64,000 nt of DNA from Okamejei kenojei (taxonomy: Eukaryota). Location: positions 16,492,001 through 16,556,000 of the forward strand of contig CM069131.1 in the NCBI GenBank assembly GCA_035221665.1, in the 5' to 3' direction. Numbering within the stretch: position 1 is the first letter of the stretch; every line of letters begins with the position of its first letter. This document shows positions 1-64,000 of this stretch, in pieces. The notes beneath the pieces are model-generated. The model saw only the letters and a program-made list of their open reading frames with translations, was not told where the DNA came from and searched no databases. The translations under genes were made by a program, and so were the position numbers.

Positions 1-135
1 GCGCCTCTACTTCCTGAGAAGATTACGGAGAGTCGGTATGTCAAGGAGGACTCTTTCGAACTTCTACAGGTGCACAGTAGAGAGCATGCTGACCGGTTGC
101 ATCGTGGCTTGTTTCGGCAACTTGAGTGCCCAGGA
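1..135 (+). mobile_element. Rex1/Babar-type LINE fragment (C-terminal ORF2 region)
   Basis: Frame 2 reads RLYFLRRLRRVGMSRRTLSNFYRCTVESMLTGCIVACFGNLSAQD, typical of the region after the RT domain in fish Rex1/Babar LINEs. Confidence 0.75.
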
Positions 136-756
136 CTAATTTACGCACCAAGATAATGGTGAGGCACAAATGAATAAAGGACCACACATTCCCATAGATC
201 GAATGAAAGAAGGTGCATTTCTTCGAGCATGCAAGTTTGAGTCTAACAGCTCCCATCAAATAATGTGTACAGTAAATTGCGATCCAATATTTAGTTACTC
301 GCTCTACTTCCCTTAAACTCACTGAGGTACTTCAAATGCCGGAAAAGGGCATTGACAAAGGATTATTTTCATGTTATTCCATGACCTAATTAATCGGCTT
401 ATACATTAAGTACAGTCATGGGTTGCACATTTCTTTTACAGTATGAGGGGGTGTTTTTAAAGGCAAGTGTGTATTTTCTTCATCTTTGGAGAATTGTGAG
501 GTTTTTTCACCACATTTGAAACATTTAATGCCTCTGTCTCTGATTTAGAGAATTTCAGAGTCAGTATTTTTTTCTCGACCTTAAATGCAACACATCTTAT
601 TCTGAAACAATTTCCCATGGTTCAAGATCCCCCCCTCTGATGGAAAACCTCTGCCAGTCTCCCTCAGAATCATAAGTTTTAAGAAGCTGCATAAGTAACT
701 GCAATATATTTTGTTGATGGTACACTATGAACCAGTGGTGGAGAGAATGAAATGGG

Positions 757-951
757 TAGACACAAGGAACTGCAAATGCTGTAATCTTGCGGGTCAGACA
801 GCATCTCTGAAAGACATGGATAGGTGATGGTTTGGATCGGGAATTTCTTCGGACTGAGTGTGAAGTAGGGTCCCGACCTGAAATGTCGCCTGATCCATGT
901 CATCTGCAGATGCAGCCTGATTCGCTGAGTTACTTTGCACTTTGTGTTCTA
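757..951. repeat. Degenerate palindromic Penelope-LTR-derived repeat (hammerhead-bearing family)
   Basis: Left arm (gcagcatctctg...cttcggactga) mirrors right arm (gtgaagtagggtcccgacctgaaatgtcgcc...gctgagttactttgcactttgtgtt). Confidence 0.65.
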
Positions 952-1467
952 CCAATGAAAGGGGTATTTGGGTGGGTGGATGGTTGCCAGTCAGGATAAT
1001 ACCAGGCTTCTTGAGAGTTATTGGTCCTACACTCATTTAGTCAAATGATTAGTATTCTGCCACACAACTCTCATGTGCCTTGTATCTACTACTTCAATGC
1101 TTTAGAGACCTGCACATACTCCATCCCCACAAATTACCAGCGGTGTTAAAGGAGGCCATTTGGCATGTCAATTCCAAACCAGCTCTGTACAAGTACAATG
1201 AAAATAATGTCACTGGCCTTCTTAAGATGAGATTTCTGCTTCCTTACATCTATCAGACAATGTTCTGCACATTTATAAGGACTTTGTAGTGTATTTAGCA
1301 TGTTGCACAACCAGGGCACTTTAAGCAATTCAGCCAAAAATTGGTATTGAACCCGAGAGAAAGAGAGCAGCAAAAGTTGAAATTGTATAAGCATCTGCTC
1401 AGTGGCAGCAGAATGAGGATCTGGGACCACATGCTGGAACATCATGAATATGTGGCTCATCGTAACA

Positions 1468-1880
1468 TATGATTTACGGCGCTTGGCCTGCACTCGCTGG
1501 AGTTTAGAAGAATGAGGGGGGAACCTAATTGAAGAGTATCGAATAGTGAAAGGCTTGGATAGAGTGGATGTGGAGAGTCTCGGACTAGAGGTCATAGCCT
1601 CAGAATTAAAAGACGTTCTTTTAGGAAGGAGATGAGGAGTAATTTCTTCAGTCAGAGGGTGGTAAATCTGTGGAATTCTTTGCCACAAAAGGCTGTGGAG
1701 GCAAAGTCAGTGGATATTTTTAAGGCAGAGATAGCTAGATTCTTGATTAGTACAGGTGCAAAGGTTATGGGGAGAAGGCAGGATGATGGGGTTAGGAGGG
1801 AGAGACAGATCAGCCATGATTGCATGGCGGAGTAGACTTAATGGGCCCAATTCTTCTTTATCACTTATGATCTTATGATC
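1468..1880 (+). mobile_element. CR1 LINE 3' fragment
   Basis: Contains LEFRRMRGNLIE and FFSQRVVNLWNSLPQKAVEA motifs followed by the CR1 3' UTR. Confidence 0.85.
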
Positions 1881-2567
1881 ATTAGATGAAAACCATATCT
1901 AATTGAACAGTGCAGCCAAGAATTCCACAAGCACAGCACATGACAGTTATCCATCATTTTATGTTTATACTGGATTGGACATACCAGGGACATTGTTCAA
2001 TTGGTTAAATGCCAATGTGATCTTATAACAACATTCCAACAAGATAAAGCTTTCTTATCTATTGTTAGATAATTTTAATTAATCCAGTAACCTGTTGGAA
2101 ATGAGGAAATAAAGAGTTGTTATGATTGTTAATTTTGTATTTCACAGTACAAAGGAAATATAATGTAACTAATCTTTTTGCCAACAGCCAATTGTGCCCC
2201 CAAAAAATTTAAAATACCCCCCAAAAATGTACATTTAAAGTACACAACCATAACATCCCTCAATAGAATCAGGATGTGGTTACATATGAATGAAACGTGT
2301 AAAATCAATTACTGTAATTTGTTCAATTAACAGGGGTGTTACCTAATCACCTCCAATTTGATTGCTGGTATATACAACCTTTTTATTGTTGATTCCCCCA
2401 ATAAAATGAAACAGTGAATAATTTGTTTTAACTGTTCAAATGTGAAAGCAATAGGATAGAATTTACTGCCTGGAAAACTGGTTTTCTAAATGTACCAATT
2501 GTAGCATTTCTATGAAATGGCTCTCTTTTTATTTTAAATTGTATTGTAATTATTTACTTATCAATAA

Positions 2568-2777
<210 letters not shown>

Positions 2778-3240
2778 TAGAAAATAGTTGCACTGTCCTT
2801 TCAATGCCAAGCAGGAGTAGGCCTTACATCTGCTTGAATCTGTTCTGCCGTTTGGCAAGACCATGGACGATCTTATACTTCAGTGTCATTTTCCCACACT
2901 CCATTATCTTAATATTTAAAGAAAAATGAGCAGTGTGCATCAAATCAAATTGGAAATACCGGAAGGTTGTCTGGGCTCTTGAACATGGCACTTTAATTGA
3001 GAACAGACAGCATAAGATATAATAAGTGGGGAACATCGGCTAATTATAGTAGGGGCATTGCAGTTTTGACAAAATATTACTGAAGTAATTATTACTAAAT
3101 TCTCTATTACTCTATTACAATACTTTATTACTGAAGTAATGATTATTACACGCAATTCCGTTGTTTTGCTCCAGAATCTGTGTACATGTTTTGAATGCAG
3201 ATATATGTTGATTCCGAGAAATGTTATGTGGTAAAATGTT

Positions 3241-6200
3241 AAGAAAATATTTAATACAATTCCGGACTTAATACAACACAATTTAATAATCGGAGGAGAC
3301 TTAAATTGTACATTAGACCCCTATTTAGATAGATCATCAAGACAACGGAAAATAAAATCGCAGTCCAGTGACTTATTAAATGCATATATAGATACTAGTA
3401 ATATTAAGGATGTCTGGAGAATAGAAAACCCAACCGGACGAGGATATTCATTTTATTCATCGGTACATAAAACATATTCAAGAATAGATTATTTTTTGGT
3501 GGACTCCAAGCTTATTCCATTTACTTATAACTTGAAATATCACAATATTATAATCTCGGACCATGCTCCCTTAACATTTATGATTAAATTAAATGGAGGG
3601 ACGGAGAAACAGTCACTTTGGAGACTTAACCCACAAATTTTAAAGGAAAAATTATGTCAGGAATATCTCACTAAACAGATTAATATGTTCTTTGAAATCA
3701 ATGATAACCCTGAAATGTCTGCCTCTGTAAATTGGGAAACATTTAAAGCATTTACTCTAGGAGCTATGATCTCCTCCCATGCATTTCATAATAAAGAGAA
3801 TCGGGCTAAACAACAGGCATTGCAAAGGGAAATGAAACAATTAGACATAGAAAATGCGGCAACACCAACTATGATAAAACACAATAAAATTACAGCATTG
3901 AAATATAAATTAAATAAAATATATTCAGACCAAGTTATAAAATTTTACCAATATACTAAACAACTACATTTTGAATTCGGTGATAAACCTAAAAAATTAT
4001 TGGCTCGTCAACTACGGAAACTGGACGGGGAAAAAACAATTCATAAGATTAGATCAGAAACAGGAGAACAACTAGTACAATCTAAGGATATTAATGATAG
4101 ATTCCTGCAATATTATCAAAACCTTTACTCAGCTAAAGCGATAGATCACCGGACAGGAATAGAAGCATTCTTACAAAAATGCAACCTTAAAGGGTTAGAT
4201 TTGAAAGATAGAGAATTACTAGATGCTGAAATAACAGTAAAAGAAATTGAAGAGTCTATCAGATCGCTAAAAAACAGTAAGGCACTGGGCCCCGATGGTA
4301 TAGGCTCCGAATTCTATCAAAAATTCTATGATCTGATTGCTCCGCGTTTAAAGACATTGTATGAACGTATCTATACCCAACAGAAATTACCAGAAACGCT
4401 AAATGAATCTATAATAACACTTATACCAAAAATAGATAAGGACCTGGATGATCCAGGTTCATATAGAGCTATAGCTCTCCTAAATACGGATAAAAAAGTT
4501 AACTAAAATCCTAGCACAAAGATTAAGCACAGTGATGAATAAATTAATACACCAGGATCAAACAGAATTTATACCAAAACGCTGCTCCTCATATAACGTG
4601 AGATGATTATTCAATATTATATACTCAAAGAGAAGTACTAACGAAGATCTAGCAATTATTTCGTTAGATGGTGAGAAAGCATTCGACCAGGTAGAATGGC
4701 CCTATTTATTTTCGGTTATGAAAATTTTTCAATTGGGCGAGAAGTATAGTACATGGGTATAACATTTATATACTTATCCAACAGCTAGAATATCAACAAA
4801 TCAAATGTTATCAGCTAAATTTAATTTATCTAGAGGCTGTAGACAAGGATGTCCGTTATCCCCATTATTATTCGCACTCACAATAGAGCCACTAGCAGAA
4901 AGTGTTAGGTCCCATCCTGAAATATATGGGTATAATACTAAAGATACTGAGAATAACATGTCCTTATATGCAGATGATGTATTAATCTACATTACAAAAC
5001 CTGAAGTTAGTATCCCAAACTTATTAAATTTAATAACTCAATGTGGCTCGTTTTCAGGATACAGAATTAATTGGAATAAAAGTGAAATCATGCCAATAAT
5101 GGAAAGTAATCCACATATTACAACAATTTCCCTTCAAAATAGTAAATGAAAAATTTAAATATCTTGGAATTTATATAACAAAGACATACTTCTTTATTTA
5201 AAATTAACTTCCCGCCTTTATTGACAAATTACATAAGAATATTTTATATTGGAAAACATTACCTATCTCAATGTTTGGTAGAATTAATGCAATAAAAATG
5301 ATTTTTTTCCCCGCAATTATTGTACCTCTTTCAATCAATCCCGATATATCTCCCAAAAACTTTTTTTAAAAAGGTTGACTCTAGAGTCATTAATTTTATC
5401 TGGGATTATAAGAACCACAGAATAAATAAAAAGCACTTATGTAAATCAAAAATAAATGGAGGTTTAGCCCTACCGAATCTTTATGCTCTATTTTTGGGCA
5501 GTTAACATTATAAATATGAATTTCTGGTTGGAAGAACTGGACCAACAGCCAGATTGGTTAAAAATGGAAAAGGAAGACTGTTTACCTTTTGAAATTGGGT
5601 CAATCTTATTTGCTATTACTAAATTAGGCAAAAAAACCTATAGTGAAAACCCCATAATATATAGTGGAATACGCATTTGGAAACAATTAAAAAATACACT
5701 AAAATTGGATAATTTACCACTCCTTCTTCCCATTGTAAACAACCCTCAACGATGGATAAAGGTTTTTTACAATGGAAAAATCACGGAATTACAAAGATGG
5801 GTCGTCTTTACAGCAAAGGTACATTCCTCTCATTTCAGGAGCTACAACAAATTTATGGACTTCACTCAAATGACTACTTTAGATACCTACAACTTAGAGA
5901 CTATGCTAAATCAAATACATAGGACTATAGAAATAGAAAGACAGAAATTCTTGATGAATGTTTGAGCAAACACCCTAACACAGAAAATTTGATATCTTAT
6001 ATTTATAATATCCTATTAGATAACGATGCACCCATGACGGAAATATATAGGCAATCATGGGAAAATGAACTAGGCCAACCAATAAGACCAGAAATATGGG
6101 ATGACAGCTTACAACATATACATCACTGTTCGTTAAATGCTAGACATTCTTTAATACAATTTAAAGTATTACATAGATTGCACTATTCAAAAACAAAATT

Positions 6201-6948
6201 AAATAGAATTTTCCCAAGCATATCTCCTATTTGTGAAAGATGTCAGCACTCAGAGGCTAACTTAACGCACACATTTGTAAGTTGTATAAAAATTAATAAT
6301 TTTTGGATGGAAATTTTAAAGATAATTTCGGAAGTTGTCAACATTCAATTGGACCCCAATTCAAAACTAATAATATTAGGAATTCTAGAACAAAATCAAA
6401 TATTTACAACAAGCCAAAGAAACTTTATCGACTATAGTTTAATAATTGGGAAAAAATTAATATTACAATTTTGGAAAGGCCCTATAACCCCCACAATTAA
6501 AATGTGGATTATGGAAATGTCGGAGACCCTACATTTGGAAAGATTAAGATTTGTCTTAATGGACAAACAAGAACTATTTACTAGAATATGGTCCCCATTC
6601 ATTGACTATTTGAAGGGGCAAACCGGTTCGGCACGAGAACCTGACTGAAACCCGAATCAAGGATTAGATGAAGAATTACATTTTATAATTCACGGACATA
6701 TCTCCAATGATGTATAATTAGCTGATTATTCCATTCTCTTTTAATTTTTTTTGGTTTCTTTTCTCTCTATTATTTTCTATCTATATAAAAATAAAAAAAA
6801 TAAAATATATAGAAGTACAATTATTATACAATTGATAATATAGACAATATTAATAATGTATGACTACTACAAACAAAATGTTTTTTATTATGTTCTAATA
6901 AAAAAAATTATTATTTTTTAAAAATTAAAAAAATTAAAAATAAATAAA
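3241..6948 (+). mobile_element. 5'-truncated L1-clade LINE (ORF2 with frameshifts and stops, 3' UTR, A-rich tail)
   Basis: APE endonuclease motifs IIGGDLN, SRIDYF and SDH. RT motifs GCRQGCPLSPLLF and YADD. C-terminal CxxC..H..C knuckle (CERCQHSEANLTHTFVSC). Stop at 6648; AATAAA and A-rich tail near 6897-6948. Confidence 0.93.
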
Positions 6949-7149
6949 CAAAATGAGATAAGGTACATTTGGGAGCATAAACCCTTTCATTTGATGACAA
7001 CTAATACTGGCTAAAAATAAGTAACTTTGATTATTAATTCTCATTTTATTATTACATGAAAGCTCTGACATTCTGTGGATTTTTGTTAGCCCTCAGCTAT
7101 ATGTTAGCCAGGTGTCAAAGACCACCCAAAAATACTGAGATCATGATTT

Positions 7150-7512
7150 TGATCATGCAAGGAATAGATTGGGTAGATGCACAGAGTCTCTTGCCCAGAG
7201 TAGGTGAATTGAGGACCAGAGGACATAGATTTAGGGTGAAGGGGAAAAGATTTAATAGGACTGACGGGTAGCATTTTCACACAAAGGGTGGTGGGGTATG
7301 GAACAAGCTGCCAGAGGAGGTACCTGTAGTTGAGGCTGGCATGATTCCAACATTTAAGAAACAGTTAGACAGGTACATGGATAGAACAGGCTTGGAGAGA
7401 TATGGACAAAACGTAAGTAGATGGGATTAGTGCAGCTGGGACATGTTGGCCGGTGTGGGCAGTTGGGCCGAAGGGCCTGTTTCCATACTCTATCACTCTA
7501 TGACTCTGACTC
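7150..7512 (+). mobile_element. CR1 LINE 3' fragment
   Basis: Contains RTRGHRFRVKGKRF and a tail ending in (gactctat)-like repeats. Confidence 0.85.
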
Positions 7513-7911
7513 TATTAATGTACTGTCCATTGACACTACTGTGCTGAGGGTGGAGTTGGATACTGACAAATGGGAGGCAGAAAGAACCTGGGAACATTTC
7601 AGGACCAAATTAATCAGGACCATTTATTTGCAAATATAATTTATTTAGTGTGACTTGTTTGTAAATGTTACGAAAGTGGGCAAAACCAGTTGAAAGTGGC
7701 AATGTTGACTTCAGTGTAGTTTTGCACATTCATTGCTGGGGTACTAATCCAATGATATTCTGCTCAATATTTCAATGCTAAAACATGTGCATTGAAATTA
7801 ACCTTCAGATGTAGATAGAGAGATTGCAAGTCATGTCTACAGGCAATAACAGAATCATGTGCAGAAGTAGGAAAAAGTTGTATATAAACAAAATTTCTTT
7901 TCATAACCAAC

Positions 7912-9475
7912 CAGGCACGTGCCGTGAGTAATTACCGGGTTTAAGTCAGCCGGCTTTAAAAAAAAATCTAAAGCCGCGCATACGCAGATTGTTCACTTCG
8001 TAACAAATAAAAAATAAGTAACAATTCAATTTTCCCAAGGCTTCTCAATCTCCTTCATTTTTTAATTACTGAATGGGTGGGGGACGGAGGATGAGGGCAG
8101 GAGGAGAGATGGTGGGAAAAACGGGAGCACGCCGGGACGTTGAATCAGTTGTCATCTTTTTGAATGACAATACTAATTCAAGGGTCCATTTGGAGGGAGA
8201 GTTCCTTTCACAGCGTGTGGAGAGTCTGTGCCAGGGGTTAAAGATGCAGGGAGTCAAAGTCAAAGTATCCTTTATTGTCATTCAGACCTTTCTGTCTGAA
8301 CAAAATTTCATTGCGTTCAGGAATCGGCGGGGTGGCTGGAGTGGCATTGAGGGCAGGAGTGTTGAGAAGGAGGGGGTCAGAGATCATATCAGTAACTCAC
8401 TCACTGCTGCCGCAGCGCTCCGGGCACAGTCAGCAGAACTGCCCGCCACTTCTGGCAGTGCTCTTCGTCTGAACATCTCTCACCTGCCGCTCGCCGGCTT
8501 CGCTCATGTCAACCGTGTCCTGCAACTCCTTAAATTCCCACAGCCAAGTAACCTCAACTGGTCCCATGAGCGCGCTGTCGGAATTTAAAGATTTGCGGGA
8601 AGCCGGCCGGCGATCGGCAGGTGAGAGATGTTCAGACGGAGAGCACTGCCAGAGGTTAGTGGGGACCAGCAGAAGGGGCTGAAGTGGCAGCCGGTTTTGC
8701 TGTCGGGTCCCGGCGGCCGCTCAAAGTCAGTCACCCGAGCTGCTTCCTTCCTCGGAAGTGGCCGCCAGTTCTGCTGTTCGTGCCTGGGGTGCTGCGGCAG
8801 CCACCCAAGCTAATTCACTCCCCGGCCACAATAAAACCATATAGCAATTACAGCACGGAAACAGGCCATCTCGGCCCTTTAAGTCCGTGCCGAACACTTA
8901 CTCTCACCTAGTCCCATCTACCTGCACTCAGACCGGAGCGTACAAGTGGGTTACTGACCCCAATCCCCTCCTTCACAACGCTAGACTCCCCAAACACTGT
9001 GAACTGAGCTCTCCCCCCACCACGGGAAATACAGTATTTATAAAAATTAAGCACCAAGAAATGCACTTACCACGTTATTGGTACATTAAGTCCATTCTTC
9101 ACTCTTTGTTTCCTGAGATACTATTAGAATAATGGCAATCCATATTTGAAAATCCCGCCAAGAAACTGGTGCTGCGCATGCGCAGTATGCTGCTGTGCAT
9201 GCGCAGTGCTGCAAAGGCAGAATTTCTGCTGTCTTCAGCTCCCCTTGAAGCTGACAGCTTCAGGCAGCGCTGACGGCTCGTGGGCTGCACAGACCTTTGC
9301 GTGTTACAAGTGCTGCGGATGAAAGGCACAGTGAATTATGCCTACCTAGGAGGTCGATCTCTTAGATAGGCATAATTCTCTCATGCCTTTACTATATATA
9401 GTTAATAATTGCCATTTCATAATTTTAGTCAGGGTAGGCAGTGCCTACCTTGCCTACCCTGACAGCACGTGCCTG
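7912..9475. mobile_element. Non-autonomous hAT DNA transposon (1.56 kb)
   Basis: TIRs CAGGCACGTGC...GCACGTGCCTG. Perfect 8-bp TSD TAACCAAC at 7904-7911 and 9476-9483. Subterminal TAGGCA/TGCCTA repeats. No transposase ORF. Confidence 0.9.
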
Positions 9476-9603
9476 TAACCAACAGTCAAATCTATAAGTT
9501 AACTACCCAAAGAAATAGCAAAACACACATGTACATTTAAATTCACAAATATAATATTAGAATGGTTGATGTGTTAATATTTCTATACTTTTCTATATCA
9601 CAG

Positions 9604-9929
9604 GCATCTTCTCAGTCCTCAACTTGTCATCTGAGTGTATGGTTCTTGCAGCAGAACTGCCCAAGGTCTCTTATGTGAAAGCCATGGATATCTGGCTGAT
9701 TGCATGCCTCCTGTTTGGATTTGCGTCTCTTGTGGAATATGCAGTTGTGCAGGTTATGTTGAACAGCCCAAAAAAAATTGAAGCGGAAAGAGCTCGAATC
9801 CAAAAGAAGCTGAAGGCAAAGGAGCAGGCTATTGCCTCTGAAGGAAAAGGAGGTGGAAACTGGGTTAAACCCTCCACTCAGAATACTGTTAATGGTACAG
9901 ATACTCCTGTTCATATTAGCACTTTACAG
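9604..9929 (+). CDS. glrb: Glycine receptor beta subunit, coding exon (M2, M3, start of the M3-M4 loop); equivalent to mammalian exon 9
   Basis: CAG acceptor at 9601-9603 and GTAAGA donor at 9930; 326 bp, phase 1/0. Encodes [54 protein letters not shown]...TPVHISTLQ. Confidence 0.97.
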
Positions 9930-10173
9930 GTAAGAAACCATGAGACTTAACTTTTACATTTAGCCTGAATGCATTTGCCCTTGTATTCCATGATCTTCCC
10001 CATTGTTTATCTTACGTGTTATCCAAGGGGATATTGCCATTATGTTGTTATCACAGCTGGATTTACTTTTATTTTTCTAAGTGTGGGACTCACTGCAAAT
10101 ATTTACATCACTCTTAGAACTCTCTGCTAACTTGTGATTAACTTCTGCAGCTACTAAAAGCAGGACTGGCACC

Positions 10174-10350
10174 CAGGCCCTATCAGAGGGGGGGTAACCA
10201 GTGCCATTTGGCATGGACCTCATGCCTGTCTGCTTGAAAGGGATCTTGATTTGGGGGCCTCTAAAATTGAGGGGCCTGTACTTGATCTTGGTTTGGGGGC
10301 CTCTAAAATTGAAATTGGCTTGGGCCTCAGTTTATCTATGAGAGGGCCTG
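10174..10350. mobile_element. Small non-autonomous hAT MITE (177 bp)
   Basis: TIRs CAGGCCCT...AGGGCCTG. 8-bp TSD CTGGCACC at 10166-10173 and 10351-10358. Internal direct repeat tttgggggcctctaaaattga occurs twice. Confidence 0.88.
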
Positions 10351-10759
10351 CTGGCACCTCTCATCTGTTGTAAGGAGAAGCAGGAAGTAAAATTGCTGAC
10401 TTCTCAATTTGCATAGTTTGTCCCCCATTTGTTTTAGCAAACACTTTTCAGAGAAATTTAGCCAGGTAGGACATATAGGACTGATAAATGTAAAGTCTTG
10501 GAGGCTTTTGCACATAAATATATCAGGCAGCTAAAGTACCTTTCAGTTCAGGCTGGTGTTAAATCACCTGTGCTATAGATGCTTTTAACCAGAACTAGAG
10601 AGGATGTGAAGGATGGACCTGCAGGTGCTGGATTACACCAAAGAGAGACACAAAATGCTGGAGTAACTCAGTGGGACAGGCAGCATCTTTACTTTGAAAT
10701 CTTAACATACTGTATGTTTCTTGACATGGCAGCCAGGGGAAACATCAACGTCACATCTA

Positions 10760-11115
10760 TCCTGTCCAGCATCTGAAGAAATGTGTGCATTTCAATAAGA
10801 TTGCCTCTCAATCATTTAAACTCTTCTCATATGACAAATCTGCCATCCCCAGGAATCAATCTGGTGAACCTGTGCTGCGCTGTCTCTGTTGCAAGTGATT
10901 CCTTTCCAAAGGTAGAGACACCTGATCTGTTTACGATATTCCAGATGCAAGCTCACCGGGGCCCTATGTAATTGGATTAAGATGTCTTTGTCCTGCTACT
11001 CAAAATCCTCTTACAATGAAGGCCAGCCTACTATTCTGCTTCCTAATTGCTCGTTGAACCTCTAGGTTGACCTTCAGTAATAAGCATATAAGGACTTCCA
11101 GGTCCCCCTGAACAC
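10760..11115 (-). mobile_element. Old CR1 LINE fragment
   Basis: The reverse strand resembles the CR1 ORF2 3' region (RFTRLIPG-like). Confidence 0.65.
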
Positions 11116-11264
11116 ACTACTTATGATTTAACTTTTCTTTTCTCTCTCAGTGGAAATGCATGAGCTCACATTGCGTGAGATGCATGCAGTATGGTCAAGC
11201 TGCAGCACGTGGAGTATACACTGCTGTGCATGGTGGTCAGAATGGGCCGATATCTGCAGGGTCC

Positions 11265-12045
11265 AGTCAGAGTCATACAATGTGGAAATAGGCTCTATGG
11301 CCCAACTTGCCCACACCAACCAACTTGTCCCATCTACACTAGTCTAACTTGCCTGCTCTTGGTCCATATCCCTCTAAACCTGTCCTATCACCTGTCTAAT
11401 TGTCTCTTAAACGTACCCACAACTACCTCCTCCAGCAGCACATACACCCACCACCCTTTGTGTGAAAAGGTTACCCCTCCGATTCCTATAAAATCTTTCC
11501 CCCTTCACCTTAAACCTATGCCCTCTGGTTTTCGATTTCCCAACTCAGGGCAAGAGACTTGATGCGTCCACCCGATCTATTCGTCGCATGATTGTATGCA
11601 CCTCTATAAGATCACCCCTCATCCTCCTGCACAGCAGAGAATAGAGTCTCAGCCTAATCAACCTCTCCCTATATCTCCCTTGAGTCCTGGCAACATCCTT
11701 GTAAATCTTCTCTGCACCCTTTCCAACTTGACAACATTTTTCCTATAATATGGTGTCCAAAACTGAACACAATACTCTAAATGCAGCCTCACCAACGTCT
11801 TATTTAACTGCAACAATACCTCCCAACATCTATACTCAACATTGATGAAGGCCAATGTGTCAAAAGCCTTTTAGACCACCCCATCTACCTGTGACGCCAC
11901 CTTCAAGGAACTATGTACCTGCACTCCTACATCTCTCTGCTCTACGACACATCCCCGTGTCCTACTGTTCACTGCGTCGGTCCTGCTCACGTTAGCCTTT
12001 CCAAAATGCAACATCTCACATTTCTCTGTATTAAATTCCATCACT
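11265..12045 (-). mobile_element. CR1 LINE 3' fragment
   Basis: The reverse strand encodes LVRLHLEYCVQFWTPYYRKNVVKLERVQRRFTRMLPG, followed by the 3' UTR. Confidence 0.88.
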
Positions 12046-12065
12046 GCATTAAAGCAAAAAGCAGA

Positions 12066-12340
12066 GGCGTGTCATGGTGGCACAACGTTAGAGTTGCTGC
12101 CTTACAACGCTTGCAGCGCTGGAGACGCTGGTTCGATCCGGGTGCTGTCTGTATGGAGTTTGTATGTTCTCCCCATGAATGTGTGGGTTTTCTCCAAGAT
12201 CTTCAGATTCCTGCCACACTCCAAAGGCATACAGGTTTGTAGGTTAATTGGCTCGGTATAAGTGTAAATTGTCCCTCGTGTGTGTAGGATAGTGTTAATG
12301 TGCGAGGATCGGTGTGGACTCAGTGGGCCGAAGGGCCTGA
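12066..12340 (+). mobile_element. tRNA-derived V-SINE/HE1-like SINE
   Basis: A/B-box-like head (tggcacaacg...ggttcgatcc), conserved core (gtatggagtttgtatgttctcccc) and CR1-like tail (gggccgaagggcctg). Confidence 0.85.
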
Positions 12341-12880
12341 TCTACTTAGCCTTTCCAATATACATTGCTTTTGTTTTGGATTCCAAACATTGTAGTTTCT
12401 CTTGCTTCTCGATCCCAATTGTGGTCGTTAATGGAGTCCACAAGAAATTGAGTCCATAAGGTCAATGCGGATGCAGGTCCCCACACCCAGATCTCTTGCA
12501 TCTCCTGCCAGACTTCAGTGCTCTTGTGTCTGGTGCATCTCCCTACAACACATGTTTCTCTCGCCTGTTTTCATTGTGTCAGTCTGTGTGAAGGCAACCA
12601 GGGACGTCATGGACAAATGTATATTGTGGTCAACACTATCCTCCTTCTCCTCTCCCTTGATTATTCCCTCCAGCTCCTCAATCTGCGACATCTTCTTCTG
12701 CTGTTCTGGTGAAGGGTGAAGGCAGGAGCCTTTCTCTACACCCTGGGATATGGCAGAGGAGATAGTCTAGTGTATTCTGATGTGTAATGAGTAACAGGAC
12801 TTCCATCTTGGCATGTATTTTAATGACGAGCACTGCTATGTCATTGGAAATTGTGCAGCTCTGTCCCTCTCTCCTGCAGC

Positions 12881-13306
12881 CAGGCATGGAAATCGCTATC
12901 AAAACATGCGGGGGACACAATTACTTGGTGGCCGCGCGCGCATGCGCACACACGCGAGGCTTCGGCCATGGGCCCTGTGGACGGTAACATCGGGAGCTGA
13001 CCTGGTTGGTGGCTGACTCCAGCAACAGAAGCTTCGTCCACCCCGAATCGTGGGGTTTGAATACGGGGTCTTTCATCGGCCGGCGGGGGCTTCAACATCG
13101 GGAGCCTCGATGCAGCAGTTTGATTTTAAGCTGCGCCGGGCGCTGAAAGGCCCCGCGAACGGGCCGATTCAGCCCTTAGACTGATAAAGTCCAGATTACA
13201 AAACATTGGGGGGGGGGGGGGGGGGGGGGGGGGTCGTCTCCCACCTCTCCCCCCCCCCCCCCCGTCCCCCCGTCCCCCAGTCCCCCCCCAGGATTTCCGT
13301 CCCCTG
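12881..13306. mobile_element. Non-autonomous hAT element (426 bp)
   Basis: Imperfect TIRs CAGGCATGGAAATC and GATTTCCGTCCCCTG. 8-bp TSD CCTGCAGC at 12873-12880 and 13307-13314. G/C-run subterminal region. Confidence 0.85.
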
Positions 13307-13882
13307 CCTGCAGCTTTTTTCATAGCACCACAATGTTTATTACTGTCGCCTGATGGTCATGGGGAGTATGCCTTTAAGGACTGATTCCTTCTCAGGTGGG
13401 ACTCGTGCAGCTGGGACATGTTGGCCGATGTGGGCAAGTTGGGCCAAGGGCCTGTATCCGCGCGGGATCACTCTATGACTCTATGACACTGAAAGCTGCC
13501 GAGCAGGGTGTTGGCTGCTGTGCCAAATTCAGCCTGGTTCTATTGGGAATTGTTCAGCTTGTGGGGGTGACCAGATTGCTGCTGGCTCTAAATTAAATAT
13601 TTAAGTGCTCAAAAAAAAAGGTACAATCTAACTTTCAGGCTTTTGAGACAGCTTCTTAAGTTGATAACATTTAACATGAGAAAGTGTCCCTGTCCACCAT
13701 TGACATTCAAACAAATTACTGGCGTGGAGTCTTTAGACTTTACTTTAGAGGCACAGCTTGGAAACATGCCCTTTGGTTCTCCGTGTCCACGCTGACCAGC
13801 GATCACCCCATACGCCAGCACTATCCTAGACACCAAGGACAATTTACAATTTGATCAAAGCCAATTAATCTACAAATCTGTA

Positions 13883-14197
13883 TGGAGAGATTTCTCGCAG
13901 CCTTAACCAGCTGAGTGATCGGTAAGAGAAAACATTGTTAATGATTCATACACAGTCACTGATCATTATTTCCATTTTTCATTGGAAAGATGATGGAGAC
14001 TTCTATCCTTTGCAACAAGTGATATTGTAAAATCAGTGGGTGGAGTTCCAGGAAAGAGTTTTATAACTCATTCCGCCACCAGATCCAAACATTATTACAT
14101 CCCTATAACACAAAGAGAAATGGAGATTTGGAATCTGACATTTCCCAATTAGATACACAGTTTATTACATTATATCTATTATTAATTTTACTGATTA
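13883..14197. repeat. Left arm of a ~310-bp inverted repeat (partner at 21112-21418)
   Basis: The reverse complement aligns across its length with 21112-21418, e.g. tttcccaattagatacacagttta vs taaactgtgtatctaattgggaaa, and ttaaccagctgagtgatcg vs cgatcactcagctggttaa. Confidence 0.85.
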
Positions 14198-14411
14198 TGT
14201 TTAGTTTAGAGATAGAGTGCGAAATAGGCCCATTGGCCTACCGAGTCTGTGCGGACCAGCGAAACTCTAGCACTATCCTGCACAGTAGAGGCAATTTTAC
14301 AATTTAAAACTAAACAAATGCTTTGCAGATGGATTACCCACGTGTTACTGCAATATTGGACTATTTCTGTGCTAAACAACAAAAGCAGCATGATGCTAAA
14401 CAACAAAAGCA

Positions 14412-14650
14412 ACAGGGTGGTGAATCTATGGAATTCAGTGCCACAGGCGGCTGTGGAGGCCAAGTCGATGGATATTTTTAAAGCGGAGATTGACAGATTC
14501 TAGATTAGTAAGGGTGCCAGGGGTTATGGGGCGAAGGCAGGAGAATGAGTTTGAGAGGGAAAGATAGCTCAGCCATGATTGAATGGCAGTTGACTTGATG
14601 GGCCAAATAGCCTAATTCTGCTCCTAGAACTTATGAATTTATGAACTTAT
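14412..14650 (+). mobile_element. CR1 LINE 3' end
   Basis: Contains RVVNLWNSVPQAAVEA, the 3' UTR and a (gaacttat)n tail. Confidence 0.8.
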
Positions 14651-14801
14651 GTTCAACAATAGACAAGAAAATAGAATTCACAACCAACAAATCAGATCTA
14701 AGCTCTACAAACCTACCTGACATGAATGATCATAGACAATTAACCAGCTGAAAGGAGAAAGAGGCCGTGATATGATGCCTGACACAGAATGTGACTTCTA
14801 A

Positions 14802-15046
14802 AGGGCCTGTCCCACTTGGTGATTTTTTCAGCTACTGCCGGCGTCATATCAGTGTCGCCAAAAGATTTTGAACATTTCAAAATCCAGCGGCGACAAAAAA
14901 AACGTTGCGACACTTGAAACACCGTGCGTCAATATGTCATCACGCCACGTCACCACCGCATCACGCCCCAAATTTTTCGGTGACCTGATACGTCAGTTAA
15001 TGATGCCAGCAGTCAAAAAAAAAAATCACCAAGTGGGACAGGCCCT
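14802..15046. mobile_element. MITE with AGGGCCTGTCCCAC termini (PIF/Harbinger-like or other TWA/TA-targeting family)
   Basis: ~45-bp imperfect TIRs, flanked by TAA on the left and TTA on the right. Confidence 0.85.
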
Positions 15047-16242
15047 TTAGTATTGGCAGCCTTGTTCTGCCAGAGTGCTGAAATGATGATCCATATTCCA
15101 ACCTCAGAAATGGCTGAGAGCAGTGGGTACTGCAAGAGACATGGGACCAGAACACACCCCAGCTTTACTGCACTCCAAAACTACAGTTAGGGAGCAGTTA
15201 GGGATGCTGCAAATGCTAGCTTTCCATTGACACGCACATCCCATTATTAATTAAATCAAAATAAGTAGGGCTATTACAAAATTAAACTTACAATATTCTT
15301 AATTGTTGTTGCAGAGGTACAGTATTTCCCAACCATTCAAGTATTAGCATCTTATTTGCCGGTCTTCTTCTGGAAGATCCTAATTCTGTCAGAATAGGTT
15401 TTTTTAAAGATAACAGTTGCTGACAAATGCATTACCTTATTACCAGGTTACCAGGGTCTGAAGATGGATCTTAACCTGAAACTTCACCCATTCTCTCTAT
15501 CCAGATATGCTGCCTGTCCTGCTGAATTCCTCCAGCATTTTGTGTCTATCTACCAGATTATATCATGGTTCATTGATTCTTTACCAATAGATTCCATTGC
15601 TTGAAATCTATGTAATAGTATGTTGATCTATTAAGAGCTGGTTCTGATACACCTCCAGCACTAACCAATATCTCAATTATTGGAATTCTATCAAGATGGT
15701 TCAGACTAATTTCTTAGTGGTGTACTGGTATTATTTCATCAATCTTCTAATCGTTTCGAAACGCAAACAAAGTACACAGTGTGGTGTGGTACTCCGCAGG
15801 TCAGGCAGCATCTGCGGGGAGGGGATGGATTGATGACATTTTGGGTCAGGACGCTCCTCCAGGCTGATTGTGGTAGACTAGGGGTGGGGCGGGGAGAGGA
15901 TGGGGCAGGACAGAGCCTGGCAAGTGATAGGTGGATACAGATGAGGGCAAGTAGATTGGCAGTTGTGTGGGGTAAGTGACAAAGACTCGGGTTGAAAAAG
16001 GGACAAAAGGGTTTCAGATACGGAAAGAAGAAGAGAAGAGGAGTGAAATGTGAAGCTAGACAGAGGAATATAGGTGGAAAGGGACAGGGTGGGAGAGGGG
16101 GGTAGGAGGGAAAGAGAAGTGATATAGTGGGAGAAATGGATGTGCACAAGTTCACAAGTTATAGGAGTAGAATTAGTCCACTCCGCCATTCAATCATGAC
16201 TGATCTCTGCCTCTTAATCCCATTTTCCTGTCTTCTCCCCAT

Positions 16243-17103
16243 AAAGTAAAGTAAAGTAAAGTATCCTTTATTGTCATTCAGACCTTTCGGTCTGAACAAA
16301 ATTTTGTTACCTTGCAGTCATACATATAATAAAAAACAAAACGCACAATAAACACATATTTAACATCCACCACAGTGAGTTCATCAGGCACCTCCTCACT
16401 GTGGTGGAAGGCAAAAGACTTAAAGTCTTTGTCTTCTTCCCTCCTTGATCTCCCTCTATGCTGAGGCGATCCAGGCCTCCGATGTTATCGTCCACTAGGC
16501 CCGCGGCCGAGCCTCCGAAGCCGTGCTGCCACCATCGCCGTCGCCGGAATGTTGGAACACCGCCACAGCTCTGAAGCAGGGTTCACCGTTGGAACGTTGG
16601 AGCACCACAGCTCTGAAGCCGTGTCGCCGCTGGAACACCGCTGGAGCACCACAGCTCTGAAGCCGGGTCGCCACTGGAACGCCGCTGGAGCACCGCAGCT
16701 CTGAAGCCGGGCCGCCGCTGGAGCACCGCAGCTCTGAAGCCGGGCCGCCGCTGGAGCACCGCAGCTCTGAAGCCGGGCCGCCGCTGGAGCACCGCAGCTC
16801 TGAAGCCGGGCCGCCGCTGGAGCACCGCAGCTCTGAAGCCGGGCTATAGCTCCGAGGCCGCCAGCTCCGCCATTAGGCCTCAGCACAGACGGAGACTGTG
16901 ACGGGGGACACGACAAGAAAAGTCGCATACCCCCGAAGGGAGAGACTAAAACCCTGTTTCTCCCACCCTCCCTCCCCCCCACACGTACACAGCCTAATAA
17001 ACTAAAATTCTAACTAAAACAAACACAAGAAGACAAAAAGAAAAGAAAAAACAGACGGACTGCAGGTGAGCCGCAGCTGCCAGGCAGCGCCGCCACTTCC
17101 GGA
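16243..17103 (-). mobile_element. Non-autonomous retroelement with (ACTTT)n 3' tail and an internal 33-bp VNTR, nested in a CR1 tail
   Basis: The minus strand starts CCGGAAGTGGCGGCGC and ends AATAAAGGATACTTTACTTTACTTT. It interrupts the CR1 3' UTR sequence ctccccat|aacccttgacaccc. Confidence 0.7.
16552..16845. repeat. 33-bp GC-rich tandem repeat (5 near-perfect and ~3 degenerate units)
   Basis: Unit gccgctggagcaccgcagctctgaagccgggcc starts at 16681, 16714, 16747, 16780 and 16813. Confidence 0.95.
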
Positions 17104-17439
17104 AACCCTTGACACCCGTTCTAATGAAGAATTAGTCTATCTCTGCCTTAAAAAATATCCACTGGCTTGGTCCACTACAGCCATCTGTGGCAATGAGTTC
17201 CACAGATTAACTACCCTCTGACTAAAGAAGTTCTTGTGCACTGGGGAAGGGCACAGAAAAGGGAGATGTGATTGGGGGTATTACTTAAAATCGAAGGATT
17301 CAATGTTGATACTGTTAGGTTGTCAGCTACCCAAGTGGAATATAAGGTTTAGCAGCTCGTATATTTTGTGGTTTCTTAATTTGTTCAAATACTCCTCCTT
17401 GTTTCTGAAAATTATGAAAGACAAAACATTGACTTCAGT

Positions 17440-17885
17440 GTCAATTGTCAAAGAATGGATCGACTGGTCTCATATGAACTGGAATTTAAAAGGATGAGAG
17501 GATATCTGATGGAAACATATAACATTCTTAAGATATTGAACAGGCTAGATGTAAGAAAAATGTGCCCCACATTGGGGGAGTCCAGAACTAAGGGTCACAG
17601 TTTATGAATAAGGGGTAGGCCATTTAGGACTGAGATGAGGAAAAACTTTTTCAGCCAAAGAGTTGTGAATTTGTGGAATTATCTGGCACAGAATGCAGTG
17701 AAGGCCAATTCACTGGATGTATTCAAGAGAGAGATAAATATAGCTCTTAGAGCTAACAGAAGCAAGGGATATGGGGAGAAAGCAGCAATGGGGTACTGAC
17801 TTTGGATGATCAGCCATGATCATATTGAATGGTGGTGCTGGCTCGAAGGGCCGAATGACCTACTCCTGCACGTATTTTCTATGTT
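17440..17885 (+). mobile_element. CR1 LINE 3' fragment
   Basis: Contains ESRTKGHSL and FFSQRVVNLWN, followed by the 3' UTR. Confidence 0.85.
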
Positions 17886-19231
17886 TCATTCAAACCATCT
17901 GTGTGACAATCATGCATTTACTGTTTTTGAAACTTTCATGGAAGCATTCAGTAGTCAAACCAGCTTGTGTGGTGTACTTGCCTCCAAGCAGACCTTTCAT
18001 TCTTATCCAGATTTACCCAAATTAAACTCAATGACTTCCCTGCACATGTTTGTTGTCATTTAACTGTTTGCCATATGATTCACATAACAAGATGTTTTAA
18101 ATTAAGTGTTAGATTTGTTTAAGGTAAAATAATGTAATGAGACATTATCATAACAAATTGTTTACATATTTTAATTACCATGTTTCTTTTTTCCTCGGGG
18201 AAGGTTATTTCAGGATATCACTACATAGAATATTTCCCTGTAAATTATCCCAGCTTGTACTTTCAGCAGATGTATAGTGAGGCCCACAGTAATCATTGAT
18301 TCTTGTAAATATTATAAGTAGTGATTTTAAGATTATTAATGAAAAAACTTTACACTTCATTCAGTGTCTTACCTCCTGCCAGTCTCATGACAACTTCCAC
18401 TATGGTGGGATAGTGTTAACGTCTTGTGAGTGTACGATGCATGAGGTTCCCAGCACCTGAAATGAATATTATTTGACAGAATATTTACATATTCTGATCT
18501 CAGATCTGCTAAAGTAAATTGAATCAGTTATAAAAGGCACATGTCATATTATCAAGGGACGCTTCAGCACCCTGCAGCCCATTTGGAAAGAAGTTTTATG
18601 CAGCCATCTGTTATCATTAATGCATGCACATCTGTAACCAATAGAAACTTCCCTTTGAAGTTCAAATGATAGCATCAATTGAGTACACTATGGAACCTTT
18701 TAAAGGAAGTGTTCGGTCGATTGAACTTAGAGTTCGATGAAGATAGCCTGCAGTAACAGAGAGAAATCTAGTTCCTAGTTCAGTCAAAAGTTGAACTGTG
18801 AGACTATTGATAGGCAGGTGTATCTGTTTTATAATGTAACTTCATCCATATGAGGATGGTATAATTATACCTTTATTGAGATGTTTGATATATACCTCAT
18901 ACATGTGGTCTTGAGGGGTTCTGTTTAATATCTAGTGATCATTGCTGCATCATAATTATTTTATTTGTTCTGGCATCAGTTACCCACCATTGCTGTACAT
19001 TTTCTCCATCATTGTGCTCATTGTGCTGACGTTTTTAGATCACTTACACAATTCCATGATGTAGGACGATACTATTACCTGACCACCGTTAGTTTTCGCT
19101 ATATAATGGAAATCCAGAGGATCTGTGGGTATGCATTCTAGTAACCAAAAGGAAGTTGCTCTCCAGATAGTGGGTGCAATGGTTGTATACCAAAAAAATT
19201 TAGGCGTTGACGAAAACTGCCAATGTGTCAA

Positions 19232-19450
19232 ATATAGAGACAAGACGCAGGAGTAACTCAACAGGACAGGCAGCATCTCTGGGGAGAAGGAATAGCTGAC
19301 GTTTCAGGTCGATACCCTTCTTCAGAAAAAGGGTCTCGACACAAAACGTCACCCATTGCTCTCTCCAGAGATGCTGCCGGTCCCGCTGAGTTACTCCAGC
19401 ATTTTGTGACTATCTTCGGTTTAAACCAGCATCTGCAGTTCCGTCCCACA
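19232..19450. repeat. Palindromic Penelope-LTR-derived repeat with hammerhead-like cores on both strands
   Basis: Arms ggagtaactcaacaggacaggcagcatctctgg and ccagagatgctgccggtcccgctgagttactcc are centred on cttcttcag-aaaaagggtctcgac. Confidence 0.8.
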
Positions 19451-20812
19451 CAATGAATCAAATATAGTATAATGTGGAGAATATGAAGTTGTCCACTGTG
19501 GAATGAAGCATGATGACATTTATTGTCATTTAAATGGAGAAAGACTATAGAAAGCTGACGTAGTAATGGATTTCGGTTCCTCACACGTGACACATGGAAG
19601 TGGCATACATGTGCAGCAATTGTGAAAAGGGCAAAGAGATTGCTGGCTTTAATTTTGAGGGCGGGGGGGAAGGGGGGCAAAATATAAAAGCGGGGATGAC
19701 TTACAACACTGTGCAAGGCAGCAGTGAGGCACTTATCTGAGACATCAAGAGGACTGTGAATAATCCTGGTCCTCTTTTTAAGGAAATAATTATTACAATA
19801 GACCATAGCCAATAGACAATAGGTCCCTTCGAACTAGCACCTCCATTCAATGTGATCATGGCTGATCATCCACAATCAGTACCCCAATCCTGCCTTCTCC
19901 CCATATCCCCTGACTCCGCTATCTTTACCATTGGAGGCTGTTGAGCGAAGGTTCATTGGGTTTACCCTGGGCATGGAGGGATTGAATTACGAGGGAAAGT
20001 TGAGGAGGTTAGGTCTGTAGTAAGTAATTTTCAGAACCGTGAGAAACAATCTTCTTGAGAAATATTGCATCCTTAGGAAGCTTGCCAGAGTAAGTGCTGG
20101 GAAGATGCTTCTGCTTAGGTCCAGCGAATAAAGACTATGAGTATGAGAGTGTCCATTTCAAACTGAGAAAAGGAAACATTACTTCTCTCAAAGAATTATG
20201 CATTTTTACAATTCCTTGCCTCAAAAGGCCATGGAGGCCGTACCATTTTATGTATTCAGAGCTGAGAGAGGTGGAGGAATTAAGAGTTACTGACTAAGGA
20301 CGTGAAAGCAGATGAGGAAAACCAGCTCTGATCTCTGTGGGTCAGGAGGCAGCATCTGTGGAGAGAAGTGGACCTTCTCCAGAAATCATCACCAATCATT
20401 CACCTCACAACCACTTCAACTATCCCCCAAATCCCTCTCAGTCCCAGCGCTCTGTCCCTCTGCACTCAAATCAGGAAGATTAAATCCTATAATCCCTCAC
20501 ATTTAAACAACTTCCATGAAATGCTCTTTGAACAGTCCATTTCCTTCCACAAATGCCGACTGATCCGCTGAGTTCCTCCAGCACTTTGTTCTTTTGCTCA
20601 AGACCAGCATCAATAGTCTCTGTGTCTCCATCAGCCATAACCTGTTGGAGCAAACTCAAAGTGGTGAATGGCTTCCCCCGTCTTTATTTCTTATAATCTC
20701 AAAATGACACTGATCCAGCCCCAACATCATGTTCTCGTCCAACCCAACTTCTTATTCATGGCACATCCATGCCAAAAGCAAATTTGGTAAAAATACTTTG
20801 ACAAAATGTTGA

Positions 20813-21097
20813 GCGCGGCTCAGCGGTGCAGCGGTAGAGTTGCTGCCTTACAGCGCCGGAGACCCAGGTTCGAACCTGACTACGGGCGCTGTCTGTACGG
20901 AGTTTGTACATTCTCCCTGTGACCGCATGGTTTTTCTCTGGGTGCTCCAGTTTCCTCCCACAATCCAAAGATAGGTTTGTAAATTAACTGGCTTTGGTAA
21001 AATTGTAGTGCGTAGGATAGTGCTAGTATACGGGGTGATCGCTGGTCATCGCGGCTTCGGTGGGCCGAAACGCCCGTTTCCACACTGTATCTCTAAA
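20813..21097 (+). mobile_element. V-SINE/HE1-like SINE, near full length
   Basis: tRNA-like head (ggttcgaacc B box), V-domain core and tail ctgtatctctaaa. Confidence 0.88.
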
Positions 21098-21111
21098 GCA
21101 AACCACAGACT

Positions 21112-21418
21112 TAATCAGTAATAATACATATAATGTAGTAAACTGTGTATCTAATTGGGAAATCTCAGATGCAAATCTCAATTTCTGTTTATGTTATAAG
21201 GATGTAATAATATTTGTACCTGGTAATTATGAAGCCCTTTCCAGGAACTCCATTCACTGACTTTCCAATATCATTTGTAGCAAAGGGTAAAAGTCTCCAC
21301 CACGTTTCAGATGAAAAGTGGAAATAGTCAGTGATTGTGTATCGATCATTAACTACCATTACAATGTTTTCCCCTATCGATCACTCAGCTGGTTAAGACT
21401 GTGAGAAATGTCTCTGCA
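21112..21418. repeat. Right arm of the ~310-bp inverted repeat (partner at 13883-14197)
   Basis: Reverse-complement similarity to 13883-14197 across the whole arm. Confidence 0.85.
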
Positions 21419-21842
21419 CAGGTACCTGTGGAATCTATGGTAGCGACCTCGAGCATCTGTGTGGAAAGCAGTGTGTTCCCTTGGAGTGTCTGCCACTGAG
21501 ACATGCAATGGATAAGTCTGGGGAATTGCAATATGGACCTGGATCCTCCAGTGTGCTGCTCATGCAGCTGGTCAACTTCTCCAGCTGTGTTGCCAACCGC
21601 ACACAAACTGCCCCAAGCCATTTACAATGCCCACAGCAACACCTGATGCTCAGAAACTATTGTCTTTTTAATGAATAACACTGAGTAACAAATTCTTAGC
21701 TTCTTCCTCCACAGATGATAATGCCTTCCTCCTTGTGTGCCATCAACAGTTGCTGACGCGTAATCATCTACTTGGTATCTTCCAGTCTGCTCCCGAAATG
21801 TATATCTCTCAGTTCATACATGCCAGGCATGGAAGGGATGTA

Positions 21843-22050
21843 AAACACAAAGTGCAGGAGTAACTCAGTGGGTCAGGCAGCATCTGCGGAGGGAATAGAC
21901 AGGAAACATTTCGGGTCAGGAGCTTTCTTTAGATCCTACCCGAAACCTTGCCTGTCTGTTCCCTCCACAGATCTTGCCTGACCCACGGAGTTACTTCAGC
22001 ACATTGTGTTTCACTCAAGAATCCAGCATCTGCAGTTCATTGTGTCTCAT
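21843..22050. repeat. Degenerate palindromic Penelope-LTR-derived repeat
   Basis: Arm agtaactcagtgggtcaggcagcatctgcggaggga mirrors tccctccacagatcttgcctgacccacggagttact. Confidence 0.75.
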
Positions 22051-22950
22051 GGAAGGAGTGCAGATGTGCTGGTTAATAAGGACTTCATCTTCCAGAATTG
22101 AGAGCAGAGGGACTGGTTGCTGAGACTGAGAGGAAAATGAGTGATGGAAGTGTGGGGTGGAGAGTGATCAGTGATGATTTTTTAAAATGACTTCCTGAGG
22201 AGATCGTATCTCTGTTTCATTAATAATATCATCAATATACCATAGGAGGTGCCCCCCCTCCCCCCTTCTTAGTTTATGTAGATTGGTTTATGCATGAAAG
22301 GCATGAATTATAGATTAGTTTAGTTTAGCCCATCAAGTCTGCGCCAACCAGTGATCACCCGTACGCTAGTTCTGTCCTACACACTAGGGATAATTTACAG
22401 AAGTCAATTAATCTACAAACCTGTATTTCTTTGGAATGTGGGAGGAAACTCCATTCAGACAGCACCCGTAGTCAGGATCGAACCCGGGTCTCTGCTTCTG
22501 GAAGGCAGCAACTCCACAGCTGTGCCACAGTGCCACCACACCACACATTAAGTGAATATCTGGGAAAGTCCTGTATTTGGGCTTAACCTACATAGCTGTG
22601 CCTCTCCAAGGTATTGAGGAATGCCTTCTGTGGACATGGCCAGTGTAGATTGCTGTATTGCTTTTGATACCATGCAACACCCTCTGTAGAGTGGTGTCTA
22701 GAGCCAATTTGGCAGCTATCTGATGATCCACTGGAGCACAAGTAGTGGTAAGCCGACGTGAGTGACTTAATGCATGCTGCGATGTCAGCTAGTAAAGAGT
22801 GTACCATGGCTGTTTCTATAGGTGTGCTGATCTACAGGGCTGCCCCATTCTCCTCCATCCTCCTTGCTGTTAAGTTCATTCTTTCTAACAAGATCCCAAA
22901 TGCCTCTTTATGTAACCTGGCCTGTGAACGTCCTCATTTGAATTTTTTGA

Positions 22951-23073
22951 AGAAGGAACTGCAGATGCTGGAGAATCGAAGGTACACAAAAAGCTGGAGA
23001 AACTCAGCGGGTGCAGCAGCATCTAAGGAGCGAAGGAGATAGGCGACGTTTCGGGTCGAGACCCTTCTTCAGA
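22951..23073 (-). mobile_element. Solo hammerhead-bearing Penelope-LTR unit with a long TSD
   Basis: The minus strand starts gtCTGAAGAagggtctcgacccGAAAcGTC. It is flanked by the direct repeat acgtcctcatttgaat at 22928-22943 and 23073-23088. Confidence 0.8.
23041..23073 (-). ncRNA. Minimal hammerhead ribozyme motif (intact core)
   Basis: CUGAAGA, extra A, stem II GGGUC-UC-GACCC, GAAA, CGUC cleavage triplet. Confidence 0.65.
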
Positions 23074-23884
23074 CGTCCTCATTTGAATCTTTGAGGCAGA
23101 ATCTATGCATCCTCTGAAATTGATTCTTGAACTGTTTTCAGGGGAAGGTTCAGGCGAGGGGAAGAACATTAAGTAGAAAGGGCCATGCAAGGATGAAAAT
23201 GCCATGTGAAATGGATGATAACTAAAGTGAAAGGAATTGAGAGGTGATCTCCAATTTGGAGTGCATCCCTACCAATAGAATCAGAGTATAAAAAGATAGG
23301 AAAAATCTGAAATCAAAGGCTCTTTGTTTATATACACAGAATTCAACTGCTGTCCCTTGTGTCTACAAACAGTATGAAACAGTATGATCTGAGAAAGGGA
23401 CTTGGTTACAAGGTGATGAGGCTTGGACCTGAAAATTGCAGAGTACTTAATATTTTTAAAAAAAACACTCAGCTGGAGGAACTCAGCTGGCCAGTGCTGA
23501 GGAAGGATCTCGACCCGAAATATCGACTATTCATCTCCCTCCCCAGATGCTGCCTGATCCGCTGTGTTTCTGGAGCAGATTGTTTTTTTGTTGCTCAAGG
23601 TTCCAGCATCTGCAGCCTCTTGTCCCTTACCTAACATTTCAGGATAGGTAGAAAGCAAAACAAAAGTCAGGTAGCTCCATTATTGAAGGATGAGGTTGGT
23701 ATAGTATAAATGATCTAGAGGATGAAATGTAGAATCAGTTTAAGTGGAGGTAAATATAAATGAAAATAAATCACTTGTGGAAGTGGTCTGCATGTCCCAT
23801 TAATATAGTTACTGAATAGGACAGAGTATAAATCAATAAATAGCATGAACGTGGGTGGAATTTTACTGTAATTGCCATATAGTG

Positions 23885-24232
23885 TATAAAATCATGAGAG
23901 GAATAGATCGGGTAGATGCACAGTCTCTTGCCCAAAGTAGGTGAATCGAGGATCAGAGGGCATAGGCATAAAGTGAAGGAGAAACAATTTAATAGGAGTC
24001 TGAGGGGTAACTTGTTGACACAAAGGGTGGTGGGTATCTGGAACAAGCTGCCAGAGGAGGTAGTTGAGGCAGGGACTATTCCAACGTTTAAGAAAGTGGA
24101 GGGATAGGACAGGTTTGGAGGGATATGGACCAAACGTGTGCAGGTGGGACTAGTGTAGCTGGGACATGTTGGCCGGTGTTGGCAAGTTGGGACAAAGGGC
24201 CTGTTTCCATGCTGTATCATTCTATGACTCTC
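23885..24232 (+). mobile_element. CR1 LINE 3' fragment
   Basis: Contains ESRIRGHRHKVKEKQF...TQRVVGIWNKLPEEVVEAG and the tail. Confidence 0.85.
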
Positions 24233-25025
24233 TAGATTGGACAAACCAAGTTAGCTGAAGTAACCTTGATAACATGTTCAGATAAAATAATCAGAATACA
24301 TTTTTCGAACAATATATTGCAGAACCAAGAAAGTTGGTTTAGATCTGGTCATATGTAATGAGACTGGATTTATTATTAATCTCAAAGAAAAAGATCCCCT
24401 GAGGAAGAGTGATTGTGCATGCTGGAATTTCACAGTCAACTTTGAAAAGGAGAAATTTAGGTTTGGACCAGGTGTTTTTAACTTGAATAATGGCATACAC
24501 AAAGGCATGATCACAGAGTTGGCATCAGTGGCCTGGGAAATCAATTGAGAAATAAGACAGCAGGCATGCATTGAAGTACATTGCAGCAAATCCTTTGTAA
24601 TTTTCAACAAAGATATACCCTATTGAGACATAAAGACTATGGAATGATTGACCCATCTGAGACTAATTATGGAATTTAAGGATAGTGTCCAATATTGAAA
24701 GAAAGACGATATTCTGAGCATGCTGACAACTATATTCTGTACTCTGTTTCTTTCCCTTTGCTCTTCCGATGGTATATGAGCTTGGTTTGATTGTATTTAT
24801 GTGTTGTATTATGATTGTATTAACTGATTTGACTGGATCGGATGCAAAAAACCTATTCACTGTACCTCGGTACGCATGACATTAATAAACCTAAATCTAA
24901 ACCTAATTTAGTAAGGTTCAGGGGAACATTGGAACCTGGGCCCCAGGGAGTATTGAGGGATTGGTGGGTCAAACCAAAGCCTAAATCTACACATTAGTAG
25001 TGACCCAGAAGATTAGTGTAGTGTA

Positions 25026-25323
25026 GTTTAGTTTAGAGATACAGAAACAGGCCCTTCGGCCCACTGAGTCCTCGCCGACCAGCAATCCCTGTACACTAGC
25101 AGTATCCTACACACAAGGAACAATTTAGAATTCTTACCGAAGCAAATTAACCAACAAACCTGTACTCTTTCGAATGTGGGAGGAAACCGGAGCTCCCGGA
25201 GAAAACCCACACAGTCACGGAGAGAACGTACAAACTCTGTACATACAGCTTCTTCCATAGGCATGTTCAAACCTGGATCTCTGGCGCTGTAAGGCAGCAC
25301 TCTACTGCTGTGCCACCGTGTTG
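25026..25323 (-). mobile_element. V-SINE/HE1-like SINE
   Basis: Reverse complement of the SINE consensus with a (taaac)n tail. Confidence 0.85.
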
Positions 25324-26475
25324 CACCTCAGTCCGCACCGACAAGCGATCACACATATACTAGTTCTATCCTACACATTAGGGACAATTTACAGAAGCCA
25401 ATTAACCTACAAACCTGCATGTCTTTGTGGTATGGGAGGAAACCGGCGCACCTGAAGAAAGCCCACATGGTCACATGGAGAACGTGTAAACCTCATACAG
25501 ATAGCTCCCGCAATCAGGATTGAACCCAGGTCACTAGTACTGTTAAACCCCTGTCTCACGGTGCGAGTTGACCCACGAGTGACCCAGAGTTGTCACTCGC
25601 GGTAATCACATACACTAAACGTAGCGGGAACGTCGGAACTCTTGCGAGCAACTTAGCAACTCGTGGCGCTAACGGCAGGTACCCGTGAAACTTGGTAACT
25701 CGTGAAAAAAATCAAACATGTTTGATTTTTTCCACGAGTCAAATTTACAGTTCAAGTTAAAAATTGAAACATTTTAAACTCGTTTATAACGTGGACCTTA
25801 GTGATTCAGTCTACCGTGGGAACTCTTTTAACTCAGCGGCAGGCAGCATCTCTGAGAGAAGGAATGGGTGACGGGATGACATTTCCAAATTTCTCCAGCC
25901 CCATGTGTTCACTTTTTTTCAAACCAGCATCTGCCCTTTCTTGTGTATGACATTATTTGTATCTACAGTGCCTTGAATTCATGATTCACACACACACAAT
26001 GCTGGGGTAACTCTCACACACACACACACACACACAATGCTGGGGTAACTCACACACACACAATGCAACTCACAGCTGGATTAACTCACACACACACACA
26101 CGAACAATGCTGGAGTAACTCTCGCACACACACAATTCTGGAGTAACTCAGCGGGACAGGCACATCTCCGGAGAGAAGGAATGAGATGTCTCGGGTTGAG
26201 ACCCTTCCTTAGACCATTACCCAGAGATGCTGCCTGTCCCGCTGAGTTACTCCAGCATTTTGTCTATCTTTAAACCAGCATCTGGACTTTCCCCCACATA
26301 ATAACCAATGAGATTCCCCGAGTCCTCATTGTTCCCCTCTCTGTCTTCCCCAGACCTATGTATATGTATATGTGTATATGTATATATACTTTGCGTGGTT
26401 CCTGGGTTGCCTACTGCTGGGTAACTCCGCGAAATATCATCCCCCTGTATTTCAAATCTAAATCTCTCGCCAATA

Positions 26476-26478
<3 letters not shown>

Positions 26479-26526
<48 letters not shown>

Positions 26527-26540
26527 TCTCTCTCTCTCTG
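26479..26540. repeat. (TG)n(TC)n microsatellite
   Basis: Read directly from the sequence. Confidence 0.95.
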
Positions 26541-26633
26541 TCTGTGTGTATCTGTGTGTGTGGTCTGCTGTCGGGTCCCGACGGCCGCTCAAAGTCAGTC
26601 ACCCGAGCTGCTTCCTTCCTCGGAAGTGGTGGC

Positions 26634-26779
26634 NNNNNNNNNNNNNNNNNNNNNNNNNNNNNNNNNNNNNNNNNNNNNNNNNNNNNNNNNNNNNNNNNNN
26701 NNNNNNNNNNNNNNNNNNNNNNNNNNNNNNNNNNNNNNNNNNNNNNNNNNNNNNNNNNNNNNNNNNNNNNNNNNNNNNN
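26634..26779. other. Assembly gap (146 N)
   Basis: Run of N; the same 43-bp sequence occurs on both sides. Confidence 0.99.
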
Positions 26780-28199
26780 CGCTCAAAGTCAGTCACCCGA
26801 GCTGCTTCCTTCCTCGGAAGTGGCCCAGTTTCTGCTGTCCGTGCCCGAGCGCGCGGCAGCCACCCAAGCTAATTCACTCACTGACCACAATAAAACCATA
26901 TAGCAATGGCATCTCTGCCCTTTTACTCCGTGCCGTTTACTGTCACCTAGTCCCATCTACCTGCACTCAGACTGTAGCGTGGCAAGTGGTTACTGACCCT
27001 AATCCCCTCCTTCACAACGCCAGACTCCCCAAATACTATGAACTGAGCTCTCCCCACCTCAGGAAATACAGTATTTAAAAACATAAAGCACCAAGAAATG
27101 CACTTATCACGTTATTGGTTGGTGGAGGGTGCGCATTTTCCCTTTGTAGGTCGTATCAATAGATGCGGCCCGCGCTGAAATAACTCAAAGCCACAGGATG
27201 GAGATGTCTTTTAACATTGTTGCTTTATTAAAACATACCTTAATTCACGGTTGGCTCAAGAGTAACGGGAGAGAACTCTCGGAGGAGGAACTTGGAACAT
27301 CGCAGAAATGACATACCTGTGGGAACTTTAAACACTTGACATAAACTTGAAGTCTCGTACATTCTTTCACTCGGGGTACCTCGTAGGTCAACTCGCACCG
27401 TGAGACAGGGCCATAAGGTAGCGACTCTACCGGTGCACCACAGTGCCACCCTTAGAATGCATTGTCCCTGGAATGCATGCACCCTGGAATGCTGTGCCAG
27501 GAGTAGCGGTGGAGGCAGATTTGAGTGTAACATTTAAGAGGCTTTTAGACAGGCACATTGTTATTCAGAGGGTGGAGGGATATGGATCATGTGCACGCAG
27601 ATGAGATTAGTTTGTCTTTGCCTCGTGTTCCTGTCCTGTACTGTTCTATATTTTATAATAACAAACAGTTAAGAGCTTCTACAAGTACACAACAAGAGAA
27701 TAACTGAAGCTAATGTTGGGATTCTAAAGGATAAGATTAGAGGAATTAATAATAGCAAATAAGATCCCAATAATACTAGAAAATACACAGTAAAAAGGGA
27801 GAAGAAGGAAATGGCAGACTTTGAACAAATATCCTTGTGACAGAAAATTAAAAACATCCTAATAATACTGGAAAATACATGAGAAAAATAGGGGTGGAGG
27901 ATATTTAAAACAATCATAATTCTTCCAAACAAATTAGTGGAGCTCAAGGCCAAAAAAGTATCCTTGAACATGATGCCTTCAAGGAATGAGTACGGAGATA
28001 GTGGATGCATTGGGTGTTGTCTTTCAACATTCCATAGATTCTAGAAAGGTCCAAACCGATTGGAACATCCACCCAAGAAAAGATGAGGGAAAAAAATAAT
28101 CATTGGGATAATCGTTGGATCCTTTACGAAGGATGTACTAGGAGGATATTTAGAAAATTGTGACAATAATCAGGGCAGAGTCAGCAAGGTTTCATGATG

Positions 28200-28503
28200 A
28201 ATATTGATTTCTCTAACTTCAAGTAACCCCTGCATTCCCTCTCTCCGTCCCTCCCCCACCCATGTCGCACCAGCTTCTCGTTTTCACTTAGCAAACAGGT
28301 AACAATGGCCCGTTTCCTTTATCATGGTTACTTTTTGCATATCTTTCAATCATATCTCTCTACATCACCACTTCTATCTCTCATGTCCCTTTCCCCTGAC
28401 TCTCAGTCTGAAGAAGGGTCTCAACCCAAAACGTCACCTATTCTTTTCCTCCGGAGATGCTGCCTGACCCCCTGAGTTACTCCAGCTTTTTGTGTCTATC
28501 TTC
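28200..28503 (+). mobile_element. Penelope-like 3' end/pseudo-LTR with a decayed hammerhead core, inserted in an old CR1
   Basis: NIDFSNFK C-terminus, then a pyrimidine-rich UTR, then agtCTGAAGAagggtctcaacccAAAAcGTC. Confidence 0.8.
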
Positions 28504-29595
28504 ACGATGGTGAAATCATGTTTGACAAATTCATTAGAGCTCTTTGAGGAAGCGGTTTTCTGGGTGGAAGCATAAGGACCAGAAAGTGAAGCATATTTGG
28601 ATTTCCAAGAGGCTTTCAGTAAGATATTGCACAGGTAGCATCAGGGCTAACACATTGTCATTAGTTAACTGACAAAAAATAATGTTTGGTTAAGAAGGCC
28701 ATTTGCAGATTGGCAAGTAATAACTAGTGTGGTGCCACGAGGATTGGTTCTGGGGCCTTGACCATTTCCAATATCACCCTTCACCCCACCCAGAGAGTTG
28801 TGAATCTGTGGAATTCTCTGCCACAGAAGGCAGTGGAGAACAATTCACTGGATCTTTTCGAGTGTTAGATATAGCTCTTAGGGCTAACGGAATCAAGGGA
28901 TATGGGGGACAAAGCAGGAACGGGGTACTAATTTTGGATGATCAGCCATGATCATATGGAATGGTGGTGCTGGCTCGAAGGGCCGAATTGCCTACTCCTG
29001 CACCTATTTTCTATGTTTCTATGTTCATGTCTTTGATAAAGTAATCAATGTATTGGCGCCAAATCAGTTGATAACTCAAAATATATAGAGGGGTGAAGCT
29101 GTATTATCTGCAGGGTTACACAAAAGGCTGGAGAAACTCAGCGGGTGCAGCAGCATCTGGACTCCTCTTAAATGAAACCGGCAGAGTCAGCAACCATTAG
29201 CAGCAAGTAATTAGCAAGGGCATTGGAAGTTTCTCCTTTGTTACACCTGAGACCACACCTGGAGTATTGTGCATAACTTTGTTCTCATTTAATGTAGGAT
29301 ATATTTGCATTGGATGCAGTTCAGAAAAGGTTTGCTAGAACGATTCCTGGCAGTAATGAAATTTTTGTATAACCAAATATTGAGCAAGTTGGGCTCATAC
29401 TCATTGCAGTTTTAAAAAAAGAGAGGTGATAAGAACATAAGAAACAGATGAAGGCATTGGCTTTTGGTGTCTGCTCCCCCATTCCACAAGATGTTCCGCT
29501 CTTTCTTCCAAAGGACAAAAGGGAGCAGGCTGCAGACTGAGATGCTGCCTGGCAGCCTGTCACTTCGTCCGTGAGTCCATGGCCACTGAGCCTAC

Positions 29596-30272
29596 TTAGT
29601 TTAGTTTAGTTTAGAGATACAGCACGGAAATAGGCCGTTCGGCCCACCGAGTGCGCGCTAACCGGCAATCACCCCGCACATTAACACTATTCTACACACA
29701 CGAGGGACAATATACACATACACCAAGCCAATTAACCAACATACCTGTACGTCTTTGGAGTAAGATCATAAGTGATAGGAGTAGAATTATGTAAATCGGC
29801 CAACTAAATCTAGTCATCCATTCATTCTTGGCTGATCTACTGTATCTCTCCCTCCTAACCACACTGTCCTGACTTCTCCCCATAACCTCTGACGCCCGTA
29901 CTAATCAGGATTCTATCTATCTCTGCCTTAAATATATCCACTGACTTTGCCTCCACAGCCTTCAGTGGCAAAGAATTCCACAGATTCACCACCCTCTGAC
30001 TAAATAAATTCCTCCTCATCTCCTTCCTAAAAGAACATCCTTTAATTCTGAGGCTATGACCTCTAGTCCTAGACTCTCCCACTAGTGGAAACACCCTCGC
30101 CAAATCCATCGCTATCCAGGAGTGTGGGAGGAAACCGAAGATTTCGGAAAAAAAAAACCACGCGGTCACGGGGAGAACATACATACTCCGTACAGACAGC
30201 ACCCGTAGTCGGGAATGAACCCGGGACTCCGGCGCTGCAAGCGCTGTAAGGCAGCAACTCTATCCACTGCGG
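29596..30272 (-). mobile_element. V-SINE/HE1-like SINE interrupted by a CR1 3' fragment (~29762-30117)
   Basis: SINE tail at 29596 and head at 30272. The short direct repeat GGAGT flanks the CR1 insert. Confidence 0.8.
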
Positions 30273-33200
30273 TGTGGGGAAATCAAAAAGTTGTCACAGA
30301 GCCGGTTGATTCACACTGAGCGGAACACTTCACAAACCCGCCAAATACCCTTTGCCCTCAGTCAGGGTCACCTGGATGTCTCCCCACTATACCTCAGAGC
30401 TATTTCCCAGCACTAGTGAATGTGCGGAAATCTTTTGAACTCATCTTTGAATGAAGGCAATGTCTGAACCATGTAGGTCAGAGAATTTCAAAAGGTGCAC
30501 CACCCTTTTGATTGGTGAAATTTCTCTTCATCTTTGTCCCAAAAAACCTAGCCTCTAATCTTAATGTGTGACCCCTGATCTTCAACTTTTCAGTCAGGGG
30601 AAATATCCTTCCTCCATCCAGCTCTTGAAAATTGTGAAAGGATTCAGATCTCCACTCATTCCCCTAGATTCTAAAAATACATATGCAGCTTATTCAATCT
30701 CTCCTCTTATGGCAAATCTGCCGTCACTGGAAGGGGTTTAGTGAATATTCTCTGCACTCTCTCTATATTAATTAGATAAGGAGACAAAACTGTACATCCT
30801 CCAGATGCTGACTCACTAAGACCCAATACAATTGCATTACATCCGCCTATCTCTTCTAATCAAATTATTTTAATAAAAGCTAAAATGCCTCCAAATCACT
30901 TGCCCTACTTGCACGGCGGTCTTTGATGACATGTGTACCCAGATCCCTTTGAACATCAACACTGCCTAATCCCTTACTGTTGAATAAATACTCAGTCTTG
31001 TAGAAACAATGAACTGCAGATGCTGGTTTGTACCTAAGATAGACACAAAGTATTGGAGTAACTCAGCAGGTCAGGCAATATTATCCATCCTTTTTCTCTA
31101 GGGATGCTGCCTGATCCACTGAGTTACTCCAACACGTTGTGTCTATCTTAAATATTCAGTCTTTCTGTCTAGTACACCAAAGTGGATGACCACACATATT
31201 TGCACATTATATTCCATTTGCCATTCCCTCCACCTCCGCTTCAGTTTGTCCAGATCCCTTTGAAGCCTATACACTTTCACATTCATAATCCAGATTTAGT
31301 ATCATCAGCAAAATTGGAAAAATGATGTTTCATCATCCCCCTCAGGCAAATTACTGATGTAGCCTGTAAATAGCGAGGGCCCCTACACACCCAAGAAGGA
31401 TCTGTTTATTCCCATTATTTGCTTTCTGTCCAATACCTAATTCACTAAACTAACATAGAACAGTACAGCACAAGAACAGGTCCGTAATCTCTGTGCTGAA
31501 CAAGGTGTGATGATAAACTAATCTCCTCTGCCTGCACGTGATATACATGTTCCCCCATTCTCTGCATATCCATGTGCCTATCTAAATCCTTTTAAATTCT
31601 ACTACTGTGTCTGGCTCCATCACCATCCCTGGCAGTGTCTTCCAGGCACCCACCACCCTCCATGTAAATAATTTGTCTCTCCCCCCCCCCCCCCCTCCCA
31701 TCTCCTTTAAACTTTGCTCCTCTCACCTTAAAACTATGCCCTCTAGTCTTTGACTTTTACACCCCTGGAAAAGCCTCTGACCTTATCTACCATCCATCTT
31801 AATTGTGCCTCTCATAATTGTATATACTTCTATCAAGTCTCCCCTCAACCTTTGACATTGCAAAGAAAACAATCCAATTTGAGGATGAGTCCCAGCCTGA
31901 AACACCATCTGTCCATTTTTCTCCACAGATGCAACGCAAGTTCCTTCAGCCGTTTATTTTTTGCTGCTCAATTCTATTGTTCCTTTTTGTTATCACATCC
32001 TTCAATATGTAGTCCAGCATTTTCCTTGACACTGATGTTTGGCTAACAAGTCAGTAGTTCCTTGTTTTCTCTTTCCCTCCTTACTTAAATATTGGAGTTA
32101 TATTTGCTACTCTCCGATCCACAGGAGCAGTTCTAGAATCCACGATGTTAACCAGAGCATTCACTTTCAAATATTCGGGATATAGATCATCAGGTTCTTG
32201 GTTTTCATCATCTTTCAATCTTACCCATCTCTCTGGTATTTTTCTTTTGATTTATTTATTTTGGTTCCTTTTTCTCCTTCTCTAATATATTTGGCAGGAT
32301 TTGTGTGCTTTCTATGAAAACAAAGTAAAGATGTTTTTTTTCTGAAATATAGCTGACTTCTGATGGATCTTAACAAGATAATTAGTGCAGGATTGTTTCT
32401 CCCTCTGGAGGCATTTACTATTAGTGAGCTTGTTTTCAGAATAACAGTCTGTCTATTTAAGAATAAGAACACAAGAAAAAAGAAGCAACAATAGCCGTCT
32501 GGCCTCTGCATCCAACATGATCATGGCTGTTCTGCCCCAGACCACATTTCCTCCTTTGGGTCAGCTCCTCATATCATCTCATGCCATTAAGGGACTTGGA
32601 CAGGTACATGGATAGGAAAGGTTTGAAGAATATGGGCCACACATGGGCAAATGGTACTAGTTTGGATGAGGCATCATTGTTGGCATGGACGAGTTGGGCC
32701 GAGTGGCCTGTTTCCGTGATGTATGATGCTATGATTCTATTCGAGGGAGATGCTTGAACCCACTGTGCTCGTCTCTTCTTGGGATCTTCTGTCTTAGAGT
32801 TGGGCTTGTGATACCCATGAACTTCATCCTCCCCATGCTTATTTTTTGTATTTTCAGGAACTTTTAAAGATCAGGACAATGGAAGAATTTAAGCAGACTT
32901 CTTTTGCAGTATTTGCCGCAAAGCAAATCAAAACATTTTACATTAATAAGTTAGAGAAACATTAGATTCCCTGCCCCCAAGGTGACTGCAAATGGTTCAG
33001 CAAAGAATTTGAGTTTTTCAATATCTCCCAACTAAGTTTTGAGTATTGTTGTCCAAATGGATACAGACATTTCCCTATTTTGTTAGAGAAAACATCTGAT
33101 GGCAGGTGGAAATATGACTATATAGAATGCAGTTGTCTTTGGAAAAGTTTCAGATTAGTCTGAAACAACATGACTTTCTCAGTGAGGTCAGAAACAAGTT

Positions 33201-33817
33201 GTTTCTTGCCCTGAAGCAGAGCATTCATACCATTAAGGTGGGCCTGATAGTGTAGACGGCAAGCTAGATCACAAAGCTAGTGAGTAAACTCCAAGATATA
33301 TTATGTAGGAGTGGCATCACAGAAGCAGGTGACTCCACATGATGTGCTTTTGTTTAAAAAAGGAGGAAGGGATAAAATGAGCAAAATACAAGCCAGAACA
33401 AACATTAATTTAAAAGGCACAGATTAACCATTAGATTCAGCAAAGGCTGTAGAAGGACATTTCTGACTGACCAACTTACGGAAATCTTTGAGACGATAAC
33501 AAGAAGGGCCAATGTGGTTTATATAGATTTTAGCATGATAAATGTTTGCATAATGTTCATGAAAATGTAAAATCTCACAGAATCTAAGAGATGATGGAAA
33601 ATAGTAAGATTAAATGAGAACTTACCAGTTTGAAGTTTGATCTTTATTTTATGAGGAGTGGCGATGAGGGATTACGTGAAGAACCCCGTACAGCCGTTGG
33701 TGCGTCAATCTTCAAAGTAGCGGAGTGAAATTACAGCTAACAATGACTGATGTATAATGGTAAGATAACAAAGACTAGAACTACCAGATGAGATCTATGA
33801 GGACTGGGAGCGGAGGG

Positions 33818-33930
33818 CACGTAGTCCCTCATCGCAACTCCTCATAAAATAAAGATCAAACTTCAAACTGGTAAGTTCTCATTTAATCTTACTATTTTAC
33901 TTCGGAGTCACGTGAGTGACTACGTGAAGA
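33818..33930 (-). repeat. DIRS internal complementary region (ICR)
   Basis: 33818-33898 is the reverse complement of the 3' terminus 33598-33678. 33895-33930 is the reverse complement of the 5' terminus 38286-38321. The two halves join at TTTT. Confidence 0.93.
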
Positions 33931-34089
33931 CTTCAAAGCACTGTGATTTCACGCCACAGACCCAAATCAGGCGTTCACACTGCATCGATTGACTCAAAAG
34001 TCGTTAACAATCAATAATGCATCAATAATAACATTTGTTAAATGAATAACAGTTTATTTACAAACAAAACCATAACAAACCCCTCTAAC

Positions 34090-35081
34090 TCAGGGGGAAA
34101 CTCTAACAGAACTCAAAACAGAATCAGCAAACACCCCCAGCCTTGAAATCGGCTTGTGATAAAACCTTTGAAAGGTCAGCTCACTGGACCATCCTGCGGC
34201 CCCGAGGATATGGTCTATAGGCACGTCCATCTCTCTTGCCATGGAAGTTGATGCCGCCCTGGTGGAATGAGATTTGAATTTATCAGTATCAATCCCAGCA
34301 CTTCCCAGAACCTGCTTTAGCCACCTTGAGATTGTTTGCACCGACACTTTACTGTGTGGTTTTTTGTGGCTAATAAATAATGCAGACTCTGTTCCTCGTA
34401 GGGCTCTGGTGGCCTCAATGTAACGAGATAAATGTGAAACTACACACAAGCGATCATCTGTGGGGTATGCTGAAAACACAATCTTACATCCTGTCATGCC
34501 TATTCTAATATGTTTAAGCAAATCTTAGACATAAAATATAATGGCATCTGCCGACACATGCATTCTGTCTAGCCGAAGCTTTTGCAATGTTTGCACACAT
34601 TGGGCTGAAACCAATGGCATAAGCATGACCACCTTCATGGTTAATTTGGCTAGAGATAGGCTTGCAACAGGAGCCCATTGGCGAAGAAGCTTAAGAACTT
34701 CACTCACATTCCAAATACTGGCATACCTGGGTTTAGGAGGATTAGAATTGAAAACTCCCTTCATAAATCGAGAAACTAACGGATGTGTCCCTACTGAATG
34801 TAACTCTGAATTCATGGATAAATAAGAAGACAAAGCACTTCTGGCTGTATTAATCGCACTACAGCTTAATTTTTGATCAAAATAAAGAGTGGACAAAACT
34901 CCAATACGTCTGTGATCCCTGCAGTTTGATATGAAATATTGTGCTGTAGACAGAATTGCTCCCACTTCCTTATCGAGGTGATATATTGCTTCTGGGTACT
35001 ATCCCTGCAGGCCAACGTGAGAACATCCACAGTACGATCAGACAGTCCTCTCTCCAGGTATGGCCTCCTTAAAATCAGCAA
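34090..35081 (-). pseudogene. DIRS tyrosine recombinase (three frameshifted pieces)
   Basis: N-terminal SAM-like region (INTARSALS), SAQCVQTL (box I R replaced by C), HSTRAASTS and GWSS..TFQRFYHK. Confidence 0.9.
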
Positions 35082-36874
35082 ATTAACAGATCAATACGAT
35101 CATGTAAAGGATGTTGATCCCCAGTTACTGGATTCACCAGTAGCTTTTTATGCTTGGGAATAATCATGTGAGGCTGACTAGCCATTTGTAATACGAGAGG
35201 AAACCATGGTTGTGTAGACCAATCCGGCACTACCAATACCCCTGAAGCGGAGTCCTGCTTGATCTTTTGCAAGCATCTACTGATGAGACAGAATGGAGGA
35301 AATGCATAAACAAACATTCCAACCCAATGCAGCGAGAAAGCATCCACCGCTGCTGCACCAGGATCTGGTTCCCATGAAACATATCTGGGCAACTGATAGT
35401 TTAGTCTAGATGCAAACAAGTCAATATCTGGCATTCCATACTGAGCAATCACTTGATTAAATACGTCCTGATTTAACATCCATTCTATGTTATCATTGAA
35501 CTGGCATGATCTACTGTCGGCTACAGTGTTGAATCTACCTGGCAAATATATTGCTGGAAGCCAGATATTTTGGTCAATGCACCAGCTCCAAATCTGATTA
35601 GCCAGCCTATCACAAGACTGTGACTTGACTCCACCCATGTGGTTTACATATGCCACTGCTGTGGTGTTGTCAATCTGAACCTGCACATGCAAGTCCCTCC
35701 TGGTAGAGCAATAAGCTTCAAGCCCATACCAGGTTTCCAACACCTCTAAATAATTGATCCCTCTTAATTGAAGAAGGGATGTCTCATCAATATTCCATCT
35801 ACCTCCACAACTGGAAGACATATCTGTTGCACCCCAACCCAGTGCACTTACATCAGTCTGTAATATAATTGAAGGTGGTTCCACCAAAACCTTCCTAAAA
35901 CTTTTTGAAACATTTACAATCCACCATTGTATGTCGGAAATTGCCCCAGCTGACAATTGCATAGGCCTGTCAAAATGGCCCATTTGCATTTTCAGTGCCT
36001 GTTCCTTTGATCGTTGTAATTGTCGATAATGCAGGGGACTATACTGCACAGCTGGAAAAGCAGCCACCAATTTACCAATTAAACAGGCTACTTGTCTAAT
36101 TGAAGGCCGTTGTTCTCTAAGGAGATTAACACAGTCCTCAATTAACTGTTGCAATTTGTCCCTAGGCAAAGTTACCAACATGTGATTTGAATTGATGGTA
36201 AATCCCAAATAATCAATGATTAGAACTGGTGATAATTTGGATTTATCTGGATGAATGACGAACCCTAATTGTTCAAAAGTGAATTTAACTATTGAGACAG
36301 ATGATTCAGCTTCAGCATGAGTCTTTCCAACAATTAAAATACTGTCTAGATAGGCCATTACCACATGCCCCTGACCTCTGAGTAATTCTAACACAGGTTT
36401 TAACAATTTAGTTAATAATCTAGGAGCTGAAGTTAATCCATTAGGCAGTGCTTTGAATTGCCACAACTGAGTCATCCAGATATATTTAAAATATCTCCTA
36501 TCATCACCATGAATAGACACTGTGTAATATGCATCCTTTAAATCAATGCTTGCCATATAACACCCTTTGGAAACAAGATGTTTTGCCGTGGAAAAAGTTT
36601 GCATTTTGAAGTGCCTATAGCAAACAAATTTGTTCAAACTCGTCAAATCCAGGATAATTCTACATTCCCCAGTCTTTTTAGACCTTGGAAAAATACTTGA
36701 CACAAACTGACGAATTTGATAGACTGACTTCTCAATTACCCCTTTCTTGTGCAATGTATTAATTTCTGCTTGTATGAGTACATTTTCTTCATCTGAAAAT
36801 ATAAGTTTCCGACTTAGAACATGTTGATTAGGTGGACTCTCATTTGAGTAAAATTCAATTCTGCTTCCCTTCAA
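35075..36874 (-). CDS. DIRS reverse transcriptase / RNase H / Dam-like methyltransferase ORF (599 aa, probably inactive)
   Basis: RT motifs IDLKDAYY, LPNGLTSAP and YLDS (for YLDD). RNase H motifs TDVSALGWG, INYLE, DNTTAV and ADSRS. MT motifs DLFASRLN and YAFPPF. Confidence 0.9.
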   Translation of the reverse strand: MKGSRIEFYSNESPPNQHVLSRKLIFSDEENVLIQAEINTLHKKGVIEKSVYQIRQFVSSIFPRSKKTGECRIILDLTSLNKFVCYRHFKMQTFSTAKHLVSKGCYMASIDLKDAYYTVSIHGDDRRYFKYIWMTQLWQFKALPNGLTSAPRLLTKLLKPVLELLRGQGHVVMAYLDSILIVGKTHAEAESSVSIVKFTFEQLGFVIHPDKSKLSPVLIIDYLGFTINSNHMLVTLPRDKLQQLIEDCVNLLREQRPSIRQVACLIGKLVAAFPAVQYSPLHYRQLQRSKEQALKMQMGHFDRPMQLSAGAISDIQWWIVNVSKSFRKVLVEPPSIILQTDVSALGWGATDMSSSCGGRWNIDETSLLQLRGINYLEVLETWYGLEAYCSTRRDLHVQVQIDNTTAVAYVNHMGGVKSQSCDRLANQIWSWCIDQNIWLPAIYLPGRFNTVADSRSCQFNDNIEWMLNQDVFNQVIAQYGMPDIDLFASRLNYQLPRYVSWEPDPGAAAVDAFSLHWVGMFVYAFPPFCLISRCLQKIKQDSASGVLVVPDWSTQPWFPLVLQMASQPHMIIPKHKKLLVNPVTGDQHPLHDRIDLLIC

Positions 36875-37139
36875 TACTGTTAAGTATAAATGAATCTGAT
36901 GTTAACTCCTGCCATCGTGTGAGAAACAAATGTAATCTTCCCCCAATTTGAACATCTATGTTACTTAATTCATTCTCTCTAAGAGGCATTTTTCTCACCT
37001 GCATACATCCTTGCAGACCTTGTTGGCCCCGGCCCCTTGTAGGAAAAGGCATCTTCCCCTTCACACTAGTGGCAGCCTGCCAGTTCCAGTATTGCAGACC
37101 TGTATGGCTGGTTCCTTCCCCTGCATCGGAACTGGTGCC

Positions 37140-38251
37140 CCGTTGGTAAGGATAAAACCTCTTCCCCTGCTTTCAAACTGGCTTAATGAGGCCCATAGCT
37201 TTTGCATCCTCATGGCATTCTTTTACTCGTTTAGCGAGATCAAATAACAGATTGGGTGGCGGTACGCTTGCACAAAGCGGCCTTATAGCTGCTCTTCTAA
37301 TGTTATTAATTTCGAAAAACGCACTGCAAAGCAGTCCCAGTGCATCCTGATGGGCTTCAGACATATGCCCTGTATCCACTATCTTCACAAAAGCCGTAAG
37401 CCCTGCCGAAAGTAAATTGAGCACCTTCTGAAACTTCATTTCCTGAGCCCTGGCTGACACCCCCAACTGTGTCCAAATCTGATGGTTAACCATCGGCACC
37501 TTGAGTAAGCCACAATTTATAGGAGCTTCATATTTCTTGACCGCCTCATCCATGGCCAACTCCTGTAGTTGGTGGGAGAGCATGTACTGTATTGCTGTAG
37601 TCAACTCTTCCCCAATCGGCTCTCATGCCTCTCTAGGCACAGCAACTTTTCTGCAATGTTAGGGATGATTTCTAATTGTGCACACTTATTGCTCTCTCCC
37701 ACCACTGATTCGGTGTCAGCAAACTTCACAGTTTGAATCTCCTCCTCATAGGCAGGATATTCCGGCAGCCCTGTTAAAGGTGCTGCGAGCACAGGCTCTC
37801 CCATAGCCTGGCTTGGGCACCACTCCTCCTCACGGAGTTGGTCCATGTCGAGCATTCTCTGCAATAGAATCTCGACTTGGGAGAGCCGTGAGCAAACAGT
37901 CTCTCCGGTAGAGGGTACAACCTCCAGGCCCGACTATGGGTCAACGGGCCTGACTGACGTCCCAGTGACCTTACGCCCTACTGGCAAGGCTACACTGCTC
38001 ACAGACAGTGGGTCCGCTATCGCTAGCTCTATAGCCGGCATCGGACTAGGTGTGCAAGATGGGCCTCCACTCACAATACTCTCTTGGTCATCGACCTTTC
38101 TCCCTCTGGAGCACCTCGCCGCCACCTTTTTCACCTTCTGCAACATCACTAACGGGACCACTCCAACCGCTGTTACAGAAAATACTTCCAGTTTTAAATT
38201 TATCGCTTGGAGGAGCGCTGCTGCTCCAACCGGCTGACTGCACCAAAGCAT
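37140..38251 (-). pseudogene. DIRS gag-like ORF1, fragmented
   Basis: Lies upstream of the RT ORF in pieces at 37173-37604, 37601-37864 and 37934-38251. Contains a P.NC..L.VP.VN..IW motif seen in DIRS ORF1. Confidence 0.7.
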
Positions 38252-38816
38252 CTGACGTAATGACGCACCAACGGCTGTATGGGATTCTTCACGTAGTCAC
38301 TCACGTGACTCCGAATTAAAATTGGACCCTAATTTGGCTCAGCTAGTGTTAAGATACAAACGGTCATGATTAAAAGATATTTGTGGAATGAAAGCTTATC
38401 AAGAGATTACACAAGGTTCAGTGAGTGGTCTTCTTCTTTTTGTACTGTATATTAATTATTCAGACTTAATAGTAGTTGCATGATAAAAATAATAATAGAT
38501 GTTACTATAATTAACATGTCCATGCTGGCTACAATGTGTCTTTCCATGCTAATCCTATTTTCCAACACTTGGCTTTAAACCTCCTGTGCTCTGGCAATTC
38601 AATTGCTTTTCAAGATATATCTTAAATATGAGAGTGTCTTCCTCTACCACAGTGCACTCTCTAGAAGCCTCTACATTCCAACCTCTCACTGGGTGAAAGA
38701 AAACTATTCCTCAGATCCCTGCAAAATCTACACGTTTTGTAAACCCATGCCCCTGATTTTGCATGACTACTATGGGGAACTATTTCTTCCTATCCACTTT
38801 TTGCTATCTCTCGTAA

Positions 38817-38817
<1 letters not shown>

Positions 38818-38903
<86 letters not shown>
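38818..38903. repeat. Poly-C run (86 nt)
   Basis: Read directly; the length is probably unreliable. Confidence 0.9.
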
Positions 38904-38934
38904 ATCCCCATAATTTCCAGACTCATACCAGTAC

Positions 38935-39470
38935 CAGACAAGGAGAGGAGTGAAATGTGAAGCCACAGGGAGGGACATAGGTGGAAAGGTTCAGGGTGGG
39001 GGAGTAGGGGTGTGATGGAATTATTACTTCAAATTGGATAATTCAATATTCCTACCGTTGGGTTGTAAGCTAGCCAGCAAAATATGAGATGCTGTTCGTC
39101 CAGTTTGTATGTAGTCTCAAGATGGCAATGGAGGAGGCCCAGCTCAGAAACAATGTTATGTGAATGGCAGACTAAGCACAAATGTATTCGGTGAAATGGT
39201 TGCCCAGTCTATGTTTGATCTCGTCTACATATATATCAGCCCACATCAGGAGCGCTGAATACAATAGAGGAGGCTGGAAGACGTGCTGGTGAACCTCTAT
39301 CTCATCTGGGACGGTTGCTGTGATCCCTGGATGGAGGTAAGGGAGGAGGTGTAGGGACAGGTGTTATATCTCCTGCGGTTGTAGTGGAAAGTACCGGAAG
39401 CACCGGGGATTGGGCAGGTTGAGTGGGAAGCGAGGAGTGAACCAAGGAGGTGGTCTCGGTGGGAACAGGA
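38935..39470 (-). mobile_element. Old Penelope-like fragment (GIY-YIG region and 3' UTR)
   Basis: Similar to 44123-44560 (ttgtaagctagccagcaaaatatgagatgctgttc). Confidence 0.7.
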
Positions 39471-39921
39471 TGCTAAATTAGAAGAACTTTAATGTAATAA
39501 TCACGCAACAAATGCTTTCTCACTGTACCTCTGCACACGTGACAATGAACTAGATTAGAACTAGAAGTTCCTGAAGAGTAGCAACCAGTTCCTGGATGGC
39601 AACTTGGATCTCTGTAAAGCTGTGATGAAACAAGGGTAGGCTCCGTCCTGACACAGTCGACTATGTGACTGGCTGATTGCCAGTCCTTGCACAGGAGGGC
39701 GTTTCATCTCCAGAGCGAGCGTGGTGTTCTCCTTGCTCTGCACAACTCTCTGTCGGACCCCTCCCACCCTTATCTCCAGCATTCGGTCAGGCGGACCTGA
39801 CCGCATTCCATATTTTCTCATAATATTCTCCCCATTGAGTCTATGCCCTTCTCAGAACAAATTCCCCTGCTTATTTCACTGCAACCCATTCTCCCCTACA
39901 GCTCAAAGGGCTGCAGACAAA

Positions 39922-40228
39922 GGGCGGCACAGTGGTACAATGGTAGAGGCACTGCCTTACAGCGTCAGAGACCAGGGTTCAATCCTGACTATGGATTCTG
40001 TCTGTATGGATGTTTACACCTTCTCCCTGTGACCACGTGGGTTTTATCCATGTGCTCCGGTTTCCTTTCACAGCCCAAAGACATACAGGTTTGTAGAATA
40101 GTTGGCTTTGATAAAATTGTAACGTCCCCTAGTGTGTAGGTTAGTTTTAGTGTATGGAATGATCGCTGGTCAGCATGGACTCAGTGGGCTGAAGGGCCTG
40201 TTTCCACTCTATATCTCTAAAATCTAAA
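39922..40228 (+). mobile_element. V-SINE/HE1-like SINE
   Basis: Head gggcggcacagtggtacaatgg, conserved core and tail. Confidence 0.85.
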
Positions 40229-43200
40229 GGACTTTGATTATTATACCACTTTGACCCTGATTATTAAACCAACCACCTATGTGAGGGGTAATTAACAGTA
40301 ACCAATTAATCTACCAGCTGTATCTCACGTTTGGGTGTGGAGGAAAACCAGAGCACTGAGCACTGAAGGGAAACCCACGTGGTCACTAGGGCATCGTGTA
40401 ATGTCTGAACAGACAGTATGAAGGTTAGGACTAAACCAGGGTCACGGCATCTGTGTGTCACCTGCACCAAATGCTGCACCACTATGCCACTTATCTAGAG
40501 CATGCCAGCTATAATTGGGTGAATCTTCTTCTTGCGAATGAAACATAAACCAAAGGAATAGTTAGATCTCAAGCCGGGTGTTGGGCAGCCTGGTTGTTGT
40601 CTCTGTGTCAATGTCTGCCAGGCCCTGAGCTCCATTGGTGGGTGTTAGAGCGGGCACCCAGAGATGACATGGTGGCTGTCTGTTGTTCTGAATCATACTG
40701 GCCCTCTAATAAAAAACCTCTTCTGAGCACAACATGATAAAGCATGGAAGCAGACCCTTTGGCCCACTGAGTTTGTGCCAGGATCGAGCACATGCTTACG
40801 CTTAATCTTATTTTCTCCTCCCAACACTCCATCCACCGCCCATCCCACCAACCCTCTGCCTCAAGTCATTACCACATATCTAGCACTAGCAGTTTACAGC
40901 GGTCCATTAACCTACCTGTCCTCTAGCAAGGAGGAAGAAAATTGGAGCACCTGGAAAAAAGGGACATGCTCACAAGGAAAATGTTCTTTTAGGAAGGAGA
41001 TGAGGAGAAATGTCTTTAGTCAGAGGATGATGAATCTGTGGACTTCTTTGCCACAGAAGGCTGTGGAGGTCAAGTCAGTGGATATTTTTAAGGCAGAGAT
41101 AGATAGATTATTGAGTAGTTACGGGTGTCAGAGGTTATGGGGAGAAGGCAGGAGAATGGGGTTAGGAGGGAGAAATAGATCAGCCACGATTGAATGGCGG
41201 AGTAGACTTGATGGGCCGAATGGCCGAATTGCCTCTCCCCATGGATGCGTCCTTCGAATGTGCTGTGATCGTTCCTATACTACCATGATCTGAAGTAATG
41301 TGTTGTCTGGTAGGGTAAAATAGCGCATTCTCCGCAACCTGCTCTCCATCATTCTCCGCAACCTGTTCTCCTTCCCGCTGCTTTTTTCCCCCCTCCTGAT
41401 CTTCCTTTGTGCTGATGCCGACAACCTCTCCTACAAAGAGAGGTGCAAAGAGCAAAACAATATGAGCTGCACATGTAAGGAGGGTCCAAGGCTTAAATGA
41501 AGGAATGGACCAATGTATAATCCACAAAATGTTTTTCTGAACAGGTCAGTCATATACAGTTGCGATCGATGAGGACGTTAGCCATGCATGTCTTGTGCAT
41601 CTCTGGCAGCCTCATCATTTTGATTGGGACTCAGTGCCCAGAAGGAGGAGGATAGTTTCCTCAAGATAATGAACACAAATGGGGTTTCATCCATTCTGGT
41701 GGCCTCCATGTGATCTTTATTGGCCATGGTTTAGAATAAGGAGACGAAACAATGTAAATGTCAATGCCAGGTAGTGGCTCTCTGAAAAAGAGAAAGTGAG
41801 ACAGACCACGGGAGACTTTAGTATAGGGTTTTGTGTGTGAGAGTGTGTTTGCGTGTGTGAGTGTGGTACGTCTTAGTACAAATGAATAATATATAGTGGT
41901 GCTGTCAACCCATCTTATGGTATCTTGTGAAGCCTTGATATTTAATCATTCCATCGCTCAGGATGTGCCCTACTGTGGGCCAGATGTACATCACCTCTTG
42001 CAAACTGTGGCAGCCTTAGTTGGTGTCCTGGTTACCCTGGCATAGGGCTGAAGCCCTGATCTGACTCCTACATTGCAAACTGCTGGGAGACGAATGAACT
42101 TCACAGTGCAGCAATTGGATCCATGACAGTTAAATAGCAATAAGCATTTGGCATCAGATGTACAATGTCAGGAGCCGACATATGGTCTTTTCAGCAGGAC
42201 CCAAGATGGCATGGGTCTATCATGCCAAAAACTAACCAAACCAATTTCCAAGAGGAACTACTCATAAAAATTGAGTTAAAGTCTGCCTCCTGCAATGTAC
42301 AAAGTGACATTAATAAAACAGGAGGAACAGGAAGGAATAATATATTACTAGGAGTTGATTTCGTGGGATTAGTGTCATCTGGTTGCAGAAAAATCAGGAT
42401 TGGGAATAAAATATTGGAAGATGTAATGCATTCTGAAAGAGTAAAAGGAAAGTTGCTGGCTGATCTTACTAGAAGGAGCAGAAAAGTAGCAAGAAAAATA
42501 AACACGGCTATAAGTGAGGCAAGAAATTATAAATGTCAATTAAAAATGTACCACATAATAAAAAGAGGTTGTTCACAAACCATCTAATTGTGGAAAGGAG
42601 GTCGAGAGAAAAAACTTTTTTTTTAAATGAAATTGCGACGATAACATTTTAATGATTTCATCTACTTTGAGATTAATTTGTGAGTGGAGGGAAGTAAAGG
42701 CAGTGGAGTGGAGATTCTATGAGACTACTTTCTATCTAGTACAGGTCCACCATCGATTTTCCAGTACCTTGCCGTATTATCCGTTTTGTCGGACCAACAG
42801 AGGTCACTGCCTCAAGGGGTGATACCGGCCCGCAAAGCCAGCATCAGAAGTCTGCTTAGGGAACAGATCTGCCTGGACAGGAGTTCCAGAGTCCAGAAGT
42901 TCCGATGCGGACAAGATCAGCCAACTCACCCGGCCTAGGCGCCCAATTTTCAGGGGGACTTCCCCGGGGGGGGGGGGGAGGTTTAAATGTTGTCTGCATT
43001 AAAGGAGGAACCAGACCACCAGTTGCTGGAACATCAGTGCGGACCTATATATAAACAAATATATGAGAATATTCAATGTGGATCTAGTCATGGGAAACCT
43101 GATAGAGCAGACAAGAGAAGGAAAGAGATGAGAGCACCTCATCAACCATGACCGTAACATATAAAACATTAGGAGAGTTATTGAAAATGACAGAAGTGTA

Positions 43201-43516
43201 ATGAAGTATGTGACTGGAGAAGAAGTGATTTTGGAGTTTGAGAATAAAATTTGTAAAAAAAGTAAAACAGATACAACACGAGTAGCAAACAGTGAGGTGG
43301 AAAGCAATGGGAAAGATCTAAAATAGCACTCATCAGGGACCTGTAAAATGTATTCTAATTAAATTGAAAGCACTGTAGTGTCACTAAAGATGAATAAAGG
43401 GACAAAATTGAAAATTCAACAAAGACCATCTGCTAGGCAGATGGATGTTGGGGAAGAAAATGGAAAGGTAGTAGGAGGGAAGTGGCTTATGTTTGCAGAA
43501 CAGTAGTCCAGTACAT

Positions 43517-43945
43517 AGACACAAAATACTGGAGTAACTCAGCGGGGACAGGCAGCATATCTGGAGAGAAGGAGTGGGTGACGTTTTGGGTCGAGACCCT
43601 TCTTCAGACTGTATCAGGGGACGGGGAGACTAGTGATATAGAAGGGTAAGGAGTGAAAACACCAGATCAAAGCAGATGATAAGGAAATGTTCATTGTTAA
43701 CTGAGGGGAAAGTGACAAAGAGGTATGCAATCAGAAAAATGAATCAGGAGGACACTGAAACTAGTCGGAGAACTAGGGAGGGGGAGCAACGGAGAGAGAA
43801 GGAAAACAAGGGTAACTTGAAGTTAGGGAAATCAATGTTCATATTGCTGGCTGTAAACTACCCAAGTGAAATATGAGGTGCTATTCCTCCAATTTGTGTT
43901 GGGCCTCATTCATACAGTGGAGGAGCCCCAGGACAGAAAGGTCAG
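43517..43945 (-). mobile_element. Penelope-like 3' end/pseudo-LTR copy in tandem with the next element
   Basis: Same sequence order as 44035-44370; the hammerhead GAAA has decayed to AAAA. Confidence 0.8.
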
Positions 43946-44034
43946 TACAGCTTGCTTAGGCTGTCCTCAAGGTACAGCATGTGTGACCAGAACTTTTTGA
44001 CTGGTAGGCATATTTATCTGAGACGGCTTCAACT

Positions 44035-45220
44035 GAAGACACAAAATACCGGAGTAACTCAGCGGGTCAGGCAGCATCTCTGGAGAGAAGGAATGGGTGA
44101 CGTTTCGGGTCGAGACCCTTCTTCAGACTGGTGTCAGGGGAGGGGGAGGGACAAAGATAGAACGTAGTCGGAGATAGTAAGACTGCTGGGAGAACTGGGA
44201 AGGGGGAGGGGATAGAGAGAGAGAAAGCAAGGGATATCTGAAGTTAGAGAAGTCAATGTTCATACCGCTGGGGTGTAAATTACCCAGGCTAAATATGAGG
44301 TGCTGTTCCTCCAATTTGCGCTGAGCCTCACTCAGACGATGGAGGAGGCCCAGGACAGAAAGGTCAGATTGGGAATAGGAGGGGAAATTGAAGTGCTGAG
44401 CCACCGGGAAATCAGGTAGGTTAAGACGGACTGAGCGGAGGTGTTCAGCGAAATGATCGCTGAGCCTGCGCTTGGTCTCACCGTTGTAAAGAAGTTGACA
44501 CCTGGAACAGCGGATACAGTAGATGAGGTTGGAGGAGGTGCAAGTGGAAATTACCTGGGGGGGGGGGGGGGTGGGAAGGGACGAGTTGACCAGGGAGTTT
44601 CGGTGGGAACAGTCTCTGCGGAAAGCAGAAAGGGGTGGAGATGGGAAGATGTGGCCAGTAATGGGAACCCGTTGGAGCTGGCAAAAATGTTGGAGGATTT
44701 TATGCTCTATGCGACGGCTCATGTGGTGGAAGATGAGGACAAGGGGGACTGTCCTTGTTGTGAATGGGGGGAGGAGCAAGAGCGGAGCTGCAGGATATCG
44801 AGCAGACCCTAGTGAGAGCCTCATCTATAATGGAAGAGGGGAACCCCCGTTTCCTAAAGAATGAGGACATCTCCAATGCCCTGGTATGGACCTCATCCTG
44901 GGCACAGATGCGGCGTAGACAGAGGAATTGGAAGTAGGGGATAGGGGAACAGGAAGCAGGGTGGGAAGAGGTGTAGTCAAGATAGCAATGGGAGTCAGTA
45001 GGTTTTTAGTAGATGTCGGTCAATAGTCTGGAGACGGTGAGATCTAGAAATGATAGGGAGATGTCGGAGATGGTTCATGTGAATTTGAATGCAGGATGGA
45101 AATTAGTGGTGAAGTTGATGAAGTCAGTGAGTTCTGCATGGGTGCAGGAGGTAGCACCAACACAGTCGTCAATGTAGCGGAGGTAGAGTTCGGGGATAGG
45201 GCCAGTGTACGCCTGGAACA
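44035..45220 (-). mobile_element. Penelope-like retroelement, 5'-truncated (end of RT, GIY-YIG endonuclease, pseudo-LTR)
   Basis: LRYIDDCVG on the minus strand near 45165-45182. GIY-YIG-like CTSSNLIYCIRCSRCQLLYNGETKRRLSDHFAEH in ORF 44123-44824. Confidence 0.9.
44095..44129 (-). ncRNA. Minimal hammerhead ribozyme motif (intact core) in a Penelope pseudo-LTR
   Basis: agtCTGAAGAaGGGTCtcGACCCGAAAcGTCaccc. Confidence 0.7.
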
Positions 45221-45367
45221 ATAACTTCTGGGTGTGTCAATGCTCTCTTGCCATTGCATCTCATCACTTGCATCAGATCAGTCAGCTAGATTGTCATTCC
45301 CCACCTGTCCTGAAAACACTGACTCAACATATCTCTTGACAATGTCTTATAACCAGAGTATATCCGG

Positions 45368-45722
45368 AGGCTTGGATCGCGTGGATATGGAGAGGATGTT
45401 TCCACTAGTGGGAGAGTCTAGGACTAGAAGTCATAGGCTCAGAATTAAAGGATGTTCTTTTAGGAAGGACATGAGGAAAAATGTATTTAGTCAGAGGGTG
45501 GTGAATCTGTGGAATTCTTTGCCACAGAAGGCTGTGGAGGCCAAGTCAGTGGATAAAGGCAGAGATAGATACATTCTTGATTAGTACGGGTGTCAGAGGT
45601 TATGGGGAGAAGGCAGGAGAATGGGATTAGGAGGGAGAGAGATAGATCGGTCATGATTGAATGGCGGAGTAGATTTGGTGGGCCGAAATGCCTAATTTCA
45701 TTCCTATCTCTTCTGATCTTAT
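45368..45722 (+). mobile_element. CR1 LINE 3' fragment
   Basis: Contains GLDRVDMERMFPLVGESRTR...SQRVVNLWNSLPQKAVEA. Confidence 0.88.
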
Positions 45723-46555
45723 GAGTAGCGTAAACCAAAATAGCCCAACAATCAGTTACTTTATTGCTAAAAACAGAGCAAATTGTACAATTGTAAATTC
45801 CAGACACAAGGAACAGCAGATTCTGAAACCTTGACCACAACACAAAGGGCTGGAGGAACTCAGCTGACAGAGAGCATCTGTGGAGGGAATGAACAGACAA
45901 CATTTCAGGTCAGGAGACTTCTGACTCCTTGTAAAATCTAAAGAAGGGTCCTGACCCGAAATATCATCTGTCAAAAACAATCATATGGATGGTTTATGGT
46001 TCCATTAAATTGATGTAAATTTTCAAGTAAGTTTAAATGACCTTTGAAGAAGGCCAATAATTGCTATGAAGAAAGTTGACTGGAAGTTAAATTATCTAAG
46101 TTATGGTTATCAGTAGTGCATCTTTTTATATTATGTTGCCAGTGATCCAATGACCAGATTTACATTCTGATACAAGATCAGAATCTGCGGATCCTCATTT
46201 CTATAATTTGCTGAGTTTGCAATTTCCTTTCGACTTCTAACTATGCAATATTGCACCTTCTAAGCTTTTGGCATGAAAATTGAATGTTTTATACATTAAG
46301 TGGTTCAAGAGTGTTTGCAAGGGCATTCTGATTAGTTTCTTGATATGAAGTTTGCAGGAAATAAATGCCATTGTTTATTACAATTACTTTAAACATACTT
46401 TGCTCAATATTTGTATAGTCTCCAAAAAGAAATTGTTCTAAATAAAACTCATAATTTGCAAGAAATTTAACGTATTTATTAGATTTTTCAAGAAAATATC
46501 CTAAAACGTGCTCAAATTTGTAAAAAGGAGCTAAAAGGTAGTTACGTCTCCTTAA

Positions 46556-46687
46556 AGGGCCTGTCCCACACAACTCCGCGCTTCTAAGTGGGACTGGCCC
46601 CGCGCGGTCATACGGTGCCCGTACACCTCAAGCGACCACGAGGTTGTGTAATTTGCGAGCCAAGGTCACGTAAATGGGACAGGCCCT
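46556..46687. mobile_element. MITE with AGGGCCTGTCCCA termini (132 bp)
   Basis: Same TIR as 14802-15046, flanked by TTAA on both sides. Confidence 0.85.
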
Positions 46688-46788
46688 TTAAACACAACTG
46701 AAAGCTTCAATTGCTCCATAGTTTCCAAACAGCCAGGCTGTGACAGACACGGCCTGGCTGTGAATGGTTACTGTATTTTCCTACCCTG

Positions 46789-46821
46789 TGGCGCCACATG
46801 TTGGTATGCAAGTGTACTGCA
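46789..46821 (-). promoter_or_regulatory. Candidate CTCF site with upstream module
   Basis: The minus strand reads TGCAGTAC-9 nt-CCAACATGTGGCGCCA. The core has two mismatches to CCASYAGRKGGCRS, and the TGCAG module is at a typical spacing. Confidence 0.4.
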
Positions 46822-47020
46822 CCACTATTATTATTTTCCTTCTGTGCAAATTACGACGGCACTTTAAACGAAGGCATCATAATGTGAATTGTATAAAATG
46901 TTATGCCTCAAGAATTATGATTTGGGATGATTTTCTTTTGTAAAGCGATATCCGTAGTTCCTTGTGCCTTGATGGTAATGGTGATCGCGGTTACATTGTT
47001 GCCATTCTGTGTTTTGCTAG

Positions 47021-47317
47021 GTCGCTGAAACAAGGTGCAAAAAGGTTTGCACTTCGAAATCTGACCTGAGATCCAATGACTTCAGCATTGTTGGAAGCTT
47101 GCCCCGTGACTTTGAATTGTCCAACTATGACTGCTATGGAAAACCTATTCAGGTTAACAACGGCCTTGGGAAGCTTCAGTTAAAAAATAATAAGAAGCCT
47201 CCACCTCCAAAACCTGTCATCCCAACTGAAGCGAAGCGGATCGACCTCTATGCAAGAGCTTTGTTTCCATTCTGTTTCCTTTTTTTTAATGTTATATACT
47301 GGTCTGCATATCTATGA
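47021..47317 (+). CDS. glrb: Glycine receptor beta subunit, terminal coding exon (gephyrin-binding motif, proline-rich motif, M4); equivalent to mammalian exon 10
   Basis: TAG acceptor at 47018-47020, phase 0. Encodes [42 protein letters not shown]...[11 protein letters not shown]...[25 protein letters not shown]. The gephyrin motif [13 protein letters not shown] is at 47081-47119. Confidence 0.98.
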
Positions 47318-48050
47318 ACATTCCATTATAATTTTCATCGCATGAGAAATATCAGATAACAATGACTAATTTCTCAGAAACTCTCAAGTACAATTTTAGT
47401 TTCATTCTAAATGTTGGCGATTAAAAATTGATTTGCAACCAGATGAATTTATGTTAAATTTGAATGAAAGCACGAAATTGCAATGCATATATACTAACCA
47501 AACAATGCTGTATGTTGCTGTACAGCACCCAAGCTGCTTTGAAGTTCATAAAGGAATGAACTACATTGTACTGTTCCTCCTATTCTAAGAATAACATGTT
47601 TATGATATTGTGATAGACTATCTAAGCTGTGTTGCAAATCTAACAATACTTTTATATAGATTATATATTATATATATATATAAAAGCACGCTTAATGTTT
47701 CTAAAATATAACTTTTTGTGTGTAATATTGAAAATGTGACATCCTTTAAGTTGTAAATGGAGTTTGCTTTGTCTCGAAATCATGTTCCCAGAATAAATCC
47801 CTCCAGTTTTGATCAGAAGTGAGTTGTAGTGCATTACCATTTGTAAATGAGAAAAGAAAAGTATAAACTTCATTTGATGTTTAAATCGGCAAGTATATTG
47901 AGATTCTGTATTGCTAAACTAAATATAAAATGTATATCAGTAATGGCTTTTGTTTTAACAATGAATAATATAATAAATTTATATCATATATACAACTACA
48001 GCAATATCTGTGTGAAATCAAATAAAATGTTTGGATGGTATTATTGGATG
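47318..48050 (+). terminator. glrb 3' UTR with candidate polyadenylation signals
   Basis: AT-rich and repeat-free. AATAAA at 47792, 47972 and 48021 (the last followed by GT-rich sequence), with another at 48293. The true 3' end is unknown. Confidence 0.55.
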
Positions 48051-48584
48051 AATTAAATCCTTATGGTAGACACTATAGAGAAGTAAATTAATCCAAACAA
48101 ATTGCATCCGTAATACTTCTATTTCATACATCAACAAAAATATTAGCTACAGTATAATGTACTTGCACCGTACAACAGATAACCACCTTGTATTTATTGT
48201 GCACAGTACAGGCCACACACAGGGTATACAAATGCAAAGTGCTGGAAAATATAATATTGCAATAATCCATCCAAAATATAGATACTTTGTATAATAAATA
48301 TGATTTGTTCCAGCACTTCCACACTTTGGACTAAATTATTCAGATCACGCTTTGAAGGAATTATAGTTTTTGATACCACATTATCAAAAGAACACTATTA
48401 TTGTGTAGTTCCCAGGGTATAATTGAGCATATATATGTGGTTAGACACAAAATGCTGCAGCATTTTGTGTCTACCTTCGATTTAAACCAGCATCTGCAGT
48501 TCTTTCATACACATATATATACGTGGTTGTTACAATGGACACCAAGGCCACCAGGGAAGGCGTGGGATGGCAGAAGTTGACTTG

Positions 48585-49445
48585 TGACTGGAGTATTGTG
48601 TGCAGTTTTGGTCTCCCTGAGGAAGGACATTCTTGCTATTGGGGGAGTACAGGGTAGGTTCACGAGGTTAATTCCCGGGATGGCGGGACTGTCATATGTT
48701 GATAGAATGGAGCGGCTGGGCTTGTATGCTCTAGAATTTAGAAGGATGAGAGGATATCTTATTGAAACATATAAAATTATTAAGGGTTTGGACACGCTAG
48801 AGGCAGGAAACATGTTCCAGATGTTGGGGAAGTCCAGAACCAGGGGCCACAGTTTCAGAATAAGGCGTAATAGCCCTGTGCCACGATACGAGTTAATTCC
48901 AAGAGCTCTCCCGAGTTTAAAAAAAAATCAAACTCGTGGTAAGCATGGTGAATGAACGTAGCGGGTACATCAGAGCTCGGGGAGATCTCTTTGATGCTCG
49001 TTACGCTAACGGCAGGTACTCGGGAAGACTCGCTATCGGCAGGTAAGCACGGGAAGACTCGTGAAGATTTTTCAACATGTTGAAAAATGTCCACGAGAGC
49101 CCCGAGTACCGACGAGTGGCCATTACCGTAAATCTCCGAGTTTGAAACCGGGCAAACCCGGGAGAGCTCTTGGAATGAACTCATACCGTGGGACAGGGCT
49201 TTAAGTCATTTAGGATGGAGATGAGGAAAAACCTTTTCACACAGAGGGTTGTGAATCTGTGGAATTCTCTGCCTCAGAACGCATTGGAGACAATTCTCCG
49301 GATGCTTTCAAGAGAGAATTAGATAGAGCTCTTAAAGATAGTGGAGTCAGGGGATATGGTGAGAAGGCAGGAACGGGGTACATGACTGATGATCAGCCAT
49401 GATCATATTGAATGATGGTCCTCGCACCTATTGTCTAATGTCTAT
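48585..49445 (+). mobile_element. CR1 LINE 3' fragment interrupted by a MITE
   Basis: Contains RFTRLIPGMAGLSY..LEFRRMRG and continues after 49204 into the 3' UTR. Confidence 0.88.
48871..49201. mobile_element. MITE with ~47-bp TIRs and TAA target duplication (PIF/Harbinger-like)
   Basis: TIR (t/a)AGCCCTGT(c/g)CCACG...CCAAGAGCTCTCCCG. TAA occurs on both sides, whereas the uninterrupted CR1 copy near 51353 has a single TAA. Confidence 0.88.
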
Positions 49446-50174
49446 TGCAGTTATACAGATTTTGAGCTTCAAACTGCACCAACCACTGAATCCAGGAGAA
49501 GTGAATGAATGGGCAAAGTTAAACATGCTAAATAGAAGAACATATCTGGCAGATTTAGCATATCTAAAAACTCTTGACCCTAGTTGTAATATTGGCTTTG
49601 GGCCAGTTGATCATCCATAGCCCATAGAATAGAGAAGGACATGCTGAGGGCAGCACCAGACATACTTCCGAGAGATGAGATGGCAGCCTAGTCATGCTCA
49701 AATATGGGACTATGTCGAACATCAGCAAGAGAGCAAGAGCGAAGCGATCTCACTTCTACCGGATCAGATCAAAGTTCTACTGTCCCACCACATCTGGCAT
49801 TGATTGGTAATAAAACAGGTAATAAGAGGAGGAGTCTCCAAGAATACCAACATCAGTCAGCCTGTACCTTCCCCTCTTTTGTACACTCATCTCCCATCCT
49901 GGAGATCCCTATTTCCTTTTAATCCATCCTCTTTTCCCCTCCTCCCTGCCACCTTCTCCCTTCCACCCATACCCCTCCCTTGGCTTTCACTCCTACTCTT
50001 CTCCCCTTACCAGACACCCTTTTGTCTCCTTTTTACCTCTAGCCTTTGTCACTTTTACCACCATCTGGCAATCAAACCTCCCTCTGCTATGTCCACCCAA
50101 CACTTGCCAGACTTTGTCGCTCTTGCACTTCTCCTTTCCAGCTTTCTCTTTCCTACTCCAATCAGTCTAAAGAA

Positions 50175-50488
50175 GGGCCACACAGTGGCATAGTGGTTGA
50201 GTTGTTGCCTTCCAGCGCCAGAGTCCCGGGTTTGATCCTGATTATGGGTGCCGCCCGGTTGGGATTTGTACGTTCTCCCAGTGACTGTGGGTTTTCTCCG
50301 GGTGCTCCGGTTTCCTCCCACACTCCAAAGATGTACAGGTTTGTAAGTTAATTGGCTTTGGTAAAATTCTGAATTGTCCCAAGTGTGTGTAGGATGGTGT
50401 TAGTGTACAGGGTGATTGCCGGCACGGACGTGGTGCGTCCAAGGGGCTTGTTTCCACACTGTATCTCTAAAGTCTCAAAGTCTAAAGT
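50175..50488 (+). mobile_element. V-SINE/HE1-like SINE inserted into a Penelope pseudo-LTR (~49900-50580)
   Basis: Full SINE that splits gtctaaagaaggg | gtcccgacccgag. Confidence 0.85.
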
Positions 50489-50863
50489 GTCCCGACCCGA
50501 GATGTTGCCAGTCCACTCCCTCTAAAGATGCTGCCTGATCAGCCAAGTTCCTTTTAGCAATTTGCATTTTACTGAAGATTCCTGTTTCTTCTGTCGACAT
50601 GCTCACTAGATATTGTCAGGACTACTCGGCTCCAGGAGATCGGCATTTTAGTCTAAACATCAAGCACAGGTGAGGTGAGAGTGACTGCTCTGGACAGCAG
50701 TGCAGCATTTGACCAAGTGTGGCATCAAGAACCCATGGCAAAACTAAAATGAATAGACATCAATGGGATAAGACTCAGATGGGTAGTGTTATATCTTACA
50801 GAAATAAAGAAACCCACTCGGGATCTGTGTGTGTGAAGAGAGAATCAGCATAGAGGGAAACTG

Positions 50864-51630
50864 CATTACTATCTAAATGGCGTTAAGTTGGGAAAAGGGG
50901 AAGTACAACGGGATCTGGGGGTCCTTGTACATCAGTCTATGAAAGTAAGCATGCAGGTACAGCAGGCAGCGAAGAAAGCGAATGGCATGTTGGCCTTTAT
51001 AACAAGAGGAATCAAATATAGGAGCAAAGAGGTCCTTCTGCAGTTCTACAGAGCCCTAGTGAGACCACACCTGGAGTATTGTGTGGAGTTTTGGTCCCCT
51101 AATTTGAGGAAGGACATTCTTGTTATTGAGGGAGTGCAGCGTAGGTTTACAAGGTTAATTCCCAGGATGGCGGGACTGTCATATGCTGAGAGAATGGAGC
51201 AGCTGGGCTTGTACACTCTGGAGTTTAGAAGGATGAGAGGTATCTCATTGAAACATATAAGATTGTTAAGGGCTTGGACACACTAGAGGCAGGAAACATG
51301 TTCCCGATGTTGGGGGAGTCCAGAACCAGGGGCCACAGTTTAACAATAAGGAGTAAGCCATTTAGAACGGAGACGAGAAAACACTTTTTCTCACAGAGAG
51401 TGTTGAGTCTGTGGAATTCTCTGCCTCAGATGGCAGTGGAGGCAGGTTCTCTGGATGCTTTCAAGAGAGAGCTAGATAGGGCTCTTAAAAATAGCGGAGT
51501 CAGGGGATATGGGGAGAAGGCAGGAACGGGGTACTGATTGGGGATGATCAGCCATGATCACATTGATTGGTGCTGGGTCGAAGGGCCGAATGGCCTACTC
51601 CTGCACCCATTGTCTATTGTTTATTGTCTA
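50864..51630 (+). mobile_element. CR1 LINE 3' portion
   Basis: ORFs 50888-51286 and 51274-51537 (QRDLGV..LVRPHLEYCVEFWSP..RFTRLIP) and a (tctattg)n tail. Confidence 0.92.
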
Positions 51631-51952
51631 TTGAAACCCAAGTTAGACAAAAAAGCCGGAGTAACTCAGCGGGTCAGGCAGCATCTCAGGAAAAAAAGAA
51701 TAGGTGACGTTTCGGGTGGAGACCCTTCTTCAGAGTGAGAGTCGGGGAAACCTATTTGATCTCATATTCACTAAGATAGCTACTAACGTCATGGACTGGC
51801 ACATCCCTTATTTCACTATTACCAGTCAGCCAGTGAACTATCGTGGTTCAGTAAGAAATGAAGAAGAGCATAGGCGGTGTCAGGCACAATAAGCACTGAG
51901 GTAGCAACTTGCTGAACCTACAACATAGGAGCAGCTGCATGCTAAAGAGTGG

Positions 51953-52500
51953 AAGATAGACACAAAATGCTGGAATAACTCAGCAAGACAGGAAGCATCT
52001 CTGGAGAGAAGGAATGGGTGACGTTTCGGGTCGAGACCCTTCTTCAGACTGAGAGTCTGGGGAAAGAGAAACGAGAGATATAGACAATGATATAGAGAGA
52101 TATGGAACAAATGAATGAAAGATGTGCAAAAAAGTAACAATTATAAAAAAAAACAGGCCATTGTTAGCTGTGGGCTAGGTGAAAACGCGTTACAGACAAT
52201 GAAACTCACCAGGGCGACAGTGAAAGAGAGCTCGAGTGGGCGAGAGAGACGGGGAGAGAGGGGATACAAGGCTTACTTGAAGTTAGAGAAATCAATTTCT
52301 ATACCACTGGGTTGCAAGCTGCCCAAGCGAGATATGAGGTGCTGTTCCTCCAATTTGAGTTTGGCCTCACTCTGACAATGGAGGAAGCGCAGGACAGAAA
52401 GGTCAGTGTGGGAATGGGAAGGGGAATTAAAGTGTTTGGCAACCAGGAGATCACGTAAGCCCAGGCGGACTGAACGAAGGAGTTCAGTGAAACGATCGCC
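51953..52500 (-). mobile_element. Penelope-like 3' fragment with pseudo-LTR; intact hammerhead core at 52016-52050
   Basis: Encodes KHFNSPSHSHTDLSVL...KLEEQHLISRLGSLQPSGIEIDFSNFK and contains agtCTGAAGAagggtctcgacccGAAAcGTCaccc on the minus strand. Confidence 0.87.
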
Positions 52501-55121
52501 CAGCACGAAACGCACACCTTCCCAGCTATTATCAGGCAACTGAACCATCCTACAAACAACGAGAGAACAGTCCTGAGCTACTGTCTACCTCATTGGAGAC
52601 CCTCAAACTATCTTTGATTGCACTTCATTGGACTTGATCTTGCACTAAACTTTATTCACATTATTCCCTTTATCATGTATCTGTACACTGCGGATGGCTC
52701 GATTGTAATCATATGTTACAGTTTAGTTTATTGTCACATGTACCGAGCTACAGTGAAAAGTTTTTTGCCGTGTGCTAACCAGTCAGCAGAAAGACACTAC
52801 ATGATTACAATTGAGCCATTTACAGTGTACAGAGCAAGATAAGGGAACAACGTTTAGTGTAAGGTAAAGCCAGCAACGTCCAATCAAGGATAGTCCGAGG
52901 TTCCAACAAAAGCTTTTGACTATACCTCGGTATACGTGACAATAAACTATAATCATACTTGTCACAATCCCTGCCTGACACATATGTCCTTCAATATTTG
53001 ACCAATTGAGTCAGAGTTTGCTTTGTCAGGAGCAGCTTGGCAGCAGCACCTATCCTCGCCCTGAGCTCATTCTGCGCCCTTGCTACTTTCAGCGTTCCTT
53101 CCAAGTGTGTTCAACACGGAGGAGAAGCACTGATTTATCAGCTGATGGATGATAGATGGTAATCAGGAAAACGTTTCTTTACACTTGTTTGACCTTGTGC
53201 CATGAGACTTCAATAGGATCTGGTTTCAATGTTGAAGATTCCACGAGTTACTCTTCCCAGCCTATGCCACCATCTCTGGTTGTTCTATTGTGCTAGTGGG
53301 CCAGAATGTGCAGAAGGATTGTGATAGAGGAGTCTGGCACATTGCCTGTAAAGTATGATTCTGTGAGTACAACTATATTGGGACTTTGTTTGCCAGGTCC
53401 ATGGGAAATTTATGCACCAGTCCCTAAATATCTGTGTGAACTTTGCAAGGTTCACTGAACTGAGACCAACATTATCAAGTCACAATTCAGTGCCTAGGTT
53501 GATCCCAGATGCCTGGCTGGCTTTATTCTTGCTCTATTTGAGCATAGCAAGAACAGCCTGAAGAATAGTCTCAGCCCGAAACATCATCCATTCCTTCTCT
53601 CCAGAGATGCTGCCTGTCCCGCTGAATTACTCCAGTGTTTTGTGTCTATCTGAGGTGCCTCCCATGTCATTTCAGTGGGCATTAATCACACAGGTGGGTC
53701 TGGAGTCACATGTAGGCCAGTCCAGGTCATGATGAAAGTAAACCAAATGTATCTTTACAACAAACTGATTATTTATGTGATCATCATTTCGATGATTATT
53801 TAAATTCCACGTTATTAACTGAATTTAAGTACTAAACCAGTTAGATGGGATTTGAACTCCGGTCTCTAGATCTCTGGTCCTAGTGTTTGGACTGCTAGCC
53901 TGAAAATTAACAGCCAACACCAGAACCGTAGTCTATTTGTGTCCTTGTCTGATGCCCAGAGAAATGTAGGGTGGTCCATCCAATTTTAACTGGAATATTG
54001 TGTTGTAGGGATCTGGGGTAGATGTTGTTCTATAATGTTGCTTGTATCATGGCTGCTTGAGTTGTGTTCTGCTGTATATGTAAGCATCTACGTTACAGTA
54101 GAGTTAATAATGAAGAACCCTTGACCTGTTGGCAGCCTTTGACCTCTCATGGTTGCTCAAATACCAGGTGCATGGTAACCTCTGCAGAATTAAGGAATTG
54201 TGAACGCTACCATAATAACTGGCATTGAGCTTCCCGGGGGTGGAATTCTGAGGTGATCACGAGTATTTAACGCATGGGCGAACACGCACTTCGGAAAGCC
54301 CATATTCTTTTTTGCTGCTTGTCGGAGAGAATGAGATTGTTTTTATCTGTGTGTAGAGAGTCCCGGTGACCTTTATGTAGCAGTGTGTATAGAAATATGA
54401 AATATTCCTCATATCTCCAGCAGCAGCTTGGGAAAAAAACCATATTGGTTTATAAATGACAATTAACTTGTTCAGAAATTACATTGCTGTCAATAAATCA
54501 GTTTTGTGCACTGATTACTTCCATGAAATCATGGCGCTGCATGCCGACAGGAGTTGTTGGGTGCAATTCCTCTCTCTGACATTGTGCACAAGCATCTTGG
54601 ACATTATTGCCATCAAACTGCGGAAGGATGACAGGTTTAGCATAACACTAACTTGCAAGCAGAACAAAAAAAAAAGCCCATTTCTGTCCTATTTACCAGG
54701 GAACCTGACGAAATAATATCAAGAAATTTCCTTCCATTCAAAGGGTTTAGACGTTGCTGTGGCGGTTCAGAAACTGGCTCCATGAACACTTTGGTCATGA
54801 TTGGAACTCTCACAAACTCTTACAGAGAGCCACCTTTTACAGGACTTTCTTTTTCACATTGCCCCTTCATATTTGACTTGCACCGCACCAATGTTTCTGG
54901 TTAGTAATCGTGTGTGGATGGGCACATTATGGCCTGCTCCTGTGCTGCACTGTTCCAGGAGTGTCAGTATCAATGCACCTCGAATTGTGATCTGCTCTTC
55001 TTGTGAGCATGTATCCTGGAGTGGAGTTAATAATGAATGTAATCGACATGGTCATGCAGTTTGGCAAGGTGGGTCCATTTTTCTTGGTTATCATATCGGT
55101 GGTTAAAACTGTACATTGACC

Positions 55122-55257
55122 AGACAAAATGTGTAGGAAGGAACTGCAGATGCTGGTTAGTCTGAAGAAGGGTCTCGACCCAAAACTTCACCCATTCCTT
55201 CTCTCCAGACATGCTGCCTGTCTCGTTGTGTTACTCCAGCATTTTGCGTCTATCTTC
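55122..55257 (+). repeat. Penelope-LTR-derived unit with a decayed hammerhead core
   Basis: agtCTGAAGAagggtctcgacccAAAActtcaccc. Confidence 0.75.
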
Positions 55258-55554
55258 TGTGCAGTGAGCCTTATGCAAGAAGGCATTACCCCAGACAGGG
55301 CTCCTATGTTTCCCACAAAATTGTGAACTGCTATGACTTTAACATTCACTGGCAATACTGGTGCCGTTGCTCAGCATAACTGCTCATTCCAAGCAAAGTA
55401 ATCAGCTGCAGCTTCCGCAGTGCTTAGTTATGTTGTCCACCTGCCCAGGTGAAAGGCTTTGGCTAATAAAACAATCCTTGCAGCAATGTGAATGTGGGTG
55501 TAAGAACTTCCAGTTTGAAGCCTGCAGAATTTCAAATCCTTAATCAAATGATCA

Positions 55555-58180
55555 TGTGATAGGAGCAGAAATAATCCATTCAGCCCATCAAGTCTACTCT
55601 GCCACTCAATCATGGCTGATTACCCCATTCTCCTGCCTTCTCCCCATATCCTTTGATACCTGTACTAATCAAAAATCTATCTATCTCTGCCTTAATTATA
55701 TCCACTGGCTGCCTCCACAGCCTTCGGTGGCAAATAATTCCATAGATTCACCACCCTCTGACATCCTCTCCACATCCACTCTATCCAAGCCTTTCACTAT
55801 TCTGTACGTTTCAATGAGATCCCCCCTCATTCTTCTATACTCCAGCGAGTACAGGCCCAGTGCTGACAAATGCTCTTCATATGTTAATGGTGACATATGA
55901 ACACAGTATGTCCCAACAAAAAGATGAATACAGAGGAAGATAACATATCAAATGGGAAAAAATACATTCCAATTCTATAAGTCTGAAATAACAACAGAAA
56001 AATGTTAATGCTAAATGTTTGGCATTTTCTGTTTAAGACATTTGGCCCATCGAGTCATTGATTCAAGGCTGATCTATTTTTCCTTCTCAACCCCTTTCTC
56101 CCGCCTTCCCCCCATAACCTTTGCTGCCTTTCCTAATCAAGAACCTATCAATGTCTGCCTTAATGTCTTGGCCTTCACAGCCGTCTGTGGCAATTAATTC
56201 CACAGATTCACCACCCTCTGGCTAAAGAAATTCCTCCTCATCTCCATTGTGAAGGTACGTCCTTTTATTCTGTGGTGGTGCCGCTGGTTACGGGCTCTCC
56301 CATTACCGGAAACATCCTCCCCACATCCACTCTACCTAGGGCTTTCATTATCCGGTAGGTTTCAATGAAATCCCCCTCATTCTTCAAAACTCCAGCGAGA
56401 ACAGGCCCAGAACCTTCAAATGCTCCTCACACATTAACACAATCGATTGTGGTTTTAGAAGGGACCATTCTCTTAAACCTCTTCTGGACCCTTTCCAAAG
56501 CCAGCATATCCTTCCTCAGATATGGGGGTCTAAACAGCTTATAATATTCTAAATGTGGCCTACCAGTGCGTGATAAAGCCTCAGCATTATATTCCTATTT
56601 TTACATCTAGTCCCCTTTAAATGAATGCCAACATTGCATCTGCCTATCTTATCACTGACTCAACCTGCAAATTAACCTTCTGGGAACCCTGTTCCACCAC
56701 TTCCAAGTCCCCTTGCACCTCTGATTTCTGAGTCCTCGCCCCATTTAGAAAGTAGTCTATACCTTTATTCCTCCTATCAAAGTGTATGACTGCACACTTT
56801 TCCACACTATATTCAATTTGCCACTTCTTTGCCCATTCTTCCAACCTGTCCAAGTCCTTCTGCAGACTCTCTGCTTCCACAACACTACCTGTCCCTGCAC
56901 CTATCTTCGTATTGTCCTCAAAATCGACCACAAAGCCATCAATTCCCTCATCCAGATCATTAACATTTAATGTGAAAAGTTGCGGATCCTTCACCTATCT
57001 GTAGTTGGTAAGTTACTGGAGAGTATTCTGAGGGATAGGATATACAGGCATTTGGAAGGGCTGATTAGGGATGGTCAGTATGGTTTTGTACGTGGGAGGT
57101 CGTGTCTCACAAATCTGATTGATTTTTTTGAGGACGTGACCAAAAAGGTTGATGAGGGCAGACCTGTAGACGTTGTGCACATGGACTTCAGGAAGGCGAT
57201 CGACGAGGTTCCACATGGTAGGCTGCTCTGGAAGGTTAGATCGCATGGGATCCAAGGAGAGATAGCTGAATGGATAGCAAATTGGCTCCATGGAAAGAAG
57301 CAGAGGGAATTTGCTTCTGAGACTGGATACCTGTGACTAGTGGTGTGCCTCAGGGTTCAGTGCTGGGCCCGTTTCTGTTAGTCATCTACATCAATGATTT
57401 GGATGAGAACATATAGAGAAAGATTAGCAAGTTTGCTGATGATACAAAAGTTAGTGGTTTTGCACATAGTGAAGATGGTTGCGAATGATTGCAGCAGGAT
57501 CTGGATCGATTGGCCAGGTGGGCTGAGGAATGGTTGATGGAATTTAATACAGAGAAGTGTGAGGCGTTGTATTTTGGGACGTCGAACGAGGGCAAGATCT
57601 ATTCAGTAAATGGTAGGCCTCTGGGTAGTATTGTAGAGCAGAGGGATCTAGGAGTACAGGTGCATGGTTCCTTGAAGGTCGAGTCGCAGGTAGATAAGGT
57701 GGTCAAAAAGACTTTTGGCAGTTTGGCCTTCATCAGTCAGAGTATTGCGTATAGAAGTTGGGAGGTCATGTTGCAGTTGTATAAGACATCGGTGAGACCG
57801 CATTTAGAATATTGTGTTCAGTTCTGGGCACCATTTTATAGGAAAAATATTGTCAAGCTTCAAAGGGTTCAAAAAAGATTGACCAGGACTGTTTCCACAC
57901 TGTATCACTCTATGACTAATCCCTGCGGAACAGCACCAGTCATCAGCAGCCTAACTGAAAAGACCCCCTTTATTCCCACTCTTTGCCTTCTGCCAGTCAG
58001 CCAACCTTCTATCCATGCTAATACCTTGCCTCTAATACCATGGGCTCCTATATTATTTAGCAGCCTTACATATGGCACCTTATCAAAGGCCTTCTGAAAA
58101 TACAATTACGCAGCATCCACCACCCACTCTCCTTTCTCATTGCTGCTTCTTATCTCCTTAAAGAACTCCAACAGATTTGT
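55555..58180. mobile_element. Cluster of CR1 LINE fragments in both orientations
   Basis: Minus-strand pieces at 55555-55887, 56040-56975 and 57915-58180. Plus-strand RT piece at 56985-57885 (QYGFVRGRSCLTNL, KFADDTK). Confidence 0.88.
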
Positions 58181-59246
58181 CAGTTTCTATATTAAGTGGA
58201 AGATACTGAGGTAAGCAGATGGAACAGTTCCATTTTGCAGATTTATATGTGCATTGCACAAAGTACCCTTGGATAATAATTTGTCCATTTACTGCTGGTC
58301 CATGAAGTAACACAGAATGGTTGAGACACCCAACACATCTGGCCGTATCTGTAGAATGAAAAGCAGAGTTAAGGTTTCAGGTTGATGATCATCTTCAACC
58401 GTTCATCAGAAGAAACCCTGAACATTAACTCTGTTTCTCTCTCCACAGATATTAACTGGCTTTAATGCATTTTCTGTTTTATTTTAGATTTGCAACATCT
58501 GTGGTATTTAGCTTTGGGATTAAGCTTGCCTGTGCTGAAACCTATCAGGCCTTTACTGCTAATCAGGCATATTCTGCAAGAACTCTGAAAACAGCAACTT
58601 AAAATAAAAACCTTGATATATTTACTTCTTCAGACGTAAGAGCTCTACAACGTAATTCAGCTAAGTGAAGCCTGCTGGTGTAATGGCACTTAAGACAAGT
58701 TGCAGATTCAGCACATTTGTTACTGTGGCTTTTTTTTGCAACTTAAACTATGTCAACACTGCTTCATTTCTAAGATGACAAATCTGCTAATTCAAGCCAA
58801 CTGCCTGAACTAAATTAATATTGTAGTTACTTGTCCAGAGAGGCTTTAGGTAAAGTCTGCAGGTGCAGAAATTTAAATCTCACCAGTGGAATTAAGTGCA
58901 ATTAATAACATAACTTTGGATTAACAAGTAGAGGTTTATAAATTCTATGGTAAACATTTTTACGTGTGAGGTGAATATTTTGTACAAAGCCTGATCCAGA
59001 ATGTCACTCCAGGAATCCCAAGTACATGTGTAGACATCGTTGGTACACAGACCAACAGCAAATTGTATATAACATTTGTTATGGAATTTCTTTCTCGAAA
59101 TTCTACTACATACACAAAGCTTTCAAGCAGCACAACCTAACTAAAGAAGTTTTCAATCGAGGTAGTGGAACCTGGTTTAATGTTATTTTCAGGGTCAAAG
59201 TCTACCTGGTGAGCTTCTGGTACCTGAGGCCTTCATCTGACTCTAA

Positions 59247-59776
59247 AGGGCCTGTTCCACTGCGACGACCTAATTGGCGAGTTTAGAAGAGTTCGCCCTC
59301 GACTCATACTCGCAGCATGGTCGACACAAGATCCTAGGAGGTCTTTGTAACTCTCCTTCATGCTCGAGAGTAGGCCCAGCGTACTCAAGGCCTCAGCTAG
59401 ATCACGGCATATTTATTAACATGCTGAAAAATGCCCGCAAGTAAAAAAAGGTCGCCATGGAAGAAATCGATATTGTTTTTACTCGTAGGTTTAGTCGAAG
59501 TAGGTCGTAAAAGGTCGGCATGCTATTCGTAGGTAATCTCGAGGGTAGTCAAAGGTAGTCGAAGGTAGTCGTAGATAGTTTCAACATTGTTGAAGGGAGG
59601 TCGAAGGAGATCGTCTTCACTCTCCACTATTCGGTGTCCAATTTTCCCGAAGCTAATCAAAGCTAGTCTTCAACATAGCCGAAGGAGGTCTTCTAGATTG
59701 TCGAAGGAGGTCTTCAACATGAAACTTTTTCAAACTCTTCTAAGCTCGCCAATTAGGTCACCACAGTGAGAAGCTA
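59247..59776. mobile_element. MITE with AGGGCCTGTTCCAC left end and ~45-bp TIRs (right end decayed)
   Basis: gacctaattggcgagtttagaagagtt mirrors aactcttctaagctcgccaattaggtc. Internal (gtcgaaggtag)-like repeats. Confidence 0.78.
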
Positions 59777-59927
59777 TTAATGCTCTTTGGAGAGACGACA
59801 TCTGCCATCCTTACCCAGTCTGGCCTAAGGTTGACACAAGACTCACCACAACGTGATTAGCTCTTCATTAGTTTCTGAAGTACTGGAATAGACATCAAGG
59901 TCAATAACAGAATTGTTTGCAATAATG

Positions 59928-60250
59928 GGGTGGCACAATGGCACAGCGGTAGAGTTGCTGCCTTACAGCTCGTGCAACGCCCGAGACCCAGTTTCGATCA
60001 CAACTACAGGTGCTGTCTGCATGTGAGTTTGCACGTTTTCCCCGCGATGCTTGGGTTTTCACCGAGATCTTTGGTTTCCTCACACATCCAAAGGACGTGC
60101 AGGTTTGTAGGTTAATTGGCTTGGTATAAGTGTAAATTGTCCCTACTGTGTGTAGCTTGTGTTAATGTGCGGGGATCTTTGGTCAGTGCAGACTCATTGG
60201 ACCGAAGGCCCTGTTTCCGCGCTGTATCTCTGAACTAAACTAGACTAAAA
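59928..60250 (+). mobile_element. V-SINE/HE1-like SINE
   Basis: Head, core and (actaa)n tail. Confidence 0.87.
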
Positions 60251-60465
60251 CATAATTTTCCTCACACAAATATTGCAGAGATTATAAATACATTAAATTC
60301 TACAATATATGTATCGTACATATTTTGAGCATTCGTTTCATGACATCTTGAGAACAAGGTCACCTTTCTATATTCATTTCCAGTTATATTGCTGCACAGC
60401 AAGTCTGAAAAGTATTTTTATGTATTCCATTTGTGATAATATTGTAACAAATGTGTAATATGTGA

Positions 60466-63400
60466 TTTTACTTCGGAGTCACGTGAGTGACTACGTGAAG
60501 AACCCCGTACAGCCGTTTGTGCGTCATTGCGTCAGACGCTTTTGTGCAGACGACTGTGGAGCAGCGCGGCTCCTCCAACGGTAAGTCTAAAAAAGTTTCA
60601 GGTAAGTTCTATTTCTTACCCGTTCTAGGCTTCCGTCAGGAACCTCCGGGGTTCTTGCGGGATGGTCGCGAGGCCGATGAGTGAACCAGCCTAGGGCTTT
60701 GGGGGAAACCCTGGCCCGACCGCGGGAGCGGGGAGCTGGCGAATGTCAGGTTTGCGATCGCAGTCACTGATAACGCGGTCAGTGACTCCACATGTTGGTT
60801 CCCGGGGAGGGGATACCCGAGAATAGCCTGGGTTCCCGGTGGAGGGGAAACTCAAGTGTTTGCGGTTCCCAGACCGCAGTAGTCCCCAGAAAATGGGGTT
60901 TAATTCACGTAAATGAGTAGCCCGGGTGCCCGGGGATTGATTCCCGGGGAGGGGAAATTCACTTATGGGGTTCCCTAACCACAATAATCCCCAGGATATG
61001 GGGACAGCTGCCAAAATAGTCAGAGTAATTAAGAAAGATTTGATAGGTTCACCTCTGGGAATGAATTTAGAGAAACTCCTTTCGGCAGGAGGTGGATCAG
61101 TAGTAAAGTTTATGGCAATGACAGCCTATGGCAGAGGCTGAGCCAGCAGCACCTTTGTGAAGGGCTGCATCATGGGGATGCCAAGCTATGGCAGGCTAGC
61201 CTATGGGAAAGGTTGTGCCAGCAGCACCTTTATTCAAGGACTGCTCATGGGGATGCCAAGCTATGGCAGTCTAGCCTATTGGAGAGGCTGCCAGCAGTAC
61301 CTTTGCTCAGGACTGCTCACGGGGATGCTAAGCTATGGCAGGCTAGCCTATTGGAGAGGCTGTGCCAGCAGCACCTTTGCTCAGGGCTGCTTCATGAGAA
61401 CACCAAATCTATGGCAAATACTGGCCTATGGGAAAGGCCGCGCCAGTAGCACCTTTGTTCAGGGCTGCTTTATGGGCGCCAGCGGTACTTTCTTCAGGGC
61501 TGCTTTATGGGAATAGCTGTTTAGTAGGGTATTCCCATTTACAGTGATCATGGGGGATGAGGGGTCATTGTTAGGATAAGGCAATATAACAGAATCTGTT
61601 ACGTCTTAAACTATATTTGAGAAATTGGGCTCCTCCATCCAGCTAGATTAAGTCTATCAAATAGATGTTGGTATTCAATTGGCTGTGATGCCGGCCTGGG
61701 CAATAGATGGCAGTCAATAAATTCTGGTAACAGGTTTACTAGTTGTTAGATTAATTGTTAATAGTATAGATGTGATTCAGCTGTGCAAGTAAGACAACTT
61801 ATCTTGTTAAATGGTTAACTATTAAGTGCCTTATAAGTCATTGTTAACACACCTTGTTTCTCCAGGTGAAATTAATAAAGTCACAAGGATGGACAAACAA
61901 TATTCATTACTGCTCCAGTTGTTGTTAAGTAAATCTTTAATTATATTACAAAATGGTGCTAATGGCCCTAAATAGGAAATTGTGTCAGCAGTGCTTTTTA
62001 GTAGGCCTGCTTAAGGTCTCCCTCATGTAGGAGGAGAGCATGCTGCGTCAGTATTATTCTGACGCTGGGGCCATGGCAAAGTCGGCGTATTGCTGAAGCT
62101 GTGCCAGCAGCACCTTGTAACAGGGCTGCTTAATGGCTCCCTCATGTAAGAGGAGAGCATGTGGGATCGGTATAGTCTAATGCCGAGTCTGAGGGTATAG
62201 CCATAGAGCATGCCCAAGGGATTCAGGGCATATGCCCAGAGGTCTATGCCTGGCCAGAAAGTTACCATCCCAAACACATATGCAGTGAATACCGCTCTAA
62301 GGGGGACATTACAATTGGCCGTTGAATCTTCTATTCAGGTAAGACCTTTCCATAGGTGAAACCTGGAGGACAAAGCACAAGCTATTGGAATGAGCAAGGT
62401 TTCATAGTTTTGGTGATAATGCACCCCACGTCTTTATTGGCAGTAAGCGGTTCACTGAAGTTGGTGAAGGCTGAAGGCTGGCCAGAGGTTCCACGCACTG
62501 TACCTGTGCTACTCTACAATTAAGGGACCACTTACAGCTTGGTAAGGTGTACACTTAGTTATACATTACAAATGATTGAGACATTATCAGCTAATTTGAG
62601 GGGTCTAATCATGTAAAATGGTCGGTTCTAGCTTTTCAAGCAGGTTAGAATTGCGCAGGTTCAGTAGAAGGACCAAGATTGTCTTACAAGACTGGTTCGG
62701 AAATTGGGCCACAGTTGCTGTTTACGGCAGATACCAAGTTGCAAATATCATCTTGAGTTTGGAAATGGAGCAGATTTGCATGATTTGCAAAAAATGTCTG
62801 TTGTGGGTATCAACTATCTATAGACCCTACGGGCATCGTATGGGTTAAAGAGTGATTGGACAAATGTGCATATTGTGATGCTCAGGTTGATATATTATGA
62901 TGATGGCATATGTTAGTCACGAGGGTGCAATCAGTAAAAGACTGATGGAATGGTTACATATCTTGTTGTCACAGGAGAATCATCAAGTATAGGTTAATAT
63001 CAACACAGAATTGGTGTTGAATTACACTATATTATGAAATTCTGGTTAATGGAACACCTAACATGATTCATGTTTATTTCACTGGTTGCAAAATATGTGG
63101 CATTACAGTGGCGAAACGTACATTTTCGCTAAAAGGAGTAGGAAGGACTTATATGGCTCCCTCCATTTTGTTTTTCAATTGAGGGTTCAAATAAAGTAAT
63201 TAAGAGGCCGCTTAAGGTTCCTATTGAGTGATTATGCAAATTGATTCCTGATTTGTCGCGAATAATATAACCTTATTTGGTTATTTTAAACGTAATTTGC
63301 TGGTTCAGCCTGAGGCTTGGGAAATCAGTTGGTGCATGATAAACTCAAATTATGTTCTGCAGGTTTAATAAACTGCCCTAAGGTTTGGATTGTTACATCT

Positions 63401-64000
63401 ATCCTTCTATGTGTTCAAAGTGTTTGCATGGCACCAAACCGCAGAATTTTCATTTCCAGGAGATTAAAGAGTTTGTTATGCTTATGTTCCATGGAAAATG
63501 TTATTGATTGCTAATGTTTTGAGTTCATGCTAAATGATCGTTTGTTAATTATGGAGTTATACGGCCATTGATTGGGTTATCAAGTGGTAGGATATCTTAT
63601 ATAGGTCCCAGGACCAATATAATGCCATATGCCATGTTGACATTTGTGAACACTATTTCACCAGGAGGCTGTAGCTATATCCTTAAATTTGGCTGGAGTT
63701 TATTAGGTAGTTATCCTTCTGGCACTGGTTTAGTGCAGCACGTTCAGTCGCTACATAATTGTGATCGTACAGGATGATAACATCTGTAAATTATAATGTA
63801 TAATATGTTATAAATACTTGAGCGGACCAGAAGGGGGTCAGGTCTCAAAATAGTCACAGGCATACCAGGGGACCTTTGATAAGGTAAGCACACATATACA
63901 ACAATATGTCAAGGTCGTCAAGAGCCTTGGAGTTCTGGACTCCAAAAAAAATAAAATAAATAAATAGATACATAAATAAATAATTTGGGAGAACTTATTG
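60466..64000 (+). mobile_element. Second DIRS1-type element, 5' part, with heavily decayed coding regions; runs off the window
   Basis: The 5' LTR ttttacttcggagtcacgtgagtgactacgtgaagaaccccgtacagccg is nearly identical to the first element's termini and ICR. Remnants include KLLSAG (gag), a FSSRL/LFASRL-like piece near 62630, MAYVSH near 62900 and VILLALV..QHVQSL (YR) near 63710. Confidence 0.8.
61124..61512 (+). repeat. ~75-bp tandem repeat inside the second DIRS
   Basis: Units start at 61124, 61199, 61274, 61346 and 61424, followed by a 36-bp sub-repeat. Confidence 0.9.

Follow-up and report, generated by a model that had tools for sequence, protein, structure and literature searches.

A putative minimal hammerhead ribozyme in the pseudo-LTR ends of Penelope-like elements dispersed across the glrb locus of the skate Okamejei kenojei

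The 64-kb window of skate DNA analyzed here (the whole stretch of 64,000 nucleotides) is populated by a short repeat whose copies we read as the pseudo-LTR ends of an endonuclease-bearing Penelope-like element (PLE) family, each of which would carry a minimal type I hammerhead. The sequence supports this assignment of the repeat, and cleavage by it is a prediction. We consider it fairly probable that cleavage depends on dimers in the tandem RNA of master elements, where it would be slow and probably assisted by protein, and that the dispersed copies are inert.

Three intact cores had been claimed in a first-pass annotation of this DNA, and all three match the 28-nt motif at 28/28 positions on the minus strand (23045-23072, 44099-44126, and 52020-52047). 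With up to three mismatches allowed, the motif has eight matches in the window and none in 100 shuffles, and a looser core pattern has 16 matches against 5.9 expected. A descriptor of the minimal hammerhead (core letters, helix II of at least 4 bp, palindromic 15.2/16.2, NUH, and helix I of at least 2 bp) is positive at 19325, 23072, 44126, and 52047, all minus, and in none of 100 Markov-2 resamples of the window. ACGU and GUC occur in all four of these copies. The scan with hammerhead models that had been suggested earlier gave a divided answer: the descriptor returned these four matches, and Rfam, searched up to E 10 with the whole window and with 43480-44200, returned no hammerhead. The near-intact and decayed copies reported earlier were all recovered in place, and the one at 50167 is interrupted inside helix II. 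Further core-spanning copies, absent from the first-pass annotation, lie at 852-, 860+, 15862-, 19323+, 21932-, 26212-, 31879+, 45926-, 45938+, 50479+, and 58398-.

The exact core at 44099-44126 (minus strand, 28/28) runs from C3 at 44126 to C17 at 44099. The minus strand from 44128 to 44097 reads GU (the helix I 5' strand), CUGAAGA, an extra A, helix II, GAAA, CG, UC, and AC. Helix II (44118-44107) forms 4 bp with a 4-nt loop; the stem-loop proposed earlier as GGGTC-TC-GACCC stands as a stem-loop, and its 5 bp with a 2-nt loop do not. On steric grounds, helix II is unlikely to be closed by only 2 nt. The self-complementary stem III given earlier as AACGU is a palindrome, one base shorter (ACGU, 15.1-16.1; 44103-44100). 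Helix I (44097-44128, minus strand) has only 2 bp, U2.1(44127)-A1.1(44098) and G2.2(44128)-C1.2(44097), and the predicted cut falls between 44099 and 44098, after GUC. Because the ACGU palindrome has no loop, helix III could be formed only between two copies. The core fits the published description of minimal type I hammerheads in PLEs, so the likeness to a hammerhead core and the dimer requirement proposed earlier both agree with the structure and with that source (PMC4209133).

The core at 44126 lies in the 3' repeat of a remnant with RT and GIY-YIG domains at approximately 44037-45220. This Penelope-like remnant had been recognized earlier and is real; it is 5'-truncated and dead. The short pseudo-LTR unit common to all copies (44037-44131, minus strand) has YCAGT at its 5' edge, followed by the hammerhead and approximately 62 nt to the usual 3' end. 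A GIY-YIG endonuclease (EN) remnant (44240-44545, minus strand) has a CxxC and two His, and the linker zinc finger is deleted in this copy. Skate proteins match it at 73-78%, Atlas places it with GIY-YIG clusters (score 0.96), and its Pfam GIY-YIG match (E 0.078) is below the cut-off. The RT remnant (44712-45220, minus strand) is 5'-truncated, has a YIDD motif and thumb, and carries stops and frameshifts. Four batoid proteins share 62-70% identity with it and one shark protein 59%, which suggests a skate or ray origin for the DNA; Pfam has no match to the RT remnant of the window, and its relative P0018 carries RVT_1 (E 1e-5). An old EN remnant with no hammerhead end (39026-39470, minus strand) keeps the linker region, in which two of the three zinc-finger Cys are Tyr compared with relatives P0001 and P0003. 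P0001-P0003 and P0018 are named NCBI skate gene models that fuse the EN or RT of this PLE with host sequence of unrelated kind, either by exonisation or by mis-annotation.

In the window, RT is followed by a C-terminal GIY-YIG EN, as in EN+ PLEs. The CX2-5CxxC linker between RT and EN has been described for Neptune PLEs (PMC8557442). Judged by its sequence, this family of skates and rays is probably an endonuclease-bearing member of the Neptune clade, an assignment that is likely rather than proven: the linker is deleted at approximately 44550 and decayed at approximately 39380, and the skate relatives P0001 and P0003 keep it intact. A search of solved structures found nothing. The copies in the window are 5'-truncated only, none being full-length, and they show 5'-truncated inverted head-to-head pairs, target-site duplications, and an optional tail. 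Inverted 5'-truncated copies, duplications, and an optional tail have been described as PLE features (PMC8557442).

A profile search gave 32 matches in the window (best reversed-window E 1.5). BLAST with eight window copies as queries gave 37 segments, or 4.8% of the 64-kb window, and its reversed control gave one match (E 0.002). Six rows with 17/28 matching positions (6649, 15069, 16571, 16657, 58660, and 59701) were absent from the profile search and were therefore dropped as chance matches, of which 2-8 are expected. Target-site duplications of 9-20 bp were found at six of 26 loci examined; the duplication search had no chance control, and four duplications of 6-7 bp were not relied on. 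The optional tail extends approximately 37 nt past the usual end (e.g., at 19323+, 23072-, 26221+, and 48455+) and is inverted at 55130.

Minus-strand copies include a solo unit that has an exact core and tail and starts at C3 (22948-23072), flanked by a 20-bp duplication with one mismatch (22928-22947 and 23073-23092). A second 5'-truncated copy in the same orientation as the 44126 copy (43515-43945) has a core at 43580-43607 with G12A, 519 nt from the 44126 core. Downstream of glrb, a 5'-truncated copy at 51955-52500 comprises the EN end, the 3' UTR, and the exact core at 52020-52047. The near-intact core at 51706-51733 (within 51640-51750, minus strand) has a loop change and G2.2C, which leaves 1 bp of helix I, and lies 314 nt from the 52047 core. 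On the plus strand, which is sense for glrb, a solo unit (15456-15551) has the core letters, a helix II mismatch, and a 15.2/16.2 that is not palindromic; a unit with a tail and a short inverted arm (23492-23621) has the core letters, a helix II mismatch, and no helix I; and a 5'-truncated copy (28197-28503) has its core at 28408 with G12A. Also on the plus strand and downstream of glrb are a solo unit with a broken helix II (53554-53651) and a unit at 55162 with G12A that follows an inverted tail (55130-55260). The copy at 50143-50177 (plus strand) is interrupted inside helix II by another insertion, a different repeat at 50178-50450 that is presumably SINE-like. An older decayed relative in inverted arrangement occupies 58310-58470, and its 3' flank starts with AAC, not ACC.

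Other features of the window include many CR1-like fragments, an N gap (26634-26779), and G/C homopolymer tracts at 13205-13270 and approximately 38820-38935, the first of which gives spurious miRNA-family matches. Repeated translation patterns at 16488-16900 and 61033-61513 suggest tandem repeats. Long ORF pieces with endonuclease and RT lie on the plus strand at 3235-6645 within a glrb intron and resemble an L1-type ORF2.

The last coding exon of glrb (47021-47317, plus strand; glycine receptor beta, E 1e-59) establishes which strand is sense and where the last intron lies, and further glrb exons lie at approximately 2600-2755 and 9600-9930 (plus strand). The glrb stop codon is at 47315-47317 and the first poly(A) signals are at 47792-48293, so the copies at 50167, 51733, 52047, 53558, and 55162, which lie downstream of both, are probably outside the transcript. 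Intron strand counts, made with the six 17/28 rows left out and 852- added, gave nine antisense and seven sense core-spanning copies (p 0.80). Three of nine antisense and none of seven sense copies are descriptor-positive (p 0.21). Exact cores number 2/9 against 0/7 (p 0.48), and complete core letters 3/9 against 2/7 (p 1.0). In all seven sense copies the core, helix II, or helix I is broken, and the antisense copies are not ribozymes within glrb pre-mRNA. The suggestion that intact cores are antisense to glrb and sense copies decayed stands in part: the exact cores are all on the minus strand, and the strand bias is not significant (p 0.21-1.0), the 52047 copy lying outside glrb. A self-cleaving system in glrb pre-mRNA, also suggested earlier, is not borne out, since none of the seven sense copies is descriptor-positive and survival of intact copies equals the neutral expectation.

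Inverted insertions are frequent at this locus. Six lie in glrb introns and form hairpins of -48 to -122 kcal/mol: head-to-head pairs at 758-948 (decayed; 13-bp duplication), 19238-19457, 21842-22047 (decayed; 9-bp duplication), 26128-26298 (with a decayed core at 26212-), and 45802-45972 (decayed; older subfamily), and a pair without a core at 31005-31149 (15-bp duplication). The 19238-19457 pair, a long hairpin with a 10-bp duplication, joins the descriptor-positive 19325- to a decayed 19323+ with a tail. A very short inverted pair at 48442-48513 consists of the 3' end and tail and has a 14-bp duplication. Adjoining the 26128-26298 insertion, three short pieces of the unit 3' end lie inside a TG microsatellite (25993-26121). 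When inverted regions were folded, eight of 10 gave hairpins with z <= -3. The pairs in glrb introns are possible editing substrates, and an effect on glrb is likelier to come from double-stranded intronic hairpins formed by inverted pairs than from self-cleavage.

Conservation of the core relative to the flanking sequence had been set earlier as a test of the hammerhead. The alignment holds 20 core-spanning copies (852-, 21936+, 50167+, 58398-, and core-less fragments were left out), in subfamily groups that were assigned by eye and roughly matched by a tree; of three groups, one is a single copy. The core came through this test, as none of 10 non-CpG core columns varies across subfamilies and 18 of 57 columns in the flanks do (one-sided p 0.033). 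The comparison is weak because two blocks of the flanks vary no more than the core. Subfamilies share all 11 catalytic letters, the extra base, G10.1-C11.1, and the palindrome. Position 1.1 changes from A to G between subfamilies with pairing to U2.1 retained, and the 15.2 change of the older group is expected to give U-G pairs in a dimer. Within subfamilies the excess of core conservation was not significant (4/110 core against 54/624 flank, p 0.08; 10/75 against 74/398, p 0.33), and the pooled within-subfamily p of 0.0003 mixes in differences between subfamilies. In helix II, 85% of cells pair among the 20 copies, with no two-sided change. RNAalifold found no consensus pair in the 20 copies. 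The covariation score was matched by 10 of 500 shuffles, and in truncated copies the 2.x bases may derive from the host.

In the young subfamily A, two of 11 copies are exact and six of 11 have all core letters; the divergence of the flanks, taken copy by copy, predicts 2.11 and 5.68. CpG sites mutate approximately three times faster. G12, the general base of the hammerhead (PMC6155905), lies in a CpG and is lost in four of 11 young copies. Decay of the inserted copies is neutral and CpG-driven. Selection probably acted on master elements, not on inserted copies.

The ends of the insertions indicate what was copied. Seven of the 37 segments extend well upstream into the 3' UTR. Among the other 30, all short, 14 start at -9 to 0 of C3 and only two at +24 to +32, near the cut site (+28), which points to templates that were mostly uncleaved RNA; five of the segments are the BLAST queries themselves. 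With inverted pairs counted once, 11 of 18 events end at the ribozyme 5' edge (p ~0.0004, under a naive uniform null). The end of the 23072 copy is fixed independently by its 20-bp duplication, which abuts C3. In the anole PLE, RT is described as starting internally, downstream of the hammerhead, with uncleaved RNA as the main template, and hammerhead cleavage as needing protein and being dispensable for insertion (PMC11167929). A small hairpin near the unit 3' end (44048-44063, minus strand, and equivalents) keeps its arms, and its loop base differs between subfamilies; by analogy with the anole element, it is a candidate RT binding or start site.

A YCAGT-like word stands upstream of C3 in the eight copies examined that reach that far, with CAG in seven of eight. 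The word fits an initiator, a 3' splice site of the kind present in D. virilis, or a fold-back palindrome, TCAG-T-CTGA. The first of these readings uses the initiator consensus, and a rotifer pLTR is described as carrying an initiator-like TCACT. Splicing-activated helix I, which would use a YAG that follows a pyrimidine tract like the one ending the D. virilis intron, is disfavoured because no upstream exon is common to the solo copies and the duplication of the 23072 copy lies directly against C3. We infer that an initiator at the ribozyme edge would explain solo copies best. A tentative extension, which we hold as possible though doubtful, is that the skate PLE makes a short RNA starting at an initiator in the helix I strand (A2.3 = +1), and that this RNA, 95-130 nt long and uncleaved, has multiplied to very high numbers in the manner of a SINE-like mini-element. 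If so, the initiator within the helix I strand would account for the shortness of helix I (2 bp) and also for the clustering of 5' ends at the ribozyme edge. Three exact cores per 64 kb would then extrapolate, from one window, to the order of 100,000 in a skate genome that we take to be 2 Gb. The family would be among the largest vertebrate ribozyme reservoirs, with power to test in vivo cutting through intron orientation.

Folding predictions bear on how the motif could act. Helix I has a pairing probability of <=0.005 in monomers (18 folds of six copies). The active dimer lies 13-34 kcal/mol above the minimum, and calibration gave a gap of 11.8 kcal/mol even with a helix I of 3-6 bp. Since helix I length thus explains little of the gap, it was not counted as inactivity. 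In the energy model, a 2-bp helix I costs approximately 4 kcal/mol more than one of 3-6 bp. An evolved off-switch, in which the 3' flank pairs with the core in monomer folds, was rejected, as the real flanks did no better than shuffled flanks in 10/10 copies (fraction 0.15-0.77). Two same-strand pairs, 44126/43607 (519 nt) and 52047/51733 (314 nt), each place an exact core upstream of a damaged one and could form half-active dimers on minus-strand RNA. The regions concerned (43515-44128 and 51640-52050) are the only sites with easy cis-dimer geometry, and only on RNA antisense to or downstream of glrb.

In the mechanism that we favour, a master tandem transcript, which is assumed, would bring two cores together; these would pair ACGU with ACGU, build helix III, and cut each other after GUC. 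Cutting would be slow and, with a helix I of just 2 bp, would probably depend on assistance from the protein of the element. Selection for dimer cleavage in master elements would keep the core letters. Uncleaved RNA would be the template for most RT, which would start 60-100 nt downstream of the cut site and run to the ribozyme 5' edge, yielding solo or fold-back insertions of 95-130 bp. Once inserted, copies would stand alone, be antisense or mutated, or be trapped in inverted hairpins, and glrb pre-mRNA would not be cut. An unlikely alternative is that the hammerhead is vestigial even in masters, helix I having shrunk and the letters being kept by an overlapping promoter or protein-binding site. 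The uncleaved templates, the energetic cost of the short helix, and the word kept upstream of C3 are all compatible with this, and the U-A plus G-C helix of the skate compares poorly with published 2-bp examples of helix I, which all have two G-C pairs (PMC4209133). Naiad PLEs, moreover, are described as proliferating without hammerheads (PMC8557442). Retention of the catalytic letters, extra base, G10.1-C11.1, and palindrome across subfamilies nevertheless argues for the ribozyme, as do the pairing-compatible changes at 1.1 and 15.2, and the D. virilis hammerhead, also with a 2-bp helix I, showed some cleavage in an extended form (PMC4209133).

That dispersed copies form an active self-cleaving system in host transcripts, with intact sense copies purged from introns, seems quite improbable. 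In its favour, all four descriptor matches are minus-strand, intact copies are absent among those sense to glrb, half-active dimers could arise on minus-strand RNA, and retrozyme copies are reported as depleted in Xenopus introns (bioRxiv 10.64898/2026.07.22.740005). However, the strand differences are within chance, overall orientation is balanced, decay is neutral, the exact copy outside glrb is likewise minus, and monomers lack helix III. The same Xenopus source describes eight of nine dimers as uncut in vitro (bioRxiv 10.64898/2026.07.22.740005), and the anole study reports no RNA-seq ends at the cut site (PMC11167929). Chance likeness in a purine-rich repeat would accord with the Rfam result and with the absence of a consensus fold, and is scarcely credible given that the resamples held no descriptor match and that the motif sits where PLE hammerheads are known to lie. 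Dimer-dependent cleavage in master elements remains our preferred reading. The family is dense enough for the in vivo role of PLE hammerheads to be tested from genomes alone, by the intron orientation of intact cores and by whether insertions end at the cut site or the 5' edge. The window already suggests uncleaved templates and neutral decay.

Our literature search found neither the skate family nor 5' ends located at the edge of the ribozyme described; Repbase and Dfam were outside its scope. Lunse and colleagues, in 2017, reportedly treated PLE hammerhead dimers and may have covered cartilaginous fish. PLE minimal hammerheads, dispersed single copies, and opposite-strand pairs have been published since 2014 (Cervera and de la Pena, 2014; PMC4209133). 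The skate motif resembles those described there in CUGANGA with an extra base, G10.1-C11.1, GAAA, NUH, and a palindromic 15.2/16.2 without loop 3, and also in occurring mostly as scattered single copies, opposite-strand pairs, and 3'-only copies in truncated PLEs. Its 4-bp helix II and 2-bp helix I with U-A are together weaker than in all 56 examples listed, which include no cartilaginous fish; helix I is 2 bp in six of the 56, counted by eye (PMC4209133). The 2-bp helix of the skate, like that of D. virilis, is at the lower limit of the published range and still supplies a closing helix. If the window is typical, the density is far above the approximately 4,000 copies in coelacanth and 9,000 in Xenopus reported in the same source (PMC4209133).

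The anole Poseidon element PAc, as described by Frangieh et al. (2024; PMC11167929), likewise has a hammerhead in the pseudo-LTR upstream of internal RT starts, an optional tail of 30-40 bp, and an uncleaved RNA template. In contrast to the skate family, it belongs to the Penelope/Poseidon clade, and its ORF starts in helix II, whereas all three frames of the skate unit close within the unit or tail. Neptune PLEs, in the account of Craig et al. (2021; PMC8557442), share with the skate family RT followed by GIY-YIG EN, 5' truncation, inverted copies, a tail, and the CX2-5CxxC linker as seen in the skate relatives, and differ from the window copies in that the latter have the linker deleted or decayed. 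Non-LTR retrozymes are similar in being non-coding, PLE-derived, and equipped with a type I hammerhead, and hammerhead-bearing examples are reported in one chondrichthyan (bioRxiv 10.64898/2026.07.22.740005). Identity with them was rejected, as the window has no head-to-tail arrays and its nearest same-strand cores, 314 and 519 nt apart, are separated by unrelated spacers. Non-LTR retrozymes are described as head-to-tail arrays (bioRxiv 10.64898/2026.07.22.740005), whereas the skate copies are monomers and head-to-head pairs.
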